Origin: Nemertoderma westbladi
Lineage: Eukaryota; Animalia; Xenacoelomorpha
DNA: 51,639 nt
Reading direction: 5' to 3'
Assembly (NCBI GenBank): GCA_032718475.1
Contig: JAUCBJ010003856.1
Coordinates: forward strand, 1 to 51,639
In this document: positions 1 to 51,639 of the stretch, piece after piece
How positions within the stretch are numbered: position 1 is the stretch's first letter
How the letters are laid out: the number at the start of each line of letters is the position of its first letter
Position numbers and translations under genes: made by a program
Notes under the pieces: generated by a model
Databases searched by the model: none
Seen by the model: the letters and a program-made list of their open reading frames with translations, nothing else
What the model was told of the DNA's origin: nothing

Positions 1-2319
1 ATGGTATAATGTATGGTATGATGTATGGTAATGGTATAATGTATGGTAATGGTATAATGTATGGTAATGGTATAATGTATGGTATGATGTATGGTAATGG
101 TATAATGTATGGTAATGGTATAATGTATGGTATAATGTATGGTATAATGTATGGTATAATGTATGGTATAATGTATGGTAATGGTATAATGTATGGTAAT
201 GGTATAATGTATGGTATGATGTATGGTATAATGTATGGTATAATGTATGGTATAATGTATGGTATAATGTATGGTATAATGTATGGTATGATGTATGGTA
301 TAATGTATGGTATAATGTATGGTATAATGTATGGTAATGGTATAATGTATGGTATAATGTATGGTATAATGTATGGTATAATGTATGGTAATGGTATAAT
401 GTATGGTAATGGTATAATGTATGGTATGATGTATGGTAATGGTATAATGTATGGTAATGGTATAATGTATGGTATAATGTATGGTATAATGTATGGTAAT
501 GGTATAATGTATGGTAATGGTATAATGTATGGTAATGGTATAATGTATGGTAATGGTATAATGTATGGTAATGGTATAATGTATGGTATAATGTATGGTA
601 ATGGTATAATGTATGGTAATGGTAATGGTATAATGTATGGTATAATGTATGGTATAATGTATGGTAATGGTATAATGTATGGTAATGGTATAATGTATGG
701 TAATGGTATAATGTATGGTATAATGTATGGTAATGGTATAATGTATGGTATAATGTATGGTATAATGTATGGTATAATGTATGGTAATGGTATAATGTAT
801 GGTAATGGTATAATGTATGGTATGATGTATGGTAATGGTATAATGTATGGTATAATGTATGGTAATGGTATAATGTATGGTAATGGTATAATGTATGGTA
901 TAATGTATGGTATAATGTATGGTATAATGTATGGTATAATGTATGGTAATGGTATAATGTATGGTAATGGTATAATGTATGGTAATGGTATAATGTATGG
1001 TAATGGTATAATGTATGGTAATGGTATAATGTATGGTAATGGTATAATGTATGGTAATGGTATAATGTATGGTATGATGTATGGTATAATGTATGGTATA
1101 ATGTATGGTATAATGTATGGTATAATGTATGGTATAATGTATGGTATAATGTATGGTATAATGTATGGTATAATGTATGGTATAATGTATGGTATAATGT
1201 ATGGTAATGGTATAATGTATGGTATAATGTATGGTAATGGTATAATGTATGGTATAATGTATGGTATAATGTATGGTAATGGTATAATGTATGGTATAAT
1301 GTATGGTATAATGTATGGTATAATGTATGGTATAATGTATGGTATAATGTATGGTATAATGTATGGTAATGGTATAATGTATGGTAATGGTATAATGTAT
1401 GGTAATGGTATAATGTATGGTATGATGTATGGTATAATGTATGGTAATGGTATAATGTATGGTAATGGTATAATGTATGGTAATGGTATAATGTATGGTA
1501 ATGGTATAATGTATGGTAATGGTATAATGTATGGTATGATGTATGGTAATGGTATAATGTATGGTATGATGTATGGTAATGGTATATTGTATGGTAATGG
1601 TATAATGTATGGTAATGGTATAATGTATGGTATGATGTATGGTAATGGTATAATGTATGGTGATGGTATAATGTATGGTAATGGTATAATGTATGGTATG
1701 ATGTATGGTATAATGTATGGTATAATGTATGGTATAATGTATGGTATAATGTATGGTATAATGTGATGGTATAATGTATGGTATAATGTATGGTATAATG
1801 TATGGTAATGGTATAATGTATGGTAATGGTATAATGTATGGTAATGGTATAATGTATGGTATGATGTATGGTATAATGTATGGTATAATGTATGGTATAA
1901 TGTATGGTATAATGTATGGTATAATGTGTGGTAATGGTATAATGTATGGTAATGGTATAATGTATGGTATGATGTATGGTAATGGTATATTGTATGGTAA
2001 TGGTATAATGTATGGTATGATGTATGGTATAATGTATGGTAATGGTATAATGTATGGTAATGGTATAATGTATGGTAATGGTATAATGTATGGTATGATG
2101 TATGGTAATGGTATAATGTATGGTGATGGTATAATGTATGGTAATGGTATAATGTATGGTATAATGTATGGTATAATGTATGGTATAATGTATGGTATAA
2201 TGTATGGTATAATGTATGGTATAATGTGTGGTAATGGTATAATGTATGGTAATGGTATAATGTATGGTAATGGTATAATGTATGGTAATGGTATAATGTA
2301 TGGTAATGGTATAATGTAT
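1..2319. repeat. Minisatellite array of mixed 12-bp (ATGGTATAATGT) and 18-bp (ATGGTAATGGTATAATGT) units
   Basis: Directly visible tandem units, with no C on the + strand; the array runs off the left edge of the window. Confidence 0.98.
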
Positions 2320-2560
2320 ATACGCCAGTATTTTTCTTTTAAACTGTGCGTATCAATTTCACCACCGTATTTATTTTCATTCTTTTAGAATATCGAATAT
2401 AGTGATTGATACATGAAATAAATAAACGGAAGGTTTTATAATATGAATAGGCCTATTTATTCCAAAGGCCATAGCCATACTGTACACTAGGCTATCATGT
2501 ATCATGCTCTTGTGTATTGAGAGTACGCCAAGTGCGCCGCGCGCCAACACGGTAGAATAA

Positions 2561-2990
2561 GGATCGGCATGCTGCATTGCAGCTGCATTTTTAAGAATTC
2601 TGTGCCGGCTTGTCGACAAAATTGCGCCGCCACAACTCCCTATCACCCATGACGTTTGCTAGATCATCCGCATCTTCAAGGCCAGTGTCCTTTAAGATGC
2701 GTCTCAAAAAAGTCATGGGCTGTCCACCATGCTTATTCACTCCATGAGGCCGTCAAATCACAAAATTATGCACATGCTGGTCCTCACGACGAAAGCAATA
2801 TCCTGCAAAGCGGAGGCGGCTTTGTTCTAGTGTTAAGCTTGGAGGAACCAATGCGACACCTCCAATGTTTTATAGTGTCTGGTTGGAGATCTGTGAATTG
2901 TACTTGTAGGACGCTACCAGTTAGTTGCCAGTCCAGACCTGGATATTTAAGCTCAGATATGCGCAGATTTTATTCCTCGACAATTTTATT
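2561..2990 (-). mobile_element. 3' end fragment of an RTE/RTEX-like LINE (degenerate)
   Basis: The minus strand encodes QSRLRFAGYCFRRE...HGGQPMTFLRRILKDTGLEDADDLANVMGDRELW, resembling the C-terminus of RTE-clade ORF2. The same 3' end recurs at ~11197, ~13262 and ~14926. Confidence 0.75.
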
Positions 2991-3250
2991 AAAGAAATGA
3001 AAAAGGGAAAAGGAAAATGAGCATTGGGCATATGAGCCATCACCATATGGGGTTTTTGGGATGCTGAACACTGTAATATATGTTCATAATGGCATTTTTG
3101 GATATGCGTCAATGCGTGGCACGAAAAATACAAGTAGCACAAGTTTGATAATAAAAAATCATTAAGAAATCAACCTGATTTTAAGACATATGGATTTTCT
3201 GGGACGTTGACCACGAATATGACACTCATAAATCTAAAAAAATCATAAAT

Positions 3251-3320
3251 AAAATCTAATTTGGTTGGATAAGTTGGATATATTTAAATATATCCAACTT
3301 ATCCAACCAAATTAGATTTT
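3251..3320. repeat. Perfect 70-bp palindrome with no spacer
   Basis: AAAATCTAATTTGGTTGGATAAGTTGGATATATTT is followed immediately by its exact reverse complement. Confidence 0.97.
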
Positions 3321-3349
3321 CGCCTTTTGAAATTTTATGCTACTTGTAC

Positions 3350-3830
3350 TGTATTTTGCGTCCCAACAGTCAAGCACCAAAATCTATAGTTGCGTTACCA
3401 CGAATGATTTTTAACGAGTTGTATCGTGATCAGCGACCTTTAAAACCAGTATAGCTTCAGAATAACCAAACCAAAGGCAGAATTTAAGAGTTTGTTATTT
3501 TTTGAAACTTGTAGGCATGCTTTTCGTTCTGGGGTACCAGAATGGCACCAAATTTGGGTTTGCATTACCAGTAATGTTTATAACTATTTTCTTTGTGATC
3601 AACGACTTCGAAATCCCTTATACCTTCAGAATTATCAAACCAAACACAAATTTTAAAATTTTTATTTTGACAATATTTTACTTGTAACTTCCAGGTGTTC
3701 TATCGTGATCAGAGACTTCGAAAATCAATATACTATCAAAATTTGAATTTTTGACCCAACATCCAAGATCTAAAAATCTTCTAAAATGAGCCAATTACGT
3801 AGTAAAATAGCCCGGGCCAGAAAGGGTTAA
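3350..3830. mobile_element. Possible right end of a piggyBac-like non-autonomous DNA transposon
   Basis: Ends ...GGCCAGAAAGGG|TTAA (TTAA at 3827-3830) and is preceded by subterminal repeats (T)CGTGATCARCGAC at ~3424, ~3594 and ~3703. No matching left end was found. Confidence 0.35.
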
Positions 3831-4210
3831 GCGATCCAAATAGTCCATGGGCCAGCCAGCATAGTGGATACTTTTTGGTAACCATCTGGAACTTATATTT
3901 TTGGGAAGACCTAGCTTCTGGCCATTCAATTTGATATGATAACAAATCTGAATCGGTAGCTGACTTGGTGTTATCACTGGTTGTCATGGAAATTGTAAAA
4001 CAACAAACATGCTGTAGTATTCTAATAACTCGATATAAATTCATCGCATCTTTTGAAAAAGATAGCTACTGGTCTAACAATTCTAAATGTGACATAAAAT
4101 TCTGGAATATAACTATTGTTACCATGGGAACGCTGCTAAATAAAAACTGACATGTTTTAGAAAAATAGCTATCATTCTAGAACAATAGAATTATTTTAAA
4201 AACAAATTGC

Positions 4211-4758
4211 TGTGACGGGATCCGAGAATCCCGACCGGTGTTGTTTATGTACGCGTCAGCCGCACCGTGTGATGGAAAAAAGGAGTTCGTTATTGTTCCG
4301 ATGTTATTGATAGATGTATAAAATATAGTATACGATGAACAGATGTAAGTATAATGGCAGATAGCACAACCAGTAATATATGGTAACTAATAGGTGACGG
4401 CGGCGACGGTCTTAAACTGTCACCATACTGCCGTGACTGTACTGAGATAACTGAAGTGAATAACTAAACATCAACCGGTAATATACTCTAGGTTGGCCGT
4501 ATTACTCAGCTGATGCCCTGCTGTCCCCCCATTGGCTAGTAACCTAATTCTCGCCCTGAACTTTGTGGGAGTGTTTCCCCCCCGCTGCTGTTACTCTCTC
4601 TCCTTGACCTCTAACCTCTATTGTCTGAGGCCCTTTGGGGTTTGTCGTCCCCGCTTATTGGGGAGACACGAGGTTGATTGGTAATCAACCTCGTGCTCCC
4701 AATATTGCTTAAAGCCAACTTTGTGTGGGCCTGGTTAGCGGAATTGAATACGCTAACA
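4211..4758 (-). repeat. 3' LTR of the 4211-9887 element
   Basis: Direct repeat of 9328-9887, adjacent to the PPT. Confidence 0.95.
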
Positions 4759-5889
4759 CTCCCCCCATGCTATCTTCCCGGTGAGAAGATAGCATCCACC
4801 TTTAGTGCGCTACAATTCCACTGGATCCCGATCTACCATCGGGTGTGGGGTGGAATTAGTTTCTTCGGAGCCGGCTTTCCAGGCCGCTCCCTATGGGTAT
4901 GATATCGCTACCCCGTTTTCCTGGCGTCCCGTGTCGGGCCGATCGTGACTTCCTCTCACACGACTTTTGTTTCCCCAACACTTTCACCGCTAACTCCGCT
5001 CCACTTTCACCCTAACTCTTCCATACTCTCGGACCTCCTCGTCCCTCACTCTGCCTCTTGCTTCTCCCCCCCCCCCCCCCCCCCCCACACTTGAATTGCA
5101 CCCGCACTCTCTCCGCGCTATCTCCACACCACCTCTCGCTATCTCTCTTGCGTTCTCCTCTCATACTCTTCTCACATTCCCCTCATACTCCTCTCATACT
5201 TCTCTCATACTCCTCTCATACTCCTCACTCTCCACGCCTGTGGTCCCACCAAGTGCCCCTCCTACTCGTATCCCGGTAGTGCCCATCTGCACGATTCTTA
5301 TCCCGCAGGATACGAGCTTTCACAATAAATCCTGGACTCCGCCCTGTTGTTTAATGACCACACACTTATCGGGTCCCACACATGTGTGCACCATGTTACT
5401 GGGAGCCGTCTAAGTCCCGTCCTGTCGCCCTAGTCAATTAGTCCCCAGTCCCAGTAGCTAATTGGAAAAAGGTTGTGCTTGACTACGGTACATACTGTAT
5501 AATATATATACGAATATTATATAATTATTATAAGATTATAATTATTGTTATTATATATATTATATTATAAGCTCGTCTACATAACGCGTTTCATTCCTAC
5601 TACTCACTACTCTCTCTCCGCCTTCCTCGCCTGGCGACTTCTTCCAGTCGCTTCCCCTCAAGTCTATCCGCTTCCGGCTTCTCCCACCTCTGATATGTGT
5701 AATCCACCTCCCTGTCTACTAGATGCCGGCTGTTGTATTACACCGACTCGCCCTCCAGCCCCGGGTGGTCTACCAGACCTCCGAAGGCCCTTCTGTAGTT
5801 TGGAGGTGATCCTGATATTCTTAACTTTTATTTTTAATTTTGTCTTACCCATGTTCCCCCTGTCTGTGCTATTATCCTATCTGCCCTTT

Positions 5890-6722
5890 CTAGCTACTAC
5901 TTCTACGGTCTCTACTCTCTTACTGCTAACTCTACTGACTCCACTAGTTCTACTAACTCTGCTAACTAGCTCTACTAACTCTACTCCACTAGCTCTACTA
6001 ACTTCCTAGCTCTCTAACTCTGCTGACTCTCTAACTTCTACTAACTCTCTAACTCTACTACCTCTACTGACTCTCTACCTCTACTAACTCTACTGACTCT
6101 CTACCTCTACTAACTCTACTGACTCTCTACCTCTACTAACTCTACTGACTCTCTACCTCTAACTAACTCTCTACCTCTACTAAGTCTCCAACTCTCTAAC
6201 TTTCTACTTCTGCCAACTCTACTGACTCTCTACCTCTGCTAACTTTCTAAGTAACGGTACTACGTACCCTCTTACTACTCTTACTAACTCCTCTAACTAT
6301 CGGTACTACGTACCCTCTTACTACCCCTACTAACTCCTCTAGCTAACGGTACTACGTACCCTCTTACTACCCCTACTAACTCCTCTAGCTAACGGTACTA
6401 CGTACCCTCTTCCTCTACATCTACTCCCTCTACTCTATCTACATCTTATCTCCTGCACGTGACGCTCTGAGTGCCGGCAAAGTGGGTATGTTAATTATGT
6501 GAACTACTACTAACTCTTACTAACCGGTACTACGTACCCTCTTACTAACCTCTAACTCCACTAACTCTTACTAACTGGTACTACGTACCCTCTTACTAAC
6601 CTCTAACTCCACTAACTCTTACTAACCGGTACTACGTACCCTCTTACTAACCTCTAACTCCACTAACTCTTACTAACCGGTACTACGTACCCTCTTACTA
6701 ACCTCTAACTCTACTAACTAAC
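5890..6722. repeat. CT-rich low-complexity tract and 46/51-bp tandem repeats inside the LTR element
   Basis: (CTCTACTAACT)-like microrepeats are followed by units containing GGTACTACGTACCCTCTTACTA, repeated about 8 times. Confidence 0.9.
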
Positions 6723-8760
6723 TCCTTGTGCCCGGCACCTCTTGTGCCCGGCACCCACCCTAATTAACATACCCTGCTCTTACATCAAACACGTCATCAC
6801 GCCCGTGCCCTACTTATTTCAACGCACCCCCTGTACCCTTCTCATCTCTCCCATCTTTCTCCCTTCTAGCTCACCCTACTTGTTCTCCCTACGTTCTTGG
6901 TTGTTTATACTGCGGATATTTGTAATGAGGGAATGTCACCCTGCCCCCCCCCCCCCCCCACCGGTGTTATGTTTGGTACTGGGGCTGATGTTAATATATT
7001 GGGGCCCATCCATCTATCTGCAATATCCCCCTCAACCGGGTATTTGCATATATTTGTTCTTGGTTGTTTATATTGCTTATCCGCAATATCCCCATCAACC
7101 GGGTATTTGTTGTGTCCCTGGATATTATAGTCATGCTGCTGTGCCGGTACCGATGTAGGCCTATCCACTTCTGGCCTACCTACCGGTATGTACTCCGCGA
7201 CCTCCGGGTTTAATCCCGTCGTTCGCGCTACCCTATCGCCTACACTATCTCTCCCAGCATGGCCTATAATAGTATGTGCAGTAAGGCCTACAGTATGTCG
7301 TGCAGTCTGCATGTGCCCTTCCGAACCGAAGTTTAATTCTCTCGAATTCTCGAATCTCCCCACGACTACCATACTCTCGGTCGGTAGCTATATCCCGTCG
7401 GGAAGTTTCTTTTCGATCCCCGCTTCTATTCTCGTCTTCGTATCGGTACACTCTGTACCGCTCTCCTGGCGTGCGGTGCGTTTCTCCGGGGCGACAGAAA
7501 TCTCCCGGAGTTCGACCCCACTGACTCCCTAACTCCATCTCTACTCCACCACTCTCCATCGCCGGGCGCCGCGGCTCACCCAACTCGCCCCGCGCACTAT
7601 CCGCCGACGCCTGTGGGACATTCTCTGCCCCCCCCCCCCCCTCTCGCTACTAATCTCTCGTGGTGGGGCGCCCGTAGCCCCCCCCCCCCACCCGCCACTT
7701 CTAACTGCACTATCTCTTACTACACTTTTGCGTCCCTCTCTAGTCGACGCACTGTCTCTACTGCGGCTGGGTCTATTCACCCCCGCCTCTCTCTCTACTA
7801 CTGCGTGGCCTACCAGGCCCACCTCGGGTTGACTCAACCCCGTCACTCCCTGCCTACTAACTACGTTGCCTTGCAGGCTACCGTTGGCCGGACCATCTGT
7901 GTCTACATTAGTATTAATAGCCCCGTTATCAATATTATTATTTAAATCATTTAAATTCGAATTATTATTATTTTCTAAATTTAAATTATTACCGGTATTC
8001 GAATTATTTGGATTTAAATTATTATTTAGATTATTTGAATTATTTTGTAAATTCGAACCTACATTATTTAAGTTACTTTCTACATTTATATTGAAACCGT
8101 TCATATTTAAATTACTACTTGGGCAAAATATTATTTCCTGCAATGAAAGTTTGGTTAGAATTATCCACTACGGTACTATTAATATTAACGTTCTCTAATC
8201 TATTGTTATTACCCCCCCCCCCCCCCCCCCCCCGCCCGTACGGTTACACCAGTCTTGGGTCTGTCGTCTGGTCCCTGTAAGTGGGGTATTAGCAAACGTT
8301 TCTCTCTCTCCATCCTCCCGCAGACTTTGCTCGGCCAACTCTGTCTCTCTCGCAACCCTCTCAAGCCACCTCGCCTCGCGCTCTTTACACTCGCTCGCCC
8401 TTCTCGCCTCACTCTCTTTACGCTGACACGCCAGATTTATTTCTAACACCCTTCTTTCTTTTGCGGAGGATGTAGCAGACTTAGACTTATCGGTTGCGAC
8501 GGACTCCCGTCGCCCCTCCGTCCTACTAACTTTCCCCCGCTTTCCGGGGTTCTCGCTGACCGACGGGACCGAATCCTCGGAGTTAACCTCGGATTCGCCC
8601 TCGTGCGGTCCCGCCCAACCCACTAACTTAACTCCCCTGGCATCAACTAAGTATGGCCCTATGTACACTACACCAGGCTCCATACCCCTACATTCCCACA
8701 GTTCAAACAGTTCGCTGGCGACCCCTCTCGCTCTCTCACTCGGCTAGTTCTCCCTGCCCG
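6720..8760 (-). pseudogene. Fragmented gag N-terminal-like coding region of the LTR element
   Basis: A chain of minus-strand ORFs (8195-8683, 7541-8143, 7245-7583, 6905-7372) is broken mostly near poly-G runs. It contains a charged coiled-coil (SSAKERRVLEINLACQRKESE...), a PAM2-like LNPEVAEYIP, and a decayed CxxC (CLNC) upstream; similar features occur in BEL/Pao Gag N-termini. Confidence 0.45.
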
Positions 8761-9327
8761 AAGCGCACTCAGATAATCAAAATGTTTATTCGACTCACCT
8801 AGCCGCTTCTCTAGCTTCACCTGGTCCAGTCTCTCGCTCCCTCCTTAGCTTCCTTTATCTGCCTTCTCGTCGCGTCGTAGGCTTGTAGGCCCGTCGGAGC
8901 TGGTCACTGACCCCGACGTCCCCGTCGCCGACGCTCCCTCTTTCTCTCCGTGTTCGCTGTCGTACTGGCGGCCCCACCGTCGCCGTTCCGGTGGGCCGTC
9001 TGTCGCCCTCGGCCTGTGGCTGGCCGGCGACATCGGCACGTCGACCGCCGTCGTGTGTCGACTCGTCTCTCCCTTCTCTCGACTCGTCTCTCCCTTCTCT
9101 CGACTCGTCTTCTCGTCCTCGTTGTAGACGGCCCCCCTCCGCTTGGATTGCCGGGTCGTTCGTCGTCGACGAATCCAGCCTCGTGGGTCGATACCGTCTC
9201 GCCGTGGCCTCGCGGATCGTTATGTTGTCGTCCGGGGTCCGCGGCGGTGTCGTCTCTCCTTCTTGGCTCATCTTTACTCTGGTGGCTGGCAGTCACAGTT
9301 TCCTAGGCAGTTCTTAGAGTTTAAGAC

Positions 9328-9887
9328 TGTGACGGGATCCGAGAATCCCGACCGGTGTTGTTTATGTACGCGTCAGCCGCACCGTGTGATGGAAAAAAGG
9401 AGTTCGTTATTGTTCCGATGTTATTGATAGATGTATAAAATATAGTATACGATGAACAGATGTAAGTATAATGGCAGATAGCACAACCGGTAATATAAGG
9501 TAACTAATAGGTGACGGCGGTGACGGTCTTAAACTGTCACCATACTGCCGTGACTGTACTGAGATAACTGAAGTGAATAACTAAACATCAACCGGTAATA
9601 TACTCTAGGTTGGCCGTATTACTCAGCTGATGCCCTGCTGTCCCCCCATTGGCTAGTAACCTAATTCTCGCCCTGAACTTTGTGGGAGTGTTTCCCCCCC
9701 CCCCCCCCCCCCGCTGCTGTTACTCTCTCTCCTTGACCTCTAACCTCTATTGTCTGAGGCCCTTTGGGGTTTGTCGTCCCCGCTTATTGGGGTGACACGA
9801 GGTTGATTGGTAATCAACCTCGTGCTCCCAATATTGCTTAAAGCCAACTTTGTGTGGGCCTGGTTAGCGGAATTGAATACGCTAACA
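9328..9887 (-). repeat. 5' LTR of the 4211-9887 element
   Basis: Direct repeat of 4211-4758. On the minus strand, CCAAT (~9647-9651), TATATTA (~9596-9602) and Inr-like TCAGTT (~9566-9571) occur in the expected order. Confidence 0.95.
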
Positions 9888-10149
9888 ATTGCCACATTTT
9901 ATTGAATATTAGTTTTGGAAAATTTTGGTATACTGAGAGCTAAACCTGTTTTGTTATAACGGTGATATATGGTTCCAAAGATATACCCATGTTAGAAATA
10001 TTTTTATTTTTCATCAATTTAATCTCATTCCACTCTGTTTCAAAATAATGACTTTATATTGGTATAATTGGTATGCGATGATGTCATCCGAGCAAATAGA
10101 GTATTCTTAGTAGAGTAGGTAATGTATGTGATACAATTATTGCTGTATT

Positions 10150-10545
10150 AGAAATCATCTTCATCATCTGAGGTATCAAGTGCATCAGTTCATTCCAATT
10201 CCTCCTCCTTCCATTTGGTGCATTACTTGAATTTTTACAACTCAATGCAATGAAGGTTATTTTGTAGGCAGATACGTTAGTGGTTTACATGATGTAGTAC
10301 AATTTCAATACAGCAGAGCGAGAGAGAGAGAGAGAGGATTGATGATGGAGCTGGAAGAACATGCATCCAATCAGGTATTATCATATCCTCCTCATCTAAC
10401 AGACAGACCTACAGTATAATGGACAAGGTACATTGATGATGGATACTAAACTTTTTTCCAAATATACGCTTGGTAGTTGGCTTTGGATATAGGTGTATAA
10501 ACAATACGTACAAGGTGGCAGCAAGCGAAATTTGAATGAACTGAA
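10150..10545 (-). pseudogene. Academ transposase C-terminal remnant
   Basis: The minus strand reads LPPC...KANYQAYIWKKSLVSIINVPCP...IPDWMHVLPAPSSIL followed by a Cys-rich and acidic tail. This matches the LPP..RA.YQ..IW..P.P..W..PAP..C-rich pattern of Academ transposases. It is frameshifted and carries a (GA)n insertion. Confidence 0.65.
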
Positions 10546-10915
10546 GCTCTTGGCGTGATTTTTGACTAACATATTTGCACTACTTGTTTTATTCGTACCC
10601 CAGGTGACACTTTAAAAATTACCAAAAAATTTCACGAATGCAATATTGCAGTTCTATAATCGCTTTCAGCATCCAAAACAACCGCTATATATCGCAAATA
10701 AATTAATTTTAGTGAATTATGAAAACTATTGAAAATCTTAGTACGAAAGTACTGGAGATGGGTGCCAGAAAGGGAGCACAGCACGAAAACTAACATGACC
10801 ATGTAAATGGCGTTTGCGCTGTTGGATAACCCATTAAATTTTAGGAAAAGTCACGAAATCTCGGTTTTCCAAACAAACCTTACTCAAAGATACAGACTAA
10901 TTACAAAATTAAGCC

Positions 10916-11770
10916 GGGCGCGTATTCCCAATCCTTACACTACTAGGAACACCTCTTGCATTAACACATGCGATTGGTTAATGAGTTATTATTTGATTGG
11001 ACGTTGAAATCATGTAAGGAGTGGAAAGAGGGGTCGAACTAGTGTAAGGTTTTTATAAAGTGTTCCAAACGCTCCAAATAAAATAAACTCTTTAAACCTC
11101 TAGATGTCTAGATGGCGCGCTAGTGTAGTACGATGCACACGAATAGCAGACGGACTATTCATAAGCAATTACTACTGTACAGTGTACAGTACTATAATCG
11201 GCCTGCTGCATTGAAACTGCACATTGAGATGCTATGCTGACTTGGCAAAAGTATTTTGCCACAACCATGCAATCCGCAATCGGCAAGCCAAATGCAGCGT
11301 ACATTAAGAATTATATGCCGGCTTATCAACAAAGTTGCACATGCCACAATTCCCTATCCCCCATGACTTTCGTGAGATTAGCTGCATCTTCCATGCCAGT
11401 GTCCTTTAGGAGGCGTCTTAAGAAAGTCATGGGCTGTCCATCATGCTTATTTTCTCTATGGGGCTGCCAAAGCACAATATTGTGCGCAGTGTGGTCCTTC
11501 TGTGTGGGGGCAGCTCATGCAGCCCTGTATAAACCATAACCCAATGTTCTACTGCCTAGAATAATATCAAATGTTAAGTCTACTCATCTAATACTGTTGG
11601 TGTAATAACCCTTACATGATTTCACCCAATTTCTCCATTCCTTACAGCGTTTGGAACACTTTCTACTGTACCTGCAAACTGAGTATAAAACTCTTACACT
11701 AGTTCGACCTCTATCTCCATTCCTTACATGATTTTTTTCCTACTAGTGTAAGTTTTGGGATAACGCCCCC
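10916..11770. mobile_element. MITE with ~150-bp imperfect TIRs (PIF/Harbinger-like ends) nested in the Academ element
   Basis: GGGCGCGTATTCCCAATCCTTACACTACTAGGA...GTCGAACTAGTGTAAG...GTGTTCCAAACGCT is matched by AGCGTTTGGAACAC...CTTACACTAGTTCGAC...TCCTACTAGTGTAAGTTTTGGGATAACGCCCC. The TSD is not clear. Confidence 0.65.
11197..11540 (-). mobile_element. 3' end fragment of an RTE/RTEX-like LINE
   Basis: The minus strand encodes VLWQPHRENKHDGQPMTFLRRLLKDTGMEDAANLTKVMGDRELW and is homologous to 2561-2780. Confidence 0.75.
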
Positions 11771-13261
11771 CCAAAGAATAAAGATGATTTAGTATTCAAA
11801 AATGTCATTATCGAAGGAATCATCTTTACAGAAATCATCTAGGAACAATTATGATAAATATATAAATTGAAGTGAATATACTAAAAGAACTAACCTCTCT
11901 ATTGTGGTAGGTGTCAAGTCATTTGTTTGTGTTATATCTAAGTCATCTTCAATTGCATCTGTAGTGGTAGTCATGGTAACCTGTGAAGGAGTATTATCTG
12001 AAATGCCATTTAGATGTCACTTGTCGTTTTAAAGTGATTTGTAGTCACATCTTGATTGTATTTTATTGGCATAAATATTGTTATATAAAGTCATTATTTT
12101 GAAACAGAGTGGAATGCGATTAAATTGATGAAAAATAAAAATATTTCTAACATGGGTATATCTTTGGAACCATATATCACCGTTATAACAAAACAGGTTT
12201 AGCTCTCAGTATACCAAAATTTTTCAAAACTAATATTCAATACAATGTGGCAATTTGTTTTTAAACTAATTCGATTGTTCTAGAATGGTAGCTATTTTTC
12301 TAAAACATGTCAGTTTTTATTTAGCAGCGTTCCCATGGTAACAATAGTTATATTCCAGAATTTTATGTCACATTTAGAATTGTTAGACCAGTAGCTATCT
12401 TTTTCAAAAAATGCGATAAATTTATATCGAGTTATTAGAATACTACATACAACATGTTTGTTGTTTTACCATTTCCAAGACAACCGGTGATAACAACAAG
12501 TCAGCTACCGATTCAGATTTGTTATCATATCAAAATGAATGGCCAGAAGCTAGGTCTTCCCAAAAATATAAGTTCCGGGTGGTTACCAAAAAGTATCCCC
12601 TATGCTGTCTGGCCCATGGACTAAAACCGCTTTCCAGTTGTTTAGCCGAGACAGAAGTATCAAATATACAAATTAATGAGGTATTCCATCTATACAAATC
12701 CGCAAATAGCCCTGGGTATAATGTACTATTTAGCCTCAATTGATCCCCCTTCTCTCAATGTAATAAAATCCCGTTTTTTAGCAAACCGTTTTTCACTTGC
12801 ATCCTGTCCGACCATTTTACTTAATTATAGTTACCGGGTGCAGCAATCCGGACGAATTTATAATGAGTCATATCCATGATACCAGGATTAGACTGACAAA
12901 TGAGAAAATTATGTTTGTCTTCAATCTTAAATGATTTACGTGTAAAATATCCAAATTTAGTAGTTTAAAAAAAAACTGATCAACCTTTAGCGGTTGAGTA
13001 GGCTTATACACTATTTTATGGTAATCCTCACACCCCAACCCCAACCTATTTCATGAAGTATTGGAGTGTAATCAAATAATTTCCAATCAGATTCGCAGTT
13101 GCAAACTATATTGTATGTAATTTTTCAGATGATATTGATGTTTCCTTGATGAACTAAGATTTAGTTCTACTTGCCACAGTGCTGTGTAGGTCTTGATGTG
13201 GGATATCTTGTTGCTCTGTTCTTTAGCTTGGCAAATCTGATAATTTGCCTCTGGTTCACTA

Positions 13262-13366
13262 TACTACTACTATCGGCATGCTGCATTACAGCTGCATTAT
13301 ATATATTACATATATATTAAGAATGCTGTGCCGGCTTGTCGACAAATTTGCGACGCCACAACTCCG
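13262..13366 (-). mobile_element. Short 3' tip of the same RTE/RTEX-like LINE with (TAG)n tail
   Basis: TACTACTACTATCGGCATGCTGCATT...GCCGGCTTGTCGACAAATTTGCGACGCCACAACTCC matches 2563-2640. Confidence 0.75.
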
Positions 13367-13569
13367 TGGATCCCCCCGGGAGATCTAGCCTGGGTCTCTC
13401 CATTATCATATTTGCCTTCCTAGATATAGATTCAATTGGATACCAGTTTGACGGTTTTCATTTATTATTCATATAAAGTAATCCGAATCATATAACAATT
13501 AAAAATCTGACAATAGAGTTATATTAAATCATAATGGGTACATAACTATTTAATAAGATAACATGACAC

Positions 13570-14519
13570 CATATGATGGATAGGTCTAATTAAGGACAAT
13601 ACTGTTGTATTGAGGACAACAGTCAAAAAGACCTACCAACAGTCAGAAAAACTCACCAACAGTCAGAAAACAGACCCAGATAGTCTACCAACAGTCAAGG
13701 GTTTCAACTGTACAGCAGTAGGCCTAGGCCTACCGAACCGACTTAGTCTGGTTGTTATCACAGTATTACAGTATTATTATGGAATCCGGGAACGGCAAGG
13801 ACAACTGGACAATGTTGGTCTAGTTTAGTTTGCGGTACCGACACAAGTCAACACACTGAGGATTAAATTGCGACAGACTGTTGTTTGGTGTTGATGTGGC
13901 AGACGACTGTTAATAGATGACCGTAACTGCGCGACTGTCTGTACCAGTCGCGGCCACTGGTACCGGTAGAAGAAAAATGGGATCTGTACCCTCAACCGGT
14001 AAGAATAAAGCACTTTGGGAGCGAATACATTTCTGTGGGACACATTTCCGTATATCCAAGTTGATGGCGATAATTTTCCTATCAGTTGAAATACAGTATA
14101 GCAGTAAGATGACGGGTATTCTGTCACAACATATTTATTGCACTATGTTTGAATGTGTTGACTGGTGTCGGTACCGCAAGCTAAATTAGACCAATGTCCT
14201 GTCCTTCCCGTTCCCGGATTCCATAATACTGTACTGTGTTAACAACTAACTGTATCAGTTTGGTAGGCCAACTGCAGTACAGTACAGAATGACATAATTT
14301 CCTTACTGTAGTTACGGATATCAGCTAATATGATTTTGATTATTTCGAATTTAAGGAACCCCATTTAGATAATCGGAATTTTTTGAAGCCCTTGACTGTT
14401 GGTAGACTATCTGGGACTGTTTTCTGACTGTGGGTGAGTTTTTCTGACTGTTGGTAGGTCTTTTTGACTGCTGTTCTCAATACAACAGTATTGTCCTTAA
14501 TTAGACCTATCCCCATATG
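13570..14519. mobile_element. Foldback/MITE with long inverted arms
   Basis: 13570-13856 is the reverse complement of 14154-14519 (the right arm has an extra ~100 bp at ~14285-14380). The arms carry tandem CCAACAGTCA motifs. Confidence 0.85.
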
Positions 14520-14925
14520 ATAATATAATTGTATTATGTACAGAACTGTAGGTGTATCTCTAGACAATATAATATACAACGCAACGTATATTTGGTATAA
14601 TGATGAAATTACAAAACAATTGTTAGTATCAAATCAAGAACTCACTTTGCATATCATAGCTATTTCAAATTGCAATGGCATGCAATTATAAAATATTGTA
14701 GATTGAATGGAGAAGAATCCTGAAATAAGTATTTTATCGAACTCCATATAATTTACAACTGTCTGATTGGACGAGCTGTAAATTAGGGGCGTTCGATAGA
14801 GTGTGGTATTCGGGATTGATTACGAAGTTACAGGGGAACTGCGGGAAACTCCTGGAATAGATCGAATCGTACTGATCTGATAGATCTATGGTGATTGGTG
14901 GTTAGGACTCCAGATCGAGGTCTAT

Positions 14926-15071
14926 ACATTTGCTAGATCATCCATACATGCGGATGATCTAGCAAATGTCATGGGTGATAGGGAGTTGTGGCGGTGCAAT
15001 TTTGTCGATAAGCCGGCACAGCATTCTTAAAAATGCAGCTGCAATGCAGCATGCCGATCCTAGTAGTAGTA
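14926..15071 (+). mobile_element. 5'-truncated RTE/RTEX-like LINE insertion with (TAG)n tail and 9-bp TSD
   Basis: Reverse complement of the 2563-2675 sequence, ending TAGTAGTAGTA. GAGGTCTAT flanks it at 14917-14925 and 15072-15080. Confidence 0.8.
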
Positions 15072-15109
15072 GAGGTCTATGCACGACAAACAAGAAACTC
15101 TAACAAGAT

Positions 15110-15910
15110 TCATTACTCGGGCCAACTTTGTTCCTCTATATAGACGGCCCAGTCACTGGTCTTTCCAATAAAGTTGCAATCTATGCAGATGACTGCACAG
15201 TGTACTCATTATACTAAACGAAGCTAGTGGAAATCAGTTGATCAACGCCTTGCAGGATGATCTTAACGCAGTATATCTCTGGGGAAAGAAATTGAAGGTG
15301 ATTTTCGAACACAGCAAATGGAATCTCTCACTATTATCTCTCAGCTTATGCTTGGGGAGCTCCAAATCCCAGTAGTACAGCCATCAATCAAACTTCTTGG
15401 GGTAACCTTTACTTCCAATATGCCATTCAATGCACATATTGACAACGGAACTGCAAAGGCTGGGCGAAGAGTGAGCCAACTGCGACGTTGTAAAATCCAG
15501 CTGAGCTGGCTTAGTGCATCACATCTCAACTTGTTCGCTTATATGGGATACAGAAACGAGCACTACACTTTATTGGCATTGAAACCCAACCCAGCAGGAT
15601 CCAACCACTTGAGCCTAGAGCACATGAGAAATGTCGGGGTGGTCTGTTTTCTTCACAAGATGCAGCAAACTGAGGCACCACCTCTGCTTCGTTAATGGTT
15701 CCATGTTGCAGCCTCAGTCTGTTGCGGCCCAGCAGACATTTCCTCGCTCACCATGAGCACCATCTATGGTACCCTGGAGACAGAAACATAACTGGCCATT
15801 GGCCACTGTGCTCTTTTGGGCGCAGTGTAATTCCTATGGCAACGCATATATAGAATAGTCTCCCACCAGATGTGACTAAACTTAATATGTCCAGATTTAA
15901 CCGCAAAACA
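15110..15910 (+). mobile_element. Degenerate CR1/L2-group LINE reverse transcriptase fragment
   Basis: GPTLFL..., AIYADDCTVY, LQDDLNAVYLWG, KLLGVTFTSNMPFNAHI and SLEHMRNV are spread over frameshifted frames. Confidence 0.75.
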
Positions 15911-16392
15911 AACTCACTATTATTACAACGATCCGGTGCATTTCCGACATTCCTGGTCACTTCATTTTCGTTGTTAATTATATATTAATTTATAGTTAAA
16001 TATAGCATATGTAAATAAAAATTCAGTTAATATTAACAATGAATTTATTAATTAACTATTCACTTTACTACCTATACATATAATTTGGTTAAATTACCAC
16101 ATTATTTCATGCTGGGTCAACTTTTAAAATATAATTAGAAACAACCATGTTAAATTAATTTAATTTTAGATAGGTAGACAATCATTTTATATGATGACAA
16201 CATAGCTAATTGGGTTCTTGAATCGGCGTTGCTTTCGTTATTTCATTGTACTTAGCTTTATGCAACTTGACCTCTTGTGGCCATTGGATGACATTTATCA
16301 ACATTGAGATACATCAAAGTCTAAAAATTTGGTGTCAAAATCAATATGTTTTAATATATTTTATTATCATTATACAGTTTTACATTAAAATG

Positions 16393-17694
16393 TTATAGAT
16401 CCTGATAAGTGTGATGTTCCACGACTGTTTCCTGGTGTTTGCAAAACAGTTTATCCATCATTAACTTCAATCTTTTACGATATTTGCCGCAAAGAATGAA
16501 ACAAAGTGCTGGATCCGCTATGACATTCATGTAAGAAGTAAAAACCATAACCATTTGAACTACTTTCAATGTTGTTCCAGACATAGAAATGTGGTGGTGA
16601 ATTTTGATCAAATGCAAGCATAATTGCCAGGTCCAAAATGGCAGGTAGCAAAATGTAAATGCCAAGATTACAGCAACAACCATTCGTGTGATTTGTTTAT
16701 TTATCTGACGCATACTGTTCCGTGCTTTGCTTTCGTTCAGACTTGGCATTGGGTCTCGGCTAACCTCTTCGTTACTTGTGGATGCGATGATTAAGTGTTG
16801 GGATGATGCTGGGGTATCCCCACGGGAGGTAGTACTATTTATCCTATCCATGATTAATTGATTATTTGATGTCTGACTGACCAGTGGAAAATCTGATGTC
16901 CCGTGTGAAATTCCTTCCATACACAGCGCCAGTTCTGCTGTTTCCACAGAATTTTCGACATGCGCCATTGCACTTCCTGAAAGTACCTGAGACCCATTGT
17001 TGCCACTGGTCATGTGACGCTGGCTATTGATACTTATAATCATAGCCCTGTAGGTACCTGCGATGACACACAATGGAATAATGTAGAGAACTAAGCTCAG
17101 GAAAACAATATATACTGTGAATGAATTAATTGTTTCCGAAAAATTTGGCCAAGCACTACCACAGTAGATTTTTCCACAAGGGGTAGAAGATTTCCAGGTG
17201 AATATGGCGAATGGTAATGCGAACAACATACTCGGAAACCAAATGTAAGCTAAATGTCGCTTGTTTAGATAGCCACCTCGACGTCTCTTGCTCATTACTT
17301 GATATCTCTCGAAACTCATTTTTACCAAAGTAAATATACTTGCTGACATTGTTAGCGCATCCAAAGCGAATATTATTTTGCATCCTACATCACCAAATAG
17401 CCAGGTTTTCGTTACAAGAGAAGCTAGAATAAATGGACAACCTGTAACGTAGATTAAGTCTGACATTAGAAGATTACCAGCTAACACGTCAATCATTTTC
17501 ATCTGTTGTTTTGGTGTAGTTACAATGACAATCAAACCCAATATATTGGCACATATTCCCACAACTGATACAGACCCATAAAGAAAGTATTTCAGAGCCA
17601 TTTCCCATACCCTCCTGTCTTTTGTTTCTGCGCAAATATATTCATCTTCTGTAACATTACTAGTGATATTTATTAATGTATTGGCTAAAGACAT
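16393..17694 (-). CDS. UTS2R-like: Intronless rhodopsin-family (class A) peptide GPCR, urotensin-II receptor-like, 433 aa
   Basis: Seven hydrophobic segments and N-terminal N-glycosylation sequons (NIT, NVT). TM3 WLFGDVGCKIIFALDALTMSASIFTLVKMSFERY and TM6 CYLPFWTWQL closely resemble vertebrate UTS2R ([41 protein letters not shown], recalled from memory). The ORF is intact, with AATAAA on the minus strand at 16360-16365. Confidence 0.9.
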   Translation of the reverse strand: MSLANTLINITSNVTEDEYICAETKDRRVWEMALKYFLYGSVSVVGICANILGLIVIVTTPKQQMKMIDVLAGNLLMSDLIYVTGCPFILASLVTKTWLFGDVGCKIIFALDALTMSASIFTLVKMSFERYQVMSKRRRGGYLNKRHLAYIWFPSMLFALPFAIFTWKSSTPCGKIYCGSAWPNFSETINSFTVYIVFLSLVLYIIPLCVIAGTYRAMIISINSQRHMTSGNNGSQVLSGSAMAHVENSVETAELALCMEGISHGTSDFPLVSQTSNNQLIMDRINSTTSRGDTPASSQHLIIASTSNEEVSRDPMPSLNESKARNSMRQINKQITRMVVAVILAFTFCYLPFWTWQLCLHLIKIHHHISMSGTTLKVVQMVMVFTSYMNVIADPALCFILCGKYRKRLKLMMDKLFCKHQETVVEHHTYQDL

Positions 17695-18160
17695 ATTGTT
17701 AGTATTACAGTATCAGGCGCTGTGATATTATAAACAACATAAGCGTTAAAAAAATATCTGTTGGCCTAAGTATGTAAAGTACAGTAAGTAACAAAGCAAT
17801 ACTACTTAGGTACTATGTGATATACAATCAAAATACAGTAGCACAAAGTTTAGTTAAACCAACATTGGGCCTCAATTAAGCATACTGCACATCTGTAAAT
17901 AATTCACGGTTTCACGGTACAAGACCATTTAAATATCAGTGCACCCCTAAATTATTGTTGTGGAATATCTATAAACTTACTTACAATATAGGACGTGACG
18001 TGCATTGCATTTATGCTGGTAATTACAGTATATGATGGGAACAGATGTGAATTATAATGATGGTAATTATAGTTATTGTTTTGGAATGCTGCGCGCATAT
18101 TAAGTATGATCACTAAAGATGCCTCATACTGTATACTGGGAATATTGACTTCATGGGGTG

Positions 18161-20705
18161 CAGTGTCGGTCCGTCAGTGTGGGCCAGGTGGGCCGGGCCA
18201 ACCCTAATTTTCCGACAAGTCAACAAACATGACTAACTATGTATTGATCACAACGCAACGTCAATAAATTATACTATTTTTATTTATATAATTATATATT
18301 TCTATTATTATACGATTTATTATAAAGCTAAGAAATTTTCTTAGCTTTATTATTTGACGCGGTTATGTTTTAATCAAATTTTGTACCATAACAAACTGCA
18401 ATTTATCTGTCTGTTTAAGACGTTATTCCCCCCCCCCCCCCCCCCCTCCCCTTCACATCCAACTCCAATAGTTGAATCATCCTACCTAATGTTTCAATAG
18501 TGCAGCCCTCATACAGACAGATAGCCAGACAGATAGCTCTGCTGAGCTCTGCAGAAATTATTAACACAAACATTTGATCGGATGAAGGGCCAAAATCTTT
18601 GGGCCAAAACTACCGATAATATAACCTATATTATCTACCAGGCCATGGTTTGGTGGGTTGTGAATCCTCTTGGCTAGTCTGTATAAAGGGAGGGTGGGCC
18701 AGATAGGAACCTACGGAGCCCCTAAAGGGACATGGGTTCCCCTTTTTTTCTAAATCCGGCCCAGAGATACTAAGTCCGGCTTGGAGATACTAAGTCCGGC
18801 CTGGAGATACTAAGTCCAGCCTGGAGATACTAAGTCCAGCCCGGAGATACTAAGTCCGGCCCGGAGATACTAAGTCCGGCCCAGAGATACTAAGTCCGGC
18901 CTGGAGATACTATCTCAGGCCCTGAAATACTAAGACCAGCTGACTGGTGATGGAATAGTGGCGATTAGCGAGTCAGCCAGTACACCACCTCACCCCAGTT
19001 TGCCAGTCCCACTCAAACTGAATTTCCCTCCAGGCCAGAGATCTATCTCAGGGCCTGAGATAGTATCTCCGGGCTGGACTTAGTATATCCAGGCTGGACT
19101 TAGTATCTCTGGGTCGGACTTAATATCTCCTGGCCTGAGATAGTATCTCCGGGCCGGACTTGGTATCTCAGGGCCTGAGATAGTATCTCCGGGCCAGACT
19201 TAGTATCTCCAGGCTGGACTTAGTATCTCCAGGCCGGACTTAGTATCTCAGGGCCTGAGATAGTATCTCCGGGGCAGACTTAGTATCTCCGGGCTGAGAT
19301 AGTATCTCCGGGCCGGACTTAGTATCCCAGACTTAGTATCTCCGGGCCGGACTTAGTATCTCCGGGCCATACTTATTATCTCTGGCCCAGACTTAGTATC
19401 TCTGGGCCGGACTTAGTATCTCCGGGCCTGAGATAGTAACTCCGGGCCGGACTTAGTATCTCTGGGCCGGACTTAAAAAAAGGGGGAAACCCATGTCCCT
19501 TTAGGGGCTCCATAGGAAGCGGCCCAATATCCAATCAACACAATTATTACAATAATAACTACTGGTGGTGCCAGTTACATCAGCTTTCATAGGAAGATCT
19601 ACTATCTCCCTCATCTCAGACTGTGAAAATATTGTTTCATTTGATTGGATGGCGGTTCTAAATCGTTGGGCCCACAGGTCGATTTCTTCGCACTTCGCAG
19701 CTACAGACTGAGACAGAGCTGCACCTGCACTTAATTAATATCTCAGCCTAGCGGAGTCAATGAGGAGTATGGTTGCTTATTTTGGAAAATAAATTTTATT
19801 ATTTTTTCTTTATTTCAGTAAACACTAGATTAAATAATTTTTATTTTATTTTATCATTTATTTTATTGATATGTTTTTAGTTTTTGGCTTGTTGGTCTTG
19901 GTAGTTAGCTGAATTATCAAATTATTTAAACGAGAGAAACCCACCACAATATTAGATAATAACAACAACATTTCCATTTGGCAAGGAAGTGGAGGAGAGC
20001 CCGAGTTTTAATTTAATTTTATGTATGTTTGCGGCTGTTTGGGCGGGGTGTGGGGTACACTTTTCACACTGAAACATTTTGGTTGTGAAATGTTACAGCA
20101 ATCAGAGATTTTTCATTTATATTTTATTCTGAGAGGAAGAAGAACATACAACGTTATTTAATGTATGTAACGAAATAATTGTTTTGTGGTTTAACTTGGA
20201 TGCCTCCCCAAATATTTGATATACAATTAATATTTAAAATTATTTCCATGATCATGGTCATTCACCCATCTTTAGTTAGAATTTTGTTTGCATGAAAGTC
20301 AGTTTAGAGTTCTAAATTACGAATATTACGGACAGACTATCTCTTATCTGACTGGAAGCTCTTATATAATGCTATCTCTTATAAATGGAAGCAAAGTGTG
20401 ACAGTAACAAATATTTCCACGACACCCCAGCGTGTCTTAAGTATATGATAAGTCTAAAAGGGGAAAGTTTCGATTCACTGCATAAATGCAGTTCACCAAA
20501 CTTCCCCCAAACGCACACTGAAGTCACATAACATATTCTATAAACAATATAATCTTAAAGCAATATAAGCTCTTAAAGTCAGCCAACTATAGATGTAGTA
20601 TCGCCCCGCAATTGAACTTCACATTTTGGTGACTCAATGAGTCCACTGTATTCATAAATATTTGGGTCCGGCTCAACCAAAAATTATGGACACGGACCGC
20701 CACTG
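18161..20705. mobile_element. Non-autonomous hAT DNA transposon with 8-bp TSD ATGGGGTG
   Basis: 14-bp TIRs CAGTGTCGGTCCGT / ACGGACCGCCACTG (1 mismatch). ATGGGGTG lies at 18153-18160 and 20706-20713; CAG termini plus an 8-bp TSD fit hAT. Confidence 0.9.
18712..19514. mobile_element. IS3EU-like MITE with inverted 20-bp minisatellite arrays, nested in the hAT element
   Basis: TIRs TACGGAGCCCCTAAAGGGACATGGG / CCCATGTCCCTTTAGGGGCTCCATA with 6-bp flanks GGAACC / GGAAGC. GGAGATACTAAGTCCGGCCC units are on the left (~18753-18935) and their reverse complements on the right (~19036-19475). Confidence 0.75.
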
Positions 20706-20869
20706 ATGGGGTGTTATCTGGAACTTTATAAGAATACAATGGGAATTGTTTTAGGAAATCCGAGTTCTACAATATTGGAAAGTGTTTAAAATTACACCTT
20801 AGCTTCTAATCCGAAATTATATTAATGTTTTAATTTTGAATGAAATGTTTCTAAATCATTCACTCCTAA

Positions 20870-21255
20870 CTCCGTCGCCATCAACCCGGGTTTAATCTGT
20901 TAATAGACTCCATCGTCATCGTCCCGGGTTTAATAGACTCCGTCGTCATCATCCTTGGTTTAATGGACTCCGTCGCAATCGTCATGGTTTAATAGACTCC
21001 ATCACCATCGTCCCAGATTATATAGACTCTGCTGCCATCGTTCCAGGTTTAATTGACTCCTCCACCATCATCCCGGGTTTAATAGATTCAGCCTCATTGT
21101 CCCAGGTGTAATAGACTCCACTGCCATTGTCCCGGGTTTAATCAACTCCGCTGACATTGTCCCGGGTTTAATATACTCTGTCGTGATCGTTTCAGGGTTT
21201 ACATTTAATAGACTCCGTTGCCTTCTTCCTGATCCAGGTTTCATAGATTCCATCT
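20870..21255. repeat. Degenerate 30-bp minisatellite (CTCCRTCGTCATCGTCCCGGGTTTAATAGA)
   Basis: About 12 diverged tandem copies are visible. Confidence 0.85.
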
Positions 21256-21619
21256 GCATCATTCCACTGTTCAGTGTTTTTAATCAGCGCCAGAAATCTG
21301 CCACGTCGATCAACGATTTCGGTCGCAACAGATTCCGTCAACAACACTCGGGGTTTAAAAAATACAACCGAGGACAACTCAGCGATCATCTATCTGATAG
21401 TTGAAAGTGACTGTCTGACAGTTGGTTAGACTATCTGACAGTTGGGGCCCCAGAGGTAAATCTTTACCTCATGGGCTGTTACCTCACTGACTGACAGCGC
21501 AACAGCCCCTGGGGCTGTAGTAGTCAACTCCGAGTTCGTTCGACCTAGTAGTAGTAGTACTATAGCCCGATATAGGCACTGGTCTGGGCACATTTTGTAG
21601 TAAGTCAACCCTGGCCAAA

Positions 21620-22035
21620 ATTTTCGACCAAATAGATCAGCAAATACGAGGATACTAGTGCTACAGCTGTTGGTTGAAATAATTATTTCAAAGATCCTTC
21701 CTGCTATTCTGACATTTGTGGACTTCAAGAAAGCATTCGACTCCAGCCATAGATATAATATCGGAAAATCATTGCTGATATGGATTGCTATACTGAGACA
21801 CTGGAGCGTAGGTTTTTTCACCAGATGGAGAAACTGTGTTCTTTAAAATCATGGGTAGTATTACTGCAAGGCGACACATTAGCTCATTCACTATTCATAA
21901 ATTGTATTGGAATATACAATAGGGATAGCCATAACTGGTTATGATATTTGGTTCACTCTACAAGAACATAGAAGCGGCAGATATCCTGCTCATACAATCA
22001 CAGAACACTAACTTTGCGAATGATATTGCCGTTCT
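21620..22035 (+). mobile_element. Degenerate RTE/RTEX-like LINE RT fragment
   Basis: ILPAILTFVDFKKAFDS, LLQGDTLA, FTLQEHRSGRYPAHTIT and FANDIA. The first motif matches the LINE sequence at 51590-51639. Confidence 0.75.
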
Positions 22036-25000
22036 AGTACCCGGAGTCATGGATAAAAAGCACCAGAAAAGTCATATAAACCACTAGAAGTTAGGAAAGC
22101 AAAGGCAAAGGTAGCTGTACCAAAAATGGATAATATCTGGAAATAAGACCTATCTCGGCACATGAACAAGTTCTTTCGAGCACACAGTGGAAAATGTAAT
22201 TTTTTACGGGGGTGAGACCAGGACACTGACAAAATTCTTTGGACAAAGAATTGCTGGTTACTATTGTTATCTTTAATTAATATAATAAACCGGCTAAAGA
22301 CCCTCAATACTTTATTTTAATTCTATCATCAATCATCCTTACATTAAGTGTTTATAGCGCTTATTTCTGTCTTATATCCTGTACATATACTAATTCGTTT
22401 ATTGTTTTGGTTAGATTCAGCCTTTCTGTAACCTGTCCGTTTTTGGTGAAAACCTGGTATTCTTCACATGGGGGTAACTGCCTAAGTGATATATAACGGC
22501 AGAAAGTCTGGTATTCTTCACATGGGCCTGTTTAGGGCTATTTTGGTTGTTCATTGTTGCTCGTTGTTGCTCATTGTTGCTCATTGTTGCTCGTTGTTGC
22601 TCATTGTTACTCGTTGTTGTACTTCATTATTGCTCATTGTTGATCGTTGTCGCTCATTGTTGCTCGTTGTTGCTCATTGTTGTTCATTGTTGCTCGTTGT
22701 TGTTCATTGTTGCTCGTTGTTGTACTTTATTATTGCTCGTTGTTGCTCATTGTTGATCGTTGTTGCTCATTGTTGCTCGTTATTGCTCATTGTTGCTCAT
22801 TGTTACTCGTTGTTGCACTTTATTATTGCTCGTTGTTGCTCATTGTTGCTCGTTCTTGCTCATTGTTGCTCGTTCTTGCTTTTTGTTGCTCAATGTTGCT
22901 CGTTGTTGCTCATTGTTGCTCGTTGTTGCTCATTGTTGCTCGTTGTTCCTCACTGTTGCTCATTGTTGGTCATTGTTGCTCATTGTTACTCGTTGTTGTA
23001 CATTATTATTGTTCGTTGTTGCTCATTGTTGCTCGTTGTTGCTCATTGTTGCTCGTTGTTGCTCATTGTTTCTCATTGTTGCTCGTTGTTGCTCATTGTT
23101 TCTCGTTGTTGCTCATTGTTGCTCGTTGTTGCTCATTGCTGCTCATTGTTTCTCATTGTTGCTCGTTGTTGCTCATTGTTGCTAGTTGTTGCTCATTGTT
23201 GCTCGTTGTTGGTCATTGTTGCTCGTTGTTGCTCATTGCTGCTCATTGTTGCTCATTGTTGCTCATTGTTGCTCGTTGTTGCTCATTGTTGCTCGACGTT
23301 GGTCATTGTTGCTCATTGTTACTCGCTGTTGTACTTTATATTGCTCGTTGTTGCTCATTGTTGCTCATTGTTGCTCGTTGTTGCTCATTGTTGCTCGTTG
23401 TTGCTCATTGTTGCCCATTGTTGCTCGTTGTTGCTCATTGTTGCTCATTGTTGCCCTTTGTTGCTCATTGTTGCTCATTGTTACTCGTTGTTGCACTTTA
23501 TTATTGCTCGTTGTTGCTCATTGTTGCTCGTTCTTGCTCATTGTTGCTCAATGTTGCTCGTTGTTGCTCATTGTTGCTCGTTGATGCTCATTGTTGCTCG
23601 TTGTTGCTCATTGTTGCTCGTTGTTGGTCATTGTTGCTCATTGTTACTCGTTTTTGTACATTATTATTGTTCGTTGTTCCTCATTGTTGCTTGTTGTTGT
23701 TCATTGTTGCTCGTTGTTGCTCATTGTTGCCCATTGTTGCTCGTTGTTGCTCGTTGTTGCTCATTGTTGCCCATTATTGCTCGTTGTTGCTCATTGTTGC
23801 TCATTGTTGCTCATTGTTACTCGTTTTTGTACATTATTATTGTTCGTTGTTGCTCATTGTTGCTCGTTTTTGCTCATTGTTGCTCGTTGTTGCTCATTGT
23901 TGCTCGTTGTTGCTCATTGTTGCTCGTTGTTGCTCATTGTTGCTCGTTGTTGCTCGTTGTTGCTCATTGCTGCTCATTGTTTTTCATTGTTACTCGTTGT
24001 TGCTCATTGTTGCTCGTTGTTGCTCATTGTTGCTCGTTGTTGCTCATTGTTGCTCGTTGTTGGTCATTGGTGCTCATTGTTACTCGATGTTGTACTTTAT
24101 TATTGCTCGTTGTTCCTCATTGTTGCTCGTTGTTGCTGCTCATTGTTGCTTGTTATTGTTCATTGTTGCTCGTTGTTGCTCATTGTTGCCCATTGTTGCT
24201 CGTTGTTGCTCGTTGTTGCTCGTTGTTGCTCATTGTTGCCCATTGTTGCTCGTTATTGCTCATTGTTTGTCGTTGTTGCTCGTTGTTGCTCATTGTTGCT
24301 CATTGTTTCTCATTGTCGCTCGTTGTTGCTCATTTTTTCTCGTTGTTGCTCATTGTTGGTCATTGTTGCTCATTGTTACTCGCTGTTGTACTTTATTATT
24401 GCTCGTTGTTGCTCATTGTTGCTCGTTGTTGGTCATTGTTACTCGTTGTTGTACTTTATTATTGCTCGTTGTTGCTCATTGTTGCTCGTTGTTGCTCATT
24501 GTTGTTCATTGTTGCTCGTTGTTGTTCATTGTTGCTCGTTGTTGCTCATTGTTACTCGTTGTTGTACTTTATTATTGCTCGTTGTTGCTCATTGTTGATC
24601 GTTGTTGCTCATTGTTGCTCGTTGTTGCTCATTGTTGCTCATTGTTGCTCTTTGTTGCTCATTGCTACTCATTGTTGCACTTTATTATTGCTCGTTGGTG
24701 CTCATTGTTGCTCGTTGTTGCTCGTTGTTGCTCATTGTTTGTCGTTCTTGCTTTTTGTTGCTCAATGTTGCTCGTTGTTGCTCATTGTTGCTCGTTGTTG
24801 CTCATTGTTGCTCGTTGTTCCTCACTGTTGCTCATTGTTGGTCATTGTTGCTCATTGTTACTCGTTGTTGTACATTATTATTGTTCGTTGTTGCTCATTG
24901 TTGCTCGTTGTTGCTCATTGTTGCTCGTTGTTGCTCATTGTTTCTCATTGTTGCTCGTTGTTGCTCATTGTTGCTCGTTGTTGCTCATTGTTGCTCGTTG

Positions 25001-27046
25001 TTGCTCATTGCTGCTCATTGTTTCTCATTGTTGCTCGTTGTTGCTCATTGTTGCTAGTTGTTGCTCATTGTTGCTCGTTGTTGGTCATTGTTGCTCGTTG
25101 TTGCTCATTGCTGCTCATTGTTTCTCATTGTTGCTCGTTGTTGCTCATTGTTGCTCGTTGTTGCTCATTGTTGCTCGAAGTTGGTCATTGTTGCTCATTG
25201 TTACTCACTGTTGTACTTTATATTGCTCGTTGTTGCTCATTGTTGCTCGTTGTGGCTCATTGTTGCTCGTTGTTGCTCGTTGTTGCTCATTGTTGCCCAG
25301 TGTTGCTCGTTGTTGCTCGTTGTTGCTCATTGTTGCTCATTGTTGCCCTTTGTTGCTCATTGTTGCTCATTGTTACTCGTTGTTGCACTTTATTATTGCT
25401 CGTTGTTGCTCATTGTTGCTCGTTGTTGCTCATTGTTGCTCGTTGTTGCTCATTGTTGCTCGTTCTTGCTCATTGTTGCTCAATGTTGCTCGTTGTTGCT
25501 CATTGTTGCTCGTTGTTGCTCATTGTTGCTCGTTGTTGCTCATTGTTGCTCGTTGTTGGTCAATGTTGCTCATTGTTACTCGTTTTTGTACATTATTATT
25601 TTTCGTTGTTCCTCATTGTTGCTTGTTGTTGTTCATTGTTGCTCGTTGTTGCTCATTGTTGCCCATTGTTGCTCGTTGTTGCTCATTGTTGCCCATTGTT
25701 GCTCGTTGTTGCTCATTGTTGCTCGTTGTTGCTGATTGTTGCTCATTGTTGCTCATTGTTACTCGTTTTTGTACATTATTATTGTTCGTTGTTGCTCATT
25801 GTTGCTCGATTTTGCTCATTGTTTCTCGTTGTTGCTCATTGTTGCTCGTTGTTGCTCATTGTTGCTCGTTCTTGCTCATTGTTGCTCGTGTTGCTCGTTG
25901 TTGCTCATTGCTGCTCATTGTTTTTCATTGTTGCTCGTTGTTGCTCATTGTTGCTCGTTGTTGCTCATTGTTGCTCGTTGTTGCTCATTGTTGCTCGTTG
26001 TTGGTCATTGGTGCTCATTGTTACTCGCTGTTGTACTTTAGTATTGCTCGTTGTTCCTCATTGTTGCTCGTTGTTGCTCATTGTTGCTTGTTATTGTTCA
26101 TTGTTGCTCGTTGTTGCTCATTGTTGCCCATTGTTGCTCGTTGTTGCTCGTTGTTGCTCATTGTTGCCCATGGTTGCTCGTTATTGCTCATTGTTTGTCG
26201 TTGTTGCTCGTTGTTGCTCATTGTTGCTCATTGCTGCTCATTGTTGCTCGTTGTTTCTCATTGTTGCTCGTTGTTGCTCATTTTTTCTCGTTGTTGCTCA
26301 TTGTTGGTCATTGTTACTCATTGTTACTCGCTGTTGTACTTTATTATTGCTCGTTGTTGCTCATTGTTGCTCGTTGTTGCTTATTTTTGCTCGTTGTTGC
26401 TCGTTGTTGCACATTGTTGCCCATTGTTGCTCGTTGTTGCTCATTGTTCCCCATTGTTGCTCGTTGTTGCTCATTGTTTCTCATTGTTGCTCGTTGTTGC
26501 TCATTTTTGCTCGTTGTTGCTCATTGTTTCTCGTTGTTGGTCATTGTTGCTCATTGTTACTCGCTGTTGTACTTTATTATTGCTTGTTGTTGCTCATTGT
26601 TGCTCGTTGTTGCTCATTGCTGCTCGTTGTTGCTCATTGTTGCTCGTTGTTGCTCATTGCTGCTCATTTTTTCTCATTGTTGCTCGTTGTTGCTCATTGT
26701 TGCTCGTTGTTGCTCGTTGTTGGTCATTGTTGCTCGTTGTTGCTCATTGCTGCTCATTATTTCTCATTGTTGATCGTTGTTGCTCATTGTTGCTCGTTGT
26801 TGGTCATTGTTGCTCGTTGTTGTTCATTGTTGCTCATTGTTACTCGCTGTTGTACTTTATTATTGCTCGTTGTTGCTCATTGTTGCTCGTTGTTGCTCAT
26901 TGTTGCTCGTTGTTGCTCATTGTTGCTCGTTGTTGCTCGTTGTTTCTCATTGATGCTCATTGTTGCCCTTTGTTGGTCATTGTTGCTCATTGTTACTCGC
27001 TGTTGTACTTTATTATTGCTCGTTGTTGCTCATTGTTGCTCGTTGT

Positions 27047-27624
27047 TGTGACGGGATCAGGGGATCCCGACCGGTTTATTGCGTTACGCGTCACCGTATT
27101 GTTTGTTGAGAAAATAATAGTTTGTTGTTGTTATCGCCTTTGATGTTGATATAGACTAGCTGATATAATATATATGATAGCACAGTTGACGGTTTATGGG
27201 GATAGTCAGATAATGAATGTTATACCGGTATTATGGTGACGGTACGAAAATGTCACCGATCTGCACTGGATGACTGAAATGATCTGACCGGCAATATAAT
27301 ATATATATTGGTTATTCCTACATTACTTTGGCATCCCTATCTAGCGGATGCTTTCTTCGCCCTTATTGGCTAGTATCTTAATTCTTGGCTCCCACCTCTG
27401 TGGGAGTGCTTCCCCCCCCCCCCCCCCCGTTGCTGTTACTTCCCCTCTCGAGGTAGTTTGACCTCTAATCTCTTTTTGTGTGTGGCTTTCGGGGCCGTGT
27501 GTTGCCCCCGTTATTGGGGGTGATACGATATTAATTGTGATTAACCTCGTATCCCCAATATTGCTGAAAAGGCGCCACTTCCCAACTTTATGGGGATAGT
27601 GAGGCGGAATTGAATCCGCTCACA
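27047..27624 (-). mobile_element. Solo LTR (family related to the 4211/9328 LTRs), TSD GTTGT
   Basis: Starts TGTGACGGGATC and ends GAATTGAATCCGCTCACA, with GTTGT on both sides. It shares blocks (ATTGGCTAGT, TGTGGGAGTG-polyC-GCTGTTACT, TTATTGGGG...CCCAATATTGC) with the first LTR family. Confidence 0.9.
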
Positions 27625-30286
27625 GTTGTTGCTCATTGTTGCTCGTTGTTGCTCATTGTTGCTCGTTGTTGCTCGTTGTTTCTCATTGTTGCCCATTGTT
27701 GCTCGTTGTTGCTCATTGTTGCTCGTTGTTGCTCGTTGTTTCTCATTGTTGCCCATTGTTGCTCGTTGTTGCTCGTTGTTGCTCATTGTTGCTCGTTGTT
27801 GCTCATTGTTGCTCGTTCTTGCTCATTGTTGCTCAATATTGCTCGTTGTTGCTCATTATTGCTCGTTGTTGCTCATTGTTGCTCATTGTTGCTCGTTGTT
27901 GGTCATTGTTGCTCATTGTTACTCGTTTTTGTACATTATTATTGTTCGTTCTTGCTCATTGTTGCTCGTTTTTGCTTATTGTTGCTCGTTGTTGCTCATT
28001 GTTGCTCGTTGTTGCTCATTGTTGCTCGTTGTTGCTCATTGCTGCTCATTGTTTTTCATTGTTGCTCGTTGTTGCTCATTGTTGCTCGTTGTTGCTCATT
28101 GTTGCTCGTTGTTGGTCATTGTTGCTCATTGTTACTCGCTGTTGTACTTTATTATTGCTCGTTGTTCCTCATTGTTGCTCGTTGTTGCTCATTGTTGCCC
28201 ATTGTTGCTCGTTGTTGCTCGTTGTTGCTCATTGTTGCCCATTGTTGCTCGCTGTTGCTCATTGTTGGTCGTTGTTGCTCGTTCTTGCTCATTGTTGCTC
28301 ATTGTTGCTCATTATTTCTCATTGTTGCTCGTTGTTGCTCATTGTTGCTTGTTGTTGTTCATTGTTGCTCGTTGTTGCTCATTGTTGCCCATTGTTGCTC
28401 GTTGTTGCTCATTGTTGCCCATTGTTGCTCGCTGTTGCTCATTGTTGGTCGTTGTTGCTCGTTGTTGCTCATTGTTGCTTATTGTTTCTCATTTTTGCTC
28501 GTTGTTGCTCATTATTGGTCATTGTTGCTCATTGTTACTCGCTGTTGTACTTTATTATTGCTCGTTGTTGCCCATTGTTGCTCGCTGTTGCTCATTGTTG
28601 GTCGTTGTTGCTCGTTGTTGCTCATTGTTGCTTATTGTTTCTCATTTTTGCTCGTTGTTGCTCATTATTGGTCATTGTTGCTCATTGTTACTCGCTGTTG
28701 TACTTTATTATTGCTCGTTGTTGCTCATTGTTGCTCGTTGTTGCTCATTGTTGCTCGTTGTTGCTCATTGTTGCTCATTGTTGCCCATTGTTGCTCGTTG
28801 TTGCTCATTGTTGATCGTTGTTGCTCATTGTTGCTCGTTATTGCTCGTTGTTGCTCGTTGTTGCTCGTTGTTGCTCGTTGTTGCTCGTTGTTGCTCGTTG
28901 TTGCTCATTGTTGCTCGTTGTTGCTCGTTGTTGCTCATTGTTGCCCATTGTTGCTCGTTGTTGCTCATTGTTGCTCATTGTTTCCCATTGTTGCTCGTTG
29001 TTGCTCATTGTTGCTCGATTTTGCTCATTGTTTCTCGTTGTTGCTCATTGTTGCTCGTTGTTGCTCATTGTTGCTCGTTGTTGCTCATTGTTGCTCGTTG
29101 TTGCTCGTTGTTGCTCATTGCTGCTCATTGTTTTTCATTGTTGCTCGTTGTTGCTCATTGTTGCTCGTTGTTGGTCATTGTTGCTCGTTGTTGCTCATTG
29201 TTGCTCGTTGTTGGTCATTGGTGCTCATTGTTACTCGCTGTTGTACTTTAGTATTGCTCGTTGTTCCTCATTGTTGCTCGTTGTTGCTCATTGTTGCTTG
29301 TTATTGTTCATTGTTGCTCGTTGTTGCTCATTGTTGCCCATTGTTGCTCGTTGTTGCTCGTTGTTGCTCATTGTTGCCCATTGTTGCTCGTTATTGCTCA
29401 TTGTTTGTCGTTGTTGCTCGTTGTTGCTCATTGTTGCTCATTGCTGCTCATTGTTGCTCGTTGTTTCTCATTGTTGCTCGTTGTTGCTCATTTTTTCTCG
29501 TTGTTGCTCATTGTTGGTCATTGTTACTCATTGTTACTCGCTGTTGTACTTTATTATTGCTCGTTGTTGCTCATTGTTGCTCGTTGTTGCTCATTTTTGC
29601 TCGTTGTTGCTCGTTGTTGCACATTGTTGCCCATTGTTGCTCGTTGTTGCTCGTTGTTGCTCATTGTTCCCCATTGTTGCTCGTTGTTGCTCATTGTTTC
29701 TCATTGTTGCTCGTTGTTGCTCATTTTTGCTCGTTGTTGCTCATTGTTTCTCGTTGTTGGTCATTGTTGCTCATTGTTACTCGCTGTTGTACTTTATTAT
29801 TGCTTGTTGTTGCTCATTGTTGCTCGTTGTTGCTCATTGCTGCTCGTTGTTGCTCATTGTTGCTCGTTGTTGCTCATTGCTGCTCATTTTTTCTCATTGT
29901 TGCTCGTTGTTGCTCATTGTTGCTCGTTGTTTCTCGTTGTTGGTCATTGTTGCTCGTTGTTGCTCATTGCTGCTCATTATTTCTCATTGTTGATCATTGT
30001 TGCTCATTGTTGCTCGTTGTTGGTCATTGTTGCTCGTTGTTGGTCATTGTTGCTCGTTGTTGTTCATTGTTGCTCATTGTTACTCGCTGTTGTACTTTAT
30101 TATTGCTCGTTGTTGCTCATTGTTGCTCGTTGTTGCTCATTGTTGCTCGTTGTTGTTCATTGTTGCTCGTTGTTGCTCGTTGTTTCTCATTGATGCTCAT
30201 TGTTGCCCTTTGTTGGTCATTGTTGCTCATTGTTACTCGCTGTTGTACTTTATTATTGCTCGTTGTTGCTCATTGTTGCTCGTTGT

Positions 30287-30865
30287 TGTGACGGGATCAG
30301 GGGATCCCGACCGGTTTATTGCGTTACGCGTCACCGTATTGTTTGTTGAGAAAATAATAGTTTGTTGTTGTTATCGCCTTTGATGTTGATATAGACTAGC
30401 TGATATAATATATATGATAGCACAGTTGACGGTTTATGGGGATAGTCAGATAATGAATGTTATACCGGTATTATGGTGACGGTACGAAAATGTCACCGAT
30501 CTGCACTGGATGACTGAAATGATCTGACCGGCAATATAATATATATATTGGTTATTCCTACATTACTTTGGCATCCCTATCTAGCGGATGCTTTCTTCGC
30601 CCTTATTGGCTAGTATCTTAATTCTTGGCTCCCACCTCTGTGGGAGTGCTTCCCCCCCCCCCCCCCCCCGCTGCTGTTACTTCCCCTCTCGAGGTAGTTT
30701 GACCTCTAATCTCTTTTTGTGTGTTGCTTTCGGGGCCGTGTGTTGCCCCCGTTATTGGGGGTGATACGATATTAATTGTGATTAACCTCGTATCCCCAAT
30801 ATTGCTGAAAAGGCGCCACTTCCCAACTTTATGGGGATAGTGAGGCGGAATTGAATCCGCTCACA
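30287..30865 (-). mobile_element. Second copy of the solo LTR with the same flanks
   Basis: Nearly identical to 27047-27624, offset by 3240 bp, with the same GTTGT TSD and the same satellite variants on both sides. Confidence 0.9.
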
Positions 30866-33800
30866 GTTGTTGCTCATTGTTGCTCGTTGTTGCTCATTGT
30901 TGCTCGTTGTTGCTCGTTGTTTCTCATTGTTGCCCATTGTTGCTCGTTGGTGCTCGTTGTTGCTCATTGTTGCTCGTTGTTGCTCATTGTTGCTCGTTCT
31001 TGCTCATTGTTGCTCAATATTGCTCGTTGTTGCTCATTGTTGCTCGTTGTTGCTCATTGTTGCTCATTGTTGCTCGTTGTTGGTCATTGTTGCTCATTGT
31101 TACTCGTTTTTGTACATTATTATTGTTCGTTCTTGCTCATTGTTGCTCGTTTTTGCTTATTGTTGCTCATTGTTGCTCGTTGTTGCTCATTGTTGCTCGT
31201 TGTTGCTCCTGGCTGCTCATTGTTTTTCATTGTTGCTCGTTGTTGCTCATTGTTGCTCGTTGTTGCTCATTGTTGCTCGTTGTTGGTCATTGTTGCTCAT
31301 TGTTACTCGCTGTTGTACTTTATTATTGCTCGTTGTTCCTCATTGTTGCTCGTTGTTGCTCATTGTTGCCCATTGTTGCTCGTTGTTGCTCGTTGTTGCT
31401 CATTGTTGCCCATTGTTGCTCGCTGTTGCTCATTGTTGGTCGTTGTTGCTCGTTCTTGCTCATTGTTGCTCATTGTTGCTCATTGTTTCTCATTGTTGCT
31501 CGTTGTTGCTCATTGTTGCTTGTTGTTGTTCATTGTTGCTCGTTGTTGCTCATTGTTGCCCATTGTTGCTCGTTGTTGCTCGTTGTTGCTCATTGTAGCC
31601 CATTGTTGCTCGCTGTTGCTCATTGTTGGTCGTTGTTGCTCGTTGTTGCTCATTGTTGCTTATTGTTTCTCATTTTTGCTCGTTGTTGCTCATTATTGGT
31701 CATTGTTGCTCATTGTTACTCGCTGTTGTACTTTATTATTGCTCGTTGTTGCTCATTGTTGCTCGTTGTTGCTCATTGTTGCTCGTTGTTGCTCATTGTT
31801 GCTCATTGTTGCCCATTGTTGCTCGTTGTTGCTCATTGTTGCTCGTTGTTGCTCATTGTTGCTCGTTATTGCTCGTTATTGCTCGTTGTTGCTCGTTGTT
31901 GCTCGTTGTTGCTCGTTGTTGCTCGTTGTTGCTCATTGTTGCTCGTTGTTGCTCGTTGTTGCTCATTGTTGCCCATTGTTGCTCGTTGTTGCTCATTGTT
32001 GCTCATTGTTGCCCATTGTTGCTCGTTGTTGCTCATTGTTGCTCGTTGTTGCTCGTTGTTGCTCGTTGTTGCTCGTTGTTGTTCATTGTTGCTCGTTGTT
32101 GCTCGTTGTGGCTCATTGTTGCCCATTGTTGCTCGTTGTTGCTCATTGTTGATCGTTGTTGCTCGTTGTTGCTCATTGTTGCCCATTGTTGCTCGCTGTT
32201 GCTCAGTGTTGGTCGTTGTTGCTCATTGTTGCTCGTTGTTGCTCGTTGTTGCTCATTGTTGCCCATTGTTGCTCGTTGTTGCTCATTGTTGATCGTTGTT
32301 GCTCGTTGTTGCTCATTGTTGCCCATTGTTGCTCGCTGTTGCTCATTGTTGGTCGATGTTGCTCGTTGTTGCTCATTGTTTCTCATTGTTTCTCATTTTT
32401 GCTCGTTGTTGCTCATTGTTGGTCATTGTTGCTCATTGTTACTCGCTGTTGTACTTTATTATTGCTCGTTGTTGCTCATTGTTGCTCGTTGTTGCTCATT
32501 GTTGCTCGTTGTTGCTCATTGTTGCTCATTGTTGCCCATTGTTGCTCGTTGTTGCTCATTGTTGCTCGTTGTTGCTCATTGTTGCTCGTTGTTGCTCGTT
32601 GTTGCTCGTTGTTGCTCATTGTTGCTTGTTGTTGTTCATTGTTGCTCGTTGTTGCTCATTGTTGCCCATTGTTGCTCGTTGTTGCTCGTTGTTGCTCATT
32701 GTTGGTCATTGTTGCTCATTGTTACTCGCTGTTGTACTTTATTATTGCTCGTTGTTGCTCATTGTTGCTTGTTGTTGCTCATTGTTGCTCGTTGTTGCTC
32801 GTTGTTGCTCATTGTTGCTCATTGTTGCCCATTGTTGCTCGTTGTTGCTCATTGTTGCTCGTTGTTGCTCATTGTTGCTCGTTGTTGCTCGTTGTTGCTC
32901 ATTGTTGATCGTTGTTGCTCGTTGTTGCTCATTGTTGCTCATTGTTGCTCATTGTTTCTCATTGTTGCTCGTTGTTGCTCATTGTTGCTTGTTGTTGTTC
33001 ATTGTTGCTCGTTGTTGCTCATTATTGCCCATTGTTGCTCGTTGTTGCTCGTTGTTGCTCATTGTTGCCCATTATTGCTCGCTGTTGCTCATTGTTGGTC
33101 GTTGTTGCTCGTTGTTGCTCATTGTTGCTCATTGTTTCTCATTTTTGCTCGTTGTTGCTCATTGTAGGTCATTGTTGCTCATTGTTACTCGCTGTTGTAC
33201 TTTATTATTGCTCGTTGTTGCTCATTGTTGCTCGTTGTTGCTCATTGTTGCTCGTTGTTGCTCGTTGTTGCCCATTGTTGCTCATTGTTGCCCATTGTTG
33301 CTCGTTGTTGCTCATTGTTGCTCGTTGTTGCTCATTGTTGCTCGTTGTTGCTCGTTGTTGCTCGTTGTTGCTCGTTGTTGCTCGTTGTTGCTCGTTGTTG
33401 CTCATTGTTGCTCGTTGTTGCTCGTTGTTGCTCATTGTTGCTCGTTGTTGCTCGTTGTTGCTCATTGTTGCCCATTGTTGCTCGTTGTTGCTCATTGTTG
33501 CTCATTGTTGCCCATTGTTGCTCGTTGTTGCTCATTGTTGCTTGTTGTTGTTCATTGTTGCTCGTTGTTGCTCATTGTTGCCCATTGTTGCTCGTTGTTG
33601 CTTATTGTTGCCCATTGTTGCTCGCTTTTAATCATTTTTGGTCGTTGTTGCTCGTTGTTGCTCATTGTTGCTCATTGTTGCTCATTGTTTCTCATTGTTG
33701 CTCGTTGTTGCTCATTGTTGCTTGTTGTTGTTCATTGTTGCTCGTTGTTGCTCATTGTTGCCCATTGTTGCTCGTTGTTGCTCGTTGTTGCTCATTGTTG

Positions 33801-34802
33801 CCCATTGTTGCTCGCTGTTGCTCATTGTTGGTCGTTGTTGCTCGTTGTTGCTCATTGTTGCTCATTGTTTCTCATTTTTGCTCGTTGTTGCTCATTGTTG
33901 GTCATTGTTGCTCATTGTTACTCGCTGTTGTACTTTATTATTGCTCGTTGTTGCTCATTGTTGCTCGTTGTTGCTCATTGTTGCTCGTTGTTGCTCATTG
34001 TTGCTCATTGTTACCCATTGTTGCACGTTGTTGCTCATTGTTGCTCGTTGTTGCTCATTGTTGCTCGTTGTTGCCCATTGTTGCTCGCTGTTGCTCATTG
34101 TTGGGCGTTGTTGCTCGTTGTTGCTCATTGTTGCTCATTGTTTCTCATTGTTGCTCGTTGTTGCTCATTGTTGCTTGTTGTTGTTCATTGTTGCTCGTTG
34201 TTGCTCATTGTGGCCCATTGTTGCTCGTTGTTGCTCGTTGTTGCTCATTGTTGCCCATTGTTGCTCGCTGTTGCTCATTGTTTGTCGTTGTTGCTCGTTG
34301 TTGCTCATTGTTGCTCATTGTTTCTCATTTTTGCTCGTTGTTGCTCATTGTTGGTCATTGTTGCTCATTGTTACTCGCTGTTGTACTTTATTATTGCTCG
34401 TTGTGGCCATTGTTGCTCGTTGTTGCTCATTGTTGCTCATTGTTGTTCGTTGTTGCTCATTGTTGCTCGTTGTTGCTCGTTGTTGCTCATTGTTGCCCAT
34501 TGTTGCTCGTTGCTGCTCATTGTTGCTCGTTGTTGCTCATTGTTACTCGTTGTTGCTCATTGTTGCACGTTGTTGCTCATTGTTGCTCATTGTTGCTCGT
34601 TGTTGCTCATTGTTGCTCATTGTTGCTCGTTGTTGCTCGTTGTTGCTCGTTGTTGCTCATTGTTGCCCATTGTTGCTCGTTGCTGCTCATTGTTGCTCGT
34701 TGTTGCTCATTGTTGCTCGTTGTTGCTCGTTGTTGCTCGTTGTGCATTTTAGCACCTACCCATTTGTGGGCGATGACTGACTAATTCAAGAGCTTGAGTT
34801 TT

Positions 34803-35522
34803 AGATACTTTTGATTTGATTATTACAATGATAAATTCAAAGTGCAATATTTTGGCAATATATTATACTTTCGACCAATATACAATACCTGCGGTACTCA
34901 ATGGAACAATAATAATACAATAATTAATAAGTTGTAAAACATTATTACATTAATTCTCATCTGTAAGTAAACACCATAGAATAATATTGATAATGATTCC
35001 CTATCTATTTAAAACCAAGACAATAGATTAGCGACTTTCAAAGTCGCGTTACGGCTACTCTGAAAATTAGCCGTAACGCGACTTTCAGTAACGCGACAGT
35101 AGCCTTACCGCCACGGCGCAGTGGCGGTACGGCTAATGTCGCGTTACGGCTAATTTTCATAGTAGCCCTAACGCGACTTTGAAAGTCGCGGTGCGGCTAC
35201 TCAAAAAGTCGCGTTACGGCTAATTGTCGCGTTACGGCTAATCTATTGTCATCAATCATGTTTTACATAGGGAATCATTATTACTATTATTCTATGGTGT
35301 TTACGTATAGATGAGGTCCGAAAAATGTAATGTAATAATGTTTTACAGCATGGGAGTATCCGGGGGGGGGGGGGGATTTTAACTAAAATAACTTAATTTA
35401 TTAATTATTGCATTATTATTGTTGTATTGAGTGCCACAGTACACTACACAGTACCATAGGTATATTGGTCGAAAGTATATCACTTTGAATTTATCATTAT
35501 AATAATGAAATCAAAAGTATCT
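34803..35522. repeat. ~720-bp imperfect foldback (inverted repeat) element
   Basis: The outer ends AGATACTTTTGATTT...TTCAAAGTG / CACTTTGAA...AAATCAAAAGTATCT pair, the centre is CCGCCAC-GGCGCA-GTGGCGG at 35108-35127, and TAGCCGTAACGCGAC motifs occur in both orientations. Confidence 0.85.
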
Positions 35523-35928
35523 TATACTAAAGGTCTTGAAATGAGGCATTTGGTTCGGTGGTGGGTTGGGAACAAATGGTTCAGCCGCGAAGGGGTGGTT
35601 CACTACACCAACATGCCAGTCGGGATCACCACCCCCTCCCAATGTAGTTGGACCTTCAACTGGGTGATCGGCGGCCGGAAGGACGGCCATTGCCTGCTTG
35701 TCAATCCCCAAACAGAACGCCGTAATGGTCTAGGTGGAGAGCCAGGAGTTGGTTAACAACATCGATAAGAAGTAGTGGAATATGTTCCAAAAAACCATTC
35801 TTGCTTCTTTGGCTGTTATTATTGGCTTTAATCGGTACCTGTGCTTGAGGCTGTGACTAAGAATACAATATAATACAATATTACATTGAATGTGAGGTTG
35901 TCGAAGAACATACAGTATGAAAGATTGT

Positions 35929-36110
35929 AAAATCCCCCCCCCCCCCCGGATACTCCCATTCTGTAAAACATTATTACATTACATTTTTCGGACCTCATCT
36001 ATACGTAAACACCATAGAATACTATTGATAATGATTCCCTATGTAAAACCAAGACAATAGATTAGCCGTAACGCGACAATTAGCCGTAACGCGACTTTTT
36101 GAGTAGCCGT
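35929..36110. repeat. Third copy of the foldback arm
   Basis: Reverse complement of ~35195-35381 (polyC-GGATACTCCC...TAGCCGTAACGCGAC). Confidence 0.85.
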
Positions 36111-36121
36111 AGTAGCGTAAA

Positions 36122-36435
36122 GGTCGCATCCTATTGGAACAAAGTTCGTAACCTAGGGTTCATTAGAACAAAGTTCGCATCCTACTGGAACAAAGTTCGC
36201 AAATATTGAACAAAGTTCGCATCACATTAGAACAAAGTTTGTAACTATTGGAACAAAGTTCGTAACTATTGGAACAAAGTTCGCAACTATTGGAACAAAG
36301 TTTGTAACTATTGGAACAAAGTTCGCAACTATTGGAACAAAGTTTGTAACTATTGGAACAAAGTTCGCAACTATTGGAACAAAGTTCGCAACCCATTGGA
36401 ACAAAGTTCACAACCCGTTGGAACAAAGTTCGCAA
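36122..36435. repeat. 21-bp minisatellite (ATTGGAACAAAGTTCGCAACT)
   Basis: About 14 tandem copies. Confidence 0.95.
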
Positions 36436-37427
36436 AAGTAGGTTTTGGAACAACGTACCGTACACGCTTAGCTTACCAGAAGTAAAGGAAATTCCAGGTA
36501 GGGTAGCACAACACATTGATCACCAGCGAGACGTCATGTTAGATTTTAACCATTTAATGACAGTGATGGTCTCTTATTACATTTACTGTACAAACCAGAG
36601 TAAATATTGACTAAACCCATGTCAGTAAACATTAATTCTGGCAGTTGAAGTATAGAAACTTAACAAAATTACTTCTAATCTGCGGAAAATATTTTTATTA
36701 TGTTGAGGATTAACTAATTCTGGGTGTGTGCAGCAGCATCCGCAAAGGGTTTGCCTTCAACCGACTATATTGTCGGTTTCTGGAAATTAGTCCGCTTGAG
36801 TATCTCAGTATAGGTGTGGATTTTGCCGAGAAACATTTAAACATGAATTCATTCAGTGATTATGTATTGGCAGTCCTTGCTGGGCTCTTAATGCTGAGGG
36901 CACTACATCCATGGATGAAAATAAGTTTAGTCGCGTTTTGGCAACTGACGCGATTCGGAAACACATAAGGAAGCGATTCGGTTTAAAAGTAAATGTATAC
37001 TTTATGCATTAATTGATTATAACTCTTAACATAATTTCAATACTTCACGACCGCTGGGTAAAATTAAACCCTTAAACTTCCTGAAACGGTATAGAAAGAG
37101 ACACCTTTTTAAGATTAAAATAATACAGGTTTCACTTGTTATGTAAAACCCAAATACATTTTTAAAAAAAAATAATTATTATTAACTTATTATTTTACAC
37201 CCTACGATATATTTTTTCACATAATCGATTTAAGCATCTGAGTTAAGTATACTTTACCATAAAGGTTATTTATGTGAACTTTTATTCTAAAGTAAGTAAC
37301 ATATAGAAGTAACCAATCCCTGAATAATAGTAAAAGCAGTCGTCTCATTGGTCGTTGAGGCATACAAAGTAAACAAACAGTCGGCCGGCCGAAACCAGAG
37401 ATGACAAGAAGGTTCCTCTGTCAAAAG

Positions 37428-38846
37428 CTGCTACACAAAGGTATGGCTGGGCGCTACTCCTATCTGCTACGTGCTACACAAAGGTAGGGCTGGGCGCTAC
37501 TCTTATCTGCTACCCGCTACTCGAGGGTAGGGCTGGGCGCTACTCCTATCTGCTACCCGCTACTCGAGGGTAGGGCTGGGCGCTACTGCTACCCGCTACA
37601 CAAAGGTAGGGCTGGACGCTACTCTTATCTGCTACCCGCTATACAAAGGTAGGGCTGGACGCTACTCTTATCTGCTACCCGCTACTCGAGGGTAGGGCTG
37701 GGCGCTACTCCTATCTGTTACCCGCTACACAAAGGTAGGGCTGGACGCTACTCTTATCTGCTACCCGCTATTCGAGGGTAAGGCTGGGTGCTACTCCTAT
37801 CTGCTAACCGCTACACAAAGGTAGGGCTGGGCGCTACTCCTATCTGCTACCCGCTACCCGAGGGTAGGGCTGGGCGCTACTCCTATCTGCTACCCGCTCT
37901 CGAGGGTAGGGCTGGGCGCTACTCCTATCTGTTACCTGCTACACAAAGGTAGGGCTGTGCGCTACTCCTATCTGTTACCCGCTACACAAAGGTAGGGCTG
38001 GGCGCTACTCCTATCTGCTACCCGCTACACAAAGGTAGGGTTGGACGCTACTCTTATCTGCTACCCGCTACTCGAGGGTCGGGCTGGGCGCTACTCCTAT
38101 CTGCTACCCGCTACACAAAGGTAGGGCTGTGCGCTACTCCTATCTGTTACCCGCTACACAAAGCTAGGACTGGGCGCTACTCCTATCTGTTACCCGCTAC
38201 ACAAAGCTAGGGCTGGGCGCTACTCCTATCTGTTACCCGCTACACAAAGGTAGGGCTGTGCGCTACTCCTATCTGTTACCCGCTACACAAAGGTAGGGCT
38301 GGGCGCTACTCCTATCTGCTACCCGCTACACAACGGTAGGGTTGGATGCTACTCTTATCTGCTACCCGCTACTCGAGGGTCGGGCTGGGCGCTACTCCTA
38401 TCTGCTACCCTCTACACAAAGGTAGGGTTGGACGCTACTCTTATCTGCTACCCGCTACTCGAGGGTCGGGCTGGGCGCTACTCCTATCTGCTACCCGCTA
38501 CACAAAGGTAGGGCTGCGCGCTACTCCTATCTGTTACCCGCTACACAAAGCTAGGACTGGGCGCTACTCCTATCTGTTACCCGCTACACAAAGCTAGGGC
38601 TGGGCGCTACTCCTATCTGTTACCCGCTACACAAAGGTAGGGCTGTGCGCTACTCCTATCTGCTACCCGCTACACAAAGGTAGGGTTGGACGCTACTCTT
38701 ATCTGCTACCCGCTACTCGAGGGTCGGGCTGGGCGCTACTCCTATCTGCTACCCGCTACACAAAGGTAGGGCTGGGCGCTACTCCTATCTGCTACCCGCT
38801 ACACAAAGGTAGGGTTGGACGCTACTCTTATCTGCTACCCGCTACT
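37428..38846. repeat. 43-bp minisatellite (ATCTGCTACCCGCTACACAAAGGTAGGGCTGGGCGCTACTCCT)
   Basis: About 33 tandem copies with two main variants (CACAAAGGT vs CTCGAGGGT). Confidence 0.97.
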
Positions 38847-39074
38847 GTTTTTTGGCAAGCACTCTAAAATTATTTTGACAGGTTGTTAAAAGTCGGTAGA
38901 GGTTTTTTTGAACCAAATTTCATGAAATCCATTGAGATATCACAAAATATGGATAGGGGATAACCAATGGGAAAAGAAAAGGAGATACCAGTACTGAAAA
39001 TAGCGGGAACATTTGAAATATATTGTTCTTAAACTTTAGATGCGTTTATCTCGGAATTGTATTTTTCACATTTT

Positions 39075-40691
39075 TTTTCAATGAACGCACGCTCGCTGAA
39101 AGCACAGAGCAAACAGGGTGACATGGTCGCTCTGGCAATGGAATATAACATCGACATCATCTGCATCCAAGAACATCGGATTTGTCATGAAGACACTGCC
39201 ATGAAGTACAATGACATTGGAAATGGATGGACGTTAGTAACAAGCTCAGCAGTAAGAAACTCGGCCAATGCATCAATTGGTGGAGTAGGAATTCTGCTAA
39301 GCCCATTTGCACTTAAGACCCTAAACAACATCGAATCTATAAATTCCAGGGTTATGATCGCAACATTTGATGGGAATCCCAAGACAACAGTTATATGTTG
39401 CTACAGTCCAACCAATGCATCAGAGCCAGAACAAGCAGTCAAGTTTTATGAAGAACTGACTGGACTTATTAAGGACATCCCGAAACACAATGTTAAAGTC
39501 ATTGCTGGTGACCTGAATGCGCAAATTGGCCCAGAAGACATCAAGGGTTACACCTATAACACCAGTTCTAACAGAAATGGGTACTTACTCTTAGACCTAA
39601 TGGAAGAATGTGAATTGATACCAACAAACAACACATTCGAAAAGAGTAAGGGGAAGCTATGGACCTTTCAATACCCTAATGGAACCAAAGCACAACTGGA
39701 TTACATCCTTATAAACAAAAAGTGGAGAAATAGCATGATCAACTGCGAGGCATACAGCTCGTTCAACCTAATTGGTTCGGACCGCAGAATTGTGACTGCA
39801 GAGATCAGACTCAGTTTAAGAGCCAGCAAACCCAGGACAAGCAAGCAAATCAACTATGACTGGGAGAAACTCAGAACTGACAATGCTGTAAAGGATGCTT
39901 ATACAGTAGAAGTTCAAAACCGCTTTGAAGCACTTCAGTCAATGGATGAAGACCAATCCACCGATTCAATATACCAGAATATAATAACAGCCCACAAGGA
40001 ATCAGCTAAGAGGCATATCCCCCAGAAACCTAAACGAAAACAGTATGTGCCATGGCAAAACTCTGAGGTTACTTGTAAGAGAGAAGATCTTAAGATAGCC
40101 TACAAAGTAAAAACCGAACAACCAACAACCAAAAACATTAACAAGGTTGAGAAAGCTAAGGACGATCTTAAATTGGCCTACAACATCAGCCAGGAAAAGT
40201 ACATACAGGATAAAACTGAAGCAATTACAACTGCTCACATACAGCAACAATCAAGACTTACCTGGCAAACTGTAAATGAGGTATCTGGTCGGAAAAGTTC
40301 TGCAAAGGGGCGCCTCAAAGCCGATAGTCCTGAAGAACGTGTTGGGAAGTGGAAAAATCACTTCAGCAACTTGCTTGGGCAGCCACCAAACATCGAGGTC
40401 AGCCCTACAAGGAAAATATATGACAAGACACTACCTATAGAAACAGGGGACTTCACACCTGCCGAACTCCAAAGAAGCATTAAAAGCATGTCCAATAATA
40501 AAGCGAGTGGATTAGATGAAATCCCAGCGGAGGTATGGAAAACCGGAGTGCTAAATAGACCATTATTGAATGTTTGCAACCGGATGTTAAAAGGGGAAAA
40601 GCCACCACCAATTTGGACTAAAGGTCAACTAAAGCCTCTCCCCAAGAAAGGAGACCTCGGCATACCAACAAACTATCGTGGGATCTGTCTG
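39075..40691 (+). mobile_element. RTE/RTEX-like LINE ORF2, N-terminal part (APE endonuclease and start of RT)
   Basis: APE motifs MNARSL, IICIQEHR, GGVGILL, YSPT, IAGDLNA, QLDYIL and SDRR, then KASGLDEIPAEVWK and PLPKKGDLGIPTNYRGI. It is interrupted at 40691 by an LTR element. Confidence 0.93.
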
Positions 40692-41914
40692 TGTAAAAGC
40701 TTTTGCGGAATTGCCCGGTTATTTTCCCCGTAAAGTACTCTGTAGTTGGTTTAGCAGGCATAAAAGGCCGTGTCATTGCTGTACCGGTGTTTTTAGGGGA
40801 CATAAAAGCTATTTCTTCTGTATGTGTACTTTAGAGGACATAATTAGCAATTCTATGACGCAACGCCCTAGATCCTCTTGAAACAGTGTCATTACTATGA
40901 CGACAGCTAACGGCTGAGCTTTACATGTGTAGCTTGCCCGGAGCCTTGCCTTGGTTCTTTGTTCTGCTCAGCTCAAAATGACGACATCTATCAGCTGTGT
41001 CCACGTGGAGCTCTTTGCCATTCGACCAATCAGAGATTCCCTCTTTGTGTAAAAGCTGTACAGCAGAATTACAGGGTTCAGTACTGACGTTTCCCCCACG
41101 CCTAGAACACCGGCCGGGGAATGTTTTCTGACATTAGAGCGTCTTTAATTATAAGATCATCAAACGGTTATCACGGTTTTGCACCTTGGCATCTGTAAAA
41201 GCTCACCCTGACGTAAACTGCTTTTCGCCGCATTATTTACTGCTATTTACTGTGTTGTTAATTGTATCGTTCGTTTACATATTATTATTGGGAAGAATAT
41301 TGATAACGATCTGAAAACCCAATCTTCTTGATACACTAAGGTTAGAGAGACCGGTTACATATAACAATTTGCGACATACATTATTGTGGTTTGTAGTGAG
41401 TTCAATGCTACTTAATAGGCCCTACAAATGTTGGTTGCTGTTCTCTTTATATATGATTAAAATCAGTGAATATCGGCAATTCATGTATGCAATTGTGTGC
41501 AATAGTCTGTGTGTGCTTGACCGAGTAACAAAGCATTTCCTAAAGAATGCACTTTGGTGATCTATAAGACATACCGTTGTGCATAGTGTAAGTCATAGCT
41601 CTGTTTAAATAGATAGAGCGCCACGTCCTAAAGGAACTGCTAATATTTCCCGAAAGTGAATAATATTTATCAGAGATTATATATTAACGATCAATCGAAT
41701 AGTACGGTAGGCCTGCACCGCAATCAAATTAAAGCATCCAAACCCAGTCTCCAGGGTATATCCAGCGGGTGAATGGTCGCGCACAGACTGGCTTTGGCTA
41801 ATGTTAGAATTATTATAGGTGTTCAATACTTGTCATAGGCTGGAGTAGATTTATAACCTAGAAGACATATAGATTTGGCGGGTTAAACTGCCAAAGGTCT
41901 TAAAAGCGCGAACA
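40692..41914 (+). repeat. 5' LTR (1223 bp)
   Basis: Direct repeat of 50219-51426. CCAAT (~41027), TATA-like GTAAAAG (~41049) and Inr-like TCAGT (~41078) occur in promoter order. Confidence 0.95.
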
Positions 41915-42269
41915 ATAACCGTTTGTAAAATTCTTGATTGCAGTGTAGGCAATAAATACAGTTTAATATTGTTCTGGTAAGAACAATAACAGTTTATAGG
42001 ATCTTGATTGCGGCGTAAGCGATCAAGACTAAAGTACCGGTCGACCGGTAACCAGTAGGCCTGACTGCCTGATCATCCGGACCGGTACTTACAACAGTAC
42101 AGGTACAGCAGTATTATTCGATTTTGATAATTATATACCGGTAGGTCTTGATATTAAATCGGGGACTGCAGCCCTGGTTTTTTATTGGGATTTTTACTTA
42201 TTTCTGTCAGTTTTATTTACTAGTAGGCTAATATTGAGCAGAAGGCGTGTAACCCTGCTCAGATTGTAC

Positions 42270-42850
42270 AGATAATTTGTAGGCCGAACTGTTGTTCTGA
42301 CTGTTATTAGGTCTGAAGAGATTGCTGCGTGTGTAGAGTTTGTCTGATAAAGTGCCAGTTAGTAAGTTGGGGCATCTTGAGTTGTAAGGTCAACCCCCTC
42401 CTAAAGAATAAGTCGTACTACCGTGTTAGAACGCATACTAACTAACCATTTCGGAATCTGCATATACTGTAGTTTATTTAGGCTTGATAGTAGTCTGCCA
42501 GCGTTTTAGCCTGTGTTTGTTTGTGTGGTCTGTTCAGGTACCGTAATAGTTATTACTCAGATATTTTGTAGGCTGGATTGTTATCTAGCTGTTATTAGAT
42601 CTGAAGAGATTACTGCGTGTGTAGAGTCTGTCCGATAAAGTGCCAGTTATTAAGTTGGGGCATCTTGAGTTGTAAGGTCAACCCCCTCCTAAAGAATAAG
42701 TCGTACTACCGTGTTAGAACGCATACTAACTAACCATTTTGGAATCTGCACATACTGTAGTTTATTTAGGCTTGATGGTAGTCTGCCAGCGTTTGGTTTG
42801 TATTTTGTTTGAGTATTCTGTACGGGTAGCGTAATATTTATTATTCAGAG
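42270..42850. repeat. 288-bp tandem duplication in the BEL element leader
   Basis: CATCTTGAGTTGTAAGGTCAACCCCCTCCTAAAGAATAAG occurs at 42373 and 42661. Confidence 0.9.
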
Positions 42851-43896
42851 TTTATGCGATTATTCGCAACATTCATATCCCTAAGTTTATTCCTACAGTA
42901 ATTGTGCTTGTTATATATACCGTTATAGTTAAATTAACCCCGGTACTACACGGGCTGCTTGGCGTAGGTAAAGACTGGTGATTTTGTGCACCGGTCACTC
43001 CAGCAGATGCCGTGGTTCTTTTAGCTGTTCAAGTATTTTTAACTACTGATTATTTGTTGTACCAGTACTTGTACCTAATTTAGGGTTTAGTGTACAGTGC
43101 TTTCCGAAGTTAATTAGTGTGTAGGCAGTATATTTGTGTTGTAAAGTGGTTAATAGGCACGTTGGTTCTGGTAGACCGCGGTAATTAACTTCTAGGTAGG
43201 GACACTCCGTGATAAATAACGTAATACCTATAGCGATACGGCTATAGGTCGTCAGACGGTGGTATTTTCCTATCTGGACAACGCAGTGTATTTACTACTA
43301 CTTATTATTTTCAAATACCGTAGTATCCTGTCCGTTTGTAATAACCAGATTTCTAACCCTTTGTTAGGCTGGTTTGTAGACTTCTTGTAAAATTACCCTA
43401 AAAATTCGTATTTGTGTTTTTTGTAATTTTTTGTGTTTATTTAGAGATTGTAATCTCACCCCGAATTGTACGTAATTGTAGTAATAAGTAACTTAGGAAG
43501 TAGAATTATTTGTTTTAGTGTCCAATAAGTAGTACTTCACTGAGAGCGCACAGCCTTTGTGTAGTGACTACTTCCCAGAAATAATAACATCTATTTCAAT
43601 ATTGTAACAAAACCCCTCATACGGGTACATATAAATCCACTAAATCTATTAATAAAATAGTAGGCCTGTTATACAACACTTAGGTCTTAATATCAGTTGG
43701 ACTGCTGCTCAAATAACGGTAATAAAGTAAGTAAAGTAACCAAGTAACCCCTAACATTCAGAAATTCAATTATTTTTAAAATAATTGACATACCGGTATT
43801 TACAATAGGCTTATTATATTTATTCTATAAATTTAGGCTGAAATCATACCGGTATTCTGTAATTAATTCTAGTCTGTAGCAGCAGCAGCAAAGGCA

Positions 43897-46800
43897 GTGG
43901 CAGAAGCAGAACGGAGAGCGTCTGAGGAGACTACCCAACTGGAGTTGGAAAATCTGCAAGAGACGCAAGACTGCATAAATAAACAGTTAACTGCTAGTCA
44001 AATGCAGATGATGAGTCGATCTACTCCCAAACGCCAAGAATACACATCATCGGAAGAAGGCGAGACCACCGATCCTGAAGGCGGAGGAAATAGATCTCGT
44101 CTAAGCAGGCGTAGAAAAACATCTCATCGTCACAAATTGCCTGATTTGCCCCCAGCGGTTAGAAGACAACTAGCTAGCACAGACTTAGGTAATACAGAAC
44201 CCACAGACCAAATTATTAAGGTCAAAAGACTCCCTACGATAGTTGATGAGCCTGAAATAATTAGGCCTGTCGTTCCCAAAGCCACTCCTGTGCTAGAGAC
44301 CCCTGTACTTCCAGAGCTTAACTCTAAATCCCCTTTACACAGTACTACACTGCCTGTACCCAGTAGAACAGTCCAGGAGAATATCCCTGTCCTGGACGCT
44401 GAGAGAGAAATCAAAGATTTGTCTCCCGTCGTCCCGCGTCTGCCCGCTACAATGTTGGCGACTCCCGCTTCGGCGGTCGAGTGGGTAGAGGAGGGACGGC
44501 GGGGGATGAATCTCCTGCTCGGACAGATGCAGGAGACTGTCCACCAACTCAAGGGAACATTAAGGGAAAGTAGGGTAGAATTGCAAGAAGTGCAGCAAAG
44601 CATCGCGCTAGAACGCGACAAATTAGTCAATATACAAAAGGGTATACCAATACCCCCTGTAACATTGTGTCAACCTGTTAGGTCTGAAGTATTACATGCG
44701 CAAGGTGTGGAGCCTACACGCATCTATACTGCTAGTGAAGTAGAAACTCCTATAGCAAACCCTATTAAGGGTGATTATAAACCTGTTGTTGATGATATTC
44801 CCTATAGACCTGATAATAATCCGGGAAATTTATATACCGATAATTCGATATTAAATAACACGATGGCCCAAGAAAGCTTTACGCGTCAGATGGCTAGAAC
44901 AGAAGCCCGCCAAGCGGTCAAAGTGGGAGAAATCGTCAAATTCAATGGAGATGAGATGAAATGGTTACCTTTTAATGAATATTACAAAGATAGCATACAG
45001 AACTCTGTACTATCTAACGGAGAGAAACTTAGATTCCTCATCAAGTGCTTGGAAGGACCTCCCAAGTTAATGGCATTAAAGTTTATTGGACATCCAGATG
45101 GATTAAGACAAGTTTGGGATACATTAAACATCAGGTATGGTAACAAGGATAACATAGCTAATTATTTGTATGCAAAATTAGTAGCCCCCCGAAAGTTCCT
45201 TAGTAGCGGGATTATAAAGTTTTCCGATGAGATTCAGGAGATCTGTAGACAATTGGATTGGTTAGGTAAGTCTCAGGAATATCAGAGTTCCATGGTTATT
45301 GGAGCCGTAGTCTCCACTTTACCAAAGGGTGGAGTATGTACACGCTGGGACAAGAAAGTGTTGTATATGAATGAGCAGCAACGACGAGGCCCTACCATGG
45401 CTGATCTCATGTCCTTCTTAGATAGTGAAGTAAAATTACAACTCATAAAGCAGTCCAGAGAGAAAACATCGGAAAATAAGGTAAGTGAGAAACCCGTTTC
45501 TAGGAGAAGGGTAACACCAGTGTGTTATACTGACGACGGTGAAAGCCAAGTCTCTCAGGAAGAGGACAGCGGGAAAGACACAGCAAAATCTTACTATGAC
45601 AACAAGACCTATAAAGACGTAAGTAAATATAAGTCTCGAACCAGTGACAGGAGAGAACAGGTAACAACAACTCCTCCTACGTCTCCTAAGAGAATTCACG
45701 GAAGAAAGCCCGAAGAAAGAACGAGAGTGCATAACGTTACCCAAGGTAAAGTGAGTAACATCAAACCAAAATGTGCGCTGTGCGACGGGCCCCACCGTTT
45801 GAGTGTGTGTGCTGAATTCCTAAAGAAATCCCTGGTAGACAGACGTGAAGTCATGTGGGATAAGCGGTTATGCTATAATTGCCTCAGACAAGGACACCAA
45901 CGGCGAACCTGTTACTCCGACGTAAAGTGTGCAAAGTGCGGTGCGAAACATCACATCTTGTTACACAGTGAATTCGAACGAAACAACCCGAGTCAGGTAA
46001 GTGAGCCCGAACTACATGTCCAATTCAGTGATGTAAATGACACTGATCAAGAATCTGAGATGGAAGGATTCTATACGGACGAATTCTCCGACGCCAACAA
46101 ATCCTGTTACCTAATAAATACCGCAGTGTATCGAGCACTTACTTACGAAAAGGACACCGACAATGAGTTCCCCCCAACTACCTTTGACAGACAACCATCT
46201 TGGAAAGATCCAACTTCCAACGTAGGAATCAGAGAATTTCCTGTAGTGCAGGTAAGAGTTCACGGTCCTAACAAAAGTTACATAGTGAACGCCCTCCTTG
46301 ACTCCGGCAGCACAGGAACATTCATCGATCAAGAACTAGCCGAAGATATCTTTGCTGGACAACCCAAATTCCAAACTAAGTTGAATATGTCTGGAATTAT
46401 GCAGGTTTGGAAATCTACCATAACGGCAGATTACTATGTAGGTGCGTTGTCCACCCCCCAGGATAAATTAGGAGCACAAAGTATAAAGTCAGTAAAAATG
46501 GTGGCTATAAAGAACTTCGCTACTACCCAAGTAGAACCTTATAACTTGGACGAGGACGAGAGCATCCAGCAGCTTAAGATACCTCGATTCCACACAGATT
46601 ATCCTGGAGTGCAAATACTCATTGGCCAAAACGCGCATGAGGCGCTAGAGACATTGGAGAAACGGCCTGCTCAACCACAGCCACTACAAACCTATGCGGT
46701 AAGAACTAGAGTAGGTTGGTACTTCACTGGCCCTTCCCGTAGAACTCTCAAAGAGAGATTACCTCAAGAACAGGTATACCAAGTAAAGGAATGGGAAGTG

Positions 46801-47205
46801 GAGAGCAGTGAGGTGGACGACCCAACTGAGGGAACACCATACTCCTCAGATAATGACGATATTAACTCCACTATAGATCAATGGAGACATTGCCTTGGGA
46901 CGATTAATCCAGCCGACATCGCTTCCAGAGGAGCAACTCCTCAAGAACTGATAGATACTCCAGGCTGGTTAGGTGGATCCGACTTCTTAAGTAAAGAAGA
47001 AGAAGAATGGCCTCCTCATCTTACCACGGCGGAGATTAGACAGGCCAAGGGAGCGGAGAAAGTAACACAACAACTCAATCGCCCAGCTGGTCGTTTATGT
47101 TTACTGGAAAGAGACCGAAAACTGTCCGGAAACTATGGAAGGCAAGATACTCTTCCTACGACCACTTCCCTAATCCGACAAATATCTAGGGACTCCATAA
47201 CGTAA
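43897..47205 (+). CDS. BEL/Pao Gag-protease polyprotein fused in frame to an RNase H C-terminal stub; RT and integrase absent
   Basis: DUF1759-like Gag (KFNGDEMKWLPF...LSNGEKLRFLIKCLEG...WDTLNIRYG), three Cys/His knuckles (CALCDGPH, CYNCLRQGHQRRTC, CAKCGAKHHILLH) and an aspartic protease (ALLDSGSTGTFI, ILIGQN, RTRVGW). These are followed by WRHCLGTINPADIASRG...EEEWP. The start codon is uncertain (GTG in the track; first ATG at ~44002). Confidence 0.9.
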   Translation: MAEAERRASEETTQLELENLQETQDCINKQLTASQMQMMSRSTPKRQEYTSSEEGETTDPEGGGNRSRLSRRRKTSHRHKLPDLPPAVRRQLASTDLGNTEPTDQIIKVKRLPTIVDEPEIIRPVVPKATPVLETPVLPELNSKSPLHSTTLPVPSRTVQENIPVLDAEREIKDLSPVVPRLPATMLATPASAVEWVEEGRRGMNLLLGQMQETVHQLKGTLRESRVELQEVQQSIALERDKLVNIQKGIPIPPVTLCQPVRSEVLHAQGVEPTRIYTASEVETPIANPIKGDYKPVVDDIPYRPDNNPGNLYTDNSILNNTMAQESFTRQMARTEARQAVKVGEIVKFNGDEMKWLPFNEYYKDSIQNSVLSNGEKLRFLIKCLEGPPKLMALKFIGHPDGLRQVWDTLNIRYGNKDNIANYLYAKLVAPRKFLSSGIIKFSDEIQEICRQLDWLGKSQEYQSSMVIGAVVSTLPKGGVCTRWDKKVLYMNEQQRRGPTMADLMSFLDSEVKLQLIKQSREKTSENKVSEKPVSRRRVTPVCYTDDGESQVSQEEDSGKDTAKSYYDNKTYKDVSKYKSRTSDRREQVTTTPPTSPKRIHGRKPEERTRVHNVTQGKVSNIKPKCALCDGPHRLSVCAEFLKKSLVDRREVMWDKRLCYNCLRQGHQRRTCYSDVKCAKCGAKHHILLHSEFERNNPSQVSEPELHVQFSDVNDTDQESEMEGFYTDEFSDANKSCYLINTAVYRALTYEKDTDNEFPPTTFDRQPSWKDPTSNVGIREFPVVQVRVHGPNKSYIVNALLDSGSTGTFIDQELAEDIFAGQPKFQTKLNMSGIMQVWKSTITADYYVGALSTPQDKLGAQSIKSVKMVAIKNFATTQVEPYNLDEDESIQQLKIPRFHTDYPGVQILIGQNAHEALETLEKRPAQPQPLQTYAVRTRVGWYFTGPSRRTLKERLPQEQVYQVKEWEVESSEVDDPTEGTPYSSDNDDINSTIDQWRHCLGTINPADIASRGATPQELIDTPGWLGGSDFLSKEEEEWPPHLTTAEIRQAKGAEKVTQQLNRPAGRLCLLERDRKLSGNYGRQDTLPTTTSLIRQISRDSIT

Positions 47206-47753
47206 TAACATATGGAGTGGGCGTGTGACTATATCATTTTATATTTGTTTTTATTTTTATATTTATGTATGTATTATTATGTAATTTTATTATAATCGTT
47301 TTCTTTAATTTTATTTAGTAGAATGTTATTTTAGTGATTATTTAGTAGATTAGTGCAATATATTAGTGTTTATTACGTACGTAATTACTTATAATATATA
47401 TTTAGTGCGACGGCGAGAAATAATTATTTTTCTCTTTCCTTACTGTCCGTATCATATTATAAATACGTGACTACAGTAAGATGAAATGTCCGTACTTATT
47501 AAAGTACAATAAAGCCACTACTATATTCAAGTATTATTGGTAGGCAGAGTATTAGGAATGCAAAGTTCAGATCCTCGTGTCTCGGCTAAACCAAGCTCTG
47601 GGTAGACCTTGGAGACGACTTGCCTCTTCACACTGACATTGCTTCGTGCGATATTGCTCTCATACCATATATAATAATACATATAGTAGCGTGATGTCCC
47701 TCTAACAGTAGCGTGAAACACAAATAAATCTGTTAAACCTTTTGACCATCTGT

Positions 47754-48035
47754 AATTCTAGTCGATTAAGATATCGCGGCACCCACCGATATACTTGAAA
47801 GACAAATTCTAGAATCAGTGGTTAACGTCCCCAGACAAGTTCTGGAATAAATTGGTGCCCATCTCAAATATTAATTATTTAATATTTATAAATCTATAAA
47901 TCAAAATCTGTAAAATTCAGATCCTTTAACAATTCTAGTCGATTAAGATATCGTAGCACTTACCGATACTCTTAAAAGACAATTTTCATAGAATTAAGGA
48001 TCCTATGTCCCCAGACCTGCTCTGGAATCAAATTG
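47754..48035. repeat. Diverged ~100-bp direct repeat (177-bp spacing) in the BEL 3' region
   Basis: AATTCTAGTCGATTAAGATATCG...GTCCCCAGAC...CTGGAAT occurs at ~47754 and ~47931. Confidence 0.8.
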
Positions 48036-50218
48036 TGTCAATTGCACTATCAAATAATAAAATTTCAGGGAATAAATTTGAATTCATATTTTAATGAATT
48101 TAATAAATTGTCATTCTGTGCAATTTATAACATTCCCAAAATCCCATTAATTAATAGATCACGGGAGCGGAGATTCGTCCTATTAAGTGTGTTAGAGTGT
48201 GAGAATCTCCCATGTATGAGTCAATAGCCGATAAAATTTATAAAATCATATATAAACGAGATATTGGACCATTAAAGAATTACTATTAAATAGCATCCCA
48301 GATCTGTATGCATTGGAATTACCCTAATTCTACCGCTAGCTTTAAATAATGTCACCATAGTAACACCCACGCTAGAATTAGAAACAAGTTAAAAAGAACA
48401 ATAGAAAGCTTGCCCCATTGCATAGTAAGAAATAAATAGCGCACTGCTAGTATCCAAGGATACATAATAATAACGTGGCATTCTGGAAGGCACTGACTAA
48501 CGGACAAATGGCCCGAGTGTGTGTAATTTGTGACAGTTGTGTGTGTGGAATTTGTGAGTTTATAGGCGAATGTTACTACTAAGGTGTGTTTACAGTAGCG
48601 AGTCGCAATTGTGAAAGTAACCCTAACTCTCCAGTAAGAACCTGAAGTGTATCTAAGCCTTTGGGACGGACAGTGGAGTGACTCGTGCTAGTGTAATTGT
48701 CGTTGTGTAGCTACACGTTGGCGGAAAACACAGCGACGACGATACATTTGCGCTGAGGATTGTACACTGTCCGGGGTTGATTGGGGTAGGCAGCGACGCT
48801 CGCTAGCCTAATTATAAGCTCATTATAATATTTATAAACTCATATATAGCAGATATAACGGAGTTAATAGAAGATGGTCTTGGTATCGGGGAGCGATATA
48901 CTCTACCTTTACAAGTGTTTGTTGATAGTTTGATACGCGGCGACGCTAGTCCAACTACTACGGAGGACGATGGTCGTTATATCGAACCGACGATTTCCTC
49001 GAAGCAACTTACGCGTGAATTGGACTATGGAAAATTCACCGCTCGCTACACGCATCGCAATAGTACGTATATGGACTTCTTAACCATTGGCCATTCTATC
49101 GATTCACACGATACGGACTATGTCGAACATATATCCTACCCAGCGGAGTCGGAACGATAAACTGAAATTCGAATGCGAAAATTCTATTCGAAATCGACTC
49201 GAAAGAAAAGACATTAGAGAGACAAATGGACGCGGTAACTCTAACGTATATTTGGAGTTCTTGATAGAAGCATTGTAACAACAAATAAATATCATCCGCG
49301 TTTCCCCTACCAGACGTGCGTCTTTGGTATTATTACGATAAATGCCCTAGACCCAACTAATAAACGGAAAGACATAAATATCCACGGAAACCGAAACTTG
49401 TTCGACATATCACCTACGCTCGCTCGACTCAGATGATCCTTGAGTAAACCTACGATCATAGTTCCCGGAATACTCGGTCAGACCACCTCGTTCCTTGATT
49501 AGACCTCAGACTTTCGATTCTGATGGTATCCCGGATCCTCACGAGCTGTATTCACTGTTCAAAGATCTAGTGCTACCCTAACAATTAATCGGTAACACTC
49601 TGGCAGCGAGCTCTAGCTAGCCGCCCATCTTACCTAGCCGTATTGGGACGAGGACACCTAATATCACCATTCAACCGTATGGTCGTCCCAGTTTAACGCG
49701 ATACAACCCTTCATCAATGTGAAGGAGAACGTTGTACGAAACGAGTTAAACGCTATTCTACAAATATCAGAAAGGAAACCTGCATTTGTTCAGATAAACG
49801 TAAGTTATAACAGCAAGTCCAAGCGGTAAACGAATTGGCTTTATCTCAGTTCGATTGGGAAATCTTGAATCTCTAAGAAGATATCGAGCTTAGACAACCC
49901 TATTCTCTGCGAGAGTTTTGGATGAGCGTGTCCAACGACAAGCGGAGGAAAATCAGCTCGAGGAGAAGCAGATCGAAATGGACGAGACACTGACCGTAAC
50001 CCTAAACCTTCTGATGCAATTGTATTGCACCCTTCACCCAGGAGTTATAGCCCTCCTAGTAAAGTGGCTCGCTCCAAAGAGAAAAGGACTCTTGCTAGTC
50101 TCAAGAAACTGCGTAAACGCCGTCCGCGCAAGAAAAACTAACTGTTTAGAGTATCTTTATATTTTAGAAACTGTGATTTTTATATTTTATAGACTAAAAT
50201 CCCATTTTCTGGGAGCGG

Positions 50219-51426
50219 TGTAAAAGCTTTTGCGGAATTGCCCGGTTATTTTCCCCGTAAAGTACTCTGTAGTTGGTTTAGCAGGCATAAAAGGCCGTGT
50301 CATTGCTGTACCGGTGTTTTTAGGGGACATAAAAGCTATTTCTTCTGTATGTGTACTTTAGAGGACATAATTAGCAATTCTATGACGCAACGCCCTAGAT
50401 CCTCTTGAAACAGTGTCGTTACTATGACGACAGCTAACGGCTGAGCTTTACATGTGTAGCTTGCCCGGAGCCTTGCCTTGGTTCTTTGTTCTGCTCAGCT
50501 CAAAATGACGACATCTATCAGCTGTGTCCACGTGGAGCTCTTTGCCATTCGACCAATCAGAGATTCCCTCTTTGTGTAAAAGCTGTACAGCAGAATTACA
50601 GGGTTCAGTACTGACGTTTCCCCCACGCCTAGAACACCGGCCGGGGAATGTTTTCTGACATTAGAGCATCTTTAATTATAAGATCATCAAACGGTTATCA
50701 CGGTTTTGCACCTCGGCATCTGTAAAAGCTCACCCTGACGTAAACTGCTTTTCGCCGCATTATTTACTGCTATTTACTGTGTTGTTAATTGTATCGTTCG
50801 TTTACATATTATTATTGGGAAGAATATTGATAACGATCTGAAAACCCAATCTTCTTGATACACTAAGGTTAGAGAGACCGGTTACATATAACAATTTGCG
50901 ACATACATTATTGTGGTTTGTAGTGAGTTCAATGCTACTTAATAGGCCCTACAAATGTTGGTTGCTGTTCTCTTTATATATGATTAAAATCAGTGAATAT
51001 CGGCAATTCATGTATGCAATTGTGTGCAATAGTCTGTGTGTGCTTGACCGAGTAACAAATGCACTTTGGTGATCTATAAGACATACCGTTGTGCATAGTG
51101 TAAGTCATAGCTCTGTTTAAATAGATAGAGCGCCACGTCCTAAAGGAACTGCTAATATTTCCCGAAAGTGAATAATATTTATCAGAGATTATATATTAAC
51201 GATCAATCGAATAGTACGGTAGGCCTGCACCGCAATCAAATTAAAGCATCCAAACCCAGTCTCCCGGGTATATCCAGCGAGTGAATGGTCGCGCACAGAC
51301 TGGCTTTGGCTAATGTTAGAATTATTATAGGTGTTCAATACTTGTCATAGGCTGGAGTAGATTTATAACCTAGGAGACATATAGATTTGGCGGGTTAAAC
51401 TGCCAAAGGTCTTAAAAGCGCGAACA
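50219..51426 (+). repeat. 3' LTR (1208 bp)
   Basis: Direct repeat of 40692-41914. Confidence 0.95.
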
Positions 51427-51639
51427 GTCTGCTTGTGGTAGCTGCCAAAATATACAATAAAATGATTCTATATAGGATTAGGCCTCACATAGAGAAACTA
51501 CTGCGTAAGAGCCAAAACGGATTTCGTCCAAGTAGATCAACAATAGCTCAGATACTTGCACTACGGAGACTGATTGAAGGAATCAAGTCAAAGAATCTCC
51601 CCGCAGTCATGACTTTTGTGGACTTCAAGAAGGCATTCT
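51427..51639 (+). mobile_element. Continuation of the RTE/RTEX-like LINE ORF2 (RT domain)
   Basis: Removing the LTR element and one TSD restores NYRGICLLVVAAKIYNKMILYRIRPHIEKLLRKSQNGFRPSRSTIAQILALRRLIEGIKSKNLPAVMTFVDFKKAF in frame. Confidence 0.95.

Follow-up and report, generated by a model that had tools for sequence, protein, structure and literature searches.

The window, the whole 51,639-nt stretch of Nemertoderma westbladi DNA that was analysed (contig JAUCBJ010003856.1), contains two LTR pairs on self-comparison, one of which bounds a 5.7-kb LTR retrotransposon on the minus strand (9887-4211; hereafter E1, all features of which are given on this strand). E1 has a 560-nt 5' LTR (9328-9887) and a 548-nt 3' LTR (4211-4758), both with TG...CA ends, a 5-bp target-site duplication (9888-9892 and 4206-4210) and a polypurine tract adjoining the 3' LTR (4759-4766) that fixes its orientation, the features by which LTR retrotransposons are recognised. 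The element interrupts one arm of a host foldback/MITE-like repeat (3841-12623), the other arm of which (12083-12623) retains the empty site, with the duplicated 5-mer present once (12250-12254); together with the target duplication, this single copy secures the LTR end at 9328 and thus the 0-nt register discussed below. No intact gene is present in E1 (4211-9887): its gag-like reading frames (8195-9271, starting at the ATG at 9271) are decayed, with a weak likeness to the N-terminus of BEL/Pao gag proteins in 8195-8743, and the frames matched no Pfam family and no pol, even when translated through stops. E1 is a young, recently inserted, non-autonomous and defective LTR element.

Elsewhere in the window lie a 12-kb satellite of 10-nt units (22480-34800), a second array of 43-nt units (37430-38846) and a single-exon gene for a rhodopsin-family GPCR on the minus strand (16393-17712; Pfam 7tm_1, E 1.7e-37), which marks the host as an animal. 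Within E1 itself, the U3 region carries a long near-perfect palindrome (9790-9835) that found no exact match in viral and metagenome contigs. Contig depth over 9798-9824 exceeds 100,000 in three sequencing runs, versus hundreds to ~13,000 across 9285-9635, which argues that the palindrome is common to some far more abundant repeat.

E1 was mobile recently, as its LTRs are 99.3% alike (4 substitutions and one 12-nt poly-G indel) and its target duplication is intact, despite the absence of TGG from the first 40 nt after the 5' LTR. A single tRNA-like hit was returned by ARAGORN for the window and the loci fetched for comparison, and it did not match the primer-binding site (PBS), while Rfam gave no match in the window. 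Judged from the sequence, the only tRNA primers to be excluded are those of the usual 3'-CCA type. The bases that directly follow the 5' LTR are instead complementary to the LTR itself. Starting with the first base past 9328, the predicted PBS (9318-9327) is the exact reverse complement of 9526-9535, the LTR-side strand of a 10-bp helix 1 and the predicted self-primer core. Two further pairs of blocks are likewise exact reverse complements, namely 9306-9311 with 9544-9549 (helix 2, 6 bp) and 9290-9296 with 9550-9556 (helix 3, 7 bp), with the proviso that the leader side of helix 3 (annotated as 9290-9299) could alternatively contribute 9292-9299 to an 8-bp stem with 9326-9333. The earlier sequence-only reading had described these three colinear PBS/LTR pairings and had placed the complementarity directly after the 5' LTR without TGG, and on both counts our comparison agrees with it to the base.

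How far such complementarity departs from chance depends on whether its position is taken into account, bearing in mind that all chance tests for the E1 pairing were built after the pattern had been seen. Of the 4,457 other internal positions of E1, 3 begin an exact LTR match of at least 10 nt. Once this anchor is fixed, two colinear helices totalling 13 bp were reached in 22 of 5,000 shuffles and by none of 898 internal 35-mers. The pairing of the 31-nt LTR block with the 40-nt leader, at -28.0 kcal/mol, is the best among all LTR 31-mers. Without the anchor, the energy of the best 31-mer was equalled in 6 of 250 LTR shuffles and by 19 of 149 internal 40-mers, that of a 45-nt leader against the whole LTR in 95 of 300 LTR shuffles, and the folding energy of the whole fragment has a z of -1.06. 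The pairing signal of E1 resides in position, not in energy.

To compare copies, we turned to six runs (DNA or unclassified), of which three contain this stretch, and from four of them used genomic contigs of E1 relatives that align to 9150-9930; two of the four runs (X1 and X2) derive from one sample that may be the source of the window. The four runs yielded 912, 1,631, 865 and 29 such contigs, many of them 80-95% identical, and E1 therefore belongs to a large, diverged family. Within 9296-9760 (of which 9681-9760 was masked as repeat), cover in the relatives is high over two blocks, 9328-9396 and 9510-9556, and low in between, with contig joints from 9396 to 9500-9510 revealing relatives that retain both blocks around a middle part that differs and varies in length. 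The two blocks hold strands that are predicted to pair. Among the 40 of 47 variant positions that were listed for 9296-9760, 9542 and 9550 are the sole variable sites in 9510-9556, which is thus almost invariant and includes a variant-free LTR side of helix 2; 9550 is the sole variable site of helix 3 on that side. Seventeen contigs in three runs stop aligning at 9510, precisely the last pair of a predicted R-U5 helix (see below). The conservation of 9510-9556 could alternatively serve promoter function or packaging.

On the leader side, joints and pieces of relatives align up to exactly 9320, and 9313, 9314 and 9319 vary among the 40 of 147 variant positions listed. The change at 9319 is common, amounting to 8%, 34% and 46% of local depth in X1, X2 and X3 (480 of 1,422 in X2, 431 of 934 in X3), and no partner change at 9534 is found among the 40 of 47 positions listed. 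Together with the alignment up to 9320, this indicates that the family-wide duplex beside the LTR is probably 8 bp rather than 10, with a core of 9320-9327 on the leader and 9526-9533 in the LTR. The changes at the paired sites 9344 and 9542, and the commoner change at 9550, are swaps between G-U and Watson-Crick pairs. The last pair of helix 3 is lost through another change at 9550, a minor one that makes up 15-24% of depth in X1-X3, and the loose ends of contigs from minor relatives differ within helix 1 on one side or the other by changes that do not match each other. Pair-breaking variants were seen at 1 of 70 paired versus 4 of 46 unpaired sites (p = 0.08), and no two-sided compensatory change was seen in these short contigs, in which the two strands are not linkable. 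Comparison of the PBS/LTR pairs across copies therefore bears out a near-invariant LTR block and a probable 8-bp core, but neither the 10-bp extent of helix 1 nor covariation.

A promoter-like set lies directly upstream of the conserved LTR block (9566-9652), comprising a CCAAT at 9652, a TATATT at 9602 and an initiator-like TCAGTT at 9571. The spacing of such CCAAT, TATA and initiator-like motifs is near-canonical, with the CCAAT of the window copy at about -83 from the predicted start, and in the loose ends of three contigs from relatives a TATA-like run is again found ~30 nt before an initiator-like motif. The TATA/initiator pair proposed earlier from sequence thus looks right, and transcription of E1 would start near 9569 (9560 and 9555 are possible as well). 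With any of these three starts the primer core is internal, and of the helices just helix 3 is near the 5' end of the RNA. A start near 9569 implies a primer of 30-44 nt, compared to 11 nt in the yeast element Tf1.

Folding of the predicted RNA (main fragment 9569-9270, along with fragments with longer or shorter ends) gave a mixed picture of these pairings. In the main fragment helix 2 and helix 3 are predicted with probabilities of 0.87 and 0.73, as is a 13-bp R-U5 helix (p 0.95-0.98) that begins at the base directly after the primer core, with strands in 9510-9525 and 9371-9383, the latter within the second conserved block. The R-U5 helix was matched in 8 of 2,000 shuffles and by 15 of 223 internal 73-mers. 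A terminal U5 hairpin beside the PBS (9333-9350) is predicted in all fragments that start at 9569 (p 0.84-0.97), and the 9344 variant keeps its pair. Helix 1, by contrast, is outside the predicted minimum-energy fold, with a probability of 0.06 in 9569-9270 and of 0.04-0.07 in fragments ending at 9260-9285; its competitor involves 9354-9357, which vary in relatives, and enforcing it costs 2.1 kcal/mol with all other helices retained. An alternative 7-bp hairpin (9518-9542) displays the primer core in an 11-nt loop, a possible masked state in which the 9542 variant keeps its pair, and its predicted probability rises from 0.02 in the short fragment to 0.44-0.62 in longer ones. In fragments that extend to 9250 or beyond (at least 20 further bases), helices 2 and 3 and the R-U5 helix vanish, helix 1 falls to about 0 and the U5 hairpin stays, the three-helix form being 2.6-5.6 kcal/mol above the minimum. 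The prediction of a three-helix fold is thus fragile: of the helices in the sequence-only reading, 2 and 3 dominate 9569-9270, but helix 1 does not, and all three are lost in longer fragments.

On balance, we lean towards a model in which the 5' end of E1's RNA, and no tRNA, serves as the primer for reverse transcription, in the manner of Tf1. In this model Pol II would start near 9569 and the first 30-44 nt of the RNA would fold forward onto the leader, where helices 3 and 2 would clamp the ends and the 8-10-bp core would pair with the first post-LTR bases, while the 13-bp R-U5 helix and the terminal U5 hairpin would organise the junction. If Tf1 is a guide, an autonomous relative might supply in trans a reverse transcriptase (RT) whose RNase H domain then cuts after 9526, leaving a 3' end paired to the first post-LTR base, such that minus-strand synthesis would start exactly at the LTR end. 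The competing hairpin with the core in its loop may, more speculatively, be an off state that persists until Gag remodels the RNA. A self-primer would need a 0-nt register, and the register of E1 is 0 nt. The anchored 10-nt match, the two extra colinear helices, the lack of TGG, the conservation of the paired blocks and the promoter-like motifs upstream all speak for self-priming, as does the occurrence, in unrelated public contigs, of BEL/Pao elements (L008-L011) that have a self-complementary site and none for a tRNA. Against it stand the shortness of an 8-bp family core as a primer, the minor share of helix 1 in the fold, the loss of the fold in longer fragments, the weak unanchored energies, the departure from Tf1 geometry and the lack of compensatory change. 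Self-priming, as originally proposed for this locus, therefore endures as the best-supported reading, on the somewhat favourable side of even, with a duplex that is 8 bp family-wide and a helix 1 that is minor in the predicted fold. That the primer is the element's own RNA, whether contiguous or spliced, is a wider claim that we regard as fairly probable.

The pairing could also belong to a conserved 5'-leader RNA structure that acts in packaging, translation control or poly(A) masking, with priming achieved by another route. The predicted fold speaks for this, as the flanking helices are the best predicted (p 0.73-0.98) and the primer helix is not (p 0.06), and conserved hairpins at the primer site, whose role is not established, are described for fungal GalEa and bivalve TRIMs (PMC5445492, PMC6934838). 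No alternative source of a primer is apparent, however, and we consider a purely structural role unlikely.

Clearly unlikely as well, yet with a more specific prediction, is a primer made by splicing, in which a longer RNA that starts upstream would lose a 204-nt GT-AG intron (9737-9534), bringing together two exons whose junction is complementary to 14 nt of the PBS. The junction match is exact over 14 nt with an offset of 0 and is equalled at none of 600 internal positions, a fitting GT donor arose in 57 of 5,000 shuffles, and a join of 9533 to 9764 is present in one low-depth contig. A spliced primer also predicts that the family core is 8 nt, that the AG at 9535-9534 stays as it is and that 9319 can change freely; if it were true, exon 2 would contribute 8 nt of the contiguous 10-nt match and the acceptor AG the other two. 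On the other hand, by the general rules of splicing the donor is off consensus, the acceptor has no pyrimidine tract and several better AGs lie upstream, and the AG is missing in one minor relative (three contigs). Moreover, the promoter-like motifs would be intronic, as would helices 2 and 3, which are nevertheless conserved and non-random.

BEL/Pao loci from elsewhere lend support to splicing as a route to a primer, four of them (L008 and L009-L011) having a clean junction match over 14-15 nt in which donor and acceptor fit the consensus. We surveyed 79 BEL/Pao loci from metagenome contigs for splice-junction and self-primers, 55 of them with at least 300 nt upstream. TGG-type sites are present in 18 of the 55 (16 of these from one assembly), the four loci just named, which fall into two families, match a consensus intron joint, and the remaining 33 were not classed, mostly as they have no LTR end. 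Both families come from public contigs and are without TGG (L008 at 564-1030, which encodes an intact 2,010-aa polyprotein, and L010 at 972-1408, whose family also includes L009 and L011), and in both the bases 2-3 nt past the LTR match the joint of a 76-78-nt consensus GT-AG intron in the LTR over 14-15 nt, a match that none of 600 internal positions equals. Contiguous LTR matches longer than 7 nt were found in none of the nine BEL/Pao loci with a defined LTR pair. A long contiguous match in L036 was rejected as an inverted repeat of several hundred bases, and matches of 11-14 nt in L014, L024/26/28, L045, L066 and L077 were left uncounted, the positions not being established LTR ends. A BEL/Pao protein search of viral contigs revealed no relative; the sole short match in the prokaryote collection (L080) is a contig of 1,009 nt, filed under a bacterial genome, that encodes a BEL/Pao gag fragment and is likely animal contamination.

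It is quite unlikely in our view that an internal (half-molecule) tRNA fragment or some other small RNA of the host acts as the primer while the LTR match plays an incidental or secondary part. Half-tRNA primers are known in the Osser, Bryco, Gymco-II and Bianca copia lineages, and the same source reports their use for copia alone (PMC6317226). Apparently just 8 nt are conserved at the E1 site, which is short for a primer acting in trans, and the perfect LTR complement and the two colinear helices would be left unexplained. The E1 primer core may resemble an anticodon loop with a single closing pair.

That the match is coincidental, in an LTR rich in repeats where GTCAC/GTGAC occurs several times, is very improbable: without the anchor the energies lie close to background, the 8-bp stem between U5 and leader may have produced helix 3 as a side effect and the pattern was picked out of very many stretches of DNA, yet the anchored match (3/4,457) has a counterpart in a second such element in the window (5/8,189), the chain test gave 22/5,000 and the LTR block is near-invariant in diverged relatives.

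This second element, E2 (40692-51426, plus strand), is a deletion derivative inserted in a LINE with a 5-bp duplication, and it is clearly BEL/Pao-derived on the evidence of its coding content, which comprises DUF1759, Cys-His motifs and a protease (gag-protease), along with a remnant of the A17 region, but no RT. As E1 is without pol and E2 without RT, both need an enzyme in trans. An 11-nt site in E2 (41915-41925) pairs with 41161-41171, an anchored match reached by 5 of 8,189 internal positions, and this single 11-bp helix has a predicted probability of about 0. A TATA-like run at 41150 would place the start of the RNA downstream of the 41161-41171 block, whereas a CCAAT/initiator-like set at 41026/41078 would place it upstream. 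A splice-junction primer for E2 is unsupported, the best match being 10 nt and reached by 43 of 600 positions in the null. The start of the E2 leader (41915-42020) is followed by a diverged second copy ~66 nt further on, and the E2 site shares its first five letters with that of Tf1 (PMC11042837), probably by chance. From the two occurrences in one window it had been argued that coincidence is improbable and that the elements share a priming mechanism; the former conclusion holds, while the latter is unsupported, given the near-zero probability of the E2 helix and the fact that the superfamily of E1 is not firm.

A BEL/Pao origin of E1 is plausible, judging by its structure and a weak protein likeness. 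By protein, BEL/Pao elements are recognised from a DUF1759 gag, a triple Cys-His motif, an A17 domain and a BEL-type RT. The best frame of E1 is similar to the N-terminal part of some BEL/Pao gag proteins, which is acidic-serine-rich and coiled-coil. A gag N-terminal profile built from 12 segments, which include unrelated pattern hits, scores 5.6 bits on this frame. Of 2,000 shuffles, 8 equal this value, which ranks third, with two repeat-rich frames of the window scoring higher. No match was obtained for E1 against 16 BEL/Pao proteins and a profile, or against 80 fetched loci (blastp/tblastx), nor for its best frame among longer proteins or in a search of 1.84 billion proteins. BEL/Pao elements are described as tRNA-primed, with an 18-nt site for tRNA-Arg or tRNA-Gly (ICTV profile, PMC8742986). 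E1 is BEL/Pao-like in its 5-bp duplication, its TG...CA ends and its weak gag N-terminal motif, and its neighbour E2 is BEL/Pao-derived, but E1 is unlike BEL/Pao in having no 18-nt tRNA-Arg/tRNA-Gly site.

The manner in which LTR elements begin reverse transcription is one of their defining traits. Proof of self-priming exists for Tf1 alone and predictions of it for a few lineages of gypsy and copia, and according to the ICTV profile BEL/Pao elements are primed by tRNA. If E1 does prime itself, self-priming would extend to an animal family, probably in a third superfamily, and a long split primer would represent a new architecture. Such elements would not depend on tRNAs from the host and might escape silencing by tRNA fragments, and primer sites missed by tRNA-based annotation would be explained. 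A more far-reaching picture, which we put forward as a doubtful conjecture, is that an animal BEL/Pao-related lineage has swapped tRNA priming for a self-primer 3-4 times the length of that of Tf1, clamped by upstream helices and toggling between hairpin-masked and primed folds, while sister families build their primer at an LTR splice junction, such that tRNA-free priming would be recurrent and diversified.

Full-text searches of a largely open-access literature listed no report of BEL/Pao self-priming or of a long split self-primer. The words PBS, primer and tRNA are absent from a BEL/Pao survey (PMC3118150), and passages of PMC3601003, PMC3286476 and PMC11042837 hold nothing on BEL priming. 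The closest parallels are Tf1/Tf2 of S. pombe, Tj1, Tosmo1-3 and the Tf1/sushi chromoviruses of the Ty3/gypsy type, which, according to PMC7175516, PMC4600332 and PMC10085805, resemble E1 in having no tRNA site and a post-LTR PBS complementary to the LTR past the predicted start. The extra duplexes and the U5 hairpin predicted beside the E1 PBS are also like those of this group. [quoted passage not shown] Similarly, the side duplexes of the three-duplex Tf1 'pretzel' are formed with LTR sequence that lies downstream of the primer (PMC10085805), unlike helices 2 and 3 of E1, which lie upstream of the core. E1 also differs from Tf1/sushi elements, whose lineage is marked by a gypsy-type RT-RH-IN with a chromodomain, in that no chromovirus protein is present in it, and Tf1 priming was shown experimentally, whereas E1 is known from sequence.

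Predicted self-priming has been described for Tcn1 (gypsy) and TAR/Houba/Osr-1 (copia), using a rule of at least 10 complementary bp that begin 0-5 nt past the LTR (PMC6317226). The E1 copy, with 10 nt at offset 0 and a family core of apparently 8 nt, follows the same sequence rule as these elements, but they are plant lineages with known proteins, whereas E1 is an animal element without pol. The 'conserved hairpin site' of GalEa and the bivalve TRIMs (PMC5445492, PMC6934838) share with E1 the lack of a canonical tRNA site and the presence of conserved inverted repeats there; their pairing is local and downstream of the LTR, with no LTR complement in GalEa (PMC5445492), whereas that of E1 is long-range and involves the LTR. 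Thus, self-priming as a mechanism is already known, and it is in its geometry that E1 departs from Tf1.

Follow-up and report, generated by a model that had tools for sequence, protein, structure and literature searches.

An LTR Segment as Candidate Self-Primer in a Non-Autonomous BEL/Pao Retrotransposon of Nemertoderma westbladi

Results

The LTR retrotransposon at 40692–51426 of the window, by which we mean the whole 51,639-nucleotide stretch of Nemertoderma westbladi DNA analyzed here, probably uses a segment of its own transcript as the primer for minus-strand DNA synthesis. The primer-binding site (PBS) position, 41915–41925, follows the 5′ LTR with zero spacer and does not begin with TGG. 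As proposed in the initial annotation, it is the exact reverse complement of 41161–41171, a segment inside the LTR that is termed here the candidate self-primer and is identical in the 3′ LTR (50688–50698); these features, like all those of the element given below, lie on the plus strand. The match ends at 11 nucleotides on both sides, and the two 11-mers pair in the register that a primer needs. The primer of Tf1 is likewise 11 nucleotides long.

Among 1958 start positions in the leader, the 11-mer is the longest exact LTR complement, followed by two 10-nucleotide complements, one of which is the same site shifted by one base. The duplex of the PBS-position 11-mer with 41161–41171 is also the best among 1211 LTR windows. 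Seven of 20,000 dinucleotide-shuffled LTRs contain the 11-mer (3.5 × 10−4), in agreement with the chance estimate of about 3 × 10−4 made at first reading. A looser published rule for self-priming (at least 10 nucleotides of complementarity starting 0–5 nucleotides after the LTR; PMC6317226), is passed by 129 of the 20,000 shuffles and also by the element, which has 11 nucleotides at offset 0. When G·U pairs are allowed, a second 11-base-pair partner of the PBS position appears among 9104 windows, in gag at 45861–45871 (−12.1 vs −12.9 kcal/mol for the LTR partner), so that it is the exactness of the Watson–Crick match that carries information.

Past the LTR, TGG first occurs at 41975, 60 nucleotides away, so the early observation that a TGG-starting, tRNA-type PBS is lacking holds, and the 18-nucleotide Belpaoviridae-type PBS for the 3′ end of tRNA-Arg or tRNA-Gly is absent. 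Other sources of a primer within the element were considered and rejected. Upstream of 41161, the match can be extended past a loop by just five more pairs, which compete with the U5-leader stem described below. Removal of GT/GC–AG introns from the LTR yields no complement longer than 11 nucleotides (one 10-mer), and neither ARAGORN nor Rfam finds a tRNA in the element. The 41080–41171 piece folds no better than its shuffles (z −1.25). A 71-nucleotide duplication in the leader spans 41910–42050, and its second part, 41981–42050, repeats the LTR-end/PBS/stem unit in tandem, as an old copy that has diverged by about 20% in its first 50 nucleotides. The PBS-like copy in this duplicate loses 2 of the 11 primer pairs, and its stem arm pairs at 15 of 17 positions.

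The element is bounded by a 5′ LTR of 1223 nucleotides (40692–41914, TG…CA) and a 3′ LTR of 1208 nucleotides (50219–51426) that begins with TG and ends with CA. The two LTRs are 0.5% apart, with 6 substitutions over 1208 aligned bases and one 15-nucleotide indel, and are flanked by a 5-bp target site duplication (TSD), GTCTG, at 40687–40691 and 51427–51431. A short purine-rich tract abutting the 3′ LTR (50210–50218) is the likely polypurine tract (PPT). From the two LTRs and the TSD we infer that the copy was made by reverse transcription and that its priming site worked, unless it was lost later; a two-LTR, TSD-flanked copy of 0.5% divergence should therefore have been primed at this site, yet there is no TGG within 60 nucleotides. 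The insertion target is the coding region of a LINE, the endonuclease frame of which runs from 39033 into the insertion (LINE part, 39033–40691), and LINE RT-like sequence, recognized by eye, picks up again after 51427 (51427–51639). A fragment related to this LINE is found at 21622–21738.

A gag-protease open frame of 1110 codons, stop to stop (43873–47205), comprises in order DUF1759, a Cys-His region, a DSG protease, and the remnant of an RNase H–integrase linker. The DUF1759 Gag match scores 47.4 bits (profile cut-off 25.4), and the DSG protease match scores 17.1 bits, under its cut-off of 24.3. All three database protein matches are full-length polyproteins with Pao peptidase and DUF5641 domains, and a further search added two gag-protease proteins as relatives. 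The initial assignment to BEL/Pao is thus supported by the DUF1759 Gag, the protease, and the Pao- and DUF5641-bearing relatives. When these five relatives were compared with the window by tblastn, matches were limited to Gag, the protease, and a linker piece of 44–67 residues at 46822–47076; RT, RNase H, and integrase were not found in the element in this comparison. Judged by its sequence, the element is therefore a young, recently inserted, non-autonomous BEL/Pao derivative and not a complete member of the family.

Several other parts of the element are repetitive or structured. The 2-kb leader contains a 290-bp tandem duplication (42269–42849, 90% alike). The 3-kb stretch that separates the end of the gag-protease frame from the 3′ LTR (47206–50218) shows no similarity to the five BEL/Pao proteins, has no frame of 120 codons or more, and contains a 100-bp duplicate at 47754–47854 and 47931–48035. 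Within the gag frame, 44411–44517 folds into a long, G+C-rich hairpin with hardly a break (−66.6 kcal/mol; z −6.4 relative to 200 shuffles) that drew weak miRNA-family matches and is a possible packaging signal or small-RNA source. Outside the element, the window contains an uninterrupted rhodopsin-family GPCR frame on the minus strand (16393–17712; 7tm_1, 129.8 bits), 12 kb of satellite sequence repeating a 10-bp unit, with steps of 13 bp in places (about 22480–34780), a tandem array repeating about every 43 bp (37430–38846), and MITE-like inverted repeats with arms at 35194–35381 and 35928–36109 (94% alike), with more such pairs at 13578–14512 and 3841–12623.

In the proposed mechanism, the transcript would fold back such that 41161–41171 pairs with 41915–41925. 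By analogy to Tf1, the RNase H of a partner RT, supplied in trans from an autonomous relative, would cut after 41171, and the new 3′ end at 41171 would prime the copying of U5 and R back to 41172, giving a minus-strand strong-stop DNA of about 743 nucleotides. Plus-strand synthesis, again following Tf1, would later copy the primer and rebuild the PBS, and therefore primer and PBS would stay exactly complementary.

The central helix, 41161–41171:41915–41925, is predicted to be flanked by an R/U5 helix and crossed by a U5-leader stem, together constituting a Tf1-type pretzel. In the first of these, the R segment 41172–41215 is predicted to pair with the U5 end (41852–41910), continuing the central helix in register; it is the second-best partner locus of the U5 end, equalled or surpassed by 1 of 31 non-overlapping windows. 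A predicted local U5 hairpin resembling a U5-IR (41871–41900, −12.1 kcal/mol) is an alternative to this pairing. The U5-leader stem joins an LTR arm (41711–41727), immediately upstream of the poly(A)-like hexamer ATTAAA at 41728, to a leader arm (41934–41950) with 16 pairs over 17 positions and one mismatch. For the leader arm, this stem ranks first among 599 LTR windows and second among 149 internal windows; alternatively, the leader arm can form a local hairpin with 41949–41956.

In unconstrained folds of RNAs that start at 41080 or 41161 and end at 41926–41945, 10 of the 11 central pairs form in 10 of 10 folds, as do 25 adjacent long-range pairs. In folds that include the leader, the probability of the central helix is near 0 in 10 of 10 runs, and forcing it costs 3.4–7.6 kcal/mol. 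The fold-back is present in the free minimum-energy fold until the crossing U5-leader stem is included; the central helix and this stem cross, and nested folding cannot contain both. No base has to serve in more than one of the three helices, and therefore a pseudoknot could in principle hold all three.

Promoter words were compared with the position of the primer. Candidate promoter A (41026–41082) has CCAAT at 41026, the TATA-like word TGTAAAAG at 41048, and an Inr-like TCAGT at 41078–41082 with a predicted start at A41080; its TATA-like and Inr-like words each have one mismatch to the consensus. A start at A41080 would place the 11-mer at +82 to +92. The promoter-like words described at first reading are thus present about 80 nucleotides upstream of the 11-mer, but they make a weak promoter call because the LTR contains three copies of the 10-mer with the TATA-like word, at 40692, 41048, and 41194. 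The first of these occurrences is formed by the first 10 bases of the LTR, and the exact recurrences may reflect a repeated factor site or old internal duplications. Candidate promoter B (41150–41157), a putative rival, is TATA-like with two mismatches and has no Inr within one mismatch; it would start the RNA near 41180, downstream of the primer, which would be lost. A start at 41159–41162, which has no TATA upstream, would give a Tf1-like element and explain the sharp 11-nucleotide limit of the match. The primer would be either the first 11 bases of the RNA or the 3′ end of a capped piece of about 92 nucleotides; its placement inside the RNA follows from promoter A, which sequence by itself supports no further than as a candidate. 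Tf2 uses alternative starts, of which just one includes the primer (PMC5341516), and by this precedent more than one start may be real here. Also upstream of the primer, a branch-point-like word at 41128–41132 and an AG at 41154–41155 could constitute a splice acceptor, for which the upstream part of the LTR contains no good splice donor.

Sister copies were sought in eight listed runs, all of which consist of contigs and none of which is recorded as RNA, a record that does not bear on expression; seven contain part of the element. On 40660–42300, contigs aligned at 80% likeness in runs X1 (7045), X3 (2063), and X5 (95), and no contig of run X7 aligned over this interval at that likeness. The contigs at 80% indicate a family with several subfamilies. 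Run X5 bears another organism label; because its depth profile and variants follow organism A, it is not counted as an independent species, and the sister data represent one subfamily. The variant readings below are taken from the best-supported 40 of 160 differences and the best-supported 18 of 373 loose ends.

Over 41155–41209, alignment depth reaches its minimum in X1, takes one of its lowest values in X3, and drops to zero in X5, and therefore the sister LTRs do not align over the primer. The self-priming BEL/Pao lineage put forward in the initial annotation retains the BEL/Pao origin, the lack of a tRNA-type PBS, and the two flanking helices in its favor, but covariation of primer and PBS was not observed, as sister LTRs do not align over 41161–41171 at 80%. 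One X5 contig has ATAAC straight after the LTR end and differs from the window at four of the next six bases, such that the sister PBS differs at 4 of 11 sites. It has a single unit where the window has the 71-nucleotide duplication, and an X3 loose end shows part of the same sister leader; both organism A runs give high depth over the leader farther downstream. Since the sister contig also starts with ATAAC rather than TGG, the non-TGG start is not a deletion private to the window copy, a possibility raised at first reading; this applies to the best-supported variants, rarer subfamilies aside. By eye, the sister PBS has a 10-nucleotide complement in the leader of the window near 42298–42307, outside the LTR, where the duplicate unit of the window has 8 exact complementary bases; this counts against self-priming.

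The U5-leader stem has changed on both arms. The sister leader arm, read by eye, differs at 41936 and 41943, and a loose end before 41741, found in 23 contigs of X1 and 2 of X5, differs at 41713, 41715, 41718, 41719, and 41725. With the sister letters, also by eye, 41725:41936 and 41718:41943 are altered on both sides and still paired; the changes at 41713 and 41715 give a different standard or wobble pair, and the one at 41719 hits the unpaired base. Pairing thus survives four of four paired-site changes, the two arms being read on separate contigs, and a hand estimate of chance is 6/120 × (1/3)^4, or about 6 × 10−4, for one comparison. Self-priming gains support from the two predicted flanking helices together with the compensatory changes in one of them. 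The covariation of the stem does not identify the primer, however, because tRNA-primed retroviruses also have a U5-leader stem. A weak hint of a boundary after the primer comes from 11 distinct joints, 5 of them inside the LTR; 3 of the 10 ends of these five fall at 41172, the base after the primer. The alignments concerned are short, lie near a small repeat, and each seem to consist of one contig.

Scans of viral, metagenome, prokaryote-genome, and plasmid sequences turned up no further LTR-bearing relatives. A pattern scan returned two viral and two metagenome loci that share just 17–25 nucleotides around the pattern and were dropped as chance. A protein-guided scan with the three full-length BEL/Pao proteins confirmed none of 364 viral and 34 prokaryote-genome candidates, and the plasmid scan gave no match.

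Discussion

The arrangement described above resembles that of Tf1 and Tf2 of Schizosaccharomyces pombe, Tj1, Tosmo1–3, and the Tf1/sushi group, in which the PBS behind the 5′ LTR complements the LTR of the same element (PMC10085805, PMC4600332, PMC5341516). The Tf1 pretzel is described as a central primer–PBS duplex and two duplexes joining PBS-adjacent sequence to the LTR downstream of the primer (PMC10085805); counterparts of these two further helices, also part of Tf1-like elements (PMC10085805, PMC4600332, PMC5341516), are predicted here. The differences are that Tf1/sushi elements are Ty3/gypsy chromoviruses and the Gag and protease of this element are BEL/Pao, so the likeness is one of working only; that the loop closed by primer–PBS pairing is about 740 nucleotides here, unlike in Tf1; that the Tf1 primer is the 5′ end of the RNA, whereas the best promoter call here predicts a primer about 80 nucleotides inside it; and that this copy, unlike Tf1, has no RT or RNase H of its own. 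In its mode of working the element is likely Tf1-like, by descent it is BEL/Pao, and it belongs fully to neither group.

Similar to Belpaoviridae (Semotivirus), the element has TG…CA LTRs of 1.2 kb, a 5-bp TSD, a DUF1759 Gag, a protease, and a short PPT, and its linker remnant is similar to full-length BEL/Pao polyproteins. ICTV describes Belpaoviridae as having an 18-nucleotide PBS for host tRNA-Arg or tRNA-Gly and replication that is tRNA-primed and poorly understood (PMC8742986); this PBS and most of pol are missing from this copy. Self-priming is demonstrated in Tf1 and has been predicted in certain Ty3/gypsy and Copia lineages, the groups reported being Tf1/sushi, Tcn1, and TAR elements (PMC6317226, PMC4600332, PMC6934838). 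For the plant Tcn1 chromoviruses and the TAR (Houba/Osr-1) Copia elements, the prediction is based on the rule of at least 10 nucleotides starting 0–5 nucleotides after the LTR (PMC6317226), to which the present element also conforms; those elements belong to plant hosts and other superfamilies, and their self-priming is prediction only. Fungal GalEa Copia elements and bivalve TRIMs lack a tRNA PBS and have a conserved hairpin just behind the LTR (PMC5445492, PMC6934838). In GalEa the authors report no LTR complement of the site (PMC5445492), in contrast to the exact one here.

We found no report of a self-priming BEL/Pao element in the largely open-access literature searched; an earlier mention elsewhere, for instance in Repbase or GyDB, is possible. 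The parts of PMC3601003, PMC5445492, PMC5443660, and PMC8220671 that are accessible name no such case, and the main texts of the BEL/Pao surveys PMC554778, PMC3118150, and PMC6238403 mention neither PBS nor tRNA.

A more specific form of self-priming, a BEL/Pao lineage with an internal primer, is proposed here tentatively. Transcription would start near 41080, and a cut after 41171 would free a capped, tRNA-sized piece of about 92 nucleotides with its last 11 bases on the PBS. The crossing stem would also hide the poly(A) signal of the 5′ LTR, and non-autonomous copies would keep the whole fold and be cut and copied in trans.

Three other explanations of the 11-nucleotide match were weighed against self-priming. 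The best of them, although unlikely, is that priming falls to a fragment of host RNA, for instance a half tRNA, and that the fold-back is a regulatory or chance pairing that this fragment displaces. Host tRNA priming is what ICTV gives for BEL/Pao (PMC8742986), and half-tRNA and internal-tRNA primers are known in Copia lineages (PMC6317226, PMC5445492). With no TGG, however, the site suits no mature tRNA 3′ end, the element contains nothing tRNA-like, and the PBS differs between subfamilies at 4 of its 11 bases. The window, duplicate, and sister versions of the PBS do share ATAAC and two further bases, and the sister and duplicate versions could presumably pair over 7–8 bases with the anticodon loop of tRNA-Asn, which counts for a host fragment. 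The window PBS breaks this presumed pairing at 41920, yet matches its own LTR at 11 of 11 positions. An ATAAC followed by four of six differing bases in the sister would fit a self-encoded primer better than one invariant host RNA.

It is improbable that the fold is instead an RNA switch for polyadenylation or packaging, in which the leader masks the poly(A) signal of the LTR and the 11-mer is a switch helix and not a primer. The leader is present behind the 5′ LTR only, the covarying stem abuts ATTAAA at 41728, and the arm with the sister letters itself holds a canonical hexamer, as read by eye. In addition, the leader arm can instead fold into a local hairpin, incompatible with the stem, that covers a second hexamer at 41951, and the U5-leader stem beats the central helix in nested folding. 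A switch, however, leaves the element without an identified primer and does not explain an exact match that begins at the first base after the LTR. It is also compatible with self-priming and may be an additional task of the same stem.

Least probable of all is that the match arose by chance or that the true PBS was lost in the rearrangement that gave rise to the 71-nucleotide duplication. In its favor, some matches at 3 × 10−4 will be chance when very many LTR elements are scanned, the leader adjoining the LTR is rearranged (41910–42050), and an 11-bp wobble partner exists elsewhere in 9.1 kb. On the other side, the sister contig, with its single unit, likewise starts with ATAAC and contains the stem arm, both runs of organism A show deep coverage of the downstream leader, and the flanking helices line up with the 11-nucleotide match.

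Self-priming by the LTR segment makes a sharp prediction, namely an RNA end at 41171/41172. If true, BEL/Pao would be the third superfamily with this mechanism, and in invertebrate animals, which would suggest a repeated origin of self-priming or an older one. Should the primer be internal, the Tf1 rule that the primer is the 5′ end of the RNA would not be general. Self-priming would also account for those BEL/Pao copies to which annotation tools assign no PBS, and elements primed in this manner would escape control by tRNA supply or tRNA fragments.
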